From the IMG/VR virus record IMGVR_UViG_3300037466_001520: a DNA stretch of 64,000 nt; one strand, 5' to 3'. This DNA comes from a virus. Its lineage: Duplodnaviria; Heunggongvirae; Uroviricota; Caudoviricetes. Below, piece by piece: positions 1 through 64,000 of the stretch; positions within the stretch are counted from its first letter, which is position 1, and the number at the start of each line of letters is the position of its first letter. A program made the translations under genes and the position numbers. The notes beneath the pieces were generated by a model. That model made no database searches. It worked only from the letters and a program-made list of their open reading frames with translations, and was not told where the DNA came from.

Positions 1-140
1 TACGACGTCGAGGTCGAGCTTAGCAACGGCACCCGGCACATGGGCAGGCTGGAGCCCCCGGTCCTCGACTACTACACCGTGGCCTACCCTGACGGAGGCC
101 GCGTCGAGTTCCACAAGAAGGACTGCACGGAGCTGACCGG

Positions 141-401
141 ATGAGCAAGGACCAGTTCATAGCTGACCTTGAGGAGCTGGAGCGGAAGCAGGCCGAGCAC
201 AAGGCGCAGGAGGCTTTCTGCAAGAATTGCAGAACGCTGATCAGGAACGACGGCGAGCGGACCTACGGCTGGTACCACCCGACGCAGATCAACGCGCCCG
301 GAGGGCTGGTCCGCTGCAACCCGAAGCACTCGGGACAGCCGTACGGACTGGACGCCGAGCCCGTAGGTGTGGTCCGCAAGGTGACGTGGAGCGAGCTGTG
401 A
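141..401 (+). CDS. hypothetical protein, Cys/His motifs
   Basis: 86-aa ORF in a + strand gene chain. Confidence 0.6.
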   Translation: MSKDQFIADLEELERKQAEHKAQEAFCKNCRTLIRNDGERTYGWYHPTQINAPGGLVRCNPKHSGQPYGLDAEPVGVVRKVTWSEL

Positions 402-586
402 GCGGGGACCCCGGGATCAAGGGGAAGAAGCTGTCCAAGTCCTCGGACGACACGCTGGAGCGGCGCAACCGCTCGATGGAGAAGGTGCTGGATGCGATGA
501 TCGCGTGGGCGCGAAGCAGGACTGAGGAGGATCTGGCGGCATGGGAGAAGAGATCGCTGGAGCACGAGAGGCAGTTCGGATGGTAG
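398..586 (+). CDS. hypothetical protein
   Basis: GTG start overlaps upstream TGA (GTGA coupling). Confidence 0.55.
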   Translation: MSGDPGIKGKKLSKSSDDTLERRNRSMEKVLDAMIAWARSRTEEDLAAWEKRSLEHERQFGW

Positions 587-598
587 AGGAGGACTGAT

Positions 599-889
599 AT
601 GGCGATACTGACACTGAACATGCCCGAGTACAACCGCTCGGACCGGCTGGCGCTGGACCGGATGTCGATGATGCTGCACCAGATCCGCAAGAACGTGGGC
701 GCGCATCGGGTCGGCTTCGCGGACCACGGCAAGGTCAACTTCGAGGTCTGCGCCGCAGCCGAGCGGCTCTACGAAGACTACGGGCTGAACTCGCTCGGGG
801 AGGCCGCGCTCTACTATACGCAGGACTGGCAGGACAGCCTCGACATCCGACTGAGCTGGCGCGACTTCGAGTACAACGGGTGGGTTTGA
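599..889 (+). CDS. hypothetical protein
   Basis: GGAGG RBS, 96 aa. Confidence 0.7.
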   Translation: MAILTLNMPEYNRSDRLALDRMSMMLHQIRKNVGAHRVGFADHGKVNFEVCAAAERLYEDYGLNSLGEAALYYTQDWQDSLDIRLSWRDFEYNGWV

Positions 890-945
890 CGACTGTAGAG
901 GGTATGGATATCCTTCAAACACCAACAGGAAAACAGGAGGCAGGG

Positions 946-1680
946 ATGGTAGAGGACGGGTACATCGAGATCCGCACCGAGACGGGCGGCAGGGCCGAGG
1001 CGAAGCTCGTGGACGGCTGGCTCAGGCTGCGCCGTCTGGACGGCACCGGATGGGCAGGGCTGCACATGACCGACCTCGCGGTCGAGAGCCTCGGGCTGGT
1101 CCAGTCGTGGGTGCACGAGGCCGTGATCAGGGAGGCTGGGCAGTCCAAGGAGGACATGCTCCACGCTCAGGCCGAGCAGTCCCGGCTCAGCGGGATCGTC
1201 GCGGACCAGATCGACAGGATCCGCGAACTGGAGGGGCAGCTCGGGGACGCACAGCGCACGCTCGCGGAGGTGCAGGCCGAGGAGGACGAGTCCGTGCTCG
1301 TGCTGCGCGCCGACAACCAGCGGCTCCGGAACGAAGCCATTCGGTTCAAGTGCTTCTACCGGGACGAGAAGGGCCTCGCGGCAGTCCTCAAGTCCAGCCT
1401 CGACAAGGCCGAGGAGGGGCTGAAACGCATCCGCGCCCTGTTCTCCGAGGCCTCCCGCAGCAACCGGACGACGGTCACGCTCGCCGAACTCGCCGAGGCC
1501 ATCGACGGCAGGAAGCCGTTCAAGTTCCCGCTCGGGGAGACGGTGCTCGGGATCCTCCCGGACGGCGAGGAGCTGGAACTCTACACGTTCAAGAGCGGTC
1601 GGATCATCGACGAGCGCGGCAACGAGTGGACCCCGGGCGAGGCTCAGAGTGCCTTCGAGCGGCTGGAGCTGCTGCACTGA
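946..1680 (+). CDS. hypothetical coiled-coil protein
   Basis: AGGAGG RBS before ATG 946; central heptad-rich region; TTGACG-17-TATCCT promoter upstream. Confidence 0.7.
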   Translation: MVEDGYIEIRTETGGRAEAKLVDGWLRLRRLDGTGWAGLHMTDLAVESLGLVQSWVHEAVIREAGQSKEDMLHAQAEQSRLSGIVADQIDRIRELEGQLGDAQRTLAEVQAEEDESVLVLRADNQRLRNEAIRFKCFYRDEKGLAAVLKSSLDKAEEGLKRIRALFSEASRSNRTTVTLAELAEAIDGRKPFKFPLGETVLGILPDGEELELYTFKSGRIIDERGNEWTPGEAQSAFERLELLH

Positions 1681-1761
1681 CGCCTTCGGGCGGGCGGTGA
1701 GTTGACAACTGTGTATGGTGTCGCTTAGACTCTTTGTATCAGCAGGGACGAGGAGGACACC

Positions 1762-1950
1762 ATGGAAGAGATCAGGAACGACAAGGATCTGCTTTACGCA
1801 TTCAACAAGCTCATCCGGGGCCTCGACGCCGAGGGCCAGCACGCACGGGCCGCAGGAGTCAGGGCGGCGCGCAACAGCATCTTCGACGAGGACGGAGAAC
1901 TCAAGTTCCACACGGAGATGACCAAGTTCGAGGCCGAAGAAGATGAGTAG
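1762..1950 (+). CDS. hypothetical protein
   Basis: GAGGAGG RBS; TTGACA-18-TAGACT promoter near 1702. Confidence 0.7.
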   Translation: MEEIRNDKDLLYAFNKLIRGLDAEGQHARAAGVRAARNSIFDEDGELKFHTEMTKFEAEEDE

Positions 1951-1959
1951 GAGGGCACG

Positions 1960-2286
1960 ATGACAGAAGAGAACATGAGCAAGCCGCTGAACGCCTACAA
2001 CCAGATGGCGGAGAACACGCCGAAGAAGCGCGCACGCCGCAAGGAGGGCGCGAGCTTCATGGACAAGCCGGACTGGCTCTGGCGGCACTCACCGTTCCAC
2101 TACGGGCAGACGCAGGTCCGCTCCGTCGAGATCGAGCGCCACTCCAAGGGGGCGAGCGCGGTCGTCCGCTTCACGCACGGGAGCACTTGGTACCTGTCCG
2201 ATTGGACGGTGGGCGACCTGATGTGGACGGTGAAGGACACCATCGAGCGGGAGACCGGGATGACGTGGCGGAAGGGGCCGAGATGA
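1960..2286 (+). CDS. hypothetical protein
   Basis: GGAGG RBS, 108 aa. Confidence 0.65.
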   Translation: MTEENMSKPLNAYNQMAENTPKKRARRKEGASFMDKPDWLWRHSPFHYGQTQVRSVEIERHSKGASAVVRFTHGSTWYLSDWTVGDLMWTVKDTIERETGMTWRKGPR

Positions 2287-2483
2287 TCGAGGTGGGCAAG
2301 CGGGTCAAGGTCACGCACGTGGTCGAGCCGGAGAAGTGGTGGGAGCACGCCGAGTACGTCGGCAAGGTCGGCAGGGTCGTCGGGGACCGCCTCGACGGAG
2401 AGGTATGGGACGTGGACTTCGACGACGGCAACTGGTCGTGGGGGTTCCGTACCGAGGAGCTGGAGGTCGTCGATGAGGACTGA
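2283..2483 (+). CDS. small SH3/KOW-like beta-barrel protein
   Basis: ATGA coupling; 'VGKRVKV...GKVGRV...WDVDF' pattern. Confidence 0.55.
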   Translation: MIEVGKRVKVTHVVEPEKWWEHAEYVGKVGRVVGDRLDGEVWDVDFDDGNWSWGFRTEELEVVDED

Positions 2484-2898
2484 GCCGCCGCAGAGGATGT
2501 CCTGCGCCGTGTGCGGGCATGTGCTGACGCTGGTGTCCAACGCCTTCTCCGAGCGCTGGATCCACTCGCTGGAGGCGGACTCGTGGCACGAGCCCCAGCC
2601 CGTCCCGGTCGGGCCGGAGACGCTGAACGTGTGCGACTTCTGCCTCGCGGAGGACCCGCAGTGGGTGTTGCCGGTGGAGGCCTACTACTGGGCCGGAGGG
2701 CACAACGACGGGGACTGGTCCGCCTGCAACGGCTGCGCGGCGCTGCTGCGCAAGGGCGACTGGGAGGGCCTCATGACGCGGGCCTTGGAGGGCTCGCGCA
2801 AGCGCGGAGCAGGCAAGAGCACAGCGCCCCGAGGGGTGCTGGAGATCCTCTACGCCGAGCTGCGCACGCACATCAAGGGAGAGGTCAGGAGAGCATGA
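2473..2898 (+). CDS. putative Zn-binding protein
   Basis: CxxC (CAVC), CDFC and CNGC motifs. Confidence 0.6.
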   Translation: MRTEPPQRMSCAVCGHVLTLVSNAFSERWIHSLEADSWHEPQPVPVGPETLNVCDFCLAEDPQWVLPVEAYYWAGGHNDGDWSACNGCAALLRKGDWEGLMTRALEGSRKRGAGKSTAPRGVLEILYAELRTHIKGEVRRA

Positions 2899-3104
2899 AG
2901 GCCGGAGACACCGTGCTCGTCACGCGCGTGGCTGACCCCGAGTACAACACGCGCTGGGCCGCTCGCATCGGCACGACGGGCGTCATCGCGTATCACAGCT
3001 TCAAGACGGATGACGGCTGGGTCGTCGACTTCCTCGACGACAGCGAGGATCAGTTCATGGAATTCAAGGAGGACGAATTGGAGATCGTAGATGGAGATCG
3101 GTGA
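2895..3104 (+). CDS. small SH3/KOW-like protein
   Basis: ATGA coupling; 'GDTVLV...GTTGVI...WVVDF...EDELEI'. Confidence 0.55.
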   Translation: MKAGDTVLVTRVADPEYNTRWAARIGTTGVIAYHSFKTDDGWVVDFLDDSEDQFMEFKEDELEIVDGDR

Positions 3105-3516
3105 CAAGGTGAAGGTGGTGGCGCTGGCCGAGACAGAACTCACGGCTCCGGTGCACGACATCGCCCACGAGCGGGTCGGTCAGGTCGGGGAGGTGAAGTG
3201 GGTGCGCCCGAAGTCGAACGTCTTCTACGACTACCCCGTGCGGGTGGTGTTCCCGACCGAGGACTCGGAGGGCATCAACTACCTGTGCTTCAAGGAGTCC
3301 GAGCTGGCGGTGCTGCCCAAGGCCGGGTCGCGGGTGCTGATCGGCGAGGACACGCTGCCCTCGTTCGCTGCCGGGAAGGAGGCCACCGTCGAGCGGGTCG
3401 AGTACTGCGCCTACCACTCGCGGCACGACTTCAAGCTCAAGGTCAGCTTCGAGGATCCCGAGGGGCTCATCGACATGTGCTACGACGACCACGAGTTCGA
3501 GGTGCTCGCGCCATGA
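3091..3516 (+). CDS. tandem SH3/KOW-like domain protein
   Basis: two 'G(D/S)xVxx...GxxxxV...VxF...ExExL' units. Confidence 0.55.
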   Translation: MEIGDKVKVVALAETELTAPVHDIAHERVGQVGEVKWVRPKSNVFYDYPVRVVFPTEDSEGINYLCFKESELAVLPKAGSRVLIGEDTLPSFAAGKEATVERVEYCAYHSRHDFKLKVSFEDPEGLIDMCYDDHEFEVLAP

Positions 3517-3824
3517 CGGTGCTGCTGGTTCTCTTGGTCGTGTGGGCCTTCGGAGCCGTCGCCACGTTCGCGATCTCGCTGGGCGGCTTCCGCGAGGCGA
3601 GGTGGCAGATCAACCGGGAAAAGAACGACAAGGCGTGGGCCAAGAAGCACTGGGGCGGGCAGCTTGAGAGTTCCGCGCGCTGGATGATGCTCGCGTGGGT
3701 CTGGCCTGTCGCCGGGGCGTGGCACGGGATCCTCGTGTCCTCGCGCTGGGCCGAGGTCGCCTACCGGGACGTCGCGGAGGCGTGGACCGTGGCCTTCGGG
3801 AAGAAGGGGCGGGCAGATGGCTGA
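3513..3824 (+). CDS. membrane protein
   Basis: N-terminal hydrophobic helix; ATGA coupling. Confidence 0.6.
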   Translation: MTVLLVLLVVWAFGAVATFAISLGGFREARWQINREKNDKAWAKKHWGGQLESSARWMMLAWVWPVAGAWHGILVSSRWAEVAYRDVAEAWTVAFGKKGRADG

Positions 3825-4035
3825 GGGCGATCTGCACCGGATCAGCGTCCTGCTCAACGACAAGACCAAGGACGCGCTCGACGAGCTGGCGAGGCGTCAG
3901 GAGGTGTCACGGACCGAGATGGTCAGGCGGCTCGTGGCGCTGGGCATGTACCTCTCGGACGAGCAGAGGTCTGGTCGGAAGATCGTTACCATGGAGTCAG
4001 ACAACACTAAGGGCCGAGAACTGGTCATCCTCTGA
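3817..4035 (+). CDS. ribbon-helix-helix (CopG-like) DNA-binding protein
   Basis: 'RISVLLNDKTKDALDELARRQEVSRTEMVRRLV' fits the RHH pattern. Confidence 0.7.
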   Translation: MAEGDLHRISVLLNDKTKDALDELARRQEVSRTEMVRRLVALGMYLSDEQRSGRKIVTMESDNTKGRELVIL

Positions 4036-4078
4036 ATTTGCAAAACTTGCAAGAACCCCAACAGAAAGTAGAAACACT

Positions 4079-4318
4079 ATGAACGCATACCTCGTCACCC
4101 TCGTCGGAGCGTCGGGCAAGACCACGCTCCCGTGGCGGGTCCGGGCCACCTCGACCGAGCACGCCCATGCCGAGGCGCTCGCGAAGTACGCAGCGGCCAC
4201 CGGGACCGACGCTCAGGGCGTGCACTCGGTGATCGAGCCGAAGGCCGTCGCCTCGGTGGCCGAGACGCACAAGTCCGTCAAGGGCAAGGGCGCGAAGGGC
4301 AAGGGCAAGAAGAAGTAG
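4079..4318 (+). CDS. hypothetical protein with Lys-rich tail
   Basis: ATG after AG-rich leader; ends KGKGAKGKGKKK. Confidence 0.6.
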   Translation: MNAYLVTLVGASGKTTLPWRVRATSTEHAHAEALAKYAAATGTDAQGVHSVIEPKAVASVAETHKSVKGKGAKGKGKKK

Positions 4319-4465
4319 CGTATACTGTCGGAAGGCGCGGCGCTGCTGGCACCGCCAAAGGGCTGTGGACCCTCGGGATTACCGAGACCACGGCCCTCCG
4401 TCTTTCAGGCAGGGCGTTCCGCTGCGCTAACCTTTTAGGGTGGGTTCAACACTTTAGAGGTTAGT

Positions 4466-4978
4466 ATGATCGGTCAGGTAGGCGTCGTCCGGCACGGGAC
4501 GTCATGGGTGGCGCGAGGGATCGAGGCGGTGACACGTTCGCCAGCGTTCCACTGCGTGGTGGGGATCGGCGGCGGTCAGGCCATCGGGGCGGAGCCGGGT
4601 GGGGCGAGGATCAGGGACGAGGGCTACTGGCCCGACACGGTCTGGTCGCAGTTCTTCATCACCGAGCGGCAGGCCAAGCACATCGCGGACTGGGCGCGGA
4701 AGCAGGAGGGCAAGCCGTACGCCTACCTCGACGACGCGCTGCTGGGGCTGCGCTACGAGTTCGGCTGGAAGCTGCCCGGGTGGGCGGCTGCGCGGCTGTC
4801 CTCGGACGAGCAGTGGATGTGCTCGGAGCTGGCGTGCGCGGCGCTGATGCTGGGCGGGGGGATCAACGCCTTCCCGGACCGGAAGTTCTGCGAGGTGGCC
4901 CCGGCTGACTTCCTCGACCTCTTCCTCGCGGAGAAGTGGATCACGGCGGGGAAGGCTCTGGCGATGGCGAGGGCGTAG
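4466..4978 (+). CDS. permuted papain-like (NlpC/P60, YiiX/YebB-type) enzyme
   Basis: His before Cys: 'SPAFHC...GKPYAY...WMCSELACAA'. Confidence 0.7.
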   Translation: MIGQVGVVRHGTSWVARGIEAVTRSPAFHCVVGIGGGQAIGAEPGGARIRDEGYWPDTVWSQFFITERQAKHIADWARKQEGKPYAYLDDALLGLRYEFGWKLPGWAAARLSSDEQWMCSELACAALMLGGGINAFPDRKFCEVAPADFLDLFLAEKWITAGKALAMARA

Positions 4979-5078
4979 CGGACGCTAGACTTCTGGGAGG
5001 CACTCGGTGTTTGACACCGGGTGCCTTTCTGTATATCTTAGGAGTGTCAGAGTTTGAAGGAACGACGGAGGAGACGAC

Positions 5079-5654
5079 ATGCACATCATCGAGCGCGACG
5101 GCAACAAGACCTACCAGCTCACCTCGGGGCGGATCGGCACCAGCGTGTGCGGGACCCCGTGGCCCATCGAGGCCACCATCACCGACACGCGCGGCTGGGT
5201 CGCGTTCAACGTCAAGGACGCCCGTGGCTCGATCCAGACGCTCTCGGTCTCGGCCTCGGAGCTGCGGGAGTTCGTCATCCACAGCGGGATCATCGGGGGC
5301 TGGGAGATGAGCCGCGAGGACGCCGAGCTGCGGGATCTGCGGGAGAAGGTCGGGCGGGCTCAGGATCTCACGCTGGAGCTTCGGGCGCTCCGGGGCGAGC
5401 AGCGGTCGCAGGGCAACCCCAACGCAACGCGCGCCTACGACAGGGCGTTCAAGCTGCTGCGCGAGATCGTGGGCACGCGGGAGGTCGAGCTGCCCGAGGG
5501 TCGCGGGGCGTCGGTGATCGCCGTCAAGGACGGGCAGTCCAAGGAGGAGGAGTACTTCCGGACCTCGACCGGGAAGTGGATCAGCGAGGACAACACGTTC
5601 AAGGACGACGGGGACTTCCTCCAGTTCTGCCGGGTGGTGCGCGTCGTCGATTGA
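5079..5654 (+). CDS. hypothetical protein
   Basis: GGAGGAG RBS, upstream TTGACA promoter. Confidence 0.7.
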   Translation: MHIIERDGNKTYQLTSGRIGTSVCGTPWPIEATITDTRGWVAFNVKDARGSIQTLSVSASELREFVIHSGIIGGWEMSREDAELRDLREKVGRAQDLTLELRALRGEQRSQGNPNATRAYDRAFKLLREIVGTREVELPEGRGASVIAVKDGQSKEEEYFRTSTGKWISEDNTFKDDGDFLQFCRVVRVVD

Positions 5655-5708
5655 CAGCTAGGCGCTAGCTGTATATCTTAGTAGGACCATCAGACAGGGA
5701 GAGCAGGC

Positions 5709-6395
5709 ATGGAGACCAACAAGAGCGAGGGGATCCCGAGCTACATCATCAAGTCGGAGATCGGCGTCGAGCGGCAGATCGAGGCGTGGACCTTCGGAGC
5801 GGGGCACCACACGGTTCACGTGCTCGCGACCAACGACGGGGAGCACGTCAAGCACGTCTATCCGGCGAGGGAGCTTCGCGAGCTGGTGAAGGCGCTGGAC
5901 CTCGGGCTCGTCGAGGACCCGGACCCGACGCACGACAAGGAGTACTGGATCAAGCGCACTGAGCTGAACGCGCAGGAGGTGGTCTCGCTGAGCAGGGCGC
6001 TGAACGAGTCCAACGCCCTGCTGGAGAAGTTAGCGGACCTCGCGAAAGAACTGCGGCAGAGCGCGGCCAAGTGGGCGAACCCGGAGACCGCGCAGAAGAC
6101 GCTGGCTCCGCCAGTCGCCACGCTTGGCAAGTCGATCATCCTCTCGGACGTGGCGACCCGGATCGAGGAGGTGCTCTCTGGCCTGTCGCTGGAGCAGGTC
6201 GGCGAGCTGGGCGTCTCCGCTGGCGTGGTCGGGGTGGCGAAGGCCAGCGAGGACGACATGGTGTGGTGCCCGCTGACGAAGGGCGAGCGGCTGGAGCTGC
6301 GCCGGTTCTCGGACGGGCAGTGGCACGACACCAAGGGGCGGGAGTTCACCGACGTGGAGCTGACCGACAAGTTCGACGTGGTGGAGGTGCTCTGA
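5709..6395 (+). CDS. hypothetical protein
   Basis: 228-aa ORF with RBS and promoter. Confidence 0.7.
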   Translation: METNKSEGIPSYIIKSEIGVERQIEAWTFGAGHHTVHVLATNDGEHVKHVYPARELRELVKALDLGLVEDPDPTHDKEYWIKRTELNAQEVVSLSRALNESNALLEKLADLAKELRQSAAKWANPETAQKTLAPPVATLGKSIILSDVATRIEEVLSGLSLEQVGELGVSAGVVGVAKASEDDMVWCPLTKGERLELRRFSDGQWHDTKGREFTDVELTDKFDVVEVL

Positions 6396-6613
6396 TGGAC
6401 GAGGGACTTTGGATGGACAGCAAGAAGGTTGAGGTCTCGTCGCTGATCGGGCTGACCCTGTCCTTGCTGGCGGCCTTGGCAGGGGTCGTGCTCATCGTGG
6501 CAGGCATCTGGACCGGCGACTCGCGCTGGGGTTGGACGGGCGCTCTGTTCCTCATTCCGGCGCTGCTCGGATTCTGCTGGGCCATGATCGCACTGGATCA
6601 GATGAACCGATGA
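6395..6613 (+). CDS. membrane protein (2 TM)
   Basis: TGATG coupling, two hydrophobic helices. Confidence 0.6.
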   Translation: MDEGLWMDSKKVEVSSLIGLTLSLLAALAGVVLIVAGIWTGDSRWGWTGALFLIPALLGFCWAMIALDQMNR

Positions 6614-6735
6614 GGCTCTGGCATAGGTGGGTGCTGCGGCACTCGGTGAGGGTCTCGCCCGTGACCCGGGGGCTGTTCGACTCCTCGCGCGGGGAGATGC
6701 ACTACTGCGAGTGCGGGAAGGCATGGGCGCTGTGA
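6610..6735 (+). CDS. small Cys/His protein
   Basis: ATGA coupling; HYCECG motif. Confidence 0.5.
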   Translation: MRLWHRWVLRHSVRVSPVTRGLFDSSRGEMHYCECGKAWAL

Positions 6736-7061
6736 GGGAGCTGGGCGAGTACGTGCAGGACGCGGGCGGGGACCCGTTCAAGGTCCACGCTGCGGTCGAT
6801 GCGCTGATCGGGATCTACAAGGGCAGGGAGGGCTGCGCGGAGGCCGTGGCGCGCTTCGAGGGCACGCTCTGGGCGATGTCTCAGGGCATCCGCTCCCTCG
6901 ACGTGGACTTCGAGTGGAACGACTACATCCGCTCGGTCCCGTGGTGGAGGAGGCGGCACGAGCGCCGGTTCGAGGGGCTGTGGAAGGCCAACCGCTTCAA
7001 CGAGCGGCTGGCCGAGGCACGGCGCGAGGTGAAGGAGATCGCGGCCCATGCGAACGTATAG
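6732..7061 (+). CDS. hypothetical protein
   Basis: GTGA coupling. Confidence 0.55.
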   Translation: MRELGEYVQDAGGDPFKVHAAVDALIGIYKGREGCAEAVARFEGTLWAMSQGIRSLDVDFEWNDYIRSVPWWRRRHERRFEGLWKANRFNERLAEARREVKEIAAHANV

Positions 7062-7079
7062 CTGGGAGCTGAGGGCCTG

Positions 7080-7316
7080 ATGTCGAGGCGGGGCGCGGTT
7101 GGCCTTCGGCAGGAGGTGTGCTTCAACTGCGGGGCGCGAAAGGCCGATGTCCAGAGGTCGTGGGAGCATGGGCGGGGCGGGACCCCGTGCGAGCTGCGCG
7201 ACATCGAGGGCGAGGTCGTGCAGAGGTGGCGGAAGCACCGGTTCACGCTCACGCAGGCGCAGCGGTATGCACTGGAGGAGTCGCGCTACACGGGGGTCTG
7301 GGTCGGGTTCTCCTAG
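7080..7316 (+). CDS. putative Zn-ribbon protein
   Basis: CFNC...H...C motifs. Confidence 0.5.
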   Translation: MSRRGAVGLRQEVCFNCGARKADVQRSWEHGRGGTPCELRDIEGEVVQRWRKHRFTLTQAQRYALEESRYTGVWVGFS

Positions 7317-7319
7317 GGC

Positions 7320-7372
7320 TTGCGCATCTCTGCCGAGTGGACTACTGTATATCTTGTAAGCGAAACACTTTG
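7320..7372 (+). promoter_or_regulatory. TTGCGC-17-TACTGT promoter with conserved leader; second copy at about 8300-8352
   Basis: shared 'tggactactgtatatctt(g/a)taagcgaaacactttg' at both sites. Confidence 0.65.
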
Positions 7373-7405
7373 GAGATTATCTCCGAGAGAGAGAGGCAGG
7401 ACGAG

Positions 7406-7990
7406 ATGAGCACTGCGAAGGTCAACGTCGTCAAGAAGGCCCGTCAGGATCAGGGCAAGTGCGAGAACTGCGGCGCGGAGTTGAAGGCCGGGGACGGCTA
7501 CCTCTGGTTCACGGTCGGGTTCCGCTCGAACTGGAAGCACAAGCGCTGCCTCAGGTCCGAGTGCTTCCCGCGCCCCTCGGAGCGGGAGTCGAGCAAGTTC
7601 GCCTCGGTGATGGCGGCGCAGGAGGACTTCGACGAGTCGGTCGGCGGGATGTACGAGGTCGACGAGATCGAGGCCGCAGTGCAGGCGGTGGCCGACGCGC
7701 TGAACGAGCTGCGCGACGAGTACGACGAGGCGCTGGGCGCGTGGGAGTACGGCAACGAGCAGTTGCAGGAGAAGGTCGACCACTACGAGAGTCAGGCCTA
7801 CGAGGTCGACGGCTGGACGTGGGACGGTACCGAGGACTGGGACCGCTGCGACGAGCACTACGACGAGGACCCCGAGTTCGAGGAGGACGGCACGCCCAAG
7901 TGCGAGGCCTGCGCCGAGCAGCGCGAGGACTGGATCGAGCAGGTCAGGGACGCGGCGCGCGACGTCGTCAACAGCATCGAGCAGCTCTGA
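7406..7990 (+). CDS. Zn-binding acidic hypothetical protein
   Basis: CENC, C-x4-C and CEAC motifs; Asp/Glu-rich C-terminus. Confidence 0.7.
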   Translation: MSTAKVNVVKKARQDQGKCENCGAELKAGDGYLWFTVGFRSNWKHKRCLRSECFPRPSERESSKFASVMAAQEDFDESVGGMYEVDEIEAAVQAVADALNELRDEYDEALGAWEYGNEQLQEKVDHYESQAYEVDGWTWDGTEDWDRCDEHYDEDPEFEEDGTPKCEACAEQREDWIEQVRDAARDVVNSIEQL

Positions 7991-8298
7991 TGTTCGACAA
8001 CGACAACCCCACGGGCGGGAGCAGCGACATCCTCTGGTGGTTCGAGGGCGAGTTCGCCGAGGAGTTCAAGCGGCACTCGTGGCTGTCGGGGAACTGCTCG
8101 TGCGGGAACGACACCCACGACACCCTCGCCGACCACCTAGCGTGGGCGGCTAGCGAGGTGCTGCGGCAGAGGTGCCACAAGGAGCGCGCGGTCCGCATCG
8201 AGGTAGGCCCGAGCAGGGCCGAGAGGATCCAGATCTGCGCGCCGGACGAGGTCGACTGGAACGTTGCGCGGATGGTGTCAGATTGGGTGCCAGACTAG
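7990..8298 (+). CDS. hypothetical protein (CxC...H...H)
   Basis: TGATG coupling. Confidence 0.55.
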   Translation: MFDNDNPTGGSSDILWWFEGEFAEEFKRHSWLSGNCSCGNDTHDTLADHLAWAASEVLRQRCHKERAVRIEVGPSRAERIQICAPDEVDWNVARMVSDWVPD

Positions 8299-8365
8299 GC
8301 TTGCGCGTCGGCTTCGATTGGACTACTGTATATCTTATAAGCGAAACACTTTGAAGGGAGAGGCC

Positions 8366-8653
8366 ATGGCAGCAGACCAGAGGAACATCGTCGACGTCAT
8401 CAAGGAGGTCGACACCGACGCCCGGTTCGAGCGGAAGGAGCTGCCCGGGTACGGGTGGCTGCTGACCGCACCGAGTGGGAGCATCCTCGCCATCGGAGAC
8501 GACTGGCAGGGCGGGGACTGGGGCTTCTCCTACTGCATCTACCCGGACGCCGAGGCCCTCGCGATGCGCGACTACATCGAGAACGACGGGGGCACCACCT
8601 ACGAGGAGGCGCGCAGCGTGATCGGGCGCTGGTACGCGGAGGAGCAGGCGTGA
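8366..8653 (+). CDS. hypothetical protein
   Basis: GGGAGAGG RBS after duplicated promoter. Confidence 0.65.
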   Translation: MAADQRNIVDVIKEVDTDARFERKELPGYGWLLTAPSGSILAIGDDWQGGDWGFSYCIYPDAEALAMRDYIENDGGTTYEEARSVIGRWYAEEQA

Positions 8654-8820
8654 GCGGGCTGCTGGTGGCGCTGATCGTCGTCGGGTGGCTGGTCGTGATG
8701 GTCGCGTGCATGGCCTTCTCGATGTGGATGGACAGGCTCGGTGCGCTGCTCGTGGCGTGCGTGGTCATGGTCGGCGCGTCCTACACGGCGCTCAGGCTGG
8801 TGCTGGCGGTGCTGGGCTGA
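8650..8820 (+). CDS. small membrane protein
   Basis: GTGA coupling; two hydrophobic helices. Confidence 0.55.
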   Translation: MSGLLVALIVVGWLVVMVACMAFSMWMDRLGALLVACVVMVGASYTALRLVLAVLG

Positions 8821-8850
8821 ATGCGGCAACACAACGGACAGGGAGGAAGC

Positions 8851-9036
8851 ATGGGAGCTAGGGGCAGGCGGAGGTACTCGGAGGCCGAGGAGGCTCGGAT
8901 CTGGGAGGCCATGACGGACGAGGAGCGCGCGGAGTACTCGGCGCTGGCGTTCGGGGCGGACATCGCGGTTGCAAATCTTGCAGCAATGCGGGCGATCCGG
9001 AACGCGGCGATGGAGCGGATGGAGGTGAAGTGGTGA
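8851..9036 (+). CDS. hypothetical protein
   Basis: GGAGG RBS. Confidence 0.55.
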   Translation: MGARGRRRYSEAEEARIWEAMTDEERAEYSALAFGADIAVANLAAMRAIRNAAMERMEVKW

Positions 9037-9197
9037 TGGACAAGTACGAGATGTCGGACCTCTTCTACTTCTTCACGGACGAGGGCAAGCCCAAGGAGTG
9101 CAAGCTGTGCGGAGCTGGGGCGATGAACGCCGAGGTGCACCTCGACTGGCACAACAAGATCGCGCGGGAGCTGGAGGGGCTCTGGGGCAGGCAGTAG
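9036..9197 (+). CDS. small Zn-finger-like protein (CKLC...H..WH)
   Basis: read from the sequence; TGATG coupling; 53 aa. Confidence 0.5.
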   Translation: MDKYEMSDLFYFFTDEGKPKECKLCGAGAMNAEVHLDWHNKIARELEGLWGRQ

Positions 9198-9235
9198 AAA
9201 CTGAGTATTATACCACAGGAAAAGGGAGTGATGCA

Positions 9236-9505
9236 GTGATCAAGTTCGGGTTCCAAGTCGACCATCCGCGCAGGTTGCAGGAGATCTACGACCTCGCGGG
9301 CCGGGTCCAGCTCAACATGGGCGGACGCCACCCGGATCTCGTGCACGAGTCGGAGTCGGTGTTCACGCTCCGGATGGAGGTGTGCAGGGCCGTGGACTAC
9401 TTCGTGCGGACCAATCCGGTCGGCGCGAAGCAGGTCGCCTTCGAGGGATGCGTGGACCTTGAGATGGCTCTGGGTCTCCACGACATCGTCCTGAGGTGGC
9501 TCTGA
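9236..9505 (+). CDS. hypothetical protein
   Basis: GTG start after GGGAG. Confidence 0.5.
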   Translation: MIKFGFQVDHPRRLQEIYDLAGRVQLNMGGRHPDLVHESESVFTLRMEVCRAVDYFVRTNPVGAKQVAFEGCVDLEMALGLHDIVLRWL

Positions 9506-9744
9506 GGGCATGAGGGCCACCGTTTTATTTTTCTCGCCGGAGGAGCTTTCGAGGCCTTCGAGGGATCTGGCCGAGGATGTTCGGGAGGTCGCGGACTGGA
9601 TCGGCCATGAGGTCCGGAAGGAGTGCGAAGAGGTCCGGAGGAGCTTGGAAGGGCTCCGAGAGGGCCTCGCGCAGAAAAATACGACGGTGGCGATTCGGGC
9701 GGATCCCAGTGATTGCAAGGGATCGGTCGGGATCTGCCACCGGT

Positions 9745-9862
9745 TTTAGAAAACCGCCATGTCAGGTTCTAGAAGAGAACATACTACTATACTACTTTAC
9801 TTTAAACTATTAAGAGATAGTAATACAGGCTCCTCTAGAAGCTGACATGGCGGTTTTCTAAA
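9745..9862. repeat. 33-bp inverted repeat (2 mismatches) flanking a 52-bp core of about 25% GC; origin-like
   Basis: arms 9745-9777 and 9830-9862. Confidence 0.85.
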
Positions 9863-10009
9863 GACGGTGAGGGTCCTCTGGAGGAGGGCTCTTCGACTAC
9901 CCTCTGGGCTGTCAACTGCGGAGGGTAGTCCGGGATTGTTGCGCTACGTCCGGGACGGTCTTAAGCATCTCGGTTTGACACTGTAGATAGTGTCGCGTAG
10001 ACTAAGAGC

Positions 10010-10459
10010 ATGAACAAGATCGAAGAGCTTATCGCCCGCAAAGAGGACGCGATCACCAAGACGACTGCCAAGTCCGGAGAGACCCAGAAGACCATCGAGC
10101 GTAAGCTCCGCATCATCTCCGAGCACGAGGCAAAGATCGACAAGCTCAGGTCTGACATCGAGGAGAAGCAGGACACCCTCGCCGAGCAGCGGAGGTATAC
10201 CGAAGGCCAGCGCGAGGTGCTCGCACGTCTGGAGCACGAGCTTGAGGTCTTCACCTCCATCGAGGAGAAGATCGCCACGGCGCAGCGGATCTTCGCGGAG
10301 TTCTCGGATATCGTCTCGGCGAACCCCAAGGCCAAGCGCGACGGGACGGAGGTGGAGGGGTACTCCTACGACCGAGTCCTCGCCGAGCTGGACAGCCTCT
10401 ACCGGATCAAGACCGACACCGAGAACACCGCGCAGTCCATCTACTACGGGAAGCGCTGA
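10010..10459 (+). CDS. coiled-coil protein
   Basis: TTGACA promoter near 9976; heptad pattern. Confidence 0.7.
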   Translation: MNKIEELIARKEDAITKTTAKSGETQKTIERKLRIISEHEAKIDKLRSDIEEKQDTLAEQRRYTEGQREVLARLEHELEVFTSIEEKIATAQRIFAEFSDIVSANPKAKRDGTEVEGYSYDRVLAELDSLYRIKTDTENTAQSIYYGKR

Positions 10460-10848
10460 TGCCCAAGATCGCGACAATGCCTGTCGGGCTCTGGACTGAC
10501 GGCGAGCAGTGGATGTGGAACGAGACCGAGAAGTGCGCCCGGGTGCTCAACGGAGTCAAGCGGAGCGCATCGGCCAACCTGAGGTACGTGCACGAGGAGC
10601 TTGAGGAGGCCATGCGGAACCTGCACCTCCCACTCCGGAGATGCCGAGAAGCACTCAAGCGATACGGCGAGATCAATGCCCGCAGGGCTTATCCCGGATG
10701 GGCCGCGCAGCATCCCGAGGAGGCCGCAGGCTGGGATCAGGAGCAGAAGGACGTCAGGGAGCGCTGGGCTCGGGCGATCATCGAGGCCATCGACGCGACA
10801 GGCCCGCTTAGCAACACGTACGTGAACGCAGTGAAGGACGAGAAGTGA
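10459..10848 (+). CDS. hypothetical protein
   Basis: TGATG coupling. Confidence 0.65.
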   Translation: MPKIATMPVGLWTDGEQWMWNETEKCARVLNGVKRSASANLRYVHEELEEAMRNLHLPLRRCREALKRYGEINARRAYPGWAAQHPEEAAGWDQEQKDVRERWARAIIEAIDATGPLSNTYVNAVKDEK

Positions 10849-11204
10849 GCGAAGAGAAGGCAGGCCGCAAGCAGAGCGAGATGGTGGCCGAGGTTCTGGA
10901 GAAGCGCCTCACCATGCTCGACACCCTCAACGAGGTCTTCGCCAAGACGCGCGTCCACTACAAAAAGCAGGAGGTCCAGAAGAGGATCGACATGCTCGAA
11001 GAGCAGACCGACCAGCTAGTCGCGTGGATGCGAGAGCTGAAGGATCTGGAGGACGTACCGCTCCCGGAGGGTCGGACCAAGGCCGAGCTAGCCATCCGCA
11101 GCCACAACGTCGGTGATCGGAGAAGAATCATGGAAGTGTTCCGCATCCGCGAGAAGAAGTGGAAGGCCGAGGACAAGAGATACAAGCGAGAGGTAGGGGC
11201 ATGA
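10845..11204 (+). CDS. hypothetical coiled-coil protein
   Basis: GTGA coupling. Confidence 0.65.
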   Translation: MSEEKAGRKQSEMVAEVLEKRLTMLDTLNEVFAKTRVHYKKQEVQKRIDMLEEQTDQLVAWMRELKDLEDVPLPEGRTKAELAIRSHNVGDRRRIMEVFRIREKKWKAEDKRYKREVGA

Positions 11205-11680
11205 TGAACTGGTTCAAGAAGAAGCAGCCTCAGGAGATCAAGGTCTACGGTGTGGACGACGCCATCGCCGACATGCAGGAGATCTACGAGGAGCAGCAGG
11301 CGCAGCAGCGCCCCGTCTCGGAGCTGGTCGCGGTCAAGCAGGAGAACGCGCGGAAGAATGCAGCGAGCCACCGAGAGGCAGCGTCGGAGCTGAGGGCGCT
11401 GGCGGCGAAGTCGCAGACCCGCTTCGGCGTGGTGCCGAAGGAGTTCTCGCACGAGCGCGCCGAGGTCCGCATGAAGGCGGCACGCGAGTGGGACGAGACA
11501 GCCGAGAAGTGGACGCTCACGCTGGAGCGCACGATCAAGATCGAGGCCGCTCTGGCTGAGCTGGGCGAGGAGGACGAGAAGCTCCGGAATGCGTTCGAGC
11601 GGGAGCTGTCCCTGATCCGCGACAAGGTCGACCCGTGGCACGACCGCTACAAGAGGATGCGCCCCGGCTACACGTGCTAG
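11201..11680 (+). CDS. hypothetical coiled-coil protein
   Basis: ATGA coupling. Confidence 0.65.
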   Translation: MMNWFKKKQPQEIKVYGVDDAIADMQEIYEEQQAQQRPVSELVAVKQENARKNAASHREAASELRALAAKSQTRFGVVPKEFSHERAEVRMKAAREWDETAEKWTLTLERTIKIEAALAELGEEDEKLRNAFERELSLIRDKVDPWHDRYKRMRPGYTC

Positions 11681-11725
11681 TGTCCGGACATGATAGACTC
11701 TGCGTATATTAGCCCGGAGGACATC

Positions 11726-12286
11726 ATGGACGAATACGAAGAGGACGAAGGTCCCGACTACGGAATCGAGCTAGGCGACACTGTCGTGATCGAGACCGAG
11801 GGCAACGTCATGGCCGGGACGTTCATGGTCGTGTCGATGCTCGGACTGCACCTGAGGATGACCCACGAGGCGGCGGACGTTGCCGGTGAGCTGTCGGACG
11901 AGGCGGTGGAGAAGATCCGCGAGGGCATCGAGGATCTGGACGACTTCGAGCTGATCCGGATGGGCGTTGACCTCGGGATCGAGGAGCCGTGGAAGCTGAG
12001 CCAGAGCGTGCTCAAGGCCGCACTCGGCGCGATCTGCGTGAGGGACGCCACACCTGAGCCGACGACGGCGCTCGTGGCGAAGAAGAACCCGATCACGAGG
12101 ATCATCCCGCTTGAGACCATCGTCACCATCGACCTGTTCTCGGACTGGCGCAGCGATGCGATCCTCGAAGGGCTCGACTTCGAGCCGAACTTGGATGACG
12201 AAGAAGACGACGAGGAAGAGATCGAAGATGACGAAGAAGAAGACGTGGAAGAGCTTGACGATAGTCCTGTGGCTGAGCAGCCGTAA
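11726..12286 (+). CDS. highly acidic hypothetical protein
   Basis: GGAGG RBS; poly-D/E tail. Confidence 0.7.
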   Translation: MDEYEEDEGPDYGIELGDTVVIETEGNVMAGTFMVVSMLGLHLRMTHEAADVAGELSDEAVEKIREGIEDLDDFELIRMGVDLGIEEPWKLSQSVLKAALGAICVRDATPEPTTALVAKKNPITRIIPLETIVTIDLFSDWRSDAILEGLDFEPNLDDEEDDEEEIEDDEEEDVEELDDSPVAEQP

Positions 12287-12385
12287 AGACTGGGGCGAGA
12301 CCCCGTTGTGGTTCAAGCGGAGCGATGCACTGAACTACAACACGTTCTGGGTAGGGCCGGTCTGCCTCGCGTTCGGTCGGGACTG

Positions 12386-12604
12386 ATGGGCGATCTGTTC
12401 TGGAACGGTCAGGCCGTCGAGGAGCCCACGCTGTTCGAGGTCGAGATGCCGATGAGCGTGTGCGAGAAGTGCGAGCGCATGGTGCCTGCTGGCGAGACTC
12501 GATGCTGGATCCACTCGGAGGTGTTCGACCCGGTGGTCGACTACCTGATGGGGGTCGAGGGCGAGACGGTTCAGGACGAGGGGCTCGCAGGGATCGTCTT
12601 GTAG
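12386..12604 (+). CDS. hypothetical protein (CEKC...C..H)
   Basis: ORF track plus in-frame ATG. Confidence 0.5.
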   Translation: MGDLFWNGQAVEEPTLFEVEMPMSVCEKCERMVPAGETRCWIHSEVFDPVVDYLMGVEGETVQDEGLAGIVL

Positions 12605-12709
12605 GTTTCTAACATATACACTTGTCAAAATATCGGTACACCCATAGTACCGAATTTGACACTGTATACTTTAGTCGTATCCCATAGTAAGACCTAGCCA
12701 AGGTAAGTC

Positions 12710-13270
12710 ATGGATTCCGACGAAGAGCTACCCGACATTGACCCAGACGGCAACCCCGTCAAGTACTCCGCGCTACAGCAGGACGCCATTGTCCCTGCCG
12801 GTTGGAAGCCGACCGTCGCGCACCCAGTCCCACCGATGCGCTGCACCGGAACCGTGCGCTCGGGTGTCCGCGAAGGACAGCGCTGCGGACGCTGGAGCAT
12901 CGAAGGCCACGACAAGTGCATCGTGCACGGTGGCAACCTGCCGAACGTCAAGGAAGCCGCGCGCAAGCACGTCGAGGCTGCACGCCTCCGACTGATCGGT
13001 GGGGCGGACGATGCCATCGACACCCTGTTCGAACTCATGTCCAGCTCGCAGACCGCTGACAACATCAAGCTCGGAGCAGCCAAGGAAATCCTTGACCGAG
13101 CTGGCGTCAAGGGTCCTGCCGAGTTCCACGTCGAGGTCGAGCACAAGGTATCGCCGGTCGACGCCATCCGCGACAAGATTGCAAAAATTGCAAAGCGCCA
13201 AGCCGAGGGTCCGATCCTGCTCGGCGAGACCGAGGGCGAGACCATCGAAGGCGAGGTCGTCGAGGAATGA
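12710..13270 (+). CDS. terminase small subunit-like protein
   Basis: 'RCTG...G..C.R...C..HGG' followed by 'AARLRL...A...L..L....IKLGAAKEILDRAG'. Confidence 0.55.
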   Translation: MDSDEELPDIDPDGNPVKYSALQQDAIVPAGWKPTVAHPVPPMRCTGTVRSGVREGQRCGRWSIEGHDKCIVHGGNLPNVKEAARKHVEAARLRLIGGADDAIDTLFELMSSSQTADNIKLGAAKEILDRAGVKGPAEFHVEVEHKVSPVDAIRDKIAKIAKRQAEGPILLGETEGETIEGEVVEE

Positions 13271-13485
13271 CCGAACAGTTGCAAGAATTGCAGAACCTCG
13301 TCTCGTGGCGGTTCAGTTCGAGCATCCCGGGCTGGGATCCCGAGATCTGCCCCGCGTGTTGGCAGCCGCAGACGAAGGTCTACTGCACTCCGGTGCCCGA
13401 CATCGAGGTCCGCCTGCGTCTCCGTGCGAACGGCCTCGGAGCGTACGCCGGTCCTTGCCATCGGATCGACGTCCCGCTAAACTAG
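13267..13485 (+). CDS. hypothetical protein (CPAC)
   Basis: ATGA coupling. Confidence 0.55.
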   Translation: MTEQLQELQNLVSWRFSSSIPGWDPEICPACWQPQTKVYCTPVPDIEVRLRLRANGLGAYAGPCHRIDVPLN

Positions 13486-13721
13486 ATATGTTTCAGGTAG
13501 GCACTGCAAGCTGCAAGCCGCAGAGACCCCCGAGAGTAGCGGCTCGGGGGTTTTCTGTTTCCCGGGACCTGTGCTAGCCTCGTTAGCGCGTAGCTGGGGA
13601 CGCTTGGTTCGGCCATTGCCTCGCTGGGACCGCTGCGCACGGAGGCCATCCACAACCTTCCCCCGCGTCGTGGATGGCCTCCACTCTTGACGTCAAGTAG
13701 ACAACCGTGTATCATAGAAAC

Positions 13722-13928
13722 ATGATGCAGAAAGCGAAGACCCTCGGGATCGGCCTCGTCCTCGAAGACGGGAGCTGGGGGCAGTACACGATCACCAAGG
13801 TCGAGACCTACAAGGGCTACGACGGACAGGGCCGCGAGTACGAGAGCGTCCTCGTCTGGGCCAAGCAGGGCAAGATCAAGCGGTCATGGACCTTCGGCGC
13901 GGATCAAGAAGTCTACACCGTAGGCTAG
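13722..13928 (+). CDS. hypothetical protein, probably leaderless
   Basis: TTGACG-17-TATCAT promoter ends 6 nt before the ATG. Confidence 0.65.
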   Translation: MMQKAKTLGIGLVLEDGSWGQYTITKVETYKGYDGQGREYESVLVWAKQGKIKRSWTFGADQEVYTVG

Positions 13929-13987
13929 ACAACCGCTGGACAAGGGTATATGCTGAGACTACAGCTCCAGCAGAAAGGTCGAACACT

Positions 13988-14200
13988 ATGAGAAAAGCAA
14001 GTCAGCTAAGAGCAGGGGAGACGCTTCGCCTCGCCAACGGCATCCGCGCGAAGGTCATCGAAGCCGAGCCCTACACGGACCAGCTCACCAAGCTCACGGT
14101 CCAGCTTACCGTCCCCAAGGAGTCGCGTCCAACGTGGATGATCGTCCCGAACGACGACACCTACGAGATCTCCGCTCCGGCTCTGGCGGTGGTCCGATGA
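13988..14200 (+). CDS. small beta-barrel protein ('ASQLRAGE')
   Basis: AAAGG RBS. Confidence 0.6.
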   Translation: MRKASQLRAGETLRLANGIRAKVIEAEPYTDQLTKLTVQLTVPKESRPTWMIVPNDDTYEISAPALAVVR

Positions 14201-14574
14201 GGCCGAAGATCCTGATCACGGGCGACCGCTCCATGCACCCTGTGGTGGCCGTCGACGTCCTCGCACCGGTCCTTGCACGCATCGCCGAGCAGAACCCGGG
14301 CATCACCACCGGGAACCTCATCACCGGGGACCTAGACGGCGTCGAGAGGGCGGCTCGCTACCTCGTGCCGAACATCCGGACCTTCACCTATCCGCGCGAC
14401 TCGGAAGGCCACGTGCTCTTCGAGGAGGCGTTCGAGGATCTCGAAGAGGTGGTGCGGGTCGTTATCCTGCACACAGCTCCGGAGTCAAGCAGAATCCTCA
14501 AGAATGCACTGAATGTCTTCCCGCCAGAGCGCATCTGGCTTCCCCTCGCAGAAGGTGCTACGTTCTCTATGTAG
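14197..14574 (+). CDS. degenerate SLOG/DUF2493-like protein
   Basis: 'KILITGDR' and 'ITGDLDGVERAA' echo SLOG 'xLVTGSR' and 'VHGGARGAD'. Confidence 0.4.
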   Translation: MRPKILITGDRSMHPVVAVDVLAPVLARIAEQNPGITTGNLITGDLDGVERAARYLVPNIRTFTYPRDSEGHVLFEEAFEDLEEVVRVVILHTAPESSRILKNALNVFPPERIWLPLAEGATFSM

Positions 14575-14671
14575 CCGTTGTGCGAACGGAGACAAGGACC
14601 CATCCCGGACCAGCACGTCGGGATGGGTCTTTCCGTTTGACAACCGTGGACCTTGCGAGTAGAATGAGTGT

Positions 14672-14738
14672 AGGTCGTAAGGCCTCCTATCTGAGCTGTT
14701 GGTAGAGAAAAGCCCCCGGGAAACCGGGGGCTTTTCTC
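14672..14738 (+). ncRNA. candidate about 70-nt small RNA
   Basis: TTGACA(14637)-17-TAGAAT(14660), GNRA hairpin, strong terminator, no ORF. Confidence 0.5.
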
Positions 14739-14811
14739 TTTGTGCGAACGGATCCGTCTAGGGTCCAAAGTCCCGATTTGCTCAAGGTAGACAGACAGGG
14801 TAGTCTACATA

Positions 14812-15000
14812 TTGCTACAGGAACTCCCCAACTAGACTTGTAGTAGGACAGTCCCCCGTTGGGTTCTCCCCGGGACCCGGAGCTGGCGGGGGACTGTCCC
14901 TTTCCATTCCAGTGAGCTTACATGGCAGGCCCGACGTCTGACAAATCGGCATGCCAAGAGTGGGTTTAAGGTGCGCCGGAGGAGGGTAACCCTCCTTTTC
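14812..15000 (+). ncRNA. candidate about 190-nt structured RNA
   Basis: TTGCTC(14778)-17-TAGTCT; 13-bp stem 14846-14858/14887-14899; ends in GGAGGGTAACCCTCC+TTTT. Confidence 0.5.
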
Positions 15001-15265
15001 TGCAATTATTGCAAGCTGAGAGTGTCCTCCCAAAAGGAGGGTCACCCTCCTTTTTCAAAAGTTGCAAGCCGAGCACTCCGGCAGCGCTTCATAGGGCCAA
15101 CGCCAAAAGGAGGGTCACCCTCCTTTCTGGAACTCTTGCAAGAATCGCTTCTGGGTCGCTTCTATAGGGGCTTTCCCCAAAGGAGGGTCACCCTCCTTTC
15201 CTGAAAGTTGCAAATGAGACGTTCTGGCGGCGCTCTATAGGGGCTTGGGCTCTCAAAAGTTGCAA
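14980..15265. repeat. 4-unit array of palindromic GGAGGGT(C/A)ACCCTCC + T-tract + TTGCAA, periods 55/73/73
   Basis: cores start at 14981, 15036, 15109, 15182. Confidence 0.85.
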
Positions 15266-15385
15266 GAGTTGAGAAAATACGTCCCCGATTGTTCCAACTA
15301 GCGCTGAACTTGAAACAATCTGACCCCTGACCTTGCAATTCTGCTCGACACTGCGTATGATAGACGAAGAACAGCACGGGAAAGG

Positions 15386-15811
15386 GTGCAAAAGTTGCAA
15401 GATTACCTAGATCTGAGCCTCTGGCGTCAGGTTGACGACGGCGAACACGTCTGGGGTACGCATCTGACAGTGGTGCACAACCCGGATGGCAGCACCCACA
15501 CCTTCCTCAGCACCGACCCCAAGGCGTCCTTCACCTACCACTCCGAGCACTGGATCGCGGACGAGGAGAGCCTCGGACACGAGGTCTACGTGCCCAGACT
15601 GCCTGACACGCGCCCCGGAGCTGTGCTGGAGTTCGATACTGAGGCCGGAGGCGGCTACGCCGTCGCCCAGAACGACGGGCGCTGGAGCCTAGTGCACTTC
15701 TCGGGACGCCCTGCGCTCGCCGGGATCACCACCGAGCAGCTCCTCCGCCAGTTCCCCAGCGAGTTCCGCCTCGCCCTCGGCGGGCGCGACCGCGAGGAGA
15801 CCTCAGCGTGA
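15386..15811 (+). CDS. hypothetical protein
   Basis: TTGCAA-17-TATGAT promoter, AAAGG RBS, GTG start. Confidence 0.6.
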   Translation: MQKLQDYLDLSLWRQVDDGEHVWGTHLTVVHNPDGSTHTFLSTDPKASFTYHSEHWIADEESLGHEVYVPRLPDTRPGAVLEFDTEAGGGYAVAQNDGRWSLVHFSGRPALAGITTEQLLRQFPSEFRLALGGRDREETSA

Positions 15812-16303
15812 GCCTCGACCCCCCGCCCTGCGGGCGAGCTGGCTGGCCTAGCGCTGGCGCTCTGCCTCGCCCTCGTCTTCGTCGCCCTGCTCACGGCCCG
15901 CTAGCCCCAGCAGGTCCCAGCCGGGGTGCCGGTCGCGCCTCAGCCCCAGCTCCGCCCGCTCCGTGCCCGGGGCAGGGCGCAGCCCGAGGCGTGGCCGTGC
16001 CGGGTGGTGGCGTGCGCGGTAGGGCGGGACGCGCCGCACGGGAGCCCACGCGCTCCGGGACTGCCCGGGACGCCGACTCGCGAGCACGGCGAGCACGCCG
16101 AACGCTATCACGCAGGTCGCAAGAAACGCTAGCGTGACAAGTCTCCTTTCTGCCCGGACCTCCCGGGCATACTCCAACGATACACACTTGCCCACCGAGA
16201 ATCAAGCCGAAAATATTTTTGCGCAACGCTTGACAACTGTAGAGCATAGTGCGAAGATTGATTCATCGACGGGGAGATACCCCGACAGACTTAGGAGGTC
16301 ACG

Positions 16304-16609
16304 ATGATCAAGGTTATTTTCGGCGCTCGCGTCACGGATGCTTACGAGACCGTCATGCAGGGCTTCGTGAACCCGGAAAAGCCTTTCGAGCTTCGCTCCG
16401 ACTTTACCCACGTCCCGACCTTCGAGTTCGAGGACATCGACTCGGCTTCGGAATTCGTCGACGACACTCTCGGCGCTACGCATCGCGTGGGACCGGCGCT
16501 CTACGAGGGTGGCATCCTCGAACTGTGGGCCGACGACGAGGACACGGACGACGAGAACGAGGAGACGTGGGAGCGCTTCGCGGTCATCAAGGATCACGAC
16601 GTAGCCTAG
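16304..16609 (+). CDS. acidic hypothetical protein
   Basis: AGGAGG RBS. Confidence 0.75.
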   Translation: MIKVIFGARVTDAYETVMQGFVNPEKPFELRSDFTHVPTFEFEDIDSASEFVDDTLGATHRVGPALYEGGILELWADDEDTDDENEETWERFAVIKDHDVA

Positions 16610-16675
16610 CGCGTTCGCCGGGAGTCTTCGGGCTCCCGGCCCAACTTTGCAAAACTTGCAACTCTAGGAGGAAAC

Positions 16676-16984
16676 ATGGCTAAGGCACTGGGCACTATCT
16701 GGGTATGCGTCGACTGCTACGCCGCGCATCACGGGCTGGAACAGCACGAGACTCCCGACCGGGAGCCGCTGAACCTTATCCCGGACGACTGCGACGTAAC
16801 GTCCGGACTGCTCTACGAGGAGCACGAGGAGGACTGCCTGTTCCACACTCTCGGCCATGACGCGCCGGACGACTACGAGTGCGACTGCGAGCGCATCGAG
16901 TTCAGCAAGTCGCCTTGCGAGGGCTGTGGGTCGCATCTCGCGGGCGAGCGTGAAGCGCTCACACTCTGGGAGCGCGAGGGCTAA
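16676..16984 (+). CDS. Zn-finger protein (CVDC ... CxC ... FSKSPCEGCGS)
   Basis: AGGAGG RBS; paired CxxC. Confidence 0.7.
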   Translation: MAKALGTIWVCVDCYAAHHGLEQHETPDREPLNLIPDDCDVTSGLLYEEHEEDCLFHTLGHDAPDDYECDCERIEFSKSPCEGCGSHLAGEREALTLWEREG

Positions 16985-17224
16985 CGCCGCTGCAAAATTT
17001 GCAAGCCGGGACCGCTGAGCGGTTCCGGCCTTAGGCGTGCCCGCGTTCGGGACCCCCGGGAGGAGCCCAGACTCGGCCTTCCCCCCGACCCCGCTACAGG
17101 GCCGATATCCGCTCGCCGTTGAGCACATAACTAATATCCCACATCCGCGAGTCTTTGTCAACTCTTGCAACTCACTGGAAACTGTGTATCCTAGAACACA
17201 TCACCACTTCCCTAGGAGGACGCA

Positions 17225-17509
17225 ATGACCATTGCAACCGTTGATTACGGCGTCTTGACCGGCTACCCGGAACGCATCGACCCTAGGGAACTGGAAGTGG
17301 GCGACGTGGTTCCTATGGTCACCGAAAACCACATGGTGATGGCTATCCGGCGCTTCGAGGACGATCCTCGCTGGACGGTGCAAGTGACGTGGGAGGACGG
17401 CTCTAGCACGCTCTACAATCAGCGTTGCTTCATCCAGCGACTCGTTCCGGCGCAGGGCTTGCGCAATGCTGAACAACCGTGTATCGTAGAGGTATCAGCA
17501 CAACGGTAG
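17225..17509 (+). CDS. hypothetical protein
   Basis: AGGAGG RBS; C-terminus encoded by the next promoter. Confidence 0.7.
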   Translation: MTIATVDYGVLTGYPERIDPRELEVGDVVPMVTENHMVMAIRRFEDDPRWTVQVTWEDGSSTLYNQRCFIQRLVPAQGLRNAEQPCIVEVSAQR

Positions 17510-17518
17510 GAGGACGCA

Positions 17519-17710
17519 ATGAACGGTTACATCTGCTTCTACAAGGGTCAGCGCACCGAGGTCTACGCGGAGACCACGCTCAAGGCTCAGGACAAGGCGC
17601 GCGAGGAATTCCAGCGCAAGTACCCACGCCGGAAGATCAAGGGCTCTGAGATCAGCGTCAACCTCGCGGAGATCGACGGCGAGACCGTCACGCACACAGC
17701 CGTAGACTGA
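17519..17710 (+). CDS. hypothetical protein ('MNGYICFYKGQRTEVYA')
   Basis: cassette promoter and RBS. Confidence 0.75.
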   Translation: MNGYICFYKGQRTEVYAETTLKAQDKAREEFQRKYPRRKIKGSEISVNLAEIDGETVTHTAVD

Positions 17711-17751
17711 CGCACAATTCTTGCAAGACTTTCAAAACTAGGAGGACCCCC

Positions 17752-17982
17752 ATGGCAAAGACTCCGAAAATCTCCAAGCAAGGTCAGGCAATGCTGGACG
17801 CTCTGAGCTACCTGCTCAGCCTTCCTGACACGTTCCGGCCCGGGATCAACCTTCGGGGCGCAGGACAGTACGCAACGGCGCGAGCGCTCGCTAGGCGCGG
17901 TCTGGTCCAGTACTTCCCCGGAACCGGTCGCATCGAACCTTCGCGCGACATGTACGCGCTAGCATCCGTACTCGGCAAGTAG
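17752..17982 (+). CDS. small basic, winged-helix-like protein
   Basis: AGGAGG RBS; 'TARALARRGLV'. Confidence 0.6.
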   Translation: MAKTPKISKQGQAMLDALSYLLSLPDTFRPGINLRGAGQYATARALARRGLVQYFPGTGRIEPSRDMYALASVLGK

Positions 17983-17991
17983 GAGGATCCC

Positions 17992-18186
17992 ATGGCAGAA
18001 CTTGCAACAATTGCAGAAATCGAGTGCGAGTGCGGGAACCGCGCAGAGCCGGGAGACACCGAGTGCAACTGGTGCGCAGCGGCACGCGCGGAGATCGAAG
18101 AGAACGGCCCGCACGTTGGACACTGGAGCACGTTCGGAACGTACTGGTGCGACACGTGCAACAGCCCGCTCTGCAATCTCATCTAG
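17992..18186 (+). CDS. Cys-rich Zn-binding protein
   Basis: CECG, CNWC, WCDTCNSPLC. Confidence 0.7.
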   Translation: MAELATIAEIECECGNRAEPGDTECNWCAAARAEIEENGPHVGHWSTFGTYWCDTCNSPLCNLI

Positions 18187-18250
18187 AACTTGCGCAACGG
18201 TAGACAACCGTGTAAGCTAAGAACATCAGCAGGGAAACCTAGGAGGAAAC

Positions 18251-18565
18251 ATGGCAAAGCTTGAGATCCGTCCCACCGACTTCGACTCGGCGACTAAGGC
18301 TCTGAACGGTCGCAGCTCGCGCAGGATCGGGAACAACACCGAGCTTCGCAAGACGTCTTGCGGGAACGTCGTCGCCACGCTCCACGGCCACGAGATCGTG
18401 GAGTGGACGCCGGAAGGGACGTACGCGACGTGGGCAGGGTACGCGACGTCAACCACGCGGGACCGACTGAACCAGCTCGCGCCGGGACGATTCAACATCA
18501 AAGACCGCGAACCGCGCTACAACGGTCTCCCGGTCAGCTCGCGCGAGTGGATCCGAGTCGACTGA
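18251..18565 (+). CDS. hypothetical protein ('TLHGHEI...TTRDRLN')
   Basis: cassette promoter and RBS. Confidence 0.75.
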   Translation: MAKLEIRPTDFDSATKALNGRSSRRIGNNTELRKTSCGNVVATLHGHEIVEWTPEGTYATWAGYATSTTRDRLNQLAPGRFNIKDREPRYNGLPVSSREWIRVD

Positions 18566-18584
18566 GAGGAGTTGCAAAATTTGA

Positions 18585-18696
18585 AAGCCGGGACTTCGGT
18601 CCCGGCTTTTCGCGTGCCCGTGATTCCGAGCGGGCTCAGGATGGGTCTTTCCCGCCACCCGTCTCAGGGCGGCTATCATGTTCGCCTTCCGGCTAT
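18585..18696 (-). ncRNA. candidate minus-strand small RNA
   Basis: minus-strand TTGACA(18732)-18-TAGACT(18708); ends at bidirectional terminator 18584-18610. Confidence 0.45.
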
Positions 18697-18831
18697 GCCT
18701 CTAGTCTACCCGCTAAGATACAACCGTGTCAACTCAAAAAGACCAAAAAGTTTTAGAGATCTGGACTTGCGCAACGGTGGACTAGGCACTAGGCTTGAGT
18801 TATCAGCAAGGGAACAACGAAGGAGCACGAC

Positions 18832-19110
18832 ATGGCGAAGATCGAAGACCTCCTGACCGATTCGGCAGAGGGCGGCGCGGCGATTGTCTCCGGGCGATAT
18901 GCCGAGGACGAGAAGCAGCTCGCAGAGAACCCAGTCTTCCAGAGGATCGTGCTGGAGATCCCCCCGGGATACGAGATGGAAGGCTACGACCGGCACAGCT
19001 TCACGATGCTTCTGAACCGCAAGTGCGATAGCGAGGGACTCGACTTCCACTACATCGGCACGCCGCGCAAGGCAATGCGCCGAGTGTGGGAAGCCGTGAA
19101 CCGGCTCTAG
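18832..19110 (+). CDS. hypothetical protein
   Basis: cassette promoter and RBS. Confidence 0.75.
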   Translation: MAKIEDLLTDSAEGGAAIVSGRYAEDEKQLAENPVFQRIVLEIPPGYEMEGYDRHSFTMLLNRKCDSEGLDFHYIGTPRKAMRRVWEAVNRL

Positions 19111-19177
19111 GTTAGAGGCCGGGACTTCGGTCCCGGCCACCATTCTTGCAAGACTTTTAAAAAAAACAGGAGGAACC

Positions 19178-19552
19178 ATGGACTTGAACATCGCTACCGA
19201 ACTTACTCCCGACGATCTGGCCGACGCTTTCCGCAACGCCGAGCCGCAGAGCGAGGAGCGGGACTGGCTCTACAGCATGGCGAGCAGCATCGCGCATATG
19301 GGAGGCGAGGAATTCGACGACGACGACAGCCTAGCCGACGCTATCGAGGCGTTCCCCGGATATCTGGTGTTGGCCGATCCCGCTGTGGTGCGTTCCTACG
19401 CGAACCGGCACGGCATCGTCGATCTGTCAGGCAGCACGGAGCTTTCGGATGCTCTGCACTCGATCTTCATCTGGGAAGCAATCGTCAAGGACATCCGATC
19501 CAAGAACGTGAGCGTGCACTACGGCGAGCGCGAATTCTTCTGGATCAGCTAG
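19178..19552 (+). CDS. acidic hypothetical protein
   Basis: AGGAGG RBS. Confidence 0.75.
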   Translation: MDLNIATELTPDDLADAFRNAEPQSEERDWLYSMASSIAHMGGEEFDDDDSLADAIEAFPGYLVLADPAVVRSYANRHGIVDLSGSTELSDALHSIFIWEAIVKDIRSKNVSVHYGEREFFWIS

Positions 19553-19620
19553 GGGACTTGCGCAACGATAGGCGACCGTGTATCATAGGAGTATCAGCAA
19601 GGCACAACGAGGAGGCAGCA

Positions 19621-20157
19621 ATGGGCGAAGTCCAGTACCACATCGGCGAGACTCTTGACGAGGCACTCAAGGGCGAGACCGAGCAGAGCTTCGATCCGCG
19701 CGAGTTCGGCTACGACGAAGTGGGATTCGTGGACAGCGTCGAGCTGAGCGTGGCCGAGGACGACGACAGCGACACGGGCAAGACCTACATGTTGGCCGCG
19801 ACGTGTTCCGAGGACTTGCGATTCCACCGTGGGCAGTATCCCGAGCTTTTCGAGCCCTTCGAGGACGAGGACGAAGAGCCCGAGCTGACGCAGGAGGCTA
19901 TGAACGCGGTCGAGGCCGTGTTCTCCGAGCAATACTCAGGCATTGATATCTACGGATGCTCTGACGGGTATCTGCGCTTCGAGGTGGCCGTCTTCGAGGG
20001 GCGCGGCGACTTCCCGATTGACGCTCTGGACGAAGGTACGCTCTGGCCGATCATTGCACAGATTGCAAACGAGTCAGATCCCGGGACCTTCGGCTCCGAA
20101 TACATCTGGAACACGGTGGCAAAGCTCGCCCGGGACCTCAAGGAAGACGCCGAGTAG
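19621..20157 (+). CDS. very acidic hypothetical protein
   Basis: cassette promoter and RBS. Confidence 0.75.
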   Translation: MGEVQYHIGETLDEALKGETEQSFDPREFGYDEVGFVDSVELSVAEDDDSDTGKTYMLAATCSEDLRFHRGQYPELFEPFEDEDEEPELTQEAMNAVEAVFSEQYSGIDIYGCSDGYLRFEVAVFEGRGDFPIDALDEGTLWPIIAQIANESDPGTFGSEYIWNTVAKLARDLKEDAE

Positions 20158-20225
20158 TAGTCGAGACGCCGGGGACTTCGGTCCCCGGCCTCAACCTTAC
20201 AAAACTTGCAACTCTAGGAGGAAAC

Positions 20226-20510
20226 ATGGCGCGCTACGGAATCACTGAGGACTACGACTACAACGTCGAGCACAAGCGCAAGCGGCTTCACGTCTGGTCC
20301 GGGCCGTTCTTCCACACCTTCGAGGCCGAGGCATACACCCTGCCAAAGGGTGACGGGTACATGGTCACAACCTACAACGGCGACAAGATCCGCGTAGCTT
20401 GCCCTGCTCCGCGTGATGATCGGAACTACGAGGAAGTAGACAAAGCCATCAGCGAGGCTCTGAACCGTCACCACGAGGAGGCCGGAAGAGTCAAGCTTGC
20501 GCAAGACTAG
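20226..20510 (+). CDS. hypothetical protein
   Basis: AGGAGG RBS. Confidence 0.75.
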   Translation: MARYGITEDYDYNVEHKRKRLHVWSGPFFHTFEAEAYTLPKGDGYMVTTYNGDKIRVACPAPRDDRNYEEVDKAISEALNRHHEEAGRVKLAQD

Positions 20511-20561
20511 GCAACCGTGTATCGTAGGAGTATCAGCAAGGCACGAGGCTAGGAGGCCGAC

Positions 20562-20864
20562 ATGAGCGGTAAGTTCGACAGCGAGCGGGACGAGGCAGTC
20601 TGGTCGATCACTCTGGACGGTGGCTGCGAGACCACGGGCGACTCGGTTGAGTGGTCCCTCTGGGCAGCGAAGGTAGACGTTGACGAGGAATTCATCGACG
20701 GCGAGACCGGCGCGCGAGTGGAGGCCGGATTCTATCTGGTGCTTGAGAACTCGGTGGGAGGCGTGACGGTCTACCGATTCGACGACGCCGCATCGCGGGA
20801 TACCGAGTACGACGACGTAGACCGGGCCTACAGCGAGTGGGCAGGCACCGACGACGAGGAGTGA
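20562..20864 (+). CDS. acidic hypothetical protein ('MSGKFDS')
   Basis: cassette promoter and RBS. Confidence 0.75.
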   Translation: MSGKFDSERDEAVWSITLDGGCETTGDSVEWSLWAAKVDVDEEFIDGETGARVEAGFYLVLENSVGGVTVYRFDDAASRDTEYDDVDRAYSEWAGTDDEE

Positions 20865-20927
20865 GACTGAGCCCGGGACTTCGGTCCCGGGCTTTCTTGC
20901 AAGACTTACAAAAAAGAGGAGGACAGC

Positions 20928-21149
20928 ATGGCAAAGGTAGTGCGAGCAGATCAACTGGTCAAGGGCGACGAGATCGTTTTCTATGGGGAACCGTGGGTAG
21001 TTCTGGAAGCCGTGCCGGATAAAGAGTGGGCATCGAACGCGCTCCAGTGGGAACGACGCATCCGAGTCACGTTCGTCGCCCCGAGATCCGGCGCGAATAA
21101 GGTCTTCATGTTTCTCCCGGATGAGGTCAAGGAAGTAGTGAACCGGTAG
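20928..21149 (+). CDS. small beta-barrel protein ('ADQLVKGD')
   Basis: GAGGAGG RBS. Confidence 0.7.
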   Translation: MAKVVRADQLVKGDEIVFYGEPWVVLEAVPDKEWASNALQWERRIRVTFVAPRSGANKVFMFLPDEVKEVVNR

Positions 21150-21215
21150 GACTTGCGCAACGGTGGGCGAGTGTGTAAGCTAGAGGTATCAGCAAGGGAA
21201 ACCTAGGAGGATCCA

Positions 21216-21848
21216 ATGAGCGAAACGATGAACTGGGACGACAACGACGAAGTTCTCACCGACTCCCGCTACCCGGATTTCCGCGCAACCGTGGTGCGCG
21301 ACGAGTACCCGGACGCTCCGGACTGGGACTTGCAGGCAGCCGTGATCCGTATCGAGTACGGATACTCCCGGCGCTACGTCGAGGGTATGAATCCCGAGGG
21401 GAAGAACTTCGAGGACAAGCTCGAAGAATTCATGAACCGTAGCGGGCGAGGCGTCTGGGCAGATCTTGAAATGTTTGCAAGATACCTTCGGATCTTCCAC
21501 GGGACCAGCGACTTCCGGCAGTTCCACAGCTACAGCTATCAGGACAGCACGGTCTACGTGGCTTTCGACTCCGCAGCAATGGTCAAAGAGTGGGGATGCA
21601 CCGAGACTCCCGACGAGGCCGCGAAGGGCACAGCCGACGAGTGGCAGGCCTACATCGACGGCGACGTCTACGTTATCCAGATCGAACGGCGCGAGCAGGA
21701 GACGCGCACGCGCACGTTCAAGGGCTCCGAGGTCTTCCGTAGCGAGCGGGAGGTTTGGACCATTCAGGAGACGGTGGGAGGCTACTACGGCGAGGAGTAC
21801 GCGAGGAGCGAGGCCGAGGAGCAGTTGAGCTACTACGCCGAGGCGTGA
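21216..21848 (+). CDS. hypothetical protein ('AYIDGDVY...VGGYYG')
   Basis: cassette promoter and RBS. Confidence 0.75.
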   Translation: MSETMNWDDNDEVLTDSRYPDFRATVVRDEYPDAPDWDLQAAVIRIEYGYSRRYVEGMNPEGKNFEDKLEEFMNRSGRGVWADLEMFARYLRIFHGTSDFRQFHSYSYQDSTVYVAFDSAAMVKEWGCTETPDEAAKGTADEWQAYIDGDVYVIQIERREQETRTRTFKGSEVFRSEREVWTIQETVGGYYGEEYARSEAEEQLSYYAEA

Positions 21849-21974
21849 CGGTGGCAAGGGAGACCGGGCTTCGGCCCGGTCTTTCTTGCAAGAAAAACAA
21901 TTCGCCCTAGGGCTTGCGCAACGGTAGACACTAGGCTAAGCTAGAGGTATCAGCAAGGAACCGAGGAGGACACC

Positions 21975-22298
21975 ATGAGCTATGATCCCCGTGACGACGA
22001 GCCGTTCGAAACGGCGAAGGACCCCGCATTCGAACTGTTCAACATCGAATCCGAATTCGGCGTCGAGAACGTCGAGGCCGTCGTCGAGGTCATCGTCAAC
22101 GTCTACGGCGAGCGCTGGGAGGACGACGACGAGCAGAAGGCGATCCGAGTCCTGTGTATGGCTTTCGAAGGCTATGCTCCGCGCACCATTCGGAAGTACG
22201 CCGCTAGCAACGCTCCCGGCTACGAGTATCCCGAGCTGGACAGCTTGGCCGGGAACGCTCTGATTGAAGCCGGTCTGATTGATCCCGTAGACCACTAG
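21975..22298 (+). CDS. acidic hypothetical protein
   Basis: cassette promoter and RBS. Confidence 0.75.
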   Translation: MSYDPRDDEPFETAKDPAFELFNIESEFGVENVEAVVEVIVNVYGERWEDDDEQKAIRVLCMAFEGYAPRTIRKYAASNAPGYEYPELDSLAGNALIEAGLIDPVDH

Positions 22299-22385
22299 CG
22301 AGGAGGGCGAGGGACTTCGGTCCCTCGCCTACTTGCGCAACGGTGGACAACCGTGTAAGCTGAGAATACCGACGAAGGGAGACAG

Positions 22386-22931
22386 ATGGGCAATCTTGCA
22401 GGCGTTATCTTTGTGGGCGGACTGGTGGCCGTGGGCGGATTCGTCATGAACGGGCAGCATCCGGCAGTAGCGGGCGACTCTCCGGCGCAGGCGCAGGGCG
22501 AGCAGGCACTAGCCAAGAACCGCGAGGCGACCGATCCCGTCCCTCTTGCAGGCATGGGCAGCGATCCCGGCGCAACGGAGACCGCTCCGACTCACACCGA
22601 CTTCTCATATCCCGACGTGCCAGATCTAGCCGACCCCGAGAACCAGATCCCGGGAGACGCAGGGACCTACGATCCGAACGATCCGGCGAACGTCCCGAAC
22701 CCGGCGCAGACCAAAACTGCAAAAGTTGCAAAGCAGCCGAAGCAGAGCAAGACCTCGACGACACCGACCCCGAAGGCGACGAAGCAGCCGAAGCAGACTC
22801 AGCCGAAGACTACGACGGCGACGAGTGCCACGACGGCGACCGGCTCAACGTCGAACATGCCAACGACCATGCCGAGCACGCCGACAGCTCCGCACGCCGT
22901 AGCGCACGTGGGCAAGGTCAAACCAGTCTAG
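22386..22931 (+). CDS. membrane-anchored Pro/Thr-rich protein
   Basis: N-terminal hydrophobic segment, low-complexity P/T/K tail. Confidence 0.65.
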   Translation: MGNLAGVIFVGGLVAVGGFVMNGQHPAVAGDSPAQAQGEQALAKNREATDPVPLAGMGSDPGATETAPTHTDFSYPDVPDLADPENQIPGDAGTYDPNDPANVPNPAQTKTAKVAKQPKQSKTSTTPTPKATKQPKQTQPKTTTATSATTATGSTSNMPTTMPSTPTAPHAVAHVGKVKPV

Positions 22932-23032
22932 GCGATCTGGCGGGCTTGCAGAACTTGCAGGCCCGCCACACTTGCGCAACGGTGTAAGACCGTGTAAGCT
23001 AGAGGTATCAGCAAGGGACCGAGGAGGAAACC

Positions 23033-23425
23033 ATGAAGCGACCTAAGGGCTACAGCATCACGAGCCGAGCGAACCACGACCGCTGGCGGGACGATCCGCA
23101 GTGGGCCGAGATGGACAAGTGGACCGTGACGCTCAAGAATCCGCAGGGCAAGACGCTTTCGACGCAGTTCTGGAAGGGCTCTGGGCACAACGGCGCGAAG
23201 CCGACCTTCGAGGAAGTTGTGGAAGCGCTTATCTCGGACGGGCAGGCCTACGACAATTCCGCAGACTTCCGCGACTTCTGCGCCGAGTTTGGCTATGACC
23301 TCGACTCCGACAAGAAAGACCGGGACCGGTACTACAAGATCTACAAGGCGTGCGCGAGCATGTCTCCCAAGATCCGAGCATTTCTGGGCGAGGACTACGA
23401 CAAGCTAGCGTACGACGAGGACTAG
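23033..23425 (+). CDS. hypothetical protein ('DFCAEFGYDLDS...KIYKAC')
   Basis: cassette promoter and RBS. Confidence 0.75.
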   Translation: MKRPKGYSITSRANHDRWRDDPQWAEMDKWTVTLKNPQGKTLSTQFWKGSGHNGAKPTFEEVVEALISDGQAYDNSADFRDFCAEFGYDLDSDKKDRDRYYKIYKACASMSPKIRAFLGEDYDKLAYDED

Positions 23426-23536
23426 CAGCGAGGCCGGGAGAAATCCCGGCCTCAACTTTTGCAAGACTTACAGACTTGCGCAACGCTGGGCAACCGTGTA
23501 AGCTTGAGTTATCAGCAGGGAAACGAGGAGGAAACC

Positions 23537-24145
23537 ATGAGCGATTACGACATCCCCGAGCGACTCGAAGAACTTCGCGCCGAGCTTCGCGCCGAGCGTA
23601 TCAGCTACGGCGAGCTTGCCGAGCTGCAAGATCTGGTCGAGCACATCGACCGCGACGACGTGGAGTTGCTGGAAGCCGCAGGCGTGCCCGAGCATCGGTT
23701 CACGAAAGAACAGCTCGAAGATCTGCTCAACGTGGAGACCGTGCTCCAGCACTACCGTATCGCGCAGATCTGGACCGGGCTGGCCGAATATCCGGACGAC
23801 GGCGAGCACACCATGGCGATTGACGAGGCCATCGAAGATCCGTACTCGATGGATCTGGGCGAGGAGATCAACTCCCGGATGCTCGAAGACGTTCGCAATT
23901 TTTGCAACGCTATCCGGCCAATCCTCGCACGGGCCGAGGTTCCCGAGGACGGCGAGAACCTGACAGCCGAGCAGATCGGGCATGACTTCTCGCTCACGCG
24001 GAACCACCACGGCGCAGGATTCTGGGACCGTGGCTGGGGCGAGCTGGGCGACGAACTGACCGACGCAGCGCAGAGCATGGGAGGCGCAGCGCTCAGCGCG
24101 TACCGTGAGGATGAGGCCGATAGCTGGCACTTCACGATGGAGTAG
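23537..24145 (+). CDS. two-domain hypothetical protein ('ERISYGELAEL' + 'GHDFSLTRNHHGAGFWDR')
   Basis: cassette promoter and RBS. Confidence 0.75.
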   Translation: MSDYDIPERLEELRAELRAERISYGELAELQDLVEHIDRDDVELLEAAGVPEHRFTKEQLEDLLNVETVLQHYRIAQIWTGLAEYPDDGEHTMAIDEAIEDPYSMDLGEEINSRMLEDVRNFCNAIRPILARAEVPEDGENLTAEQIGHDFSLTRNHHGAGFWDRGWGELGDELTDAAQSMGGAALSAYREDEADSWHFTME

Positions 24146-24256
24146 GGAGAATGGCGGGACTTCGGTCCCGCCAAACTTTTTTGGATTCGGTGTTGCGCAA
24201 CGGTGGACAGTAGGCTAAGCTAGATACATCAGCAGGGAACAACCGAGGAGGCCGCG

Positions 24257-24547
24257 ATGAGCGAAGCGAACGTCAAGCGAGTTACCGAGATCGTCGAAGC
24301 GCTCGCGAAGGAACTGGGCGCGAAGCCGGACGCCGACCTCAAGCGTCTCGCCCGTCAGCTCGCCGTGGATCTGGGAGTGACGCCGAGCCGTCAGCCGGGA
24401 GCGAAGCTCACTCCGGCGAAGGTGCGCAACATCCGGAAGCTTCACGCCGAGGGCTGGAAGCAGAACGCGCTCGCCGACAAGTACGGCGTGACGGGTCCGG
24501 CGATCAACGCAATCGTCCACCGACGCACATGGGCCGAGGTCGACTAG
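24257..24547 (+). CDS. HTH DNA-binding protein
   Basis: 'LTPAKVRNIRKL..EGWKQNALADKYGVTGPAINAIVHRRTW'. Confidence 0.7.
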   Translation: MSEANVKRVTEIVEALAKELGAKPDADLKRLARQLAVDLGVTPSRQPGAKLTPAKVRNIRKLHAEGWKQNALADKYGVTGPAINAIVHRRTWAEVD

Positions 24548-24614
24548 GCAGGCTGGCCGGGGACTTCGGTCCCCGGCTTCAATTCTTGCAAGACTTTCAA
24601 ATCAGGAGGACAGC

Positions 24615-24875
24615 ATGGCACAGTATCCGCACGTAGCATCCGCCAACGATATCCGCGAGCTGAACGGAACCGATGCCGCTTTCGTGGTGGCGAAGACCTC
24701 GCTAGGCAGCACACCGTCTGAGGTGTCGGTCTATTGGGAGGACGTGGAGAACAGCGAGGGCGACATGATTCCCACACTCATGATCTACATCGAGGGCAAG
24801 GGTGTAGACGTCATGATTACCCACCACGACGAACTGGTTTACACATACGCCTACGATTGGCTTGCGCAACGGTAA
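24615..24875 (+). CDS. hypothetical protein
   Basis: AGGAGG RBS. Confidence 0.7.
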   Translation: MAQYPHVASANDIRELNGTDAAFVVAKTSLGSTPSEVSVYWEDVENSEGDMIPTLMIYIEGKGVDVMITHHDELVYTYAYDWLAQR

Positions 24876-24927
24876 TCAACCGTGTAAGCTAGGAACATCA
24901 GCAAGGGAAACAACCGAGGAGGACCAA

Positions 24928-25347
24928 ATGGCCGAACTTAGCTTCATCAACGGAACCCCGGACAGCATCAACATCCAGCAGCTTATCGACGGCGCTCGCG
25001 AAATCTCTGACATCCTCGCGGACGACGACGAGGTCGAGCCCTACGACTCCGACACCATCGAGAATGCCCGCGAGGATCTGAAATCCTTGCAGGAAATCCT
25101 TGCCGAGCTGGGCTACAGCGTCGAGACTCCCGAGGAGGTCGTGGACGCGCTCGGATCGGTAGGGCGCGAGACGTCCGGCGAATTCATCGAAGAGGGGCAG
25201 CTCGAACAGGTTGCCCGGAACCGCTACGAGGACGAGAACTGGTCAAGCATCATCAGCTCCAACATCAACTGGCAGGGTGTCGTGGACGACATGACCGAAG
25301 GCGTCTACGAGATGACGATCAACAACGGCACCTACTACGACGCCTGA
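24928..25347 (+). CDS. acidic protein, possibly ArdA-like DNA mimic
   Basis: D/E-rich; C-terminal 'INWQGVVDDM...Y...NNGTYY' resembles ArdA-type tails (recalled, not searched). Confidence 0.45.
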   Translation: MAELSFINGTPDSINIQQLIDGAREISDILADDDEVEPYDSDTIENAREDLKSLQEILAELGYSVETPEEVVDALGSVGRETSGEFIEEGQLEQVARNRYEDENWSSIISSNINWQGVVDDMTEGVYEMTINNGTYYDA

Positions 25348-25456
25348 GACGGACGGGGCGAGCCGGGAAACCGGCTCGCTCAGCCTGTAGCAGAGTTGCC
25401 AAGTGTCAACCGTTGCGCTACGCTAAGACCAAGAGATCCGAACAGGGGAGGAACCA

Positions 25457-26185
25457 ATGAGCGATACCGAGAACACCACGCCGAGCCGAGGCCGCAAGGC
25501 TGTAGCCATAGCGGGAGGCACGTTCGCCGTGCTGGCCGTCCTTGCAATCTTTGCAACCAACGACATCGTGGGCGCAGCAACCAAGAGCGCGAGCCCGAGT
25601 CCGAGCCCGTCGCGCATCGTCACCACGGCGAAGCCGCTTGACGTGGCAACGGCGAAGCCGACCGAGACGGCGAAGCCGACCCCCACCCCGACCGCAACCG
25701 TGACGCCGAGCGATCTTCCGACCGAGCAGCCGCAGGCGCAGGCCGATGAGCCGCTCGCCGAAACTGCAAAAGTTGCAACTCCGGCGAAGCCGTACGTTCC
25801 CTGCTCTGCTGTCGGTCTGGTGGCCGACGTCAACGGAGTGTGTCATGAGCCCGCGAAGCCTCAGACCGTGACGCAGCCGCAGGCTCCGAAGGCTGTCAGC
25901 GCCGTACCGTGCGAGGAAGATCAACCGTGCTGGGACTGCAAGGTCATGGGCAACGGCATTTGTGGCCCGACCACCACGCCGACTGTGCAGGCTCCGACGT
26001 GCAACGCTCCGGCAGGCTGGGCACTCAAGGCTATGCAGCTCTGGAAGGACGCATACGGCAACCGTGCGATGGACCCGTCATACATCCACATCGAGTGCAA
26101 CGGAACGCAGGAGGCTGGCTACATCAAGATTGCCGATCCGAGCAACCCGGGCATTTGGTACACCTACATGAACTACGCCGTCTAG
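25457..26185 (+). CDS. membrane-anchored Pro/Thr-rich protein with Cys-containing C-terminal domain
   Basis: N-terminal TM, PT linker, 'PCEEDQPCWDCKVMGNGICG'. Confidence 0.7.
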   Translation: MSDTENTTPSRGRKAVAIAGGTFAVLAVLAIFATNDIVGAATKSASPSPSPSRIVTTAKPLDVATAKPTETAKPTPTPTATVTPSDLPTEQPQAQADEPLAETAKVATPAKPYVPCSAVGLVADVNGVCHEPAKPQTVTQPQAPKAVSAVPCEEDQPCWDCKVMGNGICGPTTTPTVQAPTCNAPAGWALKAMQLWKDAYGNRAMDPSYIHIECNGTQEAGYIKIADPSNPGIWYTYMNYAV

Positions 26186-26219
26186 CAAATCTTGCAAGAA
26201 TTCAGGAGGACCGAGCAGC

Positions 26220-26534
26220 ATGACTAAGACCGCAACGAAGGACGAGACCGAGCTAATCGACGAGACGCTCAAGCATCTGGCCGAGGCACTCGACGTGAAG
26301 CTACTGGCCGAGACGCGCAAGCGACTGGTCAAGCAGGTCACGAAGGCCTTTTACCCGCAGCCTACCGACAAGGTGAAGCGCCAGAAGATCACGCGATCCG
26401 AGGTCGAACTGATCAAGGCAGAGTACGAGCAGATGGTAGCCGAGGGCAATCCGAGCATGGCGAGGTTGGGCGCGAAGTGGGGAATCACCGCATCGACAGT
26501 CTCCCGTTACGTCAATAAAACTTTGCAAGCCTGA
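26220..26534 (+). CDS. HTH DNA-binding protein
   Basis: 'SMARLGAKWGITASTVSRYVNK'. Confidence 0.65.
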   Translation: MTKTATKDETELIDETLKHLAEALDVKLLAETRKRLVKQVTKAFYPQPTDKVKRQKITRSEVELIKAEYEQMVAEGNPSMARLGAKWGITASTVSRYVNKTLQA

Positions 26535-26595
26535 CTTGCGCAACGGTGGCAAGGTGTGTAAGCTTGAGTTATCAGCAGGGAACAAGGAGGAAACC

Positions 26596-26976
26596 ATGAG
26601 CCAAGCAACCGCCAGCCACGACCTAGCAACCCGGATCTTCTGGAACAACTGGGAGGCCGCGCGCGACACGCAGGCACAGTGGGACGAGATGGCGCGCGAA
26701 TGCGCCGAGCAGGGTTTCCGGCCCGAGTACTGCATTCACGGGACCTACATGTGGGTTGAGTGGGACTGCGCGTGCGGGCTCTGCGAGCAGGGCGAGCCGC
26801 TGTGGGATGACGCTCGCGATTGGGACGCAGCGAAGCGCAAGGCAGCGGCGATCCTCGAAGCCGTGGAGCAGCGCCGGAAGCTGACGCTGGAATTCGTGAA
26901 GCTCGATCCGAGGAACTGCGATATCCGCGAGGCTCTGGTGGACTGGTCACTGGAACCGCTCAGGTCTGTGAAGTAG
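26596..26976 (+). CDS. Cys/His-rich hypothetical protein
   Basis: 'YCIHG...DCACGLCE'. Confidence 0.7.
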   Translation: MSQATASHDLATRIFWNNWEAARDTQAQWDEMARECAEQGFRPEYCIHGTYMWVEWDCACGLCEQGEPLWDDARDWDAAKRKAAAILEAVEQRRKLTLEFVKLDPRNCDIREALVDWSLEPLRSVK

Positions 26977-27080
26977 CGAAGGGCGAGCCGGAAACGGCTC
27001 GCCTTTTCTTTCTGCCTATGGTTGCGCAACGGTGGCAGACCGTGTAGGCTTAGAGTATCAACAAGGACAGAGGAGGAAAC

Positions 27081-27434
27081 ATGGCTTATCCGAAGAACTA
27101 CCGGGAGCTTCACGGTGGCGACGAGATCACCATCGACGACCAATACCGGGGCGAGTGCGAAGTCCTAGTGCAATTCGTGCAAGTCTCGGAGGACGGCGAG
27201 AACGTCTACATCCAAGGACGCTACATTGCGGACGATGGATCGGTCGACGAGCTGGCAGACGTCACGATCCCTAGGCCGTACGAGGATCCTCAAGACATGT
27301 TTACCCCGCAGCTCGTGCGGGAATTCGCGGCATTCAAAGTGGGGGACGCGATAGGCGGACTGCCTACAGCCCGCGACCGCGAGCGACTTGACCAGATCGT
27401 CCGGGAGCTCCGCAGCCGGAACGTACTCGACTAG
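27081..27434 (+). CDS. hypothetical protein
   Basis: cassette promoter and RBS. Confidence 0.75.
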   Translation: MAYPKNYRELHGGDEITIDDQYRGECEVLVQFVQVSEDGENVYIQGRYIADDGSVDELADVTIPRPYEDPQDMFTPQLVREFAAFKVGDAIGGLPTARDRERLDQIVRELRSRNVLD

Positions 27435-27454
27435 CAAGGAACGAGGAGGAAACA

Positions 27455-27721
27455 ATGAGCACATTCAATGCAGGCGACAAGGTGGAGATCAAGGAACGCG
27501 GCGAGTGGATCGGGCCGTATACCGTAACGGATATGAAGGGGCGGACCCCCGATCATCTGGTCCTCGAAGGGAAGCACGGCTACTTCGAGCAGTACAACGA
27601 CGCGCCTTACAACGTGCGACTGGCTGAGCCCGAGGATGAGCAGGAGCGCAACGACCGGCGCGTGAGCGAGCACGAGGAGTGGCTCGGAACCGAGGGAGCA
27701 GATCACCTGTTCGGCGAGTGA
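27455..27721 (+). CDS. SH3-like hypothetical protein
   Basis: GAGGAGG RBS; 'FNAGDKVEI'. Confidence 0.7.
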   Translation: MSTFNAGDKVEIKERGEWIGPYTVTDMKGRTPDHLVLEGKHGYFEQYNDAPYNVRLAEPEDEQERNDRRVSEHEEWLGTEGADHLFGE

Positions 27722-27794
27722 TCGGAGCGGGTTGGCTGGGCTTGCAAGTTTTGCAAGTCCGGCAATCTCGAACCGAACGACTTAGGAGGAACCA

Positions 27795-28226
27795 ATGGCA
27801 GATCAACTGCAAGCCGCCTTCACTCGCTGGCTGGACGCGCTGCGCGAGGAACGCGCAACGGACCATGGCTGGCTGACCGTGGCAGGTCTTCTGGAACAGC
27901 TAGCCGAGTACCCGGCTGAGTGGAAGCTGACCTGCGACGTCGCCGAGCGTCCCGTGGCCGTGTCCTACGCTCACAGCTACCGAGGCTACTACGCCGAGCT
28001 TGCCTTTGAACCGGCAGGCTGGGAGCTGGGCACGGTGGACGACTTCATGGAAGAGCTTAGCGAGGCAATCGGTTCGACCTACGAGGGCTGGAAGGGTGGC
28101 GAGTTTACGATGGGGCTGGATACTCACGTCTTCCTTGCCTACGAGGGTACGACGGGCCGACCTGTGACGGGAGTTGCAGGAAATACAGCCGAGCAGATGG
28201 TAATCCTTACGACTTCTGAGGACTAG
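27795..28226 (+). CDS. hypothetical protein ('HSYRGYYAELAFEP...GWKGGEF')
   Basis: AGGAGG RBS. Confidence 0.75.
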   Translation: MADQLQAAFTRWLDALREERATDHGWLTVAGLLEQLAEYPAEWKLTCDVAERPVAVSYAHSYRGYYAELAFEPAGWELGTVDDFMEELSEAIGSTYEGWKGGEFTMGLDTHVFLAYEGTTGRPVTGVAGNTAEQMVILTTSED

Positions 28227-28235
28227 GGGAGAAGA

Positions 28236-28424
28236 ATGGCGAAGCTGTCAGGCTGGTGCATGCGTCCGGACGAGGCGCAGCATCGGCTGTGCCGGAAGAA
28301 CTTCACGTCCGGCGCGTGCGAGTGCGAATGCAGTCACGAGGGCGAGCGTCCGTTGCCCGAGGCAGTGCGGGAACTGGGCACGAGGCCGCAGGGACGACGC
28401 AAGAAAACAGTTGACACCGAGTGA
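28236..28424 (+). CDS. small Cys-rich protein
   Basis: WC...H..C...CECECSH. Confidence 0.6.
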   Translation: MAKLSGWCMRPDEAQHRLCRKNFTSGACECECSHEGERPLPEAVRELGTRPQGRRKKTVDTE

Positions 28425-28501
28425 ATCGGTGTGTATGATAAGAGTACAAAGAAACCCAGAGCACGAAAGGCTCCGAACATAAGACAAGGCAAGTGATTAG
28501 G

Positions 28502-28726
28502 ATGAGCATCAAGGCGCAGATCGCAGCGAAGTATCTCGACGAGGCAACCGAGACAGTCAAGAGGCTGTACCCGGCAACCGCTGAGCCGCAGATCGCCGCA
28601 GGTATTGCGCTGAGCACATCCACCCACCTGACCTCGCTCGGATCCGAGGACGATTCTGCAATTCTTGAGAAGATCGTCCACGCCGCGCAGTTCGTCTACC
28701 CCGAGTATTTTCTCCCGGCAGAGTAG
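28502..28726 (+). CDS. hypothetical protein
   Basis: TTGACA-17-TATGAT promoter near 28411. Confidence 0.6.
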   Translation: MSIKAQIAAKYLDEATETVKRLYPATAEPQIAAGIALSTSTHLTSLGSEDDSAILEKIVHAAQFVYPEYFLPAE

Positions 28727-28786
28727 TTGACAACTGTAGATGATAACGGTAGACTCTAGGTATCAGCTCGAAGGAAAGAGGGAAAC

Positions 28787-28981
28787 ATGACCTACGCTCC
28801 GATCCCCAGCACGGCAACCCGCAAGCGTCTCCGGATGGAAGAAAGGCGCGAGCGACTGGCTCAGCGCAAGGAACGGCTGAACCTCTGGCTGGAGACGGGA
28901 GCAGGGCAGGCAACGCTTGTCGGAATCCTGCTCGTTGTCCTGCTTGTCGGATCGCGGATCTCTGGGATTGTCGGGAACTGA
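28787..28981 (+). CDS. small membrane protein
   Basis: C-terminal TM; promoter near 28727. Confidence 0.65.
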   Translation: MTYAPIPSTATRKRLRMEERRERLAQRKERLNLWLETGAGQATLVGILLVVLLVGSRISGIVGN

Positions 28982-29170
28982 CCGGCCTTGTCAAGAGGAT
29001 AATCAAAGCTGTAAACCATGAAAAGAGTGCCCTGTCGGTGGTTCGTCCCGGCAGGGCATTCTCCATTTTTCTGCAAGAGTTTCAAAAAGTCATGCGATAC
29101 TGGTCCCGACGCCGCCACATATTGATGGGCGGCTTTTCTGTTGCCCGTGTGAGGCGTTAGGAGGGGACCA

Positions 29171-29485
29171 ATGAACATCGACCTAGAGAAGATCCTTATG
29201 GCTCTTGGCTCTGCTGGATCGCAGACCACAGCGGCCTCCCTCGCGCTCTTGCTTTTCTTCTACCTGCGCCGTCAGGAGAAGGAAGTACGAGATGAGCACG
29301 CGCGCACGATCCGACGCCTACAGGCTGAAAGAACCGCGCTGCTCAAAGAGATCGGCGAGCTACAGGCCGAGCTTGAGGAACGGGAGAACGACCTCGACCG
29401 TGAGCGCGCAGCACGCCGCAAGGCTGAGAACGAGGCCCACGAGGTCGGCCTCCGAGTCGTCGAAGGTGGAAAGAATGTCGGATAG
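29171..29485 (+). CDS. TM + coiled-coil protein (lysis-cassette type)
   Basis: one TM followed by a heptad-rich tail. Confidence 0.6.
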   Translation: MNIDLEKILMALGSAGSQTTAASLALLLFFYLRRQEKEVRDEHARTIRRLQAERTALLKEIGELQAELEERENDLDRERAARRKAENEAHEVGLRVVEGGKNVG

Positions 29486-29723
29486 ATCCAAGTGGCTCAG
29501 TGGACGAGGAACGGTTGTCCTGTATGTGATTGTCGCCGCAATGGTGTGGCTGTCCGCGTCAAGCGGGCTGCACAGCTTCATGACACATCTGAACGGTGAC
29601 GCAACGCGGGCTCAGCAGATCGCCGTGACGGCGTGCTCTGGGCAGGCGTTCTATAATACACACAAGAGCGATTGTGACGCTCTGCTGGCTGGGCAGTCGG
29701 ACGCGACTGCCGAGGGGAAATAA
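29475..29723 (+). CDS. membrane protein
   Basis: N-terminal TM. Confidence 0.55.
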   Translation: MSDRSKWLSGRGTVVLYVIVAAMVWLSASSGLHSFMTHLNGDATRAQQIAVTACSGQAFYNTHKSDCDALLAGQSDATAEGK

Positions 29724-30104
29724 ATGTATACGACACTTCCCGCCGTACTGGTGACCGTGCTAACCGTGCTGTCTCCGATCATCACGGCATTCTTTACCCA
29801 CGTCCAGATGGACTCGACGGCCAAGAAGAACATCGCCTTCGCCGTCTCGTTCGTCGTCGCAGCGGTCTACGTCTGGATGACTGGCGGCATTCACGACCTG
29901 ACCAACGTCGCCGAGATCGCGGCTGCTGCTCCGATCATCTTCACCCTGCAACAACTGATCTTCGGAAACCTGCTGCAACGCATTTCGTCGACGGTGGAAG
30001 CGAAGGTGGGAGTCAAGCCTCCGGCTCCTGCTCCGGCTGCAATCGGTGGATCGGTGCCAGCTCCGAGCGCAGTGGCGGACGCCGCTGCTCCGGCTGTCGG
30101 CTAG
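29724..30104 (+). CDS. holin-like protein
   Basis: three hydrophobic segments; 'SPIITAF...KKNIAFAVSFVVA'. Confidence 0.55.
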   Translation: MYTTLPAVLVTVLTVLSPIITAFFTHVQMDSTAKKNIAFAVSFVVAAVYVWMTGGIHDLTNVAEIAAAAPIIFTLQQLIFGNLLQRISSTVEAKVGVKPPAPAPAAIGGSVPAPSAVADAAAPAVG

Positions 30105-30169
30105 CTGCAAAATTTGCAAGACGCGAGCGCGTTCCTTCGGGGGCGCGCTCGCTGCATGAGAGGGACGAG

Positions 30170-30358
30170 ATGGGATTCTTCCAATACATGTTCTGGCCGG
30201 ACGGCGCTCCGTGGTACACAGGCGCGTTCTGGTCCAACGAGCTCCAGTGGGTCTCGACGATGCTGCCCACACTCCTGCTAGGGTTGTGGCATCTCGACAG
30301 GCGCAACGCGAAGCGCCACGCCGAGCTGCGCAAGCATATGGGAGTTGACAAGAAATAG
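30170..30358 (+). CDS. small membrane protein
   Basis: hydrophobic core, basic tail. Confidence 0.55.
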   Translation: MGFFQYMFWPDGAPWYTGAFWSNELQWVSTMLPTLLLGLWHLDRRNAKRHAELRKHMGVDKK

Positions 30359-30416
30359 TCAACCTTGTATGATTAATTCATCGGAAACATTCAGACAACA
30401 GACAGGGAGTGGAAAC

Positions 30417-30896
30417 ATGTGGCTATTGACAACTGGCGGATTCGTATCCGCAGTACAGCATCGGGAACGAACCGACAATCTTCTGGTGCGCTCGCGGGAT
30501 CGGAAGTCGCTTGAGATCCTGCTCGACGACATCGAACTGGCAGGCGCGGAAGCCGACGAGCACGGCGTATCGGTGGAGAAGCTGACGACCGCTGACATCG
30601 TGGAGATGCCCACGGCTGACTACCGCTACCGGCTCGAAATGCGCAAGTCCACTTTCGCGCTCGCAGTCACGCACGAGATCCTGAACTTCATCGACTACGA
30701 CTCGCACTTCAAGGAAGCCGCTGCTGCTCAGCGTGGCGAGACGTGGTACCACGGCCTCATGGAGATCTGGACCGTCACCCGCGACTACTTCGACGACGTG
30801 ACCGGCAAGGCTGCAATCCGTGCAAGATTGCAGGCCGCGAAGGGCAAGGCCAAGGCCGCAGCGAAGAAGACCGGGAAGGCGGTGAAGGTCGTATGA
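30417..30896 (+). CDS. hypothetical protein ('MWLLTTGGFVSAV...LVRSRD...ADYRYR...IDYDSHFK')
   Basis: GGGAG RBS; TTGACA-17-TATGAT promoter. Confidence 0.75.
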   Translation: MWLLTTGGFVSAVQHRERTDNLLVRSRDRKSLEILLDDIELAGAEADEHGVSVEKLTTADIVEMPTADYRYRLEMRKSTFALAVTHEILNFIDYDSHFKEAAAAQRGETWYHGLMEIWTVTRDYFDDVTGKAAIRARLQAAKGKAKAAAKKTGKAVKVV

Positions 30897-31132
30897 GAGG
30901 CGCAAGGCTCTTCGCAATCCTCGCGTTCGCGTTCATGCTCGCTAGCGCTGTCTTCGGGCTCGCAGGCCTCATCATGATCGTGGCGACTGGTGGAGCTGCA
31001 TTCGGTCTCGCTCTGGGCTGCATGTCCGGGGCTGCTGGATTCGGCTTCGCCGGGATCGTAGCTGCGCTGCTTGAGGCTATCGGTATCTTCGGTGGCGAGG
31101 CAGTGCCCGGACGGCGTTCGCGGCAACGGTAG
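30893..31132 (+). CDS. membrane protein (2 TM)
   Basis: ATGA coupling; Gly/Ala-rich helices. Confidence 0.6.
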   Translation: MRGARLFAILAFAFMLASAVFGLAGLIMIVATGGAAFGLALGCMSGAAGFGFAGIVAALLEAIGIFGGEAVPGRRSRQR

Positions 31133-31133
31133 T

Positions 31134-31604
31134 TCATCGGGAAACGTAGTCGGCTGCTCTGCGCATGAGGTCAGCATCATCTCGAAACATTCCGAGGGCA
31201 AAGTTACAGCTACCGCAGAGCAAACCGCGAAACGCGCCCGTCTGGTGGTCGTGGTCGATGGTGAGGTACTTTCTTCCCTTGACCGCTTCACCGGGCGGGC
31301 GACCGCATAGGTCACAGGAACCGTGGTGATCATTAAAGTGCTTGAGGATTTGGTCAGGATCTAGCTCTAGCTTTCTAGCCCTACGGCGCAAGGCTGTTCG
31401 ATCCGATTCCGTGGAACCGTACCATTCTCGATAAGCCGAACGCTTGCAAACTTTGCAGAACGAGTGACCAACGTAGAAATCGCCGAGCGGCTTGACCTGA
31501 CTGCATTTCGTGCAGGTCTTCTCTTTGGGCCTAGCTTCGAAACACTCGCGGCATTGCTTGGATCTAGAATCCTTCTGATTGCCGCAGTGGCAGAGATCTT
31601 TCAC
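31134..31604 (-). CDS. endonuclease VII-family (His-Me) nuclease
   Basis: 'CDLCGR...IDHDHQTGAFRGLLCGSCNFALGMFRDD..LMRRAADY' plus N-terminal CxxC pairs. Confidence 0.85.
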   Translation of the reverse strand: MKDLCHCGNQKDSRSKQCRECFEARPKEKTCTKCSQVKPLGDFYVGHSFCKVCKRSAYREWYGSTESDRTALRRRARKLELDPDQILKHFNDHHGSCDLCGRPPGEAVKGRKYLTIDHDHQTGAFRGLLCGSCNFALGMFRDDADLMRRAADYVSR

Positions 31605-31657
31605 ACTGCATATCCTAACAGAAAGAGGCCCGCTAGGCGGGCCTCTGACCGTCGATG

Positions 31658-31969
31658 CTAGAACATTTTCGCGCAGACTGGGCCGACCCCCGCAGCGCAG
31701 CTCTTCTGGTTCGTCAGCTTGCGACCACAGGCGAGGCAGTTACCCGTCTTCAAACCGTAGGCCTGTGCAAGCTCCAGCGTAACGCGAGTCTGGGGCTGGA
31801 GCTTGGAGATCACGCCGGGAGCGTAGCTCCAAGCTCCGGAGGACTTGTCAAGCTGCTTCGCATACAGCTTGCCGGAGGTCTTGGATACCTGAACCCGGAA
31901 GACGCCGACCATGTTCCAATAGATGCCCGGCTTGACGGCTTCGGTCTGAGTGGTGATCTGTGCGTTCAT
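31658..31969 (-). CDS. DUF6011-like protein
   Basis: 'CLACGRKLTNQKSCAAGVGPVCA'. Confidence 0.65.
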   Translation of the reverse strand: MNAQITTQTEAVKPGIYWNMVGVFRVQVSKTSGKLYAKQLDKSSGAWSYAPGVISKLQPQTRVTLELAQAYGLKTGNCLACGRKLTNQKSCAAGVGPVCAKMF

Positions 31970-32082
31970 CGGTCTGTCCTTTCGTTCCCTGCTGATAGAA
32001 CGAGTCTACGCCTAAGCTCTACACTTGTCAACCTTGCGCAACAGAAAAGCCCGGGATTTCTCCCGGGCCTCTGTCCTTTCTT

Positions 32083-32286
32083 CTAGAGGTTGATTTCGAT
32101 GGTGAGAATGCTGTGAGTGGTGTCGCGCTCGACCGAGGTCACCGAGATCGCGTGCTCCGGGATGTTCGGGCAAGCCTGACGGGCGATGAATTCCGGGCTG
32201 CGCATGCTGAGCTGGTGGTTCGATTCCATGTAGAGGTAGCGGCCAGTGTCGATCTTGCAGAGCGTGTGGAGCGGGATCCGGACCAT
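32083..32286 (-). CDS. hypothetical protein
   Basis: AAGGAGG RBS; TTGACA-17-TAGACT promoter. Confidence 0.7.
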   Translation of the reverse strand: MVRIPLHTLCKIDTGRYLYMESNHQLSMRSPEFIARQACPNIPEHAISVTSVERDTTHSILTIEINL

Positions 32287-32341
32287 TTGGGCCTCCTTCG
32301 TTGAGCTGATGGTAAGAGTCTATCGCTAAGATACACCCTTG

Positions 32342-32503
32342 TCAACTGTTGAGTCGGTGACGGCGCAGAGCTTCGTTCACGATCTGGATCGGGGTCGGCT
32401 CGCCGGGAGACGGTGGCACGCAGTGCGGCCACTGGGCGCAGACGTCGGAGTACTCCGAACCGTCGTTCCGCGCGAGACCGTGGCAGTTCGGGCAGGCCTT
32501 CAC
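32342..32503 (-). CDS. small Cys-rich protein (MKACPNCHG...), not in the ORF track
   Basis: GTGA coupling with the upstream gene, 53 aa. Confidence 0.5.
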   Translation of the reverse strand: MKACPNCHGLARNDGSEYSDVCAQWPHCVPPSPGEPTPIQIVNEALRRHRLNS

Positions 32504-32658
32504 TTCCGGAACCTCGCGAACGGATCGGAGACCGTGAACGTGAAGCGCTGCGTGCGCTCGCTGTAGCTGATGGGGCTGACGGTGTAGGCCTCGCTGATGA
32601 ACTGGCAGGCTGCTCGCTCCGCAATGAGACCGTCCGGGTAGCTGTATCGCTTGGGCAT
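32500..32658 (-). CDS. hypothetical protein (MPKRYSYPDG...), not in the ORF track
   Basis: GAGGAGG RBS; TTGACA-17-TAGACT promoter; 52 aa. Confidence 0.6.
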   Translation of the reverse strand: MPKRYSYPDGLIAERAACQFISEAYTVSPISYSERTQRFTFTVSDPFARFRK

Positions 32659-32748
32659 CTGACCCTCCTCTGCTGTGCTGGTAGCACCAGTCTATCGCCA
32701 GGATATACAGTTGTCAACCGTCGCGACCGTGGAACCGTGGAAGTTTCG

Positions 32749-32880
32749 AGAGGGCCACCCTCCTTTTCCGAGGGCTTGGCGATATTTGCTGGAGGGATGG
32801 TCACCCTCCTTTTCCGGGCTCGCTGTAGGGATGGTCACCCTCCTTTTTCTGACAGAAAGATGGTCACCCTCCTTTCCCGG
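32749..32880. repeat. 4 copies of (GG(T/C))CACCCTCCTTT, the half-site of the 15-kb palindrome
   Basis: about 32756, 32799, 32833, 32862. Confidence 0.8.
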
Positions 32881-33062
32881 AATTGCCTAGGGTAGCGCTC
32901 TGGGGCGATTTTCCTAGAGGGCTGCGCGCTCGCAGGCCTTGCAAAAGTTGCAGATCTCGCGCGAGCGCCGAGCTGCGCTCGCAGGCGTGGAGTGAGTGGT
33001 GCCTGTGTGGGCAGAGACGCGAAGAGCCCCGGAACTGGGGCTCGACGTCGTTGGTGGGTTGG

Positions 33063-33368
33063 CTAGTAGGTCTCGCCATCCTTGATGCTGTTGTAGGTCT
33101 TCTGGTCTACGTCGACCCAGCCTGTGTGTCCCTTGGAGTCTCGCAGCTCGAATTGCCAGATTGCTGCGTAGTCCTGAGGCAGGAAGACCTGACTGGTGCA
33201 CATCCCGGACTTGGGGTCGTACGCGAAACACTGGGGCTGAATCTCTGTGTGCGCAGGCGTGTAGTCGTGCTCGACGACTGTGCCATGAGTGACAGGAGGA
33301 TCGCAGGCTGCGAGGCTGAGAGGCAGGGCTGCAAGGATTGCAAAAGCTGCAAGGCGTCGTGGAGTCAT
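33063..33368 (-). CDS. lipoprotein
   Basis: signal peptide ending in lipobox LAAC. Confidence 0.75.
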   Translation of the reverse strand: MTPRRLAAFAILAALPLSLAACDPPVTHGTVVEHDYTPAHTEIQPQCFAYDPKSGMCTSQVFLPQDYAAIWQFELRDSKGHTGWVDVDQKTYNSIKDGETY

Positions 33369-33420
33369 GGGCAGGCGTCCTGTCGTGGTAGTTTGCTCTG
33401 ACTCTACAGGTCAAGATACC

Positions 33421-34205
33421 CAGTGTCAAGTGGTGCGCGCTCGCAGGGTCTTGGGTTGGCTGGTGGCTGCTCTCTCAGGCTGGCTTTGGTGCGACTGGCG
33501 CGAGGAGCGCTGCGCTCGCAGGCTGGCAGGCGTGGCGCGTGGCTGGCAGGGTGGCTGGCAGGCTCGCGGGCTGGTGGCGCGCTCGCAGGGTGGCGAGTGG
33601 CGCAGGGGGCGAGGGGCTGGCGCGTGGGGCGCGTGCCCCCGCCACGTGGGGCGAGGGGGCGCGCGAAGGGGCGCGTGGCTGCGTGGCGCGGCTGTGCGCG
33701 TGGGCGCTCGCGCTCGCGAGGTCGTTGCCTCGCGCAACTATTGCCAAAGGCAATAGTTGCTCTGTGCAACTATAGGTAAGATCAATAGTTGCGCAGGTCA
33801 ATAGTTGCGTCACGCAACTATCGTGCTCAGCGTTCCTAGGGCTGAGGGTAGAGGGGCTGAGCCCCTGAGCTAGGGCACACCTGAGCCTAGCACGTGGCGC
33901 GCGCTCAGAGTCAAGCCTGAGCGCGACACTGTAGGGGCTGAGTCGCATAGGGGCTGAGTGTGGGCTGAGGATCGCGCTATGGGGGCTGTGAGCCCCTCGC
34001 AGGGTAGGGGCTGAGTGAATGCCTAGAGATGGGGGTCTAAGCGCTCAGAGGGGCTTACAGAGCCTCAGGGGCTCAGAGCATGCCTGAGGGGCTGAGCGCG
34101 TGGGCTCAGGTAGGGGCTGTGAAGCGCTGAGCGCGCGTCTAAGGGGCTGAAACGCAACTGAGCCCCCGCCATATGGCAGGGGCTCAGATAGGGGCTGAGA
34201 GGACG
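33421..34205. repeat. non-coding repeat tract: G-skewed CTCGCAGG region, 6x GCAACTAT/ATAGTTGC, about 14x GGGCT(G/C)(A/T)G
   Basis: direct reading of the sequence. Confidence 0.8.
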
Positions 34206-34487
34206 CTACGCGCGTGCTAGAGGGAACATGTAGCGCGTGCCTGTGATATCGCTCTGAATCTCCACACGTCGCCCTGAGCGCTTGAATCCTGAGCCCTCTA
34301 GAGTCTGGTCAATAAAGCTGCGCAGAGTTTCAGCATTGGGCTGTGACCACCATTGCAGATTCCCCACGTAACGTACGCGAGCGTACGCAGCGCTGCGATT
34401 GGGCTCAGTCTCGTTTAGTGCCAGTGAGACTGTGGTCTCAGTGTCGACGTAAAGGCCGCTTGCGTTGGGGAAGATTCGCTCAGACAT
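34206..34487 (-). CDS. hypothetical protein
   Basis: AAAGG RBS. Confidence 0.6.
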   Translation of the reverse strand: MSERIFPNASGLYVDTETTVSLALNETEPNRSAAYARVRYVGNLQWWSQPNAETLRSFIDQTLEGSGFKRSGRRVEIQSDITGTRYMFPLARA

Positions 34488-34560
34488 TGGATCGCCTTTC
34501 ATGACGTGTGGTTCGAATTGCGGGAGAATGAGAGGCCGCTTTCGCGGCCTCTCGTTTGGA

Positions 34561-34779
34561 CTAGAGCCAGACTGTGTATTCAACGTCTTTCTTGAGGCTG
34601 CGCACATTTCCAGTGGAGACTACAGCGTCAAGCCAACCTGCAAGGTGGCGATCCTGAGAAATGCTTTCGACAGGCGCGAAGTCCTCTCGCGTCAATTCGC
34701 CAGTACGAAACACGACAGGCTTGTGAATAATCAGCATTCCAACCTTGATGTCTGTCGCGAGGATCTTCGTGGTAGCCAT
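34561..34779 (-). CDS. small beta-barrel protein ('ATDIKVGM')
   Basis: duplicated promoter/leader, AAAGG RBS. Confidence 0.65.
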   Translation of the reverse strand: MATTKILATDIKVGMLIIHKPVVFRTGELTREDFAPVESISQDRHLAGWLDAVVSTGNVRSLKKDVEYTVWL

Positions 34780-34784
34780 TGCCT

Positions 34785-35126
34785 TACCTTTCATCGTGGG
34801 ATCTAACACTCTCAGTGTGGGGGCTGAGCCCCCACACTGTCAAGCGTTGCGCAATGTTACGCGCGGCGGATGGCTGAGAGCAGCGCTAGCTCAGCTTCCA
34901 TGCGCTCAGCCTCAGCGATGGTAGCGCGCATGGCGGCAATGGCGCGGTCAAGCTTGCGTCCCTCAATTTCAGTCTTCACGCAGATAGCGATAGTGGCCGC
35001 TGAGATAAGGATCGCGATACCTGCGAGGACGATTGTCAGGGTGAGCATTGGACTACCTTTCATCGTGGGATCTAACACTCTCAGTGTGAGCCCTAGGGCT
35101 CACACTGTCAAGTGTTGCGCAATGTG
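34785..35126 (-). promoter_or_regulatory. two about 70-bp promoter/leader copies, each with a 13-bp-arm palindrome between -35 and -10
   Basis: palindromes at 34813-34839 and 35082-35107. Confidence 0.75.
34857..35048 (-). CDS. small membrane protein (TM + coil)
   Basis: duplicated promoter/leader. Confidence 0.65.
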   Translation of the reverse strand: MLTLTIVLAGIAILISAATIAICVKTEIEGRKLDRAIAAMRATIAEAERMEAELALLSAIRRA

Positions 35127-35129
35127 ACG

Positions 35130-35336
35130 CTAGCGAGCCCTGCGCAGCTTGCGATAGGCCTCAGGTGCCAGTCTGCGAGCATCGCGAGCGCTGAGCCCCA
35201 CCACTTCCAGAATGTGACGCTCAGCCACGCGGCGAGCCCTGCGAGCCTTTAGCTCAGCCCGGACAATCTGAGCCAAAATTGTTAGCGGGATTAGAATTGT
35301 GCCGATGGAAATTACAATGGCGATAATGCTCTGCAT
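35130..35336 (-). CDS. small membrane protein
   Basis: N-terminal TM, basic tail. Confidence 0.6.
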   Translation of the reverse strand: MQSIIAIVISIGTILIPLTILAQIVRAELKARRARRVAERHILEVVGLSARDARRLAPEAYRKLRRAR

Positions 35337-35417
35337 CGGAATTCACTTTCTACCGTGAGAAATTTTGATCGGTGGGAATTTGGGGGCTGGAAATTCCAGC
35401 CCCCTCCCCGGGATGGT

Positions 35418-35888
35418 CTAGGGCTCAATTCCCTTTGCGCAGCTAGGGTAGGCCCATTCAGTGTGCATAGTAATTGTGTTGCTGAAATTCTCAGCCGCGC
35501 ATTCCCCGACTCCCCAATGCGCGTGAGCATATTCGTGCATCAAAACGTGATCGTCCGCGTTAGGCGAAATGAAAAGCAGAGCGTGTCCAGTGCCACCCTT
35601 CCACGTGCAACCTCCCCCAGTGTGGCCGACAGACTTAGCTGAGCCGCAATTTAGAGCCGGATCGTCAGTAACGATAATCGTCATTCCCTGAGTGGATTCA
35701 CCATAGCTTTCGATGGCCTTACGAAAGTCCTCAGCCGTAGGGACATCCTCGCTAGGTGCAGGCTGTGCGCTCTGCGTGGGCTGTGTCGTGGGCTGCGTGG
35801 GCTGTGCTGCGTGGGCTGTGAGGCTGAGCCCGCACACCGTCGCAATGATAGCGATCCAGTAGAGGGCGACCTTCGTAGCTGTCTGCAT
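35418..35888 (-). CDS. secreted protein with HExxH motif
   Basis: signal peptide, PT linker, 'HVLMHEYAHAHWG...CAAENF'. Confidence 0.6.
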   Translation of the reverse strand: MQTATKVALYWIAIIATVCGLSLTAHAAQPTQPTTQPTQSAQPAPSEDVPTAEDFRKAIESYGESTQGMTIIVTDDPALNCGSAKSVGHTGGGCTWKGGTGHALLFISPNADDHVLMHEYAHAHWGVGECAAENFSNTITMHTEWAYPSCAKGIEP

Positions 35889-36218
35889 TGCCTTACCTTT
35901 CTACGTGTGAACCTGACAGACAGAACGATCCTCTTATGACACACACTTGTCAAGCGTTGCGCTACGTGTCGTCGTCACAGAACGTAACAATCGCGATTCT
36001 GTCGCCATGGTGGGGGCTGCGTGGGCTCAGTTGCGCAGAGTTGAGCCGGTCGGGCTCAAGTGTGGCTTATGCGGGTTGCGGTGGTTGAAAAAACGAGAGT
36101 GGGGGTCTCAAATCCCATAGCCCTAGTGGCTCTCCAAATTTTCAAAATTTTCAGAGTTATCATATACCCTTGTCCACCCCCCTTGACACCCGACTGGACA
36201 GCCGTGTACCTTGGTGCT

Positions 36219-36689
36219 ATGGAAACCATCACGAGCCCCTCAGGGGACAAGCTCTCAGTAGATACCGGGATGATCGAACTCGACACACAGACCGCCGAGG
36301 TCACCTTCGAGCCCTCGGAGGAGGAACGCTTCGCCATCGTCGAGGCCCTCCTCGGGGACGCACCTCCGCTAGAGGAGGCGGTGGACGAGGACTTCGCGTC
36401 CATGGACACCGGACGCCTCAAGTTCATCGCGAAGGCGGCTGCGACCACGCTCAAGGAGCGCAGCGCCGAGATCCTCCGCAAGACCAAGGAGGAGGAGGAG
36501 AAGGCGCGCAAGCAGCATAGGGCAAGACTACGCCAGATCGCCCTGCTGGAGAAGGCGTACCTCGCCTCCCAGACGGGCCGTCGAGCCAACTCGACGCAGG
36601 CGAGCCAGAACATCGCCGCCAAGATGTACGACGGAGGCGCGCGCATCCCAGACCCAGAGGAAGGATCCCACGAGGTCAACCCAGTTTGA
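36219..36689 (+). CDS. hypothetical protein, probably leaderless
   Basis: TTGACA-18-TACCTT ends 6 nt before the ATG. Confidence 0.65.
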   Translation: METITSPSGDKLSVDTGMIELDTQTAEVTFEPSEEERFAIVEALLGDAPPLEEAVDEDFASMDTGRLKFIAKAAATTLKERSAEILRKTKEEEEKARKQHRARLRQIALLEKAYLASQTGRRANSTQASQNIAAKMYDGGARIPDPEEGSHEVNPV

Positions 36690-36749
36690 TCCCGGCCCGA
36701 GCATGGGTTAGGCTCCCAAGTGTAAAGCGACACTGAGGAGACAGAACCC

Positions 36750-37115
36750 ATGCACAACCAGCCCAAACCACAAGAGGCCCTCCCTGCCCAGCAGGAGGGC
36801 CTCTTCTACGTCGACGTCCGCTTCGGCTTCGACCCCGACCCGGAGCACCCCTGCCTACGCAGTGTCGAGACACTGAGGAACACGCTCCCCGACGACGAGC
36901 ACCGGCACAACACGGCCAGTTTCAGCTTCGAGGAGGGCGGGTACATACCGTCCGAGGATCTCTACTACGCGGTCGTGGACCCAGCCCCCTTCGACCCGAG
37001 CGAGATCCACGACCTGCTCTGCGACGTCGCCTTCCCGTCCAGCCCCGAGATCCGCGACCAAGCGTGGGACGCCATTGTCAAGCTGGTCAACGGCCCCGGA
37101 CCGCATATCCACTGA
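36750..37115 (+). CDS. hypothetical protein
   Basis: GAGGAG RBS. Confidence 0.65.
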   Translation: MHNQPKPQEALPAQQEGLFYVDVRFGFDPDPEHPCLRSVETLRNTLPDDEHRHNTASFSFEEGGYIPSEDLYYAVVDPAPFDPSEIHDLLCDVAFPSSPEIRDQAWDAIVKLVNGPGPHIH

Positions 37116-37326
37116 GATCCGCCGCCAAATCACACGGCTGGCATTACAACTCGCGCTGCCCGCTGTCAAGTCAAGCACCACTCGTTACACCCAGTGCAAA
37201 CTACTTGACGAGACACGCCGAGTACTTGTTTACCTCCGCGCGACTACGTGGTAGTGTTCCTTTACCGGCTCCGAAGGGAGCCTAACCAATCTAACCAGCT
37301 CCAGACAAACTCGGGGAAAAACGCTC

Positions 37327-37578
37327 ATGAACACTGCCTCCGTGCGCTCGATCCGTTGGGGGATCGCAGCCGCGAAAGAAGACCGCTCCACCTTCTATGG
37401 CTTCTACACGGGCGAGCACGCGCTCGACCTCTACAACGACTTCCTGACCGTGATGCCCAAGCTCATGTTCGACGGCGACGAACTCGCCGTCGAGGCCTAC
37501 AAACGCACCATCCGCAGCTACGTAGACCGCATGGCCGTGATCCTCGAAGACCTCGAAGACCTCTCCGAGTCTGTCTGA
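37327..37578 (+). CDS. hypothetical protein
   Basis: ORF with phage-like codon usage. Confidence 0.6.
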   Translation: MNTASVRSIRWGIAAAKEDRSTFYGFYTGEHALDLYNDFLTVMPKLMFDGDELAVEAYKRTIRSYVDRMAVILEDLEDLSESV

Positions 37579-37606
37579 CCATTTCCCAGACAGGAAGAAA
37601 CCAAAC

Positions 37607-38011
37607 ATGCAGATCGACATCACAGAAACTCACATCACGCTCACCATCCCCCGCGACGAGCTGCCCCCGACCTACGAGGACCGCGACAAGGGCGGATTCG
37701 GGGAGGTCCGACAGACCGGCCTCAACGTCGAGCCCAGCGCCCGCGCCGCGTACCGGAACATCGAGGCCCGGTTCCCCTTCCCGACCACGGAGGGGATCTG
37801 GAGCGACGGCTTCGCGGTCCTGACCAAGTCGGTCGTCGCCACCCACCTCGCGCACACCGAGGCCGAGGACCGCAAGGACACGCTCCTTCGGAACCAGCTC
37901 GCGGCGATGATCGAGGAGCACTCGGAGGGCGAGGTCGACCCGGCCAGCGTGATCGCCCAGCGGCTCATGGACGCCGGGGTCTACATCCTGCCCCCGGCCC
38001 CGATGTTCTGA
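37607..38011 (+). CDS. hypothetical protein
   Basis: AGGAAG RBS. Confidence 0.65.
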   Translation: MQIDITETHITLTIPRDELPPTYEDRDKGGFGEVRQTGLNVEPSARAAYRNIEARFPFPTTEGIWSDGFAVLTKSVVATHLAHTEAEDRKDTLLRNQLAAMIEEHSEGEVDPASVIAQRLMDAGVYILPPAPMF

Positions 38012-38243
38012 GGCCCGCCAACGCCCCACCCCCCTCTGACGAGGTACAATAAACACACCCAGTCGAGAGGAGGCCGGAAGTGGACACCCTGACCTACGTC
38101 ATCGTGGCAGTGCCCGTGTGCGCGATCTTTCTCCGGCTCCTCCGCAGGGACCTCCGGGACATCCGATCCCCCGAAGAGGACAACTCCAAACATACACAGA
38201 CGAACAGTTGACAAGGGGCTATCTTAGCGGATAGCCTCTTCTC

Positions 38244-38687
38244 ATGCCGAACCTACTGCTCGGGATCCTGATCGTCGGCGCTGGAGCGCTCCTCACAGGG
38301 TCCCTTACCCTCACCGCGACGATCACGAACCCGCTGCTGTTCTGGGGCGCGTTCGCGATCCTCTACGTCGCCACCGCGCGCCTCTCCTACGGCGTGGCGA
38401 AGCTGCGCCACCGCAGGGACGCCCACCTCATGCTCTCCCTCGTCGAGCAGACCGGCAGGGCCAGAGACCCCCACCCCGACAGCCACACCAGAGTCCTCGC
38501 GCCCCGCGACTTGACACTGGATAGCCTAGAGGATATATTAGGAACACCAACGCAGACCGCCCGCCACCGGCAGGCAGACAGGGAGGCACCAGATGCCAGA
38601 CGACAAGCGGAACGCCGACAAGCAGTGGAAGATCTACCAGCAGGTCAAGAGGGTCTTCTACTCCCCCGAGACCCAGAACGACCCTGA
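38244..38687 (+). CDS. membrane protein (2 TM); 3' end runs through the next promoter
   Basis: hydrophobic N-terminal half; end uncertain. Confidence 0.45.
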   Translation: MPNLLLGILIVGAGALLTGSLTLTATITNPLLFWGAFAILYVATARLSYGVAKLRHRRDAHLMLSLVEQTGRARDPHPDSHTRVLAPRDLTLDSLEDILGTPTQTARHRQADREAPDARRQAERRQAVEDLPAGQEGLLLPRDPERP

Positions 38688-39147
38688 CCTCGCCAAGAAC
38701 TGGGCGCTGATCGACGACTACATCGCCGACATGTCCTCCTACGACGTCTACGTCGAGGACAAGGAGGCCTACCTCCGCGACAACTACGGCGAGCGGCCCC
38801 GGGTCCCGCTCTCCATCCACCGGGACGACCTCAAGGACAAGGGCTTCCACTTCAAGCGCGACGGCCAAGTGCTCTTCAAGGGCCGACCGGCCTCCGACTA
38901 CGCCCCCGAGCCGCGCGAGAAGTCCTATACCGCAGGGCTCTACCGCAGGCTCCCGGACATCCTCGGCTCGGTCGCCGAGGAGGCCGTCCGGGACGAGGGC
39001 GGAGACCCGGTCGAGAAGCGCTTCGGGGCCTACACCGACGACGAGGCCCGCAAGAAGCTCGAAGTGTTCAACCAGAACAAGCACCGCAGCGGCATCCCCG
39101 ACGACCAGCGCTGGGTCCTGATGCCCAACCGGACGAAGGAGGCCTGA
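38593..39147 (+). CDS. hypothetical protein
   Basis: GGGAGG RBS; TTGACA-17-TATATT promoter near 38512. Confidence 0.75.
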   Translation: MPDDKRNADKQWKIYQQVKRVFYSPETQNDPDLAKNWALIDDYIADMSSYDVYVEDKEAYLRDNYGERPRVPLSIHRDDLKDKGFHFKRDGQVLFKGRPASDYAPEPREKSYTAGLYRRLPDILGSVAEEAVRDEGGDPVEKRFGAYTDDEARKKLEVFNQNKHRSGIPDDQRWVLMPNRTKEA

Positions 39148-39148
39148 G

Positions 39149-39409
39149 GTGGCCGTGAGCTGGCACATCACCGTCAAGCCCGAGAACGGAGAGCGCTTCG
39201 ACGACGCGGTCACCTTCGGCGTCATGGACGAGGTCGAGCATCTGGCGAAGCAGTTCGACCTCGGATCCAGACTCCGCACCCGTCGCCCTGAGGCCGGGAC
39301 CGCCATCCACGAGTACGAGCGCGGCACGGTCAAGGTCGTCCGGGAGAACTTCCAGACCCGCAAGAAGCGCTACGGCGTAGTCAACCGCTCCACCGGCCTG
39401 CGCGTCTAG
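39149..39409 (+). CDS. hypothetical protein
   Basis: GGAGG RBS, GTG start. Confidence 0.65.
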   Translation: MAVSWHITVKPENGERFDDAVTFGVMDEVEHLAKQFDLGSRLRTRRPEAGTAIHEYERGTVKVVRENFQTRKKRYGVVNRSTGLRV

Positions 39410-39417
39410 GAGGCACC

Positions 39418-39711
39418 ATGGCACGCAAGGCCCAGCTCAAGCGCGCGCTGGAGAGGATCGGGGCGTCGTGGGACGAGCGCCACGACTGCCTCGACTCCCC
39501 CGACTTCCACGTCTGGAAGTCCAACGGCAACCACTCCATCGCCCTCGTCTACGACGGCATGGAGGACGGCGAGAGGCGCTCCGACATCTACGAGCACTAC
39601 CTCGAAGAGGTACGGTTCGGCGTCGAGCCGTGCAACATCCCAGACTGCGACATGTGCGCAGAGCGGCTCGAAGAACTCCACAACCAACAGAAGGAAACAC
39701 CAACCGCATGA
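39418..39711 (+). CDS. hypothetical protein (C-terminal C..C..C)
   Basis: AGGAGG RBS; coupled to the Prs-like gene. Confidence 0.7.
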   Translation: MARKAQLKRALERIGASWDERHDCLDSPDFHVWKSNGNHSIALVYDGMEDGERRSDIYEHYLEEVRFGVEPCNIPDCDMCAERLEELHNQQKETPTA

Positions 39712-40622
39712 TCACGTTCAAGGCCATCGACTCCTCCGGGAGCCTGATCAAGTCCTCGCTGACCCCGTTCACCTACCCGGCTGGGGAGGCGCACACGAAG
39801 GTCGAGGACCGGCGCGACGTCGAAGAGACCGAGATCGCCATCCTGACAGCCTCCGCAGAGTCCATCCACGACGACCTGTTCCAGCTCGCGATGTGGGCCG
39901 ACTACATCTCCAACTACAACGAGCACTCGGTACGCCAGAGGGTCCGCAAGGTCGCGCTCATCCCCTACTTCCCGGGCGCACGGGCAGACCGGGGAGCCCC
40001 CTTCGGGCTCGCGGTCTACGCGAACTTCCTCGCGAACCTCATGCTGGACCAGATCGTGGTCTTCGACCCGCACTCTCCGGTGCTCTCCACCTTCACCTAC
40101 CCGACCGCGACGGTCCTGACGCCAGCCGAGGTGATCCAGTCAGCGCACCTCCCGCACTACGACGGGGTCATCGCCCCGGACAAGGGCGCTGTCGCGAGGG
40201 CCTCTGCCGTGGCCGACGTCCTCGGGCTCCCGCTCTACACTGCGGAGAAGGAGCGCAACTACCAGACCGGGAAGCTGGAGGGCTACACCTTCAACCTCCC
40301 TCCGCGCCACGAGGGCACCGTCCACGACGGGGCACGGCTGCTGGTCGTCGACGACATCTGCGACGGCGGAGGGACCTTCATCCTGCTCGCCGACGCCGTC
40401 CGGGATACCGGCCTCGACGTCACGCTGGACCTCTACGTCTCGCACCCGGTTTTCTCCGGCACGGCCCCGTCCTCGCTGCTGGACCGCTACGCCCAGATCT
40501 TCACGACCAACTCCTACGTCTACAACGAGCGCAAGGTCAACAGCCTCGACCGGGACCGGATCAACCACATCAACGTCACCGCTGCGATGCTGGGCAAGAT
40601 CTCCGCGAAGGTGGGCGCATGA
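39708..40622 (+). CDS. Prs-like ADPR-pyrophosphate synthetase (NARP1 Adps-like)
   Basis: 'YPAGEAH', 'LIPYFPGARADRG', 'VFDPHS', 'APDKGA', 'LLVVDDICDGGGTF', 'LYVSH..F'. Confidence 0.85.
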   Translation: MITFKAIDSSGSLIKSSLTPFTYPAGEAHTKVEDRRDVEETEIAILTASAESIHDDLFQLAMWADYISNYNEHSVRQRVRKVALIPYFPGARADRGAPFGLAVYANFLANLMLDQIVVFDPHSPVLSTFTYPTATVLTPAEVIQSAHLPHYDGVIAPDKGAVARASAVADVLGLPLYTAEKERNYQTGKLEGYTFNLPPRHEGTVHDGARLLVVDDICDGGGTFILLADAVRDTGLDVTLDLYVSHPVFSGTAPSSLLDRYAQIFTTNSYVYNERKVNSLDRDRINHINVTAAMLGKISAKVGA

Positions 40623-40753
40623 AGCTGACGACCGAGTGCGGCCAGCGCTGGTACTCTCTGCACAGTTGGCGGGTGTGCCAGCCGCGCTTCCGACGACTGC
40701 GCGACGTCGGGATCGCCTTCGGGCCGATCATGTTCTTCTGGAGGTGGAGCTGA
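40619..40753 (+). CDS. small hypothetical protein
   Basis: ATGA coupling. Confidence 0.45.
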   Translation: MKLTTECGQRWYSLHSWRVCQPRFRRLRDVGIAFGPIMFFWRWS

Positions 40754-40754
40754 C

Positions 40755-40973
40755 GTGGGCCGCAGGGGCTACACCATCATCACCTCCGGGACCGAGCCGC
40801 ACAGGTGCAGGCCGACTGCCATCGACACCGATCTGGAGTCCCTGCACGTCGGCGCGATCATCCGGTGCTGCTGCGGGCAGTATCACAAGCTGACCGTGAA
40901 GAACTGGTTCTTCGACAAGTGGGCGAAGATCACCGAGGACGAGGTGCAGTGGGCAGCAACCCCCGCCTCCTAG
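40755..40973 (+). CDS. small Cys/His protein
   Basis: 'HRC...GAIIRCCCGQ'. Confidence 0.55.
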   Translation: MGRRGYTIITSGTEPHRCRPTAIDTDLESLHVGAIIRCCCGQYHKLTVKNWFFDKWAKITEDEVQWAATPAS

Positions 40974-41380
40974 TCACCGGCTCTCGCGAGTGGGACAACT
41001 TCCCCTTCATCGAGAAGACGCTGGAGATTGCGCACCAGTACCTCGGACCCGGCACCGTCCTCGTCCACGGGGGCGCTCGCGGGGCGGACTCCATCGCCCG
41101 CTACCTCTGGGAGCGGCAGGGACTTCCCGCCGAGGTCCACCACACCTCGGACGAGGACTGGCGCAGGTTCGGTCGCAAGGCCGGGATGCTGCGCAACCAG
41201 CGCATGGTGGACCTCGGGGCGGACCTGTGCCTCGCCTTCTCCCGCAACGCCTCCTCGGGCACGGCTGGCTGCGCGCTCAAGGCCCGGATCGCCGGGATCA
41301 GGACGTTCCTGTTCGACTACGACACCGTCGACCTCGCAGGGACCCCCGACATCCGGGCGGCAGCCCTCCCGCCCCTCTGA
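40949..41380 (+). CDS. SLOG-superfamily (YspA/DUF2493-like) protein
   Basis: 'LLVTGSREW...LVHGGARGADSIA...W..FG.KAG.LRNQRMV...AF...SSGT'. Confidence 0.8.
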   Translation: MGSNPRLLVTGSREWDNFPFIEKTLEIAHQYLGPGTVLVHGGARGADSIARYLWERQGLPAEVHHTSDEDWRRFGRKAGMLRNQRMVDLGADLCLAFSRNASSGTAGCALKARIAGIRTFLFDYDTVDLAGTPDIRAAALPPL

Positions 41381-41417
41381 ATTGACAACTGTATATGCCA
41401 ACTCTTAGGATAGACAC

Positions 41418-43109
41418 ATGACAATCACTTACTCAGATCAGGATCGCCAAGACGCGACCGACTTCATGGCAGCGCTCCTCTCCTCGACCAAGAACGTCAA
41501 CAGCCGAAAGACGTTCAACGGCCAGAGCTTCAAGGACATCGCCCGCAGGGGGCTCCTCGCCATGGAGGAGGCGAAGATCGCCCCGCTCTTCCTCGCCGAC
41601 GCCTACAAGCTGGGCCACCGCGACCAGTACCCGGCTGGCATCACCAGTGTCTACTCGAACTTCACCAACCGGGGCTCCCGCATCGAGGGCGTCACCGACG
41701 TCGTCCACTTCGGCCTCCAGTACGCGCTCCAGAGGTACCTGACCGACATCTGGACCCCGTTCTTCGCCGCCGACGAGGACTCGGTCGCAGCCGCCTACGA
41801 GAAGCGCACGACCGAGATCCTCGGCCCGAACAGCATCGGCTCCCACCACATCCGCGCACTGCACCGCCTCGGCTACCTCCCGCTGCGCTTCTACGGTGCT
41901 CCGGAGGGGACGCTGATCCCGCTGCGCGTGCCGTCCTTCGCCTTCGAGAACACCCACCCGGACTTCTTCTGGCTGACCAACTACGTCGAGACGATCCTCT
42001 CGGCCTCGATCTGGCAGGCCTCCACCTCGGCGACCATCGCGCACCTGTACCGCAAGCTGCTCGACGTGGCCGCTGCCCGGACCTCCAGCACGCCCGAGGC
42101 CGTGGACTTCCAAGCCCACGACTTCTCCTTCCGGGGCATGTCCTCGCTGGAGTCCGCGCAGCTCTCCGGCGCGGCGCACCTCCTGTCCTTCAAGGGCACC
42201 GACACGCTCCCGGCGCTGAGCTGGATCGGCCAGTACTACCCGGGCGAGAACGGCTTCCTCGGGGGCTCCGTGCCCGCCACCGAGCACTCGGTGATGTGCG
42301 CGGGCATCGCGGAGATGGGCGAGCAGGACACCTTCGAGCGCCTGATGGACATCTACCCCTCCGGCATCGTCTCGATTGTCTCGGACACCGAGGACTTCTT
42401 CGCGGTCCTGACCAAGATCCTGCCCGCCCTCAAGGACAAGATCATGGCCCGCGACGGCAAGCTGGTCATCCGCCCCGACTCGGGCGACCCGGCAGACATC
42501 ATCTGCGGCAAGGCCAGCCGCTCGCTCACCACCGAGCGCCACCTCCGTGATGCGCTCCGGACCAACCCCTCGCTGGTGGACGAGTACCCGGAGGACTTCG
42601 GCGCTGTCGAGCTGCTCTGGAACCTCTTCGGCGGCACGGTCAACGACAAGGGCTTCAAGGAACTCGACCCGCACATCGGCCTGATCTACGGCGACTCGAT
42701 CACGCTTGAGCGCGCCGGGGACATCGCCACCCGCCTTGCGCGCAAGGGCTTCGCCTCGACCAACGTCGTCTTCGGCGTCGGCTCGTTCACCTACCAGTAC
42801 AACACCCGCGACACCTTCGGATCGGCGATCAAGGCGACTCAGGTCGTGGTCTACGGCGAGCCCCGGAACATCCAGAAGAACCCGAAGACCGACTCCGGGC
42901 TCAAGAAGTCCGCCACCGGTCGCCTCGCGGTCCTGCACAAGATGGACGGCATACCGTACCTGATCGAGAACGCCTCGAAGGTGCAGGAGGAGGCCTCGCT
43001 CCTCCAGCCGGTCTGGGAGAACGGGCGATTCCTCAAGCAGTACTCCTTCGCCGACGTCCGGGCGAACCTCGCCCGCACCGCAGCGATCCGGGAGCACGCC
43101 GGGGCATAG
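41418..43109 (+). CDS. Nampt-like nicotinamide ADPR-transferase (NARP1 Namat-like)
   Basis: 'DAYKLGH..QYP', 'HDFSFRG', 'GTDT', 'PATEHS', 'IRPDSGDP', 'IYGDSIT', 'FGVGS', 'TRDTFG...KAT', 'KKSATG'. Confidence 0.9.
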   Translation: MTITYSDQDRQDATDFMAALLSSTKNVNSRKTFNGQSFKDIARRGLLAMEEAKIAPLFLADAYKLGHRDQYPAGITSVYSNFTNRGSRIEGVTDVVHFGLQYALQRYLTDIWTPFFAADEDSVAAAYEKRTTEILGPNSIGSHHIRALHRLGYLPLRFYGAPEGTLIPLRVPSFAFENTHPDFFWLTNYVETILSASIWQASTSATIAHLYRKLLDVAAARTSSTPEAVDFQAHDFSFRGMSSLESAQLSGAAHLLSFKGTDTLPALSWIGQYYPGENGFLGGSVPATEHSVMCAGIAEMGEQDTFERLMDIYPSGIVSIVSDTEDFFAVLTKILPALKDKIMARDGKLVIRPDSGDPADIICGKASRSLTTERHLRDALRTNPSLVDEYPEDFGAVELLWNLFGGTVNDKGFKELDPHIGLIYGDSITLERAGDIATRLARKGFASTNVVFGVGSFTYQYNTRDTFGSAIKATQVVVYGEPRNIQKNPKTDSGLKKSATGRLAVLHKMDGIPYLIENASKVQEEASLLQPVWENGRFLKQYSFADVRANLARTAAIREHAGA

Positions 43110-43190
43110 CCTCCTAGGACTTCGAGTGGACAGCATATACAGAGTTTGATATGCTGTCCACATCGAAGTTCCAGACCAAAGGAGAGACCA

Positions 43191-43301
43191 ATGACCAAGA
43201 ACCTCAAGGACCAGCTCAAGCTCGGCGCAGCAGTCGTCGCGACGTCCCTCGCCGGGGCCTTCGCCTTCGACGTCCTGACCTACTGGGGGACGAACCGATG
43301 A
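43191..43301 (+). CDS. 36-aa membrane peptide, not in the ORF track
   Basis: AAAGGAGAG RBS; hydrophobic helix. Confidence 0.5.
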   Translation: MTKNLKDQLKLGAAVVATSLAGAFAFDVLTYWGTNR

Positions 43302-43426
43302 GACGCCGACCAATCCCGGTCTACATCGTCCCGGCACCGGGCAACGGCTGCGGCTGCTTCGCCTTAGCCTTCGTGATGATCGTGCTGGCCCTCACAGCGG
43401 TCCTCAACCTGTTCGGAGTACACTGA
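43298..43426 (+). CDS. small membrane protein ('GCGC')
   Basis: ATGA coupling; C-terminal TM. Confidence 0.5.
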   Translation: MRRRPIPVYIVPAPGNGCGCFALAFVMIVLALTAVLNLFGVH

Positions 43427-43429
43427 CGG

Positions 43430-44245
43430 ATGACACAGAACGTAGCGCTCAACCTGCACGGCGAGGTACTCTTCGCCGGGGACTGGCACGGCAGCTATCT
43501 CCAAGGCAAGCGCGCCATCGACCACGCGGCAGGGCAGGGCATCGCCACGGTCGTCCAGCTCGGCGACTTCGGGATCTGGGACAACGACAAGCCCTACCTG
43601 AACAAGCTGGACAAGCTGCTGCGCAGCCATAACATGATGCTCTTCTTCGTCGACGGCAATCACGAGGACTTCCCGAGGCTCTACGCCAAGCAGACCTTCG
43701 GGGTCGGCAGCCTCCGCCCGGTCAGAGATCACATCCACCACCTCCCGCGAGGGACCCGGGTCGACTGGGACGGCGTCTCCGTGCTGGCTATGGGCGGGGC
43801 GGCGAGCATCGACAAGAACCACCGACGCAAGGGCTACTCGTGGTGGGAGGAGGAGTTCATCACCCCGGAGCAGGCCGCTCACGCCATCGCCGGAGGACCC
43901 GCAGACATGATGTGGTGCCACGACTCCCCGGTCACCGCGCCGAACAGCGTCGTGGACGCCCCGAAGACCGGCTCCCGCCAGCTCGTCTTCCGTCCCGAGA
44001 TGGTTGCCTACAGCCTCTCCCACCGGGAGCGGCTGGCGGAGATCACCAACCAAGTGAAGCCCCGGATCCTGCTGCACGGCCACTACCACGCGCCGATGAG
44101 TGGGTACTACCGGCACGAGGGAGACCCCCGGGTCAACCTCATCCGTGGCCTCGACGAGGGCACGGCACCCGTGAGCGCCTCGACGCTCGCACTAACCCCA
44201 TCAAGTGTCAAAAGTCAAATTGAGACACTTGACACGATGCAGTAA
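43430..44245 (+). CDS. calcineurin-like metallophosphoesterase
   Basis: 'DWHG', 'GDFG', 'DGNHED', 'HD.P', 'HGHYH'. Confidence 0.85.
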   Translation: MTQNVALNLHGEVLFAGDWHGSYLQGKRAIDHAAGQGIATVVQLGDFGIWDNDKPYLNKLDKLLRSHNMMLFFVDGNHEDFPRLYAKQTFGVGSLRPVRDHIHHLPRGTRVDWDGVSVLAMGGAASIDKNHRRKGYSWWEEEFITPEQAAHAIAGGPADMMWCHDSPVTAPNSVVDAPKTGSRQLVFRPEMVAYSLSHRERLAEITNQVKPRILLHGHYHAPMSGYYRHEGDPRVNLIRGLDEGTAPVSASTLALTPSSVKSQIETLDTMQ

Positions 44246-44262
44246 AGTGATATGATAAGGCC

Positions 44263-44856
44263 ATGAAGACAACAGTACGAACCAAGAACAAGCTCCCCCG
44301 CCTCTCGCGGGAGACCGTGAACCTGCTCAAGGATCTGCGCGAGCAGGACGACAAGCAGCCCTTCTACGCCATGATCGTCTCCCTGCGCCGGAACCGCTGG
44401 CCCCTGCGCGCCATCGCTGAGGCGCTCGACGTCTCCCGGTCCATCGTGAACATCTGGGAGACCAAGCTGGAGGACAGGACAAAGGTCCCGGTCTCCGAGG
44501 AGGTCCCGCCCACCATCAACGAGCAGGTCAAACCGCTCTACTCGCGCTACACCATCGACATCGACGAGGGCGCTGAGCTGGCGAGGCTGACCCAGATCGC
44601 CGCGAACGTGCGCCGCTTCACCGACCCGCACGCACCCGCCCGACTCGCCGCCATCGAGCTTGAGGACCGCCTCCTCGTCCATCGCCGCGCCGGAGCCTCG
44701 CTCCAGCAGCTCGCCCTCGTCTGCAACGTCTCCCGGCGAGCCATCGCCCAGCGCCTTGAGAAGGCCGAGAAGCGCGAGAAGGAGCTGCTCAAGGCACAGG
44801 AAGAGGCACAGGAACAGCCTCAGGAGGAGACGGAGACGGAGAAGAGCGTTGCCTAG
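44263..44856 (+). CDS. protein with two HTH-like motifs
   Basis: 'WPLRAIAEALDVSRSIVNIW' and 'GASLQQLALVCNVSRRAIAQRL'. Confidence 0.65.
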   Translation: MKTTVRTKNKLPRLSRETVNLLKDLREQDDKQPFYAMIVSLRRNRWPLRAIAEALDVSRSIVNIWETKLEDRTKVPVSEEVPPTINEQVKPLYSRYTIDIDEGAELARLTQIAANVRRFTDPHAPARLAAIELEDRLLVHRRAGASLQQLALVCNVSRRAIAQRLEKAEKREKELLKAQEEAQEQPQEETETEKSVA

Positions 44857-45088
44857 CCCCATCCCCAACTACAGCCCACCGCCCGGAGCCGTAGAGCCCG
44901 GTCAGGGACAGGGAACCCTGACCGGCTGCGTGGCCTGCCTGCTCTCCGACGAGATCTACGCGCCCTCCGAGTTCGACATTGTGTATACCTACGACGGCTG
45001 TAGCTTCTGCGCGAAGCACGTGAAGCAGATCATTCAGTCCCAGTCGGAGCACAGGATCACCCTGCCGGGAGTGATCCTGCGTCCATAG
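44849..45088 (+). CDS. small Zn-binding protein
   Basis: TTG start; CVAC...CSFC..H. Confidence 0.5.
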   Translation: MPSPIPNYSPPPGAVEPGQGQGTLTGCVACLLSDEIYAPSEFDIVYTYDGCSFCAKHVKQIIQSQSEHRITLPGVILRP

Positions 45089-45146
45089 ACTGGACACTTT
45101 GTATGCTGTGGTAGAATTGCCGTGAAGACTTCCGGCAGGATTACCG

Positions 45147-46829
45147 ATGAGCATTTTCTTCCGCAACACGGCAGAGAACGAGGACGGCGACGTAGTTTCG
45201 GGCGGCGAATACACCGCCAAGAAGTACAGCGCCCCTCGTTCTCTGACCGCGTCTGCCGCTCGCGTCAACATCAAGGACAACCGCGAGACCGAGGCGTTCA
45301 AGAAGCGCCGCCAGACCGACAAGTGGCAGGAAGAGGCATTCGACTACCTCGACCTCATCGGCGAGATCAAATTTTCCTCGAACATCATCGCGAATGTCAT
45401 CTCGCGCGTGAACCTCTACGCGGGGTACGTCGCGGACCCGTCTCAGGTCCCGGCCCGCATCGGCTCCATCGACCACCTAGAGGACGAGTACAAGGAGAAG
45501 GCCGACTCCGCGCTGTTCCTGCTCGAATCCAGCACCGGGGGCATGTCCGGGCTGCTGCGCAAGGCCGCTGAGAACCTCTTCACGACCGGCGAGTGCTACC
45601 TCGTGCGCGAGCCCGCCAAGCTCTCCATCGGCGAGCCGGAGAAGTGGCAAATCCGCTCCGTGGCCGAGCTGATCGCGATCACCAACCCGAACAAGCGCCC
45701 CGGCTCCCCGGCCAACCTCTATGCGATCAAGCCGCGCCGCGACTCCGAGCCCAAGGACTACACCGTCCTGCCGGAGAACTCCTTCATCGCGCGCATGTGG
45801 CGTCCGCACCCCCGCTACTCGGACGAGGCGGACTCGTCGATGCGCGGCATCCTCGACCTCTGCAACGACCTCCTGCTCATCACCCGAAACGCCTCGGGCG
45901 TGGCGAAGTCCCGCCTCAACAACGGCCTGCTCTTCCTGCCCGAGGGCCTCGCCATGGAGGCCGGAGCGCCGGACGACATGGACCTCGACGTCACCGAGGC
46001 TCAGGTGAACACCGACACCCTCGAAGAGGACATCCTCGACGCCTTCATCGAGCCGATCTCCGACCCGCAGTCCGCCTCCTCGGTCGCGCCGTTCATCATC
46101 CGTGGCCCCTCCGAACTCGGCGCTGCGATCAAGCACATCGAGTTCTCCCGCACCTTCGACCCGGCGCTCGCCAAGCAGGCCGACAAGCTGCTGGAGCGCA
46201 TCATCTCCGGCCTCGACCTGCCCAAGGAGATCGTCGGCGGGATGAGCACGCTCCGTGGGGCGAACGCGAAGATCGTCGAGGAGACGATGTTCTCCTCGCA
46301 CATCGAGCCGCTCGTGCTGCTGATCTGCGACATGATCACCATCGCCTTCCTGCGCCCGGTGCTGCGCTCCCTCGGCTACCCGGACCACATCGTCGCCCGC
46401 ACGGTCGTCTGGTACGACCCGAGCGCCGTCACCTCGCGCCCGTCCAAGGCCGAGTCCGCCACGCAGGGCTACGACAAGAACATCATCTCCGCAGACGCAT
46501 GGCGTCGTGCCCACGGCTTCGGCGTCGGCGATGCCCCGACCCAGCTTGAGATCGCCCAGAAGCTCGCCGTCGCCAAGGGCCTCATCTCCGAGCCGCTGGC
46601 CGAGAAGCTCATCGCCACGCTCCTGCCGGACCTCATGGGCGACCTCCGCAAGGAGCAGCTCCAGCAGTCCGACCCGAACTCGGCGAGCGCGCTCAACGAG
46701 GCCCTCGGAGAGCAGCCGGGTCCGGGAGACGAGGCACCTCAGGAGCCGACTCAAGATACAAAGAGTCAAGGCGACAGTGGTACAATTGACGATGAGAACA
46801 CCCCACCCGATCACCTGATGGAGCCGTAA
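45147..46829 (+). CDS. portal protein
   Basis: 560 aa at the head of the structural module; 'WQEEAFDYLDLIGEIKF..N..ANVISRVNLYAG'. Confidence 0.7.
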   Translation: MSIFFRNTAENEDGDVVSGGEYTAKKYSAPRSLTASAARVNIKDNRETEAFKKRRQTDKWQEEAFDYLDLIGEIKFSSNIIANVISRVNLYAGYVADPSQVPARIGSIDHLEDEYKEKADSALFLLESSTGGMSGLLRKAAENLFTTGECYLVREPAKLSIGEPEKWQIRSVAELIAITNPNKRPGSPANLYAIKPRRDSEPKDYTVLPENSFIARMWRPHPRYSDEADSSMRGILDLCNDLLLITRNASGVAKSRLNNGLLFLPEGLAMEAGAPDDMDLDVTEAQVNTDTLEEDILDAFIEPISDPQSASSVAPFIIRGPSELGAAIKHIEFSRTFDPALAKQADKLLERIISGLDLPKEIVGGMSTLRGANAKIVEETMFSSHIEPLVLLICDMITIAFLRPVLRSLGYPDHIVARTVVWYDPSAVTSRPSKAESATQGYDKNIISADAWRRAHGFGVGDAPTQLEIAQKLAVAKGLISEPLAEKLIATLLPDLMGDLRKEQLQQSDPNSASALNEALGEQPGPGDEAPQEPTQDTKSQGDSGTIDDENTPPDHLMEP

Positions 46830-46833
46830 AGAC

Positions 46834-49800
46834 ATGGCCGTTGACCGTCACGAACTCGTCAAGCACCAGCTACGCGATAGCCACGGTCGATGGATCAAAA
46901 TGGGCTTCAAGGTCAAGTGGCACGACTACTCCGGTGACCACACCGGAACGGTCGTGGACATCGACACCGACTCCCACACCGGCATGCCCAAGGCCATCGT
47001 GCGCGAGTACGACCACCACGGCCACGACATGGGCCACCAGAAGGAGATCCCGGGCCTCCAGCTCACGGTCATCCCGGCCAAGGCCGTCCTCAAGTACGAC
47101 GAGCACGGCAACCTCGAAGGCGTCGACGAGCACGCACCGCACGTGGGCCACGCACCGCTGATGCACTTGGCCTCGGAGCCGAACAAGGGCTACATCACGC
47201 TCGACGCCAAGGGCCACAACCCCATGACGGAGACCGCCAAGGACCACGGACACACCCAGAGCCTCAAGGACGCCAAGGTCGGCGACCAGCTCTACCCGGT
47301 GCACTGGAGCGAGTCCAACGGCACCTCGCCCTACAACCTCACCCAGCACAAGGTCCACCCCAAGCTCTCCACCAAGGACGGAGCTGGCGTCGGCACGGTC
47401 ATCAAGAACGACCCAGCCAAGGGATACATCGTCGTTAAGCACCCGGACGGCTCCACCAGCGCGCCCTCGAAGAATCACTTCGGCGTCTTCCGCAACGCCA
47501 GCGCCGACACGGCCCTGATGAAGGCACACAAGAAGGCCGTCGACGAGGGCCACCACTTCCACGTCGGCCACAAGGGCGAGTGGATCCCCGAGCTTGCCAA
47601 GGACCACCCGGACCACGACACGCACGAGGAGCCGAAGGCACCGGAGCCGGTCCAGCACGTCGAAGAGCACCCGGTAGCGCCGAACCACGAGCCCGACCAC
47701 CACATCACCGCAGAGCAGTCCAAGGCCACCGGCCTGATCACCGTCCAGTCCTCGGACCACACGGACATCACCACCCCCGTCTCGGACCTCAAGGTCGGGG
47801 ACCAGCTCTACCCCCGCCACGCGATGGACACCTTCGGACAGAACCCCTACGCCTCGACCGGGGCGATGGGCATGAACAAGGTCCGCGTGGAGCCGCTCTC
47901 CCACTTCGGCCTCGGCACCGTCTCCAAGGTCGACCCGGCCAAGGGCGAGGTCAAGGTCAAGACCGCCAACGGCAGCACCTACACGCTCAAGTTCGACCGC
48001 AACGTCTTCAAGCGCACCCCCGAGCACGACAAGACGCTCTCGGACTCCTTCGAGGGCTACAAGAGCACCATCCCGTCTTCGATGCGCTGGATGGAGGGAC
48101 TCGCCGGGGCCAAGGAGGTCGCGCCGGAGAACAAGTCCAACGAGCACGACGCCAACATCCTCAAGTACGACGGGACCACCCTCGACCAACTCCCGAAGGA
48201 GGCCGTGAAGGAACTCCCGGTCGGGACCAAGATCACCCAAGCGAACACTGGCGGGAAGTACTGGCAGAAGGACGCCCCCAACCAGTGGAACAAGTACCAC
48301 CAGACCGGGGTCAAGCTCTCCTCCTTCGCCATCCCGGACAGCAACATCGAGTCCTCCATCGGATCTTCCTCGGCGAAGAACGAGAAGATCTCCATCCCGC
48401 AGCCCGGACCGGAGCACCACGCAGACGCGCATGCCCCCGAGGAGCACGCACCGGCTGCTGAGGCCCCGCACGTCGAGTCGCACGCCGAGGCGGAGCACAC
48501 CGCAGAGGTCGCCGACCACCCGATGAGCATCGAGGGCTGGCAGAAGATCGCTGGCAAGTCCGGGTCCAACCCGGGAGGGGTCTACAAGGACCCGTCCGGC
48601 AAGGAGTGGATGGTCAAGTTCCCGCAGACCTCCGACCACGCCCGCAACGAAGTCCTCGCCGCAAACCTGACCAAGCTCGGTGGCATCGAGGCCACCGACA
48701 TGCAGCTCATCGACGCCGGGAACGGCAAGCTCGGCGTGGCCGCTCCGATGGTCAAGATCAAGAGCGACCTCAAGCACCAAGTCGACACCAACCCGGAGTT
48801 CAAGCACAAGGTGCAGGACGGCTTCGCCGTGGACGCATGGCTGGCGAACTGGGACACTGTCGGGCTCGACTTCGACAACATCGTCTCGGACGAGAACGGC
48901 AACCCGCTCCGCGTCGACCCGGGAGGCTCGCTCCTGTACCGCGCCATGGGCGCACCCAAGGGCAACGCCTTCGGGAACTCCGTTGGCGAGTGGGACACGC
49001 TCCGCAACGGCTCCAACTGGCAGACCGCGCACGTCTTCGGCGACATGACCGACCAGCAGCTCATCGACTCGGCCAAGCACGTCGAGGCCATCTCCCCTGA
49101 GGAGATCGCCAAGCAGGTCGACGCCATGGGCTTCGACGAGGCCAAGACCAAGGAACTCAAGGACAAGCTCATCGCCCGCCGCGAGGACATCATCGCCCGC
49201 GCCGCAGCGCTCAAGCCTGCCGAGGAGCAGCACGCCCCCGAGCCAGCGCACGAGGAGCCCGTCCACGCACCGGCAGCGCAGGAGCCCCAGCACGAAGAGG
49301 CCCCTGCGCCGACCGAGCCTGCCCACGCCCCCGCAGAGGAGCCGAAGGCAGAAGCCCCTGCCGGGGACCACCAGCCAGCCCCCGAGCAGCACGAGGTTCA
49401 GAAGGAGGAAGCCCCAGCTTCGTCCTCCGAGTCCTCCTCGCACGCCGGGGACCCTTTCGCGAGCCACCAGTTCATCGACAAGGGCAAGACCACCACTGAC
49501 TCCAACGGGGATACCCTCAAGGTCGGCGACCTAATCAACCACAAGAGCGGAAAGCACGGCACCGGAAAGGTTCTCAAGGTTCTCCCGTCGACCGAGTCGG
49601 TCCACGTCGTCTACCCAGATGGCACCGAGGCCAAGCACCAAGGGCACACGGTCACCAAGGTCAACGAGCACGTCGAGCCGAAGGCCGCTGAGGAGCTCCC
49701 CAAGCTCGCACCGGGCGAGTACCACCACGACTCCGCCACCGGAAAGAGCTACATCGGCGCGAAGGACGGAACTCCTCTCGCTGTCGGCGACCGCGTCACC

Positions 49801-52800
49801 TACACCAAGCAGGGGCAGACCAAGGCCGGGAAGATCAAGGCCATCTACAAGGGCGACAACGCCGTTGCGATCACGTGGGACGACGGCTCGACCTCGGGCA
49901 CTAAGAAGAAGGCCTCCGCGATCCTCAAGGAAGAGGCCCCCAAGTCCGAGGAGCCCAAGGCCGAGGAGCACGCTCCGTCCGCAGAGGCACCGAACGAGGA
50001 GCCCAAGGCTGAGGACCACGCCCCTGCCGAGGAGGCTCCGTCCGAGCCTGCCCACGAGGAGGCACCCAAGGCCGAAGAGCCTGCCCACGAGGAGCCGAAG
50101 GCAGAGGAGCCAGCAGCTCCCGCCGAGGGGACCCTGCTCAAGGATCTCACCGACGAGCAGGTACTCAACGCACCTGTTGGGTCCAAGCTCAACCCGACCG
50201 GACCCGGCAACCACACCCTCACGAAGCAGGCGGACGGACTCTGGCACAGCCCGACAGGGGCCACCTTCGAGGGCCACCAGCTCAACGTCGGCAAGAACCA
50301 CTCCTCCGGCGACAAGTACGCCTTCGAGCCCGCCAAGGCCGGTGAGCACGCTCCTGAGTCGACCGCCCCCGAGGAGCACGCTCCGGCAGCAGAAGAGCCT
50401 AAGGCCGAGGGCCACATTCTCTCCGAGTACGACAACAACGAAATCAAGGCCCTCGCCAAGGGGACCGAGATCGTCGGACCGCAGGGGCAGAAGTTCGTCA
50501 AGGTCGGTCACGACGCATGGCAGGCGTACCTGCCTGACGGCTCCGTTGCTGGGGACGAGTCCCACACGTTCAACGACGCCGTCATCGGCGTGCTCGCGCA
50601 CCACGAAGACGGCAACGGAATGGCACAGGAGTGGACCGTCCACGAGCCTAACGGCGAGCACGCCCCCGAGACACCTCACGAGGGCTCTCAGGAGCCTGCC
50701 GGAGGCTCCGAGGATTGGAAGGTCGGCACCGAGTCCAACGGGGCCAGCCTCAAGGCTGAGCAGGCTCCTGTCGGCACGGAGATGTCTTCCGTGGGCTGGG
50801 GCCAGACCCTCATCAAGGTCGGTCCGAACCAGTGGCAGAACGTCTGGCCTGACGGCGACGTCGAGCCCGGATATCGCGAGGACCACGAAGTCCAGCAGAT
50901 TCTTGACATGCCTACCGAGAACTGGAAGGTCAACTCTCTCAACGCATCGGAGAAGACCGACGACGGGCACGCGGAGAACTCCGTCATGCCTCCGCACATC
51001 GTCAACCCGGACAACTTCGGACCCGGCTACCACTACAACACCGCCAGCGCTGGCACCTTCCTGAACGCCGACGATGGCGAGGCCATCGAGGTCAAGAACA
51101 AGGCCGACAACTCATTCGTCGGAACCTTCGTCAAGGATGATCAGGGCGGCTGGGATCACTACGGCAAGACCGGCGACTACGAGGGCAAGGTCTCGGCCAA
51201 CGATCTCGTTGACCAGTATGGCAACGGCGACCACTCCGTCGTCTCCTACCTCGCCACCAACGGCTACCAAGGCCCGAACACCGGACAGGAGTCCGCTCCG
51301 GGGCACGCCGAGATGCCGCACGCTCCGAACGAGGGCGGACAGCCGCCTGCCAGCTCGCTCAGCCCGCTCGTCGGGATGAAGGTCTCGAACATCGAGGGCT
51401 TTGACCCGAACGCACTCCCGCACGGGACCAAGCTCGTCAACGGTCAGGGTCAGGCCATGATCAAGACCTCCGCTGGCTGGAAGCTCCACGCCCCGGGCAC
51501 CGACGAGCACAACGAGACCATCACCAAGGGCCTCGGCAACTCCATGCTCCAAGGCGAGGGCGGAGAGGACTGGACCGTCGCTGGACTCGGCACCGGAGAG
51601 GACTTCCTCGCCCAGCCGCAGATCGGCGGCGCTGACCTCAAGGGCTACGAGGGCAAGCGCCTCTTCGAGATGCCCCCGGTCAACCTCGCCAGCGCGCTCC
51701 CGGGGACCGTCTTCTCCAAGGACGACGGCTCGATCAAGTACACCAAGCTCGGGGACAACGTCTGGCAGGTCTCCGGGCAGGACTGGACCCACTCCGAGAC
51801 GTGGTCCGATCAGGCGGTCAAGGACGTCCTCTACAACCAGACGGACGGGACGATCAACCACCAGCTCACCAGCGCCGGGGAGATCCCGACCGAGGGCGAC
51901 AACGCCGAGAGCCTGTCCAACCACACGGAGGACTCCTTCAAGAACCTGCCCAAGGGAACCCAGATCACCTACACCGGGATCAACGGCAACAAGGGCACCT
52001 ACACGAAGATGACCGACGCGGGCAAGTGGGAGTTCACCGGGGCCGGGTACTCCCTGCCGTCCTCGCAGACGATCACCAACGACGAGTTCCAGCACATCCT
52101 AGGGACCGACAAGGGCAAGGACTACAAGGTCACCCCGCCCAAGCCGGAGGAGCCTGCCGTCCCCGAGGCACCTCAGGTCGAGGACCCATATCACAAGAGC
52201 GGCTTCAAGCCGGACGCGGAGTACTACAAGACGCTCCCAGCCGGGACCACGATCCGCCGCGAGATCTCCTACCTCACCGGGCAGCACTACTACTCGGTGA
52301 AGCAGGAGGACGGCTCGTGGACGATCATGAAGAAGACCCCGTCCACGCTCAAGGTCTACAAGGAGAACGTCACCTCCGACGAACTGCCCTACGCGATGTA
52401 TACGAGCGGCTACAACAGCACCGTCTCGATCTCGATCCCGAAGGGCACCGACGAGCACTTCACCACCGGAACCGGTGAGATCGGCTACGTCGGCGACACC
52501 GTCATCCACGACGGGCAGGCCTACAAGGTTCTCAAGATCAACAAGACGGGCCTCAAGCTCCAAGCAGAGGACGGCAGCGCCCCGATCACGGTCAAGCCCG
52601 CCAAGCTCGCCATGGACGAGGAGTACGGCAAGAAGAAGTACACCGAGTCCCAGAGCACGCACACGTTCGTCATGGATCCGATCAGCAGCTCCTTCGACCA
52701 GCACCTCCAGAAGCAGGCCGAGGAGAACAAGCTCAAGAACTTCGCCGGAGCGGACGCGAGCGAATACGACGCTCAGGGCCTCGCCATGCCACACGACGCG

Positions 52801-54720
52801 AACCCGAGCTTCGACAACGGCATCAAGGCCTACGACGCCGGACCCGTCGACACGACCAACCCGCTCTACGGTGCGGAGAAGCCCACCGAGCCGACCCTTG
52901 AGCTTCCCGACATGCAGCTCCCGTCCAAGTGGGACAGTGCCGCATGGCTGGATGCCGTCAAGCAGCGCTACCTTGAGAACCCGAACAAGGCCAAGGACTC
53001 GCTGGAGCAGTCGAACAAGTGGAGCACCGTCCAAGACGTCGTCACCAACGGCAACAAGGACGCGCTCAAGAAGCTCCTCGACTCCCAGTACGTGGACCAG
53101 AACCTCTACGACGACGCGCTGACCAAGATCGACGCTGGCAACGCCCAGTACGAGGCCGAGAAGGCGAAGTACGAGGACGCCGTCAAGGCCGCGACCGAGA
53201 AGTACAACGCCGATAAGGCGCAGTACGACTCCGAGCTTGAGGCGTGGCAGAAGGCCAACCCTTCGGCCATCGACCAGCCGTACGTGGCCGCTGTCCTGCC
53301 GTCCGTCTCGACCGAGAACTTCACCGGGCAGCAGGCGGACTGGACCAAGGCACACATCGGGACCCACACCGCTGCCACGGTCATGTCCGCGATCAAGGAC
53401 GACAACGTCCTCGGCAAGCACGGCCTATCCTTCGCGGTCGACTCTGACCAGATCGAGCACCTCGACGTCAAGACCACCAAGGTTCTCAACACCCAAGGAG
53501 ATCAGGTCTTCGAGTTCAAGTTCAAGGTCACCGGACCGCACGGCGACGTCATCGAGCAGCAGCTCAAGGACCGAGGCGTGTCCACGGAGACCGGCGCATG
53601 GCTTAACAAGATGGTGCACGACGATGCGACCGGCCTGCTCAAGGACACCGGGACGGTCATGAAGTCCACACACACCGGAACCCGCTACAGCTACAAGGAC
53701 GCGGAGACCGGGGCTAACGTCATCTTCCAGAAGTCGAGCGCCGGGTATGACGAGCTGAACAAGTCGAACTACAACAACACCGTCCGCATCCACATGCCGC
53801 TCGGTTCGACTCCCGAGGATTTCCAGAAGACTATCGCAAATCTCGGCATCACCAACGCCCGCCCGTCGAGCGAGGGAGACATCCGCGTCTTCGCCGAGAA
53901 CCAGCTCATCTCCATGTTCGGACGAAATGCCCACGGCATCACCACCTACGACCCGAACCACAACCACTCGGGAGAGGCCCGCAAGAAGCAGCTCGCGGAC
54001 ATCGCCGAGAGGTACGGCCTGACCCCGGACGACCTCACCTTCAAGACCGAGGTCAACGGGCGAGTCCGCTTCGAGGTCTCCGACGCGAAGGCTCAGGCGC
54101 TCGCGGAGAAGTACCACGTGAACTTCCTCCAGCACCACGTCTCCGGAGGAACCGAGCACGACACGTGGCTGAACATCCTCGCTGGCGACACCCCGGGCCT
54201 CCTCTCGACCTACCACCGCTGGTCGGAGGGCATCGACAAGGAGGGCGCGTCCTCGGGGGCCGACATCAGGAACGGCGCGGGAGACTACGTCTACCTGACC
54301 CCACAGGGCTCCTTCAACATCGACGAGGCGGCGAAGTACGGGCCGAAGGTCATCGTCAAGCCGTCCGGACTGTTCAAGCGACTCGACTACTGGGCGAACG
54401 TCAGTGATAGCTGGGGCCTCCGAGGGGGTGGGAAGGGCTCGTCCACGACGACGGTCGGTGACCTCTTCGACAAGAACACGAGCCACAACAACCTCGGCAT
54501 CTACGAAGTCCTGCCCAAGGACACCGTCCCGATCAAGGACTTCTCCCACGTCGTGATGCCGAAGGAGGGCTCGTACGGGGTACCGGAAGGATTCCGTCAG
54601 GGGCTCATCGACAAGCTCAAGGCCAAGGGCATCTACGCGATCAACGGGATCCCGGTCGAGGACTTCATCCAGCCCTACTCGGGCGGGACGGTCCCGACGA
54701 ACCTGACCGAGTGGAGTTAA
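46834..54720 (+). CDS. 2628-aa polyvalent virion-associated protein (atypical kinase, Tudor/KOW and LPxGT repeats, C-terminal ART-like domain)
   Basis: follows portal; kinase motifs about 48540-49200; DarT/OspC-like motifs about 54110-54600. Confidence 0.75.
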   Translation: MAVDRHELVKHQLRDSHGRWIKMGFKVKWHDYSGDHTGTVVDIDTDSHTGMPKAIVREYDHHGHDMGHQKEIPGLQLTVIPAKAVLKYDEHGNLEGVDEHAPHVGHAPLMHLASEPNKGYITLDAKGHNPMTETAKDHGHTQSLKDAKVGDQLYPVHWSESNGTSPYNLTQHKVHPKLSTKDGAGVGTVIKNDPAKGYIVVKHPDGSTSAPSKNHFGVFRNASADTALMKAHKKAVDEGHHFHVGHKGEWIPELAKDHPDHDTHEEPKAPEPVQHVEEHPVAPNHEPDHHITAEQSKATGLITVQSSDHTDITTPVSDLKVGDQLYPRHAMDTFGQNPYASTGAMGMNKVRVEPLSHFGLGTVSKVDPAKGEVKVKTANGSTYTLKFDRNVFKRTPEHDKTLSDSFEGYKSTIPSSMRWMEGLAGAKEVAPENKSNEHDANILKYDGTTLDQLPKEAVKELPVGTKITQANTGGKYWQKDAPNQWNKYHQTGVKLSSFAIPDSNIESSIGSSSAKNEKISIPQPGPEHHADAHAPEEHAPAAEAPHVESHAEAEHTAEVADHPMSIEGWQKIAGKSGSNPGGVYKDPSGKEWMVKFPQTSDHARNEVLAANLTKLGGIEATDMQLIDAGNGKLGVAAPMVKIKSDLKHQVDTNPEFKHKVQDGFAVDAWLANWDTVGLDFDNIVSDENGNPLRVDPGGSLLYRAMGAPKGNAFGNSVGEWDTLRNGSNWQTAHVFGDMTDQQLIDSAKHVEAISPEEIAKQVDAMGFDEAKTKELKDKLIARREDIIARAAALKPAEEQHAPEPAHEEPVHAPAAQEPQHEEAPAPTEPAHAPAEEPKAEAPAGDHQPAPEQHEVQKEEAPASSSESSSHAGDPFASHQFIDKGKTTTDSNGDTLKVGDLINHKSGKHGTGKVLKVLPSTESVHVVYPDGTEAKHQGHTVTKVNEHVEPKAAEELPKLAPGEYHHDSATGKSYIGAKDGTPLAVGDRVTYTKQGQTKAGKIKAIYKGDNAVAITWDDGSTSGTKKKASAILKEEAPKSEEPKAEEHAPSAEAPNEEPKAEDHAPAEEAPSEPAHEEAPKAEEPAHEEPKAEEPAAPAEGTLLKDLTDEQVLNAPVGSKLNPTGPGNHTLTKQADGLWHSPTGATFEGHQLNVGKNHSSGDKYAFEPAKAGEHAPESTAPEEHAPAAEEPKAEGHILSEYDNNEIKALAKGTEIVGPQGQKFVKVGHDAWQAYLPDGSVAGDESHTFNDAVIGVLAHHEDGNGMAQEWTVHEPNGEHAPETPHEGSQEPAGGSEDWKVGTESNGASLKAEQAPVGTEMSSVGWGQTLIKVGPNQWQNVWPDGDVEPGYREDHEVQQILDMPTENWKVNSLNASEKTDDGHAENSVMPPHIVNPDNFGPGYHYNTASAGTFLNADDGEAIEVKNKADNSFVGTFVKDDQGGWDHYGKTGDYEGKVSANDLVDQYGNGDHSVVSYLATNGYQGPNTGQESAPGHAEMPHAPNEGGQPPASSLSPLVGMKVSNIEGFDPNALPHGTKLVNGQGQAMIKTSAGWKLHAPGTDEHNETITKGLGNSMLQGEGGEDWTVAGLGTGEDFLAQPQIGGADLKGYEGKRLFEMPPVNLASALPGTVFSKDDGSIKYTKLGDNVWQVSGQDWTHSETWSDQAVKDVLYNQTDGTINHQLTSAGEIPTEGDNAESLSNHTEDSFKNLPKGTQITYTGINGNKGTYTKMTDAGKWEFTGAGYSLPSSQTITNDEFQHILGTDKGKDYKVTPPKPEEPAVPEAPQVEDPYHKSGFKPDAEYYKTLPAGTTIRREISYLTGQHYYSVKQEDGSWTIMKKTPSTLKVYKENVTSDELPYAMYTSGYNSTVSISIPKGTDEHFTTGTGEIGYVGDTVIHDGQAYKVLKINKTGLKLQAEDGSAPITVKPAKLAMDEEYGKKKYTESQSTHTFVMDPISSSFDQHLQKQAEENKLKNFAGADASEYDAQGLAMPHDANPSFDNGIKAYDAGPVDTTNPLYGAEKPTEPTLELPDMQLPSKWDSAAWLDAVKQRYLENPNKAKDSLEQSNKWSTVQDVVTNGNKDALKKLLDSQYVDQNLYDDALTKIDAGNAQYEAEKAKYEDAVKAATEKYNADKAQYDSELEAWQKANPSAIDQPYVAAVLPSVSTENFTGQQADWTKAHIGTHTAATVMSAIKDDNVLGKHGLSFAVDSDQIEHLDVKTTKVLNTQGDQVFEFKFKVTGPHGDVIEQQLKDRGVSTETGAWLNKMVHDDATGLLKDTGTVMKSTHTGTRYSYKDAETGANVIFQKSSAGYDELNKSNYNNTVRIHMPLGSTPEDFQKTIANLGITNARPSSEGDIRVFAENQLISMFGRNAHGITTYDPNHNHSGEARKKQLADIAERYGLTPDDLTFKTEVNGRVRFEVSDAKAQALAEKYHVNFLQHHVSGGTEHDTWLNILAGDTPGLLSTYHRWSEGIDKEGASSGADIRNGAGDYVYLTPQGSFNIDEAAKYGPKVIVKPSGLFKRLDYWANVSDSWGLRGGGKGSSTTTVGDLFDKNTSHNNLGIYEVLPKDTVPIKDFSHVVMPKEGSYGVPEGFRQGLIDKLKAKGIYAINGIPVEDFIQPYSGGTVPTNLTEWS

Positions 54721-54738
54721 GGATGGTATATTAGGAAG

Positions 54739-55365
54739 ATGGACCCTAATACCTACAACATCATCGCCAGTTTCGCAAACTCCGACACTCCGCTCCGCGA
54801 GGACCACAACGGAGTGATCGGGGTTGCGAGGCTACAGGCTGAGCCAGACGGCTATGCCGTGATCTACGACAACAACCGGGCCTTCAATGTCACCGGGTAC
54901 AACGTATCCGCTTCCGACGACTCGATCAAGTTCTACAAGGACGAGTCGTACTTCGAGCTGAGCCCATTGACACTGGAGACCCCGCAAGAGGTGTGGCCCG
55001 GGGCCACACGCACCTTCCCAACACTAGACCACGTCGAGGAAATGGCCGTGACCGCAATCAAGAACGCCGACAGCTACGCCCCCAACACCGAGGATCCGGA
55101 GACGCTATACTTCTCCCTCGACGACAAGGGCAACGTCCTCGAACTCACCAAGGACACCGCTGACGGCGACATGTTCTACTGGGAAAACGGCGACTGGCAA
55201 CCGGTGACGGCTGACGGCGACTACCCGACGATCTACGACCGCCCGCTCCTTGAGGTGGCCCGCGACGACAACGGACTCGCCATCCAGTTCTGGACGAAGG
55301 TGCAGGAGAACGGCCAGAGCGCGACCAAGGACGACGTCACGCGCTTCGCCAAGCTCTACCAGTAG
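54739..55365 (+). CDS. hypothetical protein, probably structural
   Basis: position in head module. Confidence 0.65.
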   Translation: MDPNTYNIIASFANSDTPLREDHNGVIGVARLQAEPDGYAVIYDNNRAFNVTGYNVSASDDSIKFYKDESYFELSPLTLETPQEVWPGATRTFPTLDHVEEMAVTAIKNADSYAPNTEDPETLYFSLDDKGNVLELTKDTADGDMFYWENGDWQPVTADGDYPTIYDRPLLEVARDDNGLAIQFWTKVQENGQSATKDDVTRFAKLYQ

Positions 55366-55434
55366 GCTTGCGCCCGGGTATTCGACACTGTATGCTATAA
55401 TGGGCGAGTATGATATCTGCTCGTTAGGGTCTAC

Positions 55435-57453
55435 ATGTCTGAAACTCTATCTCCCGTTGCCGAAAATGACGCCACTCTGATTCGCGTCTCCCGCGACGGG
55501 GAGCAGGCCATCTTCGAGATGTCCTCCGGAGGCTTCCGCATCTACTCGACCTCCGGCGACCTCCGCGCCGAGGCCGACAACCTCAAGAGCCTCATCGCAG
55601 GCGGATCGTGGCGCGTCCCGGTCGACAACGAACCCGAAACCCTCGTGGCCTCGGTCTTCTCCTCGGACATCGAGGAGGAGCCTGAGGCCCCGAGGGCTTT
55701 CCGCGTGCCCGAGCAGGTCCGCAGCTCCATCGCCGCGAAGCTCGACGAAATGTCTGCAACACTTTCGCCAGAAGACCTAGCGAAGGCCAAGGCCCTCGCG
55801 TCCGGCGAGCCAGTGAGCATCGTCGAGGTCTCGTGGATCAGCGACTACTTCGACTCCAACGACGACGCCGACCAGATCCGAGGCGGCTTCAAGGGTCGCA
55901 AGTGGGCCGAGAAGATCGTCTCGGATGGCGACCCGTACGACCCGTACGCCAAGTACCGCATGGACGACGACCCAGAGTACGACTACATGGCCCTCGGCCC
56001 GGACGAGGACGGCCCCATGGTCGACACTCTCCTACAGGTCAACTGGGAGACCGGCGTCGTGCTCCGCTGGACCTCAGACGGCTTCGAGCCGTTCTTCGAG
56101 GACGAGCTGGACTCCTTCGAACACCCGCTCGTGCTCCCCATCGACCCGGAGAGCGCCGGAGTCCTCGCACGCTGGATCGACGAGAACCCATATCAGACCT
56201 ACGACATCCGCGATGCCGATCCCGAGGCCCGCAACCTGTTCGAAACTGCGTATGAAGAGATCGACTTCGAGCAGGTAGAGCGCTCCGCTGCCGTCATCGC
56301 CGACGCCTCGGGCTATTCCCCTGCCGAGCGCTCGCAGAACGCCAAGCGACAGGTGCGCAACTTCGGCGGACGCTTCTCCGGTCGTCAGGTCGAGCAGACC
56401 AAGAAGCTCAAGGGCTACAAGAAGGCCGCTGTCCCGGACGGGATGGCCGTCGAGACCAACCCGGCCCAGTCGATCCAGACATGGATGGACTCCCTCGCCC
56501 CGGTCACCGCAGCAGCGGAGCAGGGCCGCAGCCAGTCCATCGCCCAGCCAGCAGCGGACCCCCGCGACAAGTCCCACGTCCACGAGGACAAGATGGGCGA
56601 GTGGACCGGGAAGGACGCCGGGGACAAGGACGTCGACGACGAGAAGGACACCGGCCTCGGGGACGCGATGTACTTCGCCATCGTCGACGCCGACGACTCC
56701 ACTGCCGTGCTCGACGTCGTCGCGATCACCCGCAACCCTCAGGGCCACCCTGAGGCGTGGCGTCGAGTCAAGGGCACGTGGGAGAGCGACCCCGACACGC
56801 TGAACAAGCTCATGAGTTCCACGCCTCCGCCCGTTGTGAACCTCCGCACCCCGGACATGGTCAAGGACGTGCTCAAGCAGGTCGACTACGTCGACGCGAA
56901 CCCGGGAGCGCTCCCGACCGATGCCGTCACCGAGTCCGCGCCGCCTGCGATCAACGCCTCCGGATTCGCCGACATCGAGACGCTCGAAGGCCTCAAGACG
57001 TTCGTCAACCTGCTCGAACTCTACCCCGACATGGTCGACGACATGACGGCCTGCCGCATCCGCGCCCGCAACCGCGCCAAGGCCTTCAACCGCCTCGACA
57101 TCATCCCCGAGGAGTGGCGCGCAGCGACCCCTGCCGAGCGGGGCATGGAGCTAGCTTCCAGCTCCCCGCTCTTCGGAGAGTACGGACAGGTTCTCACCGC
57201 AGCCGGACACCCGTTCCAAGGGGCCAAGGGCGCAGAGCGCCTCAAGCACTACTGGACCGTGGGCGAGGGCGCAGCCAAGATCCGCTGGGGCACCAAGGGA
57301 GACCTCACCCGAGCACACCGCCACCTCGCCAAGTTCGTCGGACCCGACCGCGCGTGGGGCCTCGCCCAGAACTACCACGAGGCGATCTTCGGGATGTCGA
57401 ACACCAAGCACGACAAGCTCACGGGGCAATACGTCTCGCACCACGGAAAGTAA
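55435..57453 (+). CDS. minor head / capsid-maturation-associated protein
   Basis: C-terminal 'YWTVGEGAAKIRWGTKGDLTRAHRHLAK' domain typical of actinophage head modules. Confidence 0.6.
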   Translation: MSETLSPVAENDATLIRVSRDGEQAIFEMSSGGFRIYSTSGDLRAEADNLKSLIAGGSWRVPVDNEPETLVASVFSSDIEEEPEAPRAFRVPEQVRSSIAAKLDEMSATLSPEDLAKAKALASGEPVSIVEVSWISDYFDSNDDADQIRGGFKGRKWAEKIVSDGDPYDPYAKYRMDDDPEYDYMALGPDEDGPMVDTLLQVNWETGVVLRWTSDGFEPFFEDELDSFEHPLVLPIDPESAGVLARWIDENPYQTYDIRDADPEARNLFETAYEEIDFEQVERSAAVIADASGYSPAERSQNAKRQVRNFGGRFSGRQVEQTKKLKGYKKAAVPDGMAVETNPAQSIQTWMDSLAPVTAAAEQGRSQSIAQPAADPRDKSHVHEDKMGEWTGKDAGDKDVDDEKDTGLGDAMYFAIVDADDSTAVLDVVAITRNPQGHPEAWRRVKGTWESDPDTLNKLMSSTPPPVVNLRTPDMVKDVLKQVDYVDANPGALPTDAVTESAPPAINASGFADIETLEGLKTFVNLLELYPDMVDDMTACRIRARNRAKAFNRLDIIPEEWRAATPAERGMELASSSPLFGEYGQVLTAAGHPFQGAKGAERLKHYWTVGEGAAKIRWGTKGDLTRAHRHLAKFVGPDRAWGLAQNYHEAIFGMSNTKHDKLTGQYVSHHGK

Positions 57454-57459
57454 AACAGT

Positions 57460-59145
57460 ATGAAGATTCCACCTCGCCTTGATGAGGCTGTCTACGCTGG
57501 CATTGACATCCAAGAGCGCATGATCCGCCTCGCGGTCGAGGCCGCGCAGAGCTTCGAGGACTTCTACGGGGACGACGGGCGCACCCCGCTCACCGCCTCC
57601 GGCGTCTCGGAGACCGGCTCCCGCTTCCGCATCCCGCTCGTGGCACCCTTCGAGCACGACTCCGGCGACAACCGCCACTTCGCCGAGGGCGCGCTGACGC
57701 ACGTCCCTCTGCCTATGCCCCTGCTCTGGCAGGAGAAGACAGCACCCGGCCACGACGGATCCGTGATCGTCGGGCGCATCGACGGAATCGTCATCGACGA
57801 GGTCGGAGCCCGCGATGCCGTGGGCGTCTTCGACATCGGCCCATGGGCTCGCGAGGCAGAGCGCCTTGCGCGAAACGGCTTCCTCCGCCACGTCTCGGTC
57901 GACCTCGACCAGTTCGAGGGCGAAACCCCTAACCCACACTACTTCAACGGTGAGGATGCTGTCAAGAACAGCCCCACGGTCAAGATCGACAACAAGCCGA
58001 TCAAGATCAACAAGGCGCGCATCAACGCTGTAACCCTTGTCGCCAAGCCTGCCTTCCAAGAGGCGTTCTTGGTCCTTGACGCGGAGCCCACTTTGGAGAA
58101 CGGCGACGACAGCGTAGCCGATGGAATCTACGAGGAGACACCAATGGATCTCGACAGCGAGCTAGCAGCGCTCGCCGCATCGGCAGCGCCGCTCATCCCT
58201 CCGCGTGATTGGTTCGCCAATCCGCACCTTACACAGGCAACCCCGCTCACGATCACCGACGAGGGCCGCGTCTTCGGCCACATCGCCGCGTGGGCGACTT
58301 CCCACATCGGCCTCCCGCGCGCGACCAAGCCGCCGCGCTCGGCGTCGAACTACGCCTACTTCCGCACGGGCGTGCTCCGCACCGACGACGGCACTGACGT
58401 CTCGGTCGGCCAGCTCACCCTCGCCGGAGGGCACGCGCCTCTGCACGCCTCCGCTCAGGCGGCAGCGAAGCACTACGACGACACCAACTCCGCCGTCGCC
58501 GACGTCACCGCAGGCGAGGACCAGTTCGGCATCTGGGTCTCGGGTGCGCTCCGCCCGGACATCACCCCGTCTCAGGTCCGTGCGTTCCGAGCCTCGGCAC
58601 CGTCCGGAGACTGGCGTCCGATCAACGGTCGCCTCGAACTCGTCGCGGTCTGTGCCGTGAACGTCCCGGGCTTCCCGATTGCCCGCGCCATGGTCGCAGG
58701 CGGGCAGATCACCGCGCTCGTCGCAGCCGGTGCGTCCGCCATCGCCGAACTCCAGCAGAACAAGCTGGACGACCTCGTCGAGCGCGTCCGCGTCATCGAG
58801 CACGCCGAGTTCTCCTCTCAGGCAGAGGAGGCGCGCGCCCTCATGGAGGCGTCCTTCGCAGCCGTCACTGCTCGCCGCGAGGCGGAGCAGGAGTCGCTCG
58901 TCGCAGCAGCCAACGAGGCACGCGCCCTCATGGCGGCATTCAAGCCCCACTGGGGCGAGGATCAGGGCGGCGAGAACGACATCGACAGCACCGAGGGAGA
59001 CAGCGTCCCTGTGAACGACCCGTCCGACTCTGACGGCGACTTCGCTGGCGAGGACTCGCACGTGAACGAGCTGGACGACGCGGAGCAGGACGTCGCGTCT
59101 TTCAGCAGCCTCGCGGACATCCGCAAGGCCATCTACGGCCAGTAG
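57460..59145 (+). CDS. capsid maturation protease
   Basis: 'SGDNR.F..GAL...LPMPLLWQ....GHDGSVIVGRID' plus 'HYDDT...ADV..GED..GIWV.G...PSGDWR' domain. Confidence 0.7.
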   Translation: MKIPPRLDEAVYAGIDIQERMIRLAVEAAQSFEDFYGDDGRTPLTASGVSETGSRFRIPLVAPFEHDSGDNRHFAEGALTHVPLPMPLLWQEKTAPGHDGSVIVGRIDGIVIDEVGARDAVGVFDIGPWAREAERLARNGFLRHVSVDLDQFEGETPNPHYFNGEDAVKNSPTVKIDNKPIKINKARINAVTLVAKPAFQEAFLVLDAEPTLENGDDSVADGIYEETPMDLDSELAALAASAAPLIPPRDWFANPHLTQATPLTITDEGRVFGHIAAWATSHIGLPRATKPPRSASNYAYFRTGVLRTDDGTDVSVGQLTLAGGHAPLHASAQAAAKHYDDTNSAVADVTAGEDQFGIWVSGALRPDITPSQVRAFRASAPSGDWRPINGRLELVAVCAVNVPGFPIARAMVAGGQITALVAAGASAIAELQQNKLDDLVERVRVIEHAEFSSQAEEARALMEASFAAVTARREAEQESLVAAANEARALMAAFKPHWGEDQGGENDIDSTEGDSVPVNDPSDSDGDFAGEDSHVNELDDAEQDVASFSSLADIRKAIYGQ

Positions 59146-59316
59146 ACACTGTGTAGGGTAGCCGGGAGACCGGCTACCCACCACACACACGTCAAAATTC
59201 CCATGATATACTGGTTACAACTTAAGCGCAAGATCTAGGATCTTGTCCCTTCTGCCGAATGACGAACCAGCCCTAGGTAGACACTGTCTACCGCGAGAAA
59301 AATTAGAGGAGGGACT

Positions 59317-61512
59317 GTGGATCAGATCAATGCAAACCTCGACCGGATTTCCGAGCTTTCGGACGACGAGCTTAAGTCGCTTGAGGGTTCTATCGTGTCA
59401 GAGTTTGAGGCGGTCCAGACACAGGACTTGACTCCCGATGTAGTTGAGAGCATGAAGGCTCTCGCCCGTGCCGCTGTTGCGGTTCGCACCGAGGTTCAGA
59501 CCCGCGAGGCTCAGGCCAAGCAGCTTGCAATGGAAGCTGCGGAGGCTGCTGAGGCCATCAAGGGAATCGACCCCGACCAAGACGGTGACGTCGACAACGT
59601 CATCGACACTGACGGAGATGCGGACGCTGTAGGCGACGGAGACGGGGATGGCTCAGGAGACGCGGACACCGTGTCGGAAGCCATCGAAGGCATCGCGGAC
59701 GTCGACAACGACGATGTGGCCTCGGATGCGGCCCCATCGGAAGACACCAACACCGACAGCAGCGAAGCGGCACCTGCCGACGCAGCAGACATGGCGGACG
59801 AGGCCCCGGCCCCGAGCACCGACGCCGACCCAGCTCCGGCAGCGCCGGACACAGAGACTCCTTCTTCGGACGAAGATCCCGCACAGGGCGGGACGGACAC
59901 TCCGGAGCAGGGCGACCTCTCGGACGAAGACGAGAAGAAGATCGCGAACTTCGACGCAGCAGCCCCGGCTGATGCAACCGACGAGGCCGACGCAGCCCCC
60001 GCAGCGGATGACGCCAGCGAGGCAGCAGCCGCAGCTCCGGCAGACGGAGACAACACGCCAGCCGAGGCTCCCGCAGCCGACGAGGCAGCCGAAATGTCCG
60101 ACAACGGCCCGGACGAAGACCCAGAACCCGCACCATCCGACTCGGCTGATGAAGACGCCGAGGACAAGGACAAGAAGAACAACTCGGAGGACCCCGTGAC
60201 TGCCTCAGTTACAACCGAACTCGATAACATCGAGGTTCAGGCTCCCGCTGACCACGCACCTGTCGTCGCGTCGGCGGCTGTCGAGGAGACCATCTCCTAC
60301 GCGCCTGTTACCATCACCGCTGGAGCCGACATTCCGGGCGTCACTGCCGGAACCGAGCTTCCCAACCTTCGCTCCGTTGCCGAGGCGATCATCAAGCGTA
60401 AGAACGCTATGGGTCGCACCTCCGGTGGAGACGGCGAGCACCACCAAGTCGCGCAGTTCGCGACTTCCTTCCCTGAGGAGCGTACCCTCAACCCTTCGGA
60501 CATCGAAGGCAACCGCGCCAAGATCGAGGGAACTGTTGACTCCCTTATCGCTGCCGGTGGTATCGCCGCTCCTGCTGAGGTCCGCTACGAGCTTTACGGC
60601 CTCGGCGAGGACGTCCGCCCTGTCAAGGACTCGCTCCCTGTCTTCGGCGCTGACCGTGGCGGTATCCGCTACATCACTCCTCCGGTCCTCACCGACCTCA
60701 ACGGAGCTGTCTCGCTCTGGACCCTCGATGACGACGTCGCTGCTGCGACTGGCTCCTCGCCCGTCAAGCCTGCGCTCCGCGTTGCGGCTGGCGCTGAGGT
60801 CGTCGTTCAGGTCGACGCGATCCCGCTCATCCTCACCTTCGGTAACATGGGTGCTCGCGCCTACCCCGAACTCGTCGAGCGTCACACAAAGCTCGGGATG
60901 ATTCAGCACGCTCGCTTCGCCGAGACTCGCATCCTCACCCGCATCGGCTCGCTCTCGACAGCGGTCACCGCTGCCAAGGCTCTCGGTGCTGCTCGTGACA
61001 TCTTCGTTCAGGTCGAGACCGCTGCGGCTGCGTACCGCAACCGTCACCGCATGGACGAGTCCACCCCGCTCCGCGCCATCTTCCCGGCTTGGTTCAAGAA
61101 CGCGCTCCGCGCTGACCTCACCAAGCAGCTCCCGGGAGACGGACCGGACGAGACCTTCGGTCTCGCCGAGGCGACCATCAACAACTGGTTCAACCTCCGT
61201 GGCATCAACGTCACGTGGACCGTTGATGGCGAGACCGGCCAGATCTTCGGCGCTCAGGGTGCAGGAGCCCTCAACGGCTTCCCGACCGAGCTTATCTGGT
61301 ACCTCTTCTCCGAGGGCACCTTCCTCTTCCTCGATCAGGGCACGCTCGACCTCGGCATCGTCCGCGACTCGACCCTCAACCAGACCAACGACTACAAGAT
61401 CTTCTTCGAGACCTTTGAGGCCGTTGCGAAGGTTGGTATCGAGTCCCTCAAGGTCACAAGCGAGCTTGCAATCGCTGGTGCTACTGCCGGAACCGTCGCG
61501 CCCGTCATCTAA
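59317..61512 (+). CDS. major capsid protein with long acidic N-terminal scaffold-like region
   Basis: position after the protease; T/C-ending codon bias of a highly expressed gene; conserved C-terminal about 400 aa. Confidence 0.75.
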   Translation: MDQINANLDRISELSDDELKSLEGSIVSEFEAVQTQDLTPDVVESMKALARAAVAVRTEVQTREAQAKQLAMEAAEAAEAIKGIDPDQDGDVDNVIDTDGDADAVGDGDGDGSGDADTVSEAIEGIADVDNDDVASDAAPSEDTNTDSSEAAPADAADMADEAPAPSTDADPAPAAPDTETPSSDEDPAQGGTDTPEQGDLSDEDEKKIANFDAAAPADATDEADAAPAADDASEAAAAAPADGDNTPAEAPAADEAAEMSDNGPDEDPEPAPSDSADEDAEDKDKKNNSEDPVTASVTTELDNIEVQAPADHAPVVASAAVEETISYAPVTITAGADIPGVTAGTELPNLRSVAEAIIKRKNAMGRTSGGDGEHHQVAQFATSFPEERTLNPSDIEGNRAKIEGTVDSLIAAGGIAAPAEVRYELYGLGEDVRPVKDSLPVFGADRGGIRYITPPVLTDLNGAVSLWTLDDDVAAATGSSPVKPALRVAAGAEVVVQVDAIPLILTFGNMGARAYPELVERHTKLGMIQHARFAETRILTRIGSLSTAVTAAKALGAARDIFVQVETAAAAYRNRHRMDESTPLRAIFPAWFKNALRADLTKQLPGDGPDETFGLAEATINNWFNLRGINVTWTVDGETGQIFGAQGAGALNGFPTELIWYLFSEGTFLFLDQGTLDLGIVRDSTLNQTNDYKIFFETFEAVAKVGIESLKVTSELAIAGATAGTVAPVI

Positions 61513-61561
61513 GTAGTTCGACTAACCACCGCTGGACTCAGGATATCTTAGGAAAGAAACA

Positions 61562-62452
61562 ATGGCAAGAAGCCTTACAACCCTCGTTGAGACCTCTCAG
61601 CCGGTCGTCTCTCCCTTCGGTATCCTGAGTCCGGCTGTGGAAGTCGTAGAGGACCACAGCGAGTACCCGGAGTGGATCTCTGGATACACTTACGAGACTC
61701 CGGACGGCCAGACCTCGGCCTACCTCACCTCCGTGCTCGGAACGACCAACGAAGAGACGGTCATTGACATCAATGACCCTCTCGACCCGGTCTTCCGCTT
61801 CTACTACCCGTTTGGTATCCGTACCAAGACTCTCTCCTCGACCTTCGGAACGACTCCGGACAAGATTCGCGAGACCGCGAAGAACGCCCTCGACGTCGTC
61901 ACCCAGAAGTCCATCGAGCGAGAGTTCTGGATGGGAACCATCGCCAAGAACCTCACCGACACCAACGACAACCGCTACCTCGCCCAGAGCGGGGCAACGG
62001 ACGTCACCCCGACCAAGGGGACGGCTGTCAAGCCGCACTACGGTCTGGCTCTGCTCGAAGAGGCTCTCGGCAACGCGACCATCGGTTCTGCCGGAACCAT
62101 CCACGGCCCGATCTCGACCGCCTCGGCGCTCAAGCGAGTCCTCCACGTTGACACCACTGACGGTAACAAGACACTGATTACCCCTAACGGGAACACCATG
62201 GTCTCCGGTACAGGATACACACGTGTTGGGCCTGATGGCACCACGGCTCCGGCGAATCAGGCATGGATGTACGCGACCGGCCCGGTCACTGTCTTCCTCA
62301 GCGACATCTTCATCGTCCCTGAGAAGCAGAGCCAAGCCGTGGACACGCTCCAGAACAACATCGCGTACTACGGGGAACGCTACGCGGGCGTCACGTGGTC
62401 TACCGCAAACCTCTACGCAGTACTCGTCGACCTTACCGCTGACTACGCCTAA
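61562..62452 (+). CDS. structural protein (head-associated)
   Basis: follows capsid gene; strong RBS. Confidence 0.55.
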   Translation: MARSLTTLVETSQPVVSPFGILSPAVEVVEDHSEYPEWISGYTYETPDGQTSAYLTSVLGTTNEETVIDINDPLDPVFRFYYPFGIRTKTLSSTFGTTPDKIRETAKNALDVVTQKSIEREFWMGTIAKNLTDTNDNRYLAQSGATDVTPTKGTAVKPHYGLALLEEALGNATIGSAGTIHGPISTASALKRVLHVDTTDGNKTLITPNGNTMVSGTGYTRVGPDGTTAPANQAWMYATGPVTVFLSDIFIVPEKQSQAVDTLQNNIAYYGERYAGVTWSTANLYAVLVDLTADYA

Positions 62453-62467
62453 TAGGAGCAACCAGTC

Positions 62468-63106
62468 ATGTCATCTGATAACGCAACAAACGTAATGGGC
62501 CTTGCCCTTCGCGTTACCCGTCTCAACTCGGACGGCTCTGTCGCGTCGGGCGCAAGCGCGTCCTACGTCTCGAAGAAGTTCGTCTCCATCGGGTTCACCC
62601 CCGAGCTTGAGGCAGGAGACGAACTCAACATCAAGGCGGCTGACGGCACCATCGGCGCTACATGGAAGTCCCCGGACACCATCAAGCGCTTCACCGTCGC
62701 CCTCACCCTCGTCGACCCCGATCCCGAGCTTACCGAGATCCTCACTGGTGGAACCATCTTCTCCGCTGGAGGAAAGTCGGTCGGTTGGGCTGCACCGAAC
62801 GTCGGAATCAACCCGACTCCGAACGGCTGCGCCATCGAGGTCTGGTCGTACGCGAACATCAACGGTCGCCCAGACCCCCAGAACCCGTACTGGCGTCACG
62901 TCTGCCCGCAGGTCTTCCTGCGTCCGAACGGTGAGCGCCTCGTCGGAAACAACCTCATGGGCGTCCAGTTCTCCGGCTACGGCGTCGGAAACTCTCTGTT
63001 CGGCACCGGACCGGGCAACCCATCGTGGCCGTTCACCTCGGACTCGGGTTGGGCATACGCTCGCGACACCGCACTCCCAGCAGGAACCGGATATCAGGCT
63101 GTCTAG
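62468..63106 (+). CDS. major tail protein
   Basis: 'LRVTRLNSDG...PELEAGDELNIKAADG'; followed by terminator 63131-63168. Confidence 0.65.
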   Translation: MSSDNATNVMGLALRVTRLNSDGSVASGASASYVSKKFVSIGFTPELEAGDELNIKAADGTIGATWKSPDTIKRFTVALTLVDPDPELTEILTGGTIFSAGGKSVGWAAPNVGINPTPNGCAIEVWSYANINGRPDPQNPYWRHVCPQVFLRPNGERLVGNNLMGVQFSGYGVGNSLFGTGPGNPSWPFTSDSGWAYARDTALPAGTGYQAV

Positions 63107-63208
63107 TCTCTAGACACTGCATATCTTTAGCAGGCTGGTCGGTCTTCGGATCGGCCAGCCTGTTCTTTTCACTTGGTATAATAGACTGAAACCTTTTGTG
63201 GAGTTGAC

Positions 63209-63898
63209 ATGGCAGTTCAATGGCTAACTGTGGCCGACACGTTCGACCCGACCAGCAAATTCGCGCCCTCTGCTGTCGAGTTCGCCAGCTTCCTCATGCA
63301 CAACCTCACGGCAGGTAAGTTCCCCGGCATCCACACGACCACGGAGTCATACACTTCGATGATTCCGGCGCTCCTGCCGCGCAGTCCGCAGGTCGTCCAC
63401 GGGCAGATCTACAACCTCCCGGCCCACGTCGCATCGCCGACGAACCTCCGCCTCCGCAACACCCCGGTCCTCTCGGTCCAGAGCATCACGCAGGGCGACG
63501 TAACGCTCGACCCGAGCACCTACTCGATCCGCAACAACGCCTATCTCCGTCGCTCCGGAGGCGTCCCGTGGGTTCTCGACCCCTCGCTCGAACTACTCGT
63601 CACCTACACGTGGGGGACCAACCCGCCTGCTGCCGGAGTCCGCGCCGCCACCCGCCTTGCGAACGAGCTAATCCTCAACGACTTGGGCTCGCCGGAATGC
63701 GCCCTCCCCCAGCGCCTCATGACGGTCAACCGTCAGGGCCTCTCATATTCTTTCGTGGATCCGCAGCAATTCCTCGACAACGGTCGAATCGGTATCCCCG
63801 AAATTGACTTCTTCCTTGCAGCGGTGAATCCGCACAAGGTGAAGCAGAAATCACGCATGTTCTCGGTCGACCGACCGAGGGGAGAGAAGATCAACTAA
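63209..63898 (+). CDS. head-to-tail adaptor
   Basis: 'RLANELI...ECALPQRLMTVNRQGLSY...GRIGIPEIDFFL..VNP'. Confidence 0.65.
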   Translation: MAVQWLTVADTFDPTSKFAPSAVEFASFLMHNLTAGKFPGIHTTTESYTSMIPALLPRSPQVVHGQIYNLPAHVASPTNLRLRNTPVLSVQSITQGDVTLDPSTYSIRNNAYLRRSGGVPWVLDPSLELLVTYTWGTNPPAAGVRAATRLANELILNDLGSPECALPQRLMTVNRQGLSYSFVDPQQFLDNGRIGIPEIDFFLAAVNPHKVKQKSRMFSVDRPRGEKIN

Positions 63899-64000
63899 TG
63901 ACACAGTCAAAGTCGTACGACCCATACTACGCAGGTCCAGCCGTTTACAACGTCGACCCACTTCCGGTTATCGACACCTTCAAGCCTGCCCCGCATCCGG
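63898..64000 (+). CDS. partial CDS truncated by the window end
   Basis: TAATG coupling to the adaptor gene. Confidence 0.5.
   Translation, partial: MTQSKSYDPYYAGPAVYNVDPLPVIDTFKPAPHP

Follow-up and report, generated by a model that had tools for sequence, protein, structure and literature searches.

The region described here holds about 30 small genes over about 13 kb, whose junctions are built from three repeated control modules: a promoter with its leader, a putative hairpin terminator, and an AT-rich box. We think it likely that this is an early array of portable modules in which cassettes are exchanged by homologous recombination at the modules themselves. The array lies in a metagenome contig from an uncultured large actinobacterial phage (Caudoviricetes; IMGVR_UViG_3300037466_001520), presumed lytic, and is probably an early stretch of its genome. 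All coordinates are positions in the 64,000-nt stretch analysed, called the window. In the feature list promoters and terminators are predicted from the sequence, P denotes a putative TTGCGC-N17-TADNNT promoter site, and L013 and L042 are related phages known from partial contigs, so that "absent" means absent at that position only.

15386-15811, plus strand: left-border gene (JGI gene calls), with counterparts in L013 and L042.
15848-16195, minus strand: left-border gene (JGI gene calls), with counterparts in L013 and L042.
16219-16642, plus: first unit, in which TTGCGCAA precedes a TTGACA hexamer by 11 bp (uncertain -10) and gene 16304-16609 and a UUCG hairpin follow; gene common to L013, locally absent from L042.
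16647-16984, plus: gene 16676-16984 led by a TTGCAA-N3-TTGCAA box and SD; 88% identical (aa) to its L042 counterpart, with none at this place in L013.
16985-17224, no strand: non-coding spacer of 240 nt, 83-84% nt identity in both relatives; it bears a minus-strand TTGACA promoter-like site.
17225-17509, plus: gene with SD but without a recognised own promoter; its 3' end is overlapped by the following P.
17459-18186, plus: P 17459-17487 and leader, followed by genes 17519-17710, 17752-17982 (box-led) and 17992-18186 (coupled).
18190-18609, plus: P 18190-18218, gene 18251-18565 (53% aa identity to Atuin gp21), box, UUCG terminator with 11-bp stem.
18610-18766, no strand: second conserved non-coding spacer, 87% nt identity to L013; it has a minus-strand TTGACA-N18-TAGACT site.
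18767-19138, plus: complete cassette of P 18767-18795, leader, gene 18832-19110 and terminator 19117-19138.
19146-19552, plus: gene 19178-19552 behind a terminator/box/SD junction, without its own promoter.
19558-20189, plus: P 19558-19586, gene 19621-20157, terminator 20168-20189; the best-conserved backbone gene (69-70% aa in both relatives).
20197-20510, plus: box-led slot with gene 20226-20510; L013 (59 aa) and L042 (106 aa) each have an unrelated gene here.
20497-20893, plus: P 20497-20525, overlapping the preceding stop codon, gene 20562-20864, terminator 20870-20893.
20897-21149, plus: box-led gene 20928-21149; its L042 homolog (68% aa) has a different relative position, upstream of the 19621 homolog.
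21153-21882, plus: P 21153-21181, gene 21216-21848, GGGC-UUCG-GCCC terminator, which also stands at the L013 ortholog.
21914-22329, plus: fully self-contained cassette of P, gene 21975-22298 and terminator; present in L042, missing between the flanking orthologs in L013.
22333-22970, plus: P 22333-22361 with an atypical leader common to the L013 ortholog, gene 22386-22931; the gene contains an in-frame box and its product is Pro/Thr-rich.
22972-23453, plus: P 22972-23000, gene 23033-23425 (phrog_4273), terminator; homologous to Atuin gp10 and to gene 18, the extra gene of Racecar.
23459-24173, plus: box directly upstream of P 23476-23504, gene 23537-24145, terminator; phrog_1915 domain.
24193-24577, plus: P 24193-24221, gene 24257-24547 (weak HTH match), terminator 24556-24577.
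24586-24875, plus: box-led gene 24615-24875, 58% nt identity to L042.
24862-25379, plus: P 24862-24890, gene 24928-25347, terminator 25358-25379; apparently a recently exchanged cassette.
25397-26534, plus: variant promoter TTGCCA-N17-TACGCT, genes 25457-26185 (two in-frame boxes) and 26220-26534 (weak HTH match).
26536-27003, plus: P 26536-26564, gene 26596-26976, GAAA-loop terminator.
27022-28424, plus: last P 27022-27050, leader variant ATCAACA, then four genes starting at 27081, 27455 (coupled), 27795 (box-led) and 28236 (coupled).
28411-28981, plus: right border, with near-consensus promoter TTGACA-N17-TATGAT at 28411, gene 28493-28726, promoter TTGACA-N17-TAGACT at 28727 with the same TATCAGC leader, and gene 28787-28981.

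The P site occurs 14 times between 17459 and 27050, always on the plus strand, where 0.14 sites are expected by chance in the whole window and none of 100 shuffles reached 14. All 14 sites are co-oriented with the genes, lie 53-66 nt before an ATG, and have a non-consensus -35. Behind 12 of them an ATCAGCA leader follows at a fixed distance of 6 nt (the exceptions are 22333 and 27022), and the predicted 5' UTRs, of 25-31 nt, begin at about this leader (AUCAGCA) and end in AGGAGG. In 23 of the 30 genes AGGAGG stands no further than 15 nt from the start codon, three more have a 5-mer core of it, and all genes except one start with ATG (29/30). The initial annotation had described the promoters with their 17-nt spacing and the leader, together with AGGAGG-type ribosome-binding sites, seven GGGAC-UUCG-GUCCC terminators and TTGCAA at many junctions, and every countable detail was confirmed. 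The promoter pattern was nevertheless drawn too short, as the conserved unit spans about 66 nt with spacer positions included. In 38 units from three phages, positions outside the search pattern are kept at 100% (A7 and T11), 89% (A17), 92-97% (G20-T21-G22) and 82-97% (leader TATCAGC).

The hairpin motif GGGACTTCGGTCCC is found seven times on the plus strand and its reverse complement not once, and this orientation of the loop (7 TTCG, 0 CGAA) argues for a role at the RNA level. Twelve hairpins in all have GC stems of 9-11 bp closed by UUCG or GNRA-type tetraloops, with folding energies of -19 to -25.5 kcal/mol; to judge by their form they would act as terminators or attenuators. Six or seven of the 12 lie directly upstream of a P site, as separate modules that do not overlap the promoter. 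The AT-rich TTGCAAGACTTTCAAAA box lies about 29 nt before the next start codon, and of the 45 TTGCAA sites in the window 32 fall in 15000-27800, where a composition-based estimate predicts about 2.

These modules are combined in a recurring order of promoter, gene A, terminator/box, gene B and next promoter, and junction lengths are stereotyped at about 64-68 nt or 101-126 nt. Some 15 genes are preceded by a promoter of their own, and about seven have both promoter and terminator; eight have a terminator/box/SD junction only and three are translationally coupled. The description of the array as self-contained cassettes thus holds for about a quarter of the genes and fails for the rest. The contents behind these near-identical boundaries are unrelated, as had been proposed: when all of the roughly 30 ORFan genes were compared, no pair of proteins was alike at E<=1e-3. 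Pfam has no family for 28 of the 30 proteins, their PHROG matches are all of function unknown, and neither a hint of function nor homology to characterised proteins came from Pfam, PHROGs or the ESM Atlas. Their GC3 is 0.79, as against 0.86-0.87 in the flanks.

According to the model we favour, host RNA polymerase would transcribe these genes rightward from sigma-70-type promoters of the form TTGCGC(AA)-N17-TAnnnT, in which further positions are conserved and whose transcripts would open with the fixed leader. The highly stable hairpins with UUCG or GNRA tetraloops would then serve as terminators or attenuators, the TTGCAAGACTTTCAAAA box would supply their U-rich tail, and only read-through would express the B genes behind them. 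With the same modules at nearly every junction, single genes could be swapped by homologous recombination from module to module, inside one genome or between co-infecting relatives.

Comparison with the two partial relatives argues for such exchange. L013 and L042 use the same three modules, with 11 P sites in 9.2 kb and 13 in 20.5 kb, respectively, and the proteins they have in common with the window are only 30-94% identical. Between colinear shared genes of the three phages, other genes have been inserted, deleted, replaced or moved: the place of one window gene is taken by seven genes in L013, two box-led slots are filled with unrelated genes, and two cassettes sit at shifted relative positions. 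Order and content are therefore not invariant among relatives; invariance was the result that the initial annotation had named as speaking against its reading. Homology blocks start 0-5 nt from the 5' edge of a P site or terminator and stop no more than 8 nt from the next ATG, although the aligner runs homology through any look-alike junction, so that breakpoints can be placed in or next to a module and not to the nucleotide. Exchange boundaries thus coincide with promoter, leader, terminator and box modules, as was expected of the repeated boundaries. One case is gene 24928-25347, which has 94% nt identity to L042 without gaps between neighbours of 58% and 44-47%, with the identity switching inside the P-leader unit and at the terminator; an L042-type phage (L043) is also present in the sample from which the window's contig came. 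Identical promoters are joined to different leaders and genes at three pairs of non-orthologous sites, where about 0.05 are expected. Five near-identical assemblies of the window's phage show no cassette variation, so exchange appears infrequent at strain level.

The closest deposited relatives are Arthrobacter phages of about 193 kb, Mimi (MN234211), Racecar (MN234206), Talia1610 (PQ559666) and Atuin (OK040794), whose major capsid protein is 64% identical (aa) to that of the window and which have the same synteny from PRTase/NAMPT to portal, giant ORF, protease and MCP. At their left end they too have arrays of 30-35 rightward small genes, beginning about 3.6 kb from the genome end in Mimi and Atuin, with a stereotyped junction of AT-rich box, promoter, conserved leader and AGGAGG. 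Their TTGAC-type -35 hexamer differs from P in sitting in the loop of a stem, and their leader reads ACTACCAAC. Only eight array genes are common with the window, in shuffled order and some on the other strand. Among three arrays of this sister clade there is a single indel larger than 25 bp, and it is a whole cassette, the only one by which Racecar and Mimi differ, with the junction repeat at its bounds. The 76-nt stretch that flanks it can be aligned to either junction, a hallmark of homologous exchange. We found no paper on these Arthrobacter phage arrays.

The P sites need not be plain host sigma-A early promoters. TTGCGC matches the TTGACA consensus at three of six positions, a generic promoter scan misses these sites and finds TTGACA-N17 promoters at 14637, 28411, 28727 and 30345, and near-consensus promoters flank the array; P might thus depend on a phage factor and represent a later class (delayed-early or middle, or one subject to shut-off). 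A phage DNA-binding protein would then read the TTGCGCAA palindrome together with the spacer positions, about 15 promoters would be switched together, and the real immediate-early promoters would be those of the TTGACA type at the edges. Every one of the 18 TTGCGCAA sites in the window accompanies a promoter (about 0.8 sites expected from composition): 14 form the -35 of P, and four precede a TTGACA hexamer by 10-11 bp, one helical turn. The retention of A7, T11, A17 and GTG across three phages, the TTGAC-type hexamers at equivalent sister-clade junctions and the two HTH matches (24257-24547 and 26220-26534) point the same way. However, seven of the 13 P sites in L042 read TTGCGCGA or TTGCGCTA, so P sites can do without the palindrome, and the weak 5-bp inverted repeat in the spacer of some P sites (ACGGT/ACCGT) shows no covariation in the sequences compared. 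Both HTH candidates fall below the Pfam threshold and neither is present in both L013 and L042, and actinobacterial -35 elements are in any case loosely conserved. Such a factor is possible, though host-type promoters seem the better reading; it would fit cassette exchange and alter the regulatory class only. We rate as quite improbable the further idea that the TTGCAAGACTTTCAAAA box works as a promoter in its own right, of a second temporal class and recognised by a modified host polymerase, which would give box-led genes independent timing. These genes have no other promoter, the box holds a position of +26 to +32 from the ATG at about 17 junctions in three phages, and a related AT-rich box heads the sister-clade junction; but no TAnnnT lies at a suitable distance, the SD follows immediately, and neither a sigma factor nor a T7-type or other phage RNA polymerase is recognisable in Mimi or Atuin. 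The TTGCAA-N3-TTGCAA sites are moreover palindromic and occur also inside coding sequence, which fits a DNA-binding site better.

More directly opposed to exchange at the modules is the classical mosaic or "moron accretion" view, by which the repeats are regulatory signals and not recombination substrates, and cassette differences come from random illegitimate recombination followed by selection for intact genes. Gene-edge boundaries are general in phages and are also expected from such selection, the exact tracts usable for recombination are short (15-29 nt), and gene 23537 is rearranged internally, its L042 counterpart being split and reordered. The similarity of variable promoter positions, 0.64 at orthologous and 0.61 at non-orthologous sites, is what strong functional constraint would also give. 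We nevertheless hold this view unlikely in light of the stereotyped junction lengths with no foreign sequence left at exchange points, the 76-nt stretch of the Racecar/Mimi indel, the far-above-chance joining of identical promoters to different leaders, and the 94% block with both ends inside modules. Exact tracts common to two junctions reach 29 nt, those of coding interiors at most 13 nt. Very improbable indeed is a true integron-like system with a dedicated recombinase acting on the hairpins. Unrelated single-gene, cassette-sized units with repeated hairpin boundaries invite that analogy, but no recombinase or integrase family is matched by the 30 array proteins or the large ORFs scanned, the hairpins are perfect GC stems with tetraloops and not attC-like imperfect repeats, and about half of the genes carry their own promoter where integron cassettes are promoterless and rely on a common Pc. 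General homologous recombination best explains the exchange.

The idea of integron-like swapping without an integrase, which the initial annotation had put forward, is supported as regards cassette exchange but is not new, being the model proposed for the promoter-early stem-loops (PeSLs) of the T4-type phages RB49/phi1, T4/PST and KVP40/nt-1 (Arbiol et al. 2010, PMC2839356; Comeau et al. 2014, PMC4122927), whose authors draw the integron comparison themselves (PMC2839356). PeSLs are a functional class and not a sequence family. In both systems a repeated sigma-70-like promoter motif (here 14 sites at 17-nt spacing), a stem-loop that in the present array is a putative terminator or attenuator, and an SD occupy intergenic spaces, with an AT-rich element near the promoter. 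In both, the region is ORFan-rich and plastic (here by Pfam, PHROGs and GC3), and it is at the motifs that related phages differ by indels and replacements, as with L013 and L042 and with Racecar and Mimi. The present array belongs to an unrelated phage lineage and host phylum and has other motif sequences; its strong hairpin is separate from the promoter, it alternates promoter junctions with promoterless ones, and it adds a conserved transcript-initial leader. Promoter and terminator activity and mini-circles were demonstrated experimentally for PeSLs (PMC2839356, PMC4122927), whereas the array is known from sequence. A second parallel is the host-takeover module of Bacillus phage SPO1, with about 26 small early genes in the terminal redundancy, with strong promoters and ribosome-binding sites in many short operons, several of whose products shut off host functions (Stewart et al. 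1998; summarised in PMC6873191). The likeness to this cluster is at the level of sequence features, and cassette exchange at junction repeats is not known from SPO1. A host-takeover or anti-defence role and immediate-early timing are suggested for the array only by analogy.

The array is thus a further, clean case of a design known from T4-like phages and not a new kind of system. In this phage, recombination between its modules would delete, insert, replace or move single genes, each of which would be left correctly wired.

The counts given for the array in the initial annotation were all reproduced. The predicted promoter TTGCGC-N17-TADNNT occurs at 14 plus-strand sites between 17459 and 27050, against a chance expectation of 0.14 across the whole window. 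Twelve of the 14 are followed, at a constant distance of 6 nt, by the leader motif ATCAGCA, which by its position would form the first 7-8 nt of the transcript. The motif GGGACTTCGGTCCC is present in seven plus-strand copies and none in the opposite orientation, and 32 of the 45 TTGCAA sites in the window fall within 15.0-27.8 kb. A repeat finder recovered a promoter unit of ~66 nt (12 copies), a 34-nt unit made of the AT-rich TTGCAA-type box and the Shine-Dalgarno (SD) sequence (8 copies), and the terminator family. Gene calling by ribosome binding site and GC3 gave 30 rightward genes at 16304-28981, here named by start coordinate; 29 of these start with ATG and 23 carry an exact AGGAGG. No resemblance between array proteins was found in an all-vs-all comparison, and Pfam, PHROGs and ESM Atlas gave no functional assignment for any cassette protein. 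Genes 24257-24547 and 26220-26534 are weak helix-turn-helix (HTH) candidates.

The hairpins of the array have folding energies of -19 to -25.5 kcal/mol, and their loops read TTCG seven times and CGAA never, which argues that they act in RNA. The box begins with TTCTTG at its 5' edge, which supplies the preceding hairpin with its U-rich tail, and at about 17 junctions in three phages the box lies 26-32 nt upstream of the ATG. Double sites of the TTGCAA-N3-TTGCAA type also occur within array coding sequences (18002-18016, 22717-22731, 25542-25556 and 25764-25778), so boxes of this family are not confined to junctions. The array is flanked by near-consensus TTGACA-N17 promoters, situated at 14637, 28411, 28727 and 30345. 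Since a TATCAGC leader is found on some TTGACA-type promoters as well (1700, 28727 and, on the minus strand, 32031), the leader counts as an independent module. No leader-complementary sites suggesting a regulatory antisense RNA were found, the sole extra matches being further promoter-leader units. These modules are combined in five ways.

Classes of junction preceding the rightward array genes
Terminator, TTGCGC promoter, leader, SD: genes 18832, 21975, 22386, 23537, 24257 and 27081; a variant promoter precedes 25457
TTGCGC promoter overlapping the end of the previous gene, leader, SD: genes 17519, 18251, 19621, 20562, 21216, 23033, 24928 and 26596
Terminator, box, SD, without promoter: genes 16676, 19178, 20226, 20928 and 24615
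Box, SD: genes 17752, 26220 and 27795
Direct coupling: genes 17992, 27455 and 28236

Given these five classes, the description of the genes as self-contained cassettes fits about a quarter of them. In a frequent arrangement, a promoter is followed by gene A, a terminator/box, gene B and then the next promoter.

The window, a metagenome contig, comes from a large phage, and a 153-kb JGI contig matches it at 99.995% identity. Among deposited phages, its nearest relatives are Mimi, Racecar, Talia1610 and Atuin, ~193-kb phages of Arthrobacter globiformis, whose capsid protein is 64% identical and whose genes run in the same order from the NAD genes as far as that for the capsid; GC content and these relatives suggest an actinobacterial host. 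Downstream of the array lie a PRPP-synthetase-like gene, NAMPT, a metallophosphatase, the portal, a 2628-aa ORF, a protease and the major capsid protein. The 2628-aa ORF (46834-54720), which immediately follows the portal gene, matches no Pfam or PHROG family; its syntenic counterpart is Atuin gp71 (3113 aa), annotated 'DNA helicase'. A near-identity DNA search of the array against deposited phages gave no match, and a distant search gave short single-gene matches only. The exact promoter patterns were absent from IMG/VR and the stringent pattern from JGI metagenome contigs; a looser pattern had 21 hits in JGI contigs, all rejected as single chance matches without other modules. Closer relatives in IMG/VR comprise only capsid-gene fragments of 5-7 kb.

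Two diverged relatives carrying the same modules, both partial contigs, were reached through single genes: L013 (9.2 kb) through a homolog search with gene 21216 and L042 (20.5 kb) through gene 19621. L013-type phage comes from sample SRR33230190 and L042-type phage from sample 3300038443; the sample of L042 also yields a capsid-gene fragment 78% identical to that of the window. L013 has 11 TTGCGC promoters and L042 has 13, with leader, hairpin type and box as in the window. In the 38 promoter units, conservation is nearly complete even at positions that the search pattern left free (A7 and T11 100%, A17 89%, G20-T21-G22 92-97%). The proteins are 30-94% identical, so conservation is stronger in the regulatory modules than in the genes they serve. 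Eight further contigs (L012, L014 and L036-L041) hold homologs of gene 21216 in unrelated, tightly packed phage contexts without this grammar, which shows that the gene travels; for breakpoint mapping they were of no use. A 4.1-kb contig of the L042 type (L043, JGI 3300037312) comes from the same metagenome sample as the window's contig, so that both phages had the opportunity for co-infection and recombination.

The initial annotation had proposed that cassettes are swapped, and in keeping with this their order and content are not invariant among relatives, differing in L013, L042 and the Arthrobacter phages. Seven genes are colinear with their L013 counterparts, 15 have counterparts in L042, and the intervening content differs. 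Seven L013 genes occupy the place of one window gene, six window genes occupy that of three L013 genes, and at two box-led slots each phage has an unrelated gene. Cassette 21975, between 21216 and 22386 in the window, is missing between their L013 orthologs. The homolog of gene 20928 precedes that of 19621 in L042, and the L042 counterpart of L013 gene 6761 lies five genes further on. Among five near-identical assemblies of the window phage no cassette variation was found. Gene 23537 (23537-24145) appears rearranged in L042 (14024-14963), where the phrog_1915 domain from its C-terminus forms a gene of its own upstream, its N-terminal ~50 aa stand at the start of another gene downstream, and a TTGCGC promoter lies between the two parts; ~100 nt of this domain are 75-85% identical in Mycobacterium, Gordonia and even Klebsiella phages.

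Blocks of DNA homology start 0-5 nt from the 5' edge of a promoter or terminator and end at most 8 nt from the next ATG. Selection alone would also give boundaries at gene edges. The longest shared exact tracts reach 29 nt at junctions and at most 13 nt in coding interiors. All junctions look alike, so crossover points can be placed only in or next to a module. In the clearest case, the coding sequence 24928-25347 is 94% identical to L042 without gaps, and its neighbours are 58% and 44-47% identical; identity rises inside the promoter-leader unit and drops at the terminator. One cassette has clearly been exchanged recently between phages of the same sample. Promoter and leader, moreover, are decoupled: promoters at orthologous sites resemble each other no more than those at non-orthologous sites do (similarity 0.64 versus 0.61), and three promoter pairs (~0.05 expected) are identical at all 20 variable positions while having different leaders and genes.

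The Arthrobacter sister clade has a different junction repeat, in which an AT-rich box is followed by a stem that encloses a TTGAC-type -35, then by a -10, the leader ACTACCAAC and AGGAGG. The sole indel above 25 bp among the arrays of Mimi, Racecar and Talia1610 is one whole cassette, Racecar gene 18, whose flanks can be aligned with both junctions over 76 nt; the gene is homologous to window gene 23033 and Atuin gp10. Only eight window array genes have homologs in sister-clade arrays, where their order is shuffled and some lie on the opposite strand; colinearity holds for the genes immediately beyond the array. The ParB-like gene at the flank of the sister-clade arrays has no homolog in the window. 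In the Mimi group an 11-bp stem abutting the -10 carries the -35 hexamer in its loop (L002 8760-8860; L003 8840-8930 and 9315-9400), a promoter-overlapping arrangement typical of the promoter-early stem-loops (PeSLs) of T4-type phages.

No sigma factor or T7-type polymerase was recognisable in the Mimi and Atuin genomes, which is consistent with transcription by the host polymerase. TTGCGC resembles TTGACA only poorly, and all 18 TTGCGCAA palindromes of the window are promoter-associated, four of them one helical turn upstream of a TTGACA hexamer; this could mean that a phage factor controls the TTGCGC promoters. We consider such control doubtful, because seven of the 13 L042 sites lack the palindrome. 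An ECF-sigma promoter was rejected for its wrong spacing, and a dyad operator in the spacer (ACGGT-N5-ACCGT) because L042 variants show no covariation. One may speculate further that a two-site code read by phage DNA-binding proteins governs the array. According to this speculation, which we judge improbable as a whole, the first site would be TTGCGCAA, placed as the -35 or one helical turn upstream of TTGACA, plus the conserved spacer positions, and the second the related TTGCAA-N3-TTGCAA / TTGCAAGACTTTCAA box. Some 15 promoters and 10 terminator-proximal junctions would be activated or shut off jointly, and the mRNAs concerned would share a post-transcriptional fate, for which their conserved AUCAGCA 5' end would be the mark. 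If true, large actinobacteriophages would have a coordinated early-to-middle switch of a kind not yet described in them.

A search of 13-34 kb of the window against Rfam returned nothing credible. Several other elements were observed.

Other repeats and non-coding elements
14973-15213: at the left border of the array, a ~73-bp unit of hairpin (AAGGAGGGTCACCCTCCTT) and then TTGCAA site, present four times in tandem
16985-17224 and 18610-18766: non-coding spacers within the array, 83-87% conserved at the nucleotide level in relatives, each with a minus-strand TTGACA promoter-like site directed at a bidirectional-looking hairpin; small RNAs of ~100-120 nt in antisense orientation could be encoded there, and neither spacer matches Rfam
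7320-7385 and 8301-8366: two-copy unit of TTGCGC, 16 nt and a near-identical ~35-nt stretch starting GGACTACTGTATATCTT; it may represent another class of promoter or the start of a small RNA
34780-34880 and 35050-35150, minus strand: two-copy unit of TTGCGCAACRC, TTGACA, a 27-nt perfect palindrome, then TTAGAT; its spacer is longer than a normal promoter would allow

The array reveals no new mechanism. PeSLs, promoter/stem-loop/SD motifs that recur in ORFan-rich regions, bring about modular shuffling (PMC2839356, PMC4122927), and their authors already liken them to integrons (PMC2839356). The array works alike, its own traits being separate promoter-leader and terminator-box modules and the alternating A/B layout; in its overall layout the array also resembles the SPO1 host-takeover module (PMC6873191). 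Without integrase, attC or common promoter, it is not an integron. What it adds is an extension of the PeSL principle, by which portable promoter/terminator modules wire small accessory genes and act as exchange seams, from T4-like phages, which have Gram-negative hosts, to a large phage lineage whose hosts are high-GC Gram-positive bacteria. The comparative evidence is unusually clean, one regulatory grammar being common to three phages. The finding yields a defined set of predicted promoter, leader and terminator for Arthrobacter-type hosts, and ~30 individually wired ORFans, several mobile between phages, as candidates for host-interaction and anti-defence screens.

Follow-up and report, generated by a model that had tools for sequence, protein, structure and literature searches.

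A giant phage head-module protein pairing a HipA/CtkA-like kinase domain with a predicted DarT/OspC-like ADP-ribosyltransferase-fold domain

The question raised by this locus is what purpose is served by a protein of 2,628 amino acids (aa) that is encoded within the head-gene module of a phage. In the window (the whole stretch of 64,000 nucleotides that was analyzed), the corresponding open reading frame (ORF), P0001, lies, as had been reported in a preliminary description of the sequence, between portal and head genes, namely, a portal gene upstream and a major head protein gene downstream, both recognized by PHROGs matches (Table 1). This head-module position is conserved in relatives, the order of portal, giant, and capsid genes being common to five loci. 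The ATG start codon of P0001 at 46834 follows the portal stop codon (TAA, 46827 to 46829) and is preceded by a GGAG sequence approximately 10 nt on its 5′ side, while the stop codon is located at 54718 to 54720; P0001 is translationally coupled to the portal gene. Downstream of P0001, a 672-aa ORF is listed after the 208-aa ORF, and the 561-aa ORF matches profiles labeled head maturation protease and portal. A Prs-like gene, a SLOG gene, a Nampt gene, and a metallophosphoesterase gene are located upstream, such that NAD+ salvage genes are present just ahead of P0001, in agreement with the earlier suggestion that the phage also rebuilds NAD+.

Table 1. Positions of P0001, its segments and predicted key residues, and neighboring genes within the window
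Feature	Coordinates	Strand	Support or remark
Nampt (NAD+ salvage), conserved upstream neighbor	41418..43109	+	phrog_448, E 6e-188; PF04095
Portal protein gene	45147..46829	+	phrog_776, E 1e-87
Giant ORF P0001, 2628 aa	46834..54720	+	ORF listing and translation
N-terminal region, aa 1-280	46834..47673	+	BLASTP: P0122 aa 1-261, Arthrobacter phage Mimi gp77 aa 10-225
HipA/CtkA-like atypical kinase domain, aa 560-806	48511..49251	+	model pLDDT 94.7
Gly-rich loop GSNPGG, aa 577-582	48562..48579	+	G577 in 84/87, G581 in 81/87
K595 (VKF), predicted ATP-binding lysine	48616..48618	+	kept in 86/87
Catalytic loop N672-W-D674...D681-N682	48847..48879	+	D674, N682 kept in 87/87
D695 of RVDPGG, predicted DFG-equivalent metal-binding Asp	48916..48918	+	kept in 86/87
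Pair of small modules, aa 873-1031	49450..49926	+	common to relatives including Mimi gp77
Central repeated modules, about 90-100 aa each, LPxGT...W motif	50131..52533	+	motif scan
Segment aa 2038-2142	52945..53259	+	39% identity, E 2e-14 to Microbacterium phage minor-capsid/VIP2-ART fusions
Alpha+beta domain, aa 2182-2345, first half of conserved C-terminal module	53377..53868	+	structure model
DarT/OspC-like ADP-ribosyltransferase-fold domain, aa 2409-2620 (predicted)	54058..54693	+	model pLDDT 92; structure searches
H2434, predicted NAD+-binding His	54133..54135	+	kept in 69/71; ends model strand aa 2431-2435
R2462, invariant Arg after second core strand	54217..54219	+	kept in 71/71
E2558, predicted catalytic Glu, starts core strand	54505..54507	+	kept in 71/71
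208-aa ORF, conserved downstream neighbor of giant gene, without family	54739..55365	+	
561-aa prohead protease-like head-module ORF	57460..59145	+	phrog_859, phrog_18402
Major head protein	59317..61512	+	phrog_777; 64% identity to Arthrobacter phage Mimi MCP

The window belongs to a soil phage, probably an actinobacteriophage that is a relative of Arthrobacter phage Mimi and its group. Contigs of two metagenome runs span positions 46000 to 56000 with zero differences, and partial contigs of two further runs are identical to this sequence, one of these runs being possibly the source of the window; because identical contigs occur in several runs, the P0001 sequence is not a one-off assembly product. 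The runs concerned are several soil and rhizosphere metagenomes, with no RNA run among those listed, and a megablast search of positions 45000 to 60000 against 50,697 phage records returned no match.

Searches of Pfam, NCBIfam, and PHROGs left both the kinase and the ADP-ribosyltransferase (ART) domain of P0001 unassigned, PHROGs returning a single weak match of unknown function, and sequence and profile searches of PDB chains returned nothing significant for either domain. The evidence on what these segments are derives, instead, from structure models and conserved residues. The model of aa 560 to 806 corresponds to a bilobal kinase fold of the protein-kinase-like superfamily, within the HipA/CtkA branch. 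All of the kinase motifs that had been read, in order, at approximately 48540 to 49200 were located at the positions given for them, including N605/E606 within RNEV and N672-W-D674 at 48847 to 48855, and their joint occurrence is far beyond chance. K595, E606, D674, N682, and D695 are present in 86 to 87 of the 87 giant relatives, N682 being invariant in the kinase-domain alignment (A1). When compared using VIA-align, the kinase model was closest to CtkA (Z 17.7 over 219 aa, rmsd 3.1), followed by CotH (14.8), HipT/HipA (12.8), PI4KIIalpha (12.6), LepB (11.3), and actin-fragmin kinase (10.9). The earlier placement of aa ~570 to 790 among the PI3/4K-like atypical kinases (actin-fragmin/LepB/HipA-like) is upheld by this model, which falls within that group with every catalytic residue kept, and by Foldseek, which recovered an atypical protein-kinase fold with CtkA first (E 1e-7) and then LepB, PI4K, and Vps34.

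CtkA of Helicobacter pylori (jhp0940) and HipA/HipT thus represent the closest folds, the Gly loop, ATP-binding Lys, helix-C Glu, catalytic Asp...Asn, and metal-binding Asp all being present in P0001. Unlike HipA, which is the toxin of a toxin-antitoxin pair, the P0001 kinase resides within phage head-module proteins, and its family is marked by a catalytic-loop signature of its own, WLANWD, together with the conserved segment LLYRAQGxPKG. At the profile level, the P0001 kinase attained a HipA_C (PF07804) score of 15.2 bits, below the Pfam cutoff of 30.5, and sub-threshold matches to HipA_C and HipA_2 (PF20613) were obtained for 41 and 9, respectively, of 74 kinase-family members. Annotations of phage homologs that would make the segment corresponding to aa 565 to 779 an ART were not adopted, as the PF03496 domain of those proteins lies elsewhere.

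The C-terminal segment, aa 2409 to 2620, is predicted to be an ART of the H-[Y/F]-E class with the split beta-sheet core fold, an assignment drawn from fold and motif only. The motif string previously noted at approximately 54110 to 54600 is present (QHHVS..WLNIL.G..PGLLST..R..GAGDYVYL..GIYEVL), with its His, Arg, and Glu residues kept as detailed in Table 1. In addition, S2473, D2477, D2525, and G2528 are kept in all 71 relatives, while the aromatic positions are occupied by Y/F2485 in 64/71 and by F/Y2487 in 71/71. If the strands bearing H2434, the aromatic residue, and E2558 are taken as beta1, beta3, and beta5, respectively, the H-[Y/F]-E arrangement is obtained, in which beta1 ends with the His, beta3 bears the aromatic residue, and beta5 starts with the Glu; the placement of these residues on strands was read from the secondary structure of the model. 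R2462 is possibly the counterpart of R51/R52 of DarT; a role has been described for R52 and D54 of DarT1 (PMC11543638).

The preliminary description had made its proposal depend on the C-terminal domain modeling as an ART fold, as it does, and the likeness to DarT and OspC that it had named is also seen in the structure comparisons, whose best matches are DarT and OspC/CopC. DarT1 (8baq) ranked first of 48,161 PDB chains, with a Z of 7.9 over 163 aa, a value in the range called middling by the structure-comparison tool; three other DarT structures appear in the same listing (Z 7.4, 6.8, and 6.8), and OspC3, SopF, CopC, and Tpt1 are further ART entries among the best of these 48,161 chains. The top PDB matches of the ART model in Foldseek were, likewise, DarT and OspC3, and its top 8 matches among Swiss-Prot models were all ARTs (OspC1 to OspC4, CopC, and a DarT-DarG fusion). 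A DarT cluster of the ESM Atlas matched the model with a TM-score of 0.71 over 185 aa (rmsd 3.7), and the feature-based search of the Protein Atlas with this part returned an OspC cluster (0.90) and a DarT/PARP cluster (0.88), which are to be read as leads only. At the sequence level, neither PF14487 (DarT) nor PF06128 (OspC) matched P0001, PF14487 matched only one of the 71 relatives (E 0.057), and a profile search of PDB sequences with the ART module recovered no ART and no DarT. An ART fold can also be that of an NAD+ glycohydrolase.

DarT (DarT1 of Escherichia coli C7, 8baq, and DarT2 of Thermus, Thermosipho, and Mycobacterium tuberculosis) is the best structural match of the domain, and the likeness extends to the order of residues, in which the His follows core strand one, the Arg follows core strand two, and the predicted catalytic Glu comes near the end. 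Unlike DarT, the P0001 ART lacks PF14487 membership, forms the C-terminal domain of a 2,628-aa protein in which an extra alpha+beta domain precedes it, and is not part of a toxin-antitoxin pair; the window yielded no DarG (Macro) or NADAR partner, the neighbors of P0001 being devoid of such a domain, and the Macro protein of one relative (L004) has no homolog there. The arginine ADP-riboxanases OspC3 and CopC resemble the P0001 ART in the Swiss-Prot comparison (E 2e-3 to 1e-2, probability 0.82 to 0.94) and, with Z of 5.2 to 5.7, in the PDB, the alignment extending into the helices that precede the ART core. P0001 differs from these enzymes in having neither a PF06128 match nor ankyrin repeats, and the TM-scores are low (0.23). 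The calmodulin dependence of OspC/CopC would make no sense in a bacterial host.

The preliminary description had presented the dual kinase/ART architecture as a property of this protein. Both folds are supported by the models, and the claim can now be refined, as the pair is conserved family-wide: of the 81 relatives with a length of 2,000 aa or more, 71 have both domains, as do 38 of the 40 with 3,000 aa or more. The kinase-ART pair is not peculiar to this phage but constitutes the conserved core of an extensive family of giant head-module proteins, which would probably be packed into capsids and delivered together with the DNA. The family is mostly metagenomic, the C-terminal module being represented by 335 clusters at 50% identity; among deposited phages, a tblastn search with the whole of P0001 located this module only in Actinomycetia phage DSL-LC01, itself assembled from a metagenome, and a scan of IMG/VR for it yielded nothing confirmed, the alignment (A2) being too diverse for a pattern scan. 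The kinase domain has more than 520 homologs. Of its best 120 matches, approximately 90 have an ART, Nudix, or WGR domain as fusion partner and 16 have the head protein MuF, while Phage_min_cap2 (PF06152) and the PF06381 family, which is portal-related, also occur as partners. Fusions of the kinase domain (to ART, Nudix, WGR, or MuF) are found in phages of Actinobacteria and Proteobacteria, and the database labels of kinase-bearing fusions read only “ADP-ribosyltransferase” or “NUDIX hydrolase.”

The remainder of P0001 consists of segments that are shared with other phage proteins to varying extents. Because aa 1 to 280 are common to positional homologs with other cargo, this region is a candidate capsid-targeting part. 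Seven LPxGT...W copies fall within the central repeat region, with an eighth at aa 461, and the linkers between the modules are rich in Pro, Ala, Glu, and His; the repeat region matched no family in Pfam, PHROGs, or NCBIfam. The counterpart of aa 2038 to 2142 in the Microbacterium phage fusions lies directly N-terminal to their ART domain, and this is the only P0001 segment in common with MuF/Phage_min_cap2-type fusions; a feature-based Protein Atlas search with aa 1880 to 2160 gave nothing usable. For the alpha+beta domain (aa 2182 to 2345), a TBP/START fold was considered and set aside, the resemblance being weak (Z at most 6.9) and not diagnostic. Pfam searches detected in P0001 no MuF (PF04233), Phage_min_cap2, or other recognized capsid-anchoring domain, and no PF03496 (ADPrib_exo_Tox).

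We propose that P0001 is probably a polyvalent head-module protein that is packaged and ejected together with the DNA and that carries an active kinase and a DarT-like ART, although the family data also bear on a more structural role. In most relatives, the C-terminal module ends within approximately 35 residues of the C-terminus, and in the closer relatives conservation reaches upstream to approximately aa 1700; the constant placement of the ART module at or near the C-terminus is also compatible with a role in assembly. Moreover, the closest relative possesses a Nudix domain and a PF03496 ART, both missing from P0001, and PF03496 is present in relatives P0122 and P0133. Because the closest relative has this separate, canonical ART, the C-terminal module may have a role other than that of “the” transferase. 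The slot between portal and protease, furthermore, is the place of minor head protein genes. P0001 could, on these grounds, be mainly a structural or internal-core part of the capsid or ejection apparatus, in which the C-terminal 450 to 900 aa serve assembly by binding portal or capsid, the ART-like fold is an inactive or NAD-sensing relic, and the kinase alone, or neither domain, acts on the host. We regard this as quite unlikely, given that H2434, the aromatic residue at 2485/2487, E2558, R2462, S2473, and D2477 are retained in 69 to 71 of 71 relatives at an overall identity of only approximately 30%, a pattern typical of an enzyme.

The proposal of a packaged protein draws on published precedent. 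The polyvalent proteins described by Iyer, Burroughs, Anand, de Souza, and Aravind in 2017 (PMC5512222) are, like P0001, very long single polypeptides with several effector-type domains, encoded beside portal and head genes and predicted to be packaged and injected, and ARTs are their commonest protein-modifying cargo. P0001 likewise joins at least two effector-type domains in one phage polypeptide in a virion-gene context. It differs from the proteins of that study in lacking a MuF domain, and the kinase described there is of another lineage (Ser/Thr/Tyr-type with the C-terminal subdomain lost, from Verrucomicrobia-Chlamydia and Bacteroidetes); the words HipA, DarT, OspC, and WGR are absent from the paper. 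In T4 Alt and in the MuF-fused ARTs EFV toxin (PMC5576092) and Bxa (PMC11699363), the ART is made with head proteins, as proposed for P0001, and T4 Alt is the case for which packaging and injection have been shown, according to literature cited in PMC9503650; ARTs packaged in heads are considered a first-line strategy of phages. T4 Alt and the MuF-fused ARTs are of the PF03496 type, range from a few hundred to approximately 1,000 residues, and have no kinase described, whereas the P0001 ART is predicted to be DarT-like, of the H-[Y/F]-E class, and is without MuF.

The lack of a MuF or portal fusion, the occurrence of kinase-domain genes of other phages among non-structural genes, and the NAD+ salvage genes directly upstream would also suit a protein that is not packaged but acts late in the cytoplasm, its targets being, for instance, the DNA of phage or host, the packaging machinery, or NAD+/ADP-ribose-based defenses, its place in the head module reflecting late timing only. 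This appears unlikely in view of the translational coupling to the portal gene, the conserved position in five loci, and the fusion of the same kinase domain to MuF, PF06152, and PF06381 in other phages; published reasoning on ARTs beside portal genes also favors packaging (PMC9503650).

In the favored scheme, for which packaging, ejection, enzyme activity, and targets are all inferred, P0001 would be made alongside the portal and capsid proteins, most likely built into the capsid, and then released into the host with the DNA, its two enzymes being set in an extended polypeptide in which small repeated modules alternate with flexible linkers; polyvalent proteins and ARTs packaged in heads provide the precedent (PMC5512222, PMC9503650). 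The HipA/CtkA-like Ser/Thr-type kinase would use K595, E606, D674, N682, and D695 to phosphorylate its target, most likely a protein of the host, with ATP as the donor, while the C-terminal ART would transfer ADP-ribose from NAD+ to host DNA or protein by means of H2434, R2462, and E2558.

That both enzymes act, in one NAD+/ADP-ribose pathway, on nucleic acids or nucleotides rather than on proteins has a low but appreciable probability; the ART would then ADP-ribosylate DNA or RNA, and the substrate phosphorylated by the kinase-fold domain would be a small molecule or a derivative of ADP-ribose. DarT, the closest fold, modifies single-stranded DNA bases (PMC11543638), and the usual partners of the kinase domain, namely, ART, Nudix, WGR, and 2H domains, all handle NAD+ or ADP-ribose. 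The nearest kinase structures (CtkA, CotH, and HipA/HipT), however, are protein kinases, CtkA being described as such in its PDB entry, and OspC/CopC, protein-arginine modifiers by their Swiss-Prot names, match the ART approximately as well as DarT does in one library. A further and highly improbable variant is an obligate two-step writer, in which the ART would attach ADP-ribose, at genome entry, to a DNA base or protein of the host (or phage) and the kinase would phosphorylate the adduct or target, blocking removal by host Macro, NADAR, or ARH erasers. It would account for the almost exclusive association of the kinase family with ART, Nudix, and WGR domains and, if true, would represent a new composite macromolecular modification delivered from the capsid.

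Head-packaged polyvalent effectors are, in general, known (Iyer et al. 2017). Literature searches for CtkA or HipA in connection with MuF, phages, and ARTs found no description of a kinase-ART pair, and neither the HipA/CtkA-like kinase and DarT-like ART modules nor their pairing is described in the literature examined; naming both modules would improve phage annotation at once. Because cultured relatives bearing the kinase domain exist, namely, Gordonia phages Sixama (gp73) and Forza (gp78), which have it in the same slot, and Pseudomonas phages Jeremy and Dolphis, it is directly testable whether a phage delivers a kinase together with an ART that acts on DNA or protein.

The giant open reading frame (ORF) of the window is stop-free throughout its 2,628 residues, and its ATG lies 4 nt past the portal stop codon, with a GGAG approximately 10 nt 5′ of this start. 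The GC content of the window (~0.60 to 0.66) is that of high-GC phage DNA, and soil and rhizosphere metagenome runs contain window DNA: two of them have contigs that span positions 46000 to 56000 with zero differences, and two others have identical partial contigs. One of these runs may be the window's own source; the giant ORF is nonetheless not an artefact confined to one assembly. The host of the phage is most likely an actinobacterium, because the major head (capsid) protein shares 64% identity with those of the Arthrobacter phages Mimi, Racecar, and Atuin and 45 to 51% with those of other large actinobacteriophages, the value for one Microbacterium phage record being 45.7%. As relatives of this head protein align only from approximately aa 294 onward, it has a fast-diverging N-terminal extension of ~290 aa, which may represent a scaffold or delta domain fused to it. 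The product of the neighboring 561-aa ORF, whose match to phrog_859 (“portal protein”) covers positions 363 to 787 of 807, is probably a protease or scaffold, with relatives that occur as portal fusions in other phages.

Features of the head-module region and of the giant protein
Feature	Window position	Residues	Remarks
Prs-like phosphoribosyltransferase, SLOG/YAcAr protein, Nampt, metallophosphoesterase (in this order)	39468-44245		block directly upstream of portal
HTH protein			between metallophosphoesterase and portal in the gene order
Portal			directly upstream of giant gene; phrog_776
Giant protein	46834-54720 (+)	2,628 aa	
Parts common to relatives and Mimi gp77	46834-47673, 49450-49926	aa 1-280, aa 873-1031	
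Kinase domain		aa 560-806	predicted
Repeated “LPxGT...W” modules		aa 1100-1900	~90-100 aa each; Pro/Ala/Glu/His-rich linkers between
Segment matching Microbacterium phage proteins	52945-53259	aa 2038-2142	39% identity
C-terminal module		aa 2140-2628	two parts in model
Alpha+beta domain		aa 2182-2345	left unassigned; resembles TBP/START folds only weakly (Z ≤6.9)
ADP-ribosyltransferase (ART) fold		aa 2409-2620	C-terminal module model
208-aa ORF, then 672-aa ORF			downstream of giant gene
561-aa ORF	57460-59145	561 aa	matches PHROGs annotated head maturation protease and “portal protein”
Major head protein	59317 onward	731 aa	phrog_777
N-terminal extension of head protein	59317-60195	aa 1-293	precedes the part to which relatives align

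The kinase domain received no assignment from any of the family libraries searched (Pfam, NCBIfam, and PHROGs), and 41 of 74 sequences of the kinase family matched HipA_C below threshold. When used as the query in a word-indexed search, aa 545 to 815 matched more than 520 proteins, many of which harbor two or three tandem copies (P0002, P0003, P0004, and P0010, among other homologues). Across an alignment of 74 copies, G-S-N-P-G-G, K595, N605-E606, D-A-W-L-x-N-W-D674, D681-N682, R693-x-D695-x-G-G, and a subsequent LLYRAQGxPKG stretch are invariant or nearly so. The AlphaFold2 model built from this alignment (pLDDT 94.7, pTM 0.90) retrieved Helicobacter pylori CtkA as the top Foldseek match in the PDB (E 1e-7), followed by LepB, PI4KIIIbeta, and Vps34, with actin-fragmin kinase and HipT at lower ranks. 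VIA-align likewise placed CtkA first (Z 17.7; 219 residues, rmsd 3.1), ahead of CotH (14.8), HipT/HipA (12.8), PI4KIIalpha (12.6), LepB (11.3), and actin-fragmin kinase (10.9). The preliminary description had proposed an intact atypical kinase, a claim which is supported by this fold and by the retention of K595, E606, D674, N682, and D695 in 86 to 87 of 87 giant proteins, and its NWD codons lie where it had placed them, at 48847 to 48855. The branch of such kinases to which the domain belongs is HipA/CtkA. Because CtkA, CotH, and HipA/HipT, its nearest relatives, are protein kinases, a protein is the better guess for its target.

An exhaustive HMMER search with the C-terminal module retrieved 335 cluster representatives, nearly all of 2,000 to 7,000 residues and matched at their C terminus or close to it. 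Modelling from 71 of these representatives (AlphaFold2; pLDDT 92.0, pTM 0.93) resolved the module into its two parts. Against 48,161 PDB chains compared independently of Foldseek, the ART part ranked Escherichia coli DarT1 (8baq) first (Z 7.9; 163 residues, spanning residues 1 to 198 of 208), followed by the DarT proteins of Thermosipho (7.4), Mycobacterium tuberculosis (6.8), and Thermus (6.8), with OspC3 (5.7), SopF (5.7), CopC (5.2), and Tpt1 (5.1) also being recovered. DarT and OspC3 formed the leading Foldseek rows in the PDB, the best eight Swiss-Prot models were OspC1-4, CopC, and a DarT-DarG fusion, and the ESM Atlas returned a cluster with PF14487 in 83% of its members (185 residues, rmsd 3.7; TM 0.71, normalised by hit). 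Each of these scores, taken singly, is middling, and the DarT-like assignment is made because four libraries point to a single superfamily and, within it, specifically to DarT; profile searches for sequence membership gave no PF14487, PF06128, or PDB match.

In the model, H2434 lies at a strand end, with WLNILxG...GLLST after it; an aromatic pair occupies positions 2485/2487 within GAGDYVY, and E2558 begins a later strand (YEVL). The strands concerned would correspond to ART beta1, beta3, and beta5. These residues form the H-[Y/F]-E pattern and fit an ART active site, and R2462, S2473, D2477, D2525, and G2528 are likewise invariant. The catalytic residues of DarT1 are R52 with D54, and E152 (PMC11543638); R2462 followed by E2465 may be the counterpart of R52/D54. 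A structural role of the C-terminal module is a rival reading of this conserved region, and the domain may instead have glycohydrolase activity. If it is a transferase, as proposed here, both DNA and protein are possible targets, since the matches to DarT and to OspC are of similar quality.

The kinase and ART pair is the conserved core of the family. Among relatives which possess the C-terminal module, the kinase is present in 71 of the 81 that reach 2,000 aa and in 38 of the 40 that reach 3,000 aa. The closest relative, P0122 (3,594 aa; 58% identity in the C-terminal module), additionally harbors Nudix and PF03496 domains and is encoded on a syntenic contig (Macro, PRTase, Nampt, metallophosphoesterase, HTH, portal, giant gene, and capsid gene), the head-module order of which recurs for two further giant relatives, P0133 and P0176. 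Outside the family, fusions among the best 120 of the >520 kinase matches involve Nudix (46), PF03496 ARTs (45), MuF (16), and WGR (12), as well as PF01129, 2H, topoisomerase IB, and the head-associated PF06381 and PF06152; approximately 90 of these 120 contain one or more domains related to NAD+/ADP-ribose, and the genomic contexts inspected were phage or prophage. Polyvalent, head-associated phage proteins with ARTs are an already published kind, and include a kinase, although of a lineage different from that described here (PMC5512222). The published accounts of such proteins consulted here make no mention of HipA-, DarT-, or OspC-like modules, and literature searches found no description of the kinase-ART pair. 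Interest lies mainly in a conserved, unnamed enzyme pair, with relatives in culture, that has become readily testable.

What the analysis shows is the gene, its two folds, their intact, strongly conserved catalytic residues, their pairing, and the head-module position; the mechanism proposed beyond this follows the precedents of T4 Alt, MuF effectors, and polyvalent proteins (PMC5512222, PMC9503650, PMC5576092). The giant protein would most likely be assembled into the procapsid, perhaps via its N-terminal part, and released into the cell along with the DNA, where the kinase would phosphorylate, and the transferase ADP-ribosylate, a host target. Rival readings are late action in the cytoplasm without packaging and a joint role of both enzymes in a nucleic-acid or nucleotide pathway.

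With respect to the N-terminal part, Mimi gp77 (L005:4455-12584; 2,709 aa, annotated “DNA helicase”) occupies the same slot after the portal but harbors neither kinase nor ART, its similarity to the giant protein being limited to the N-terminal ~200 aa and one small-module pair. Sharing of this part by proteins with different cargo suggests that this phage lineage combines an unchanging targeting part with enzyme cargo that can be swapped. The Microbacterium phage segments listed in the table belong to minor-capsid/VIP2-ART fusion proteins, and in gp5 of phage FireCastle (Phage_min_cap2 plus VIP2-type ART) the segment, aa 738 to 836, directly precedes the ART domain; a common “pre-ART” module lies ahead of two unrelated ART classes. 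The position of Nampt is retained in the relatives' loci L004 and L008 and in Mimi; since the giant protein of Mimi lacks an ART, the NAD+ genes are not coupled to the transferase. Among its NAD+ salvage genes, the closest relative has one for a Macro-domain protein (L004:3338-3817); tblastn found no homologue of it anywhere in the window, although the window phage retains its DarT-like transferase.
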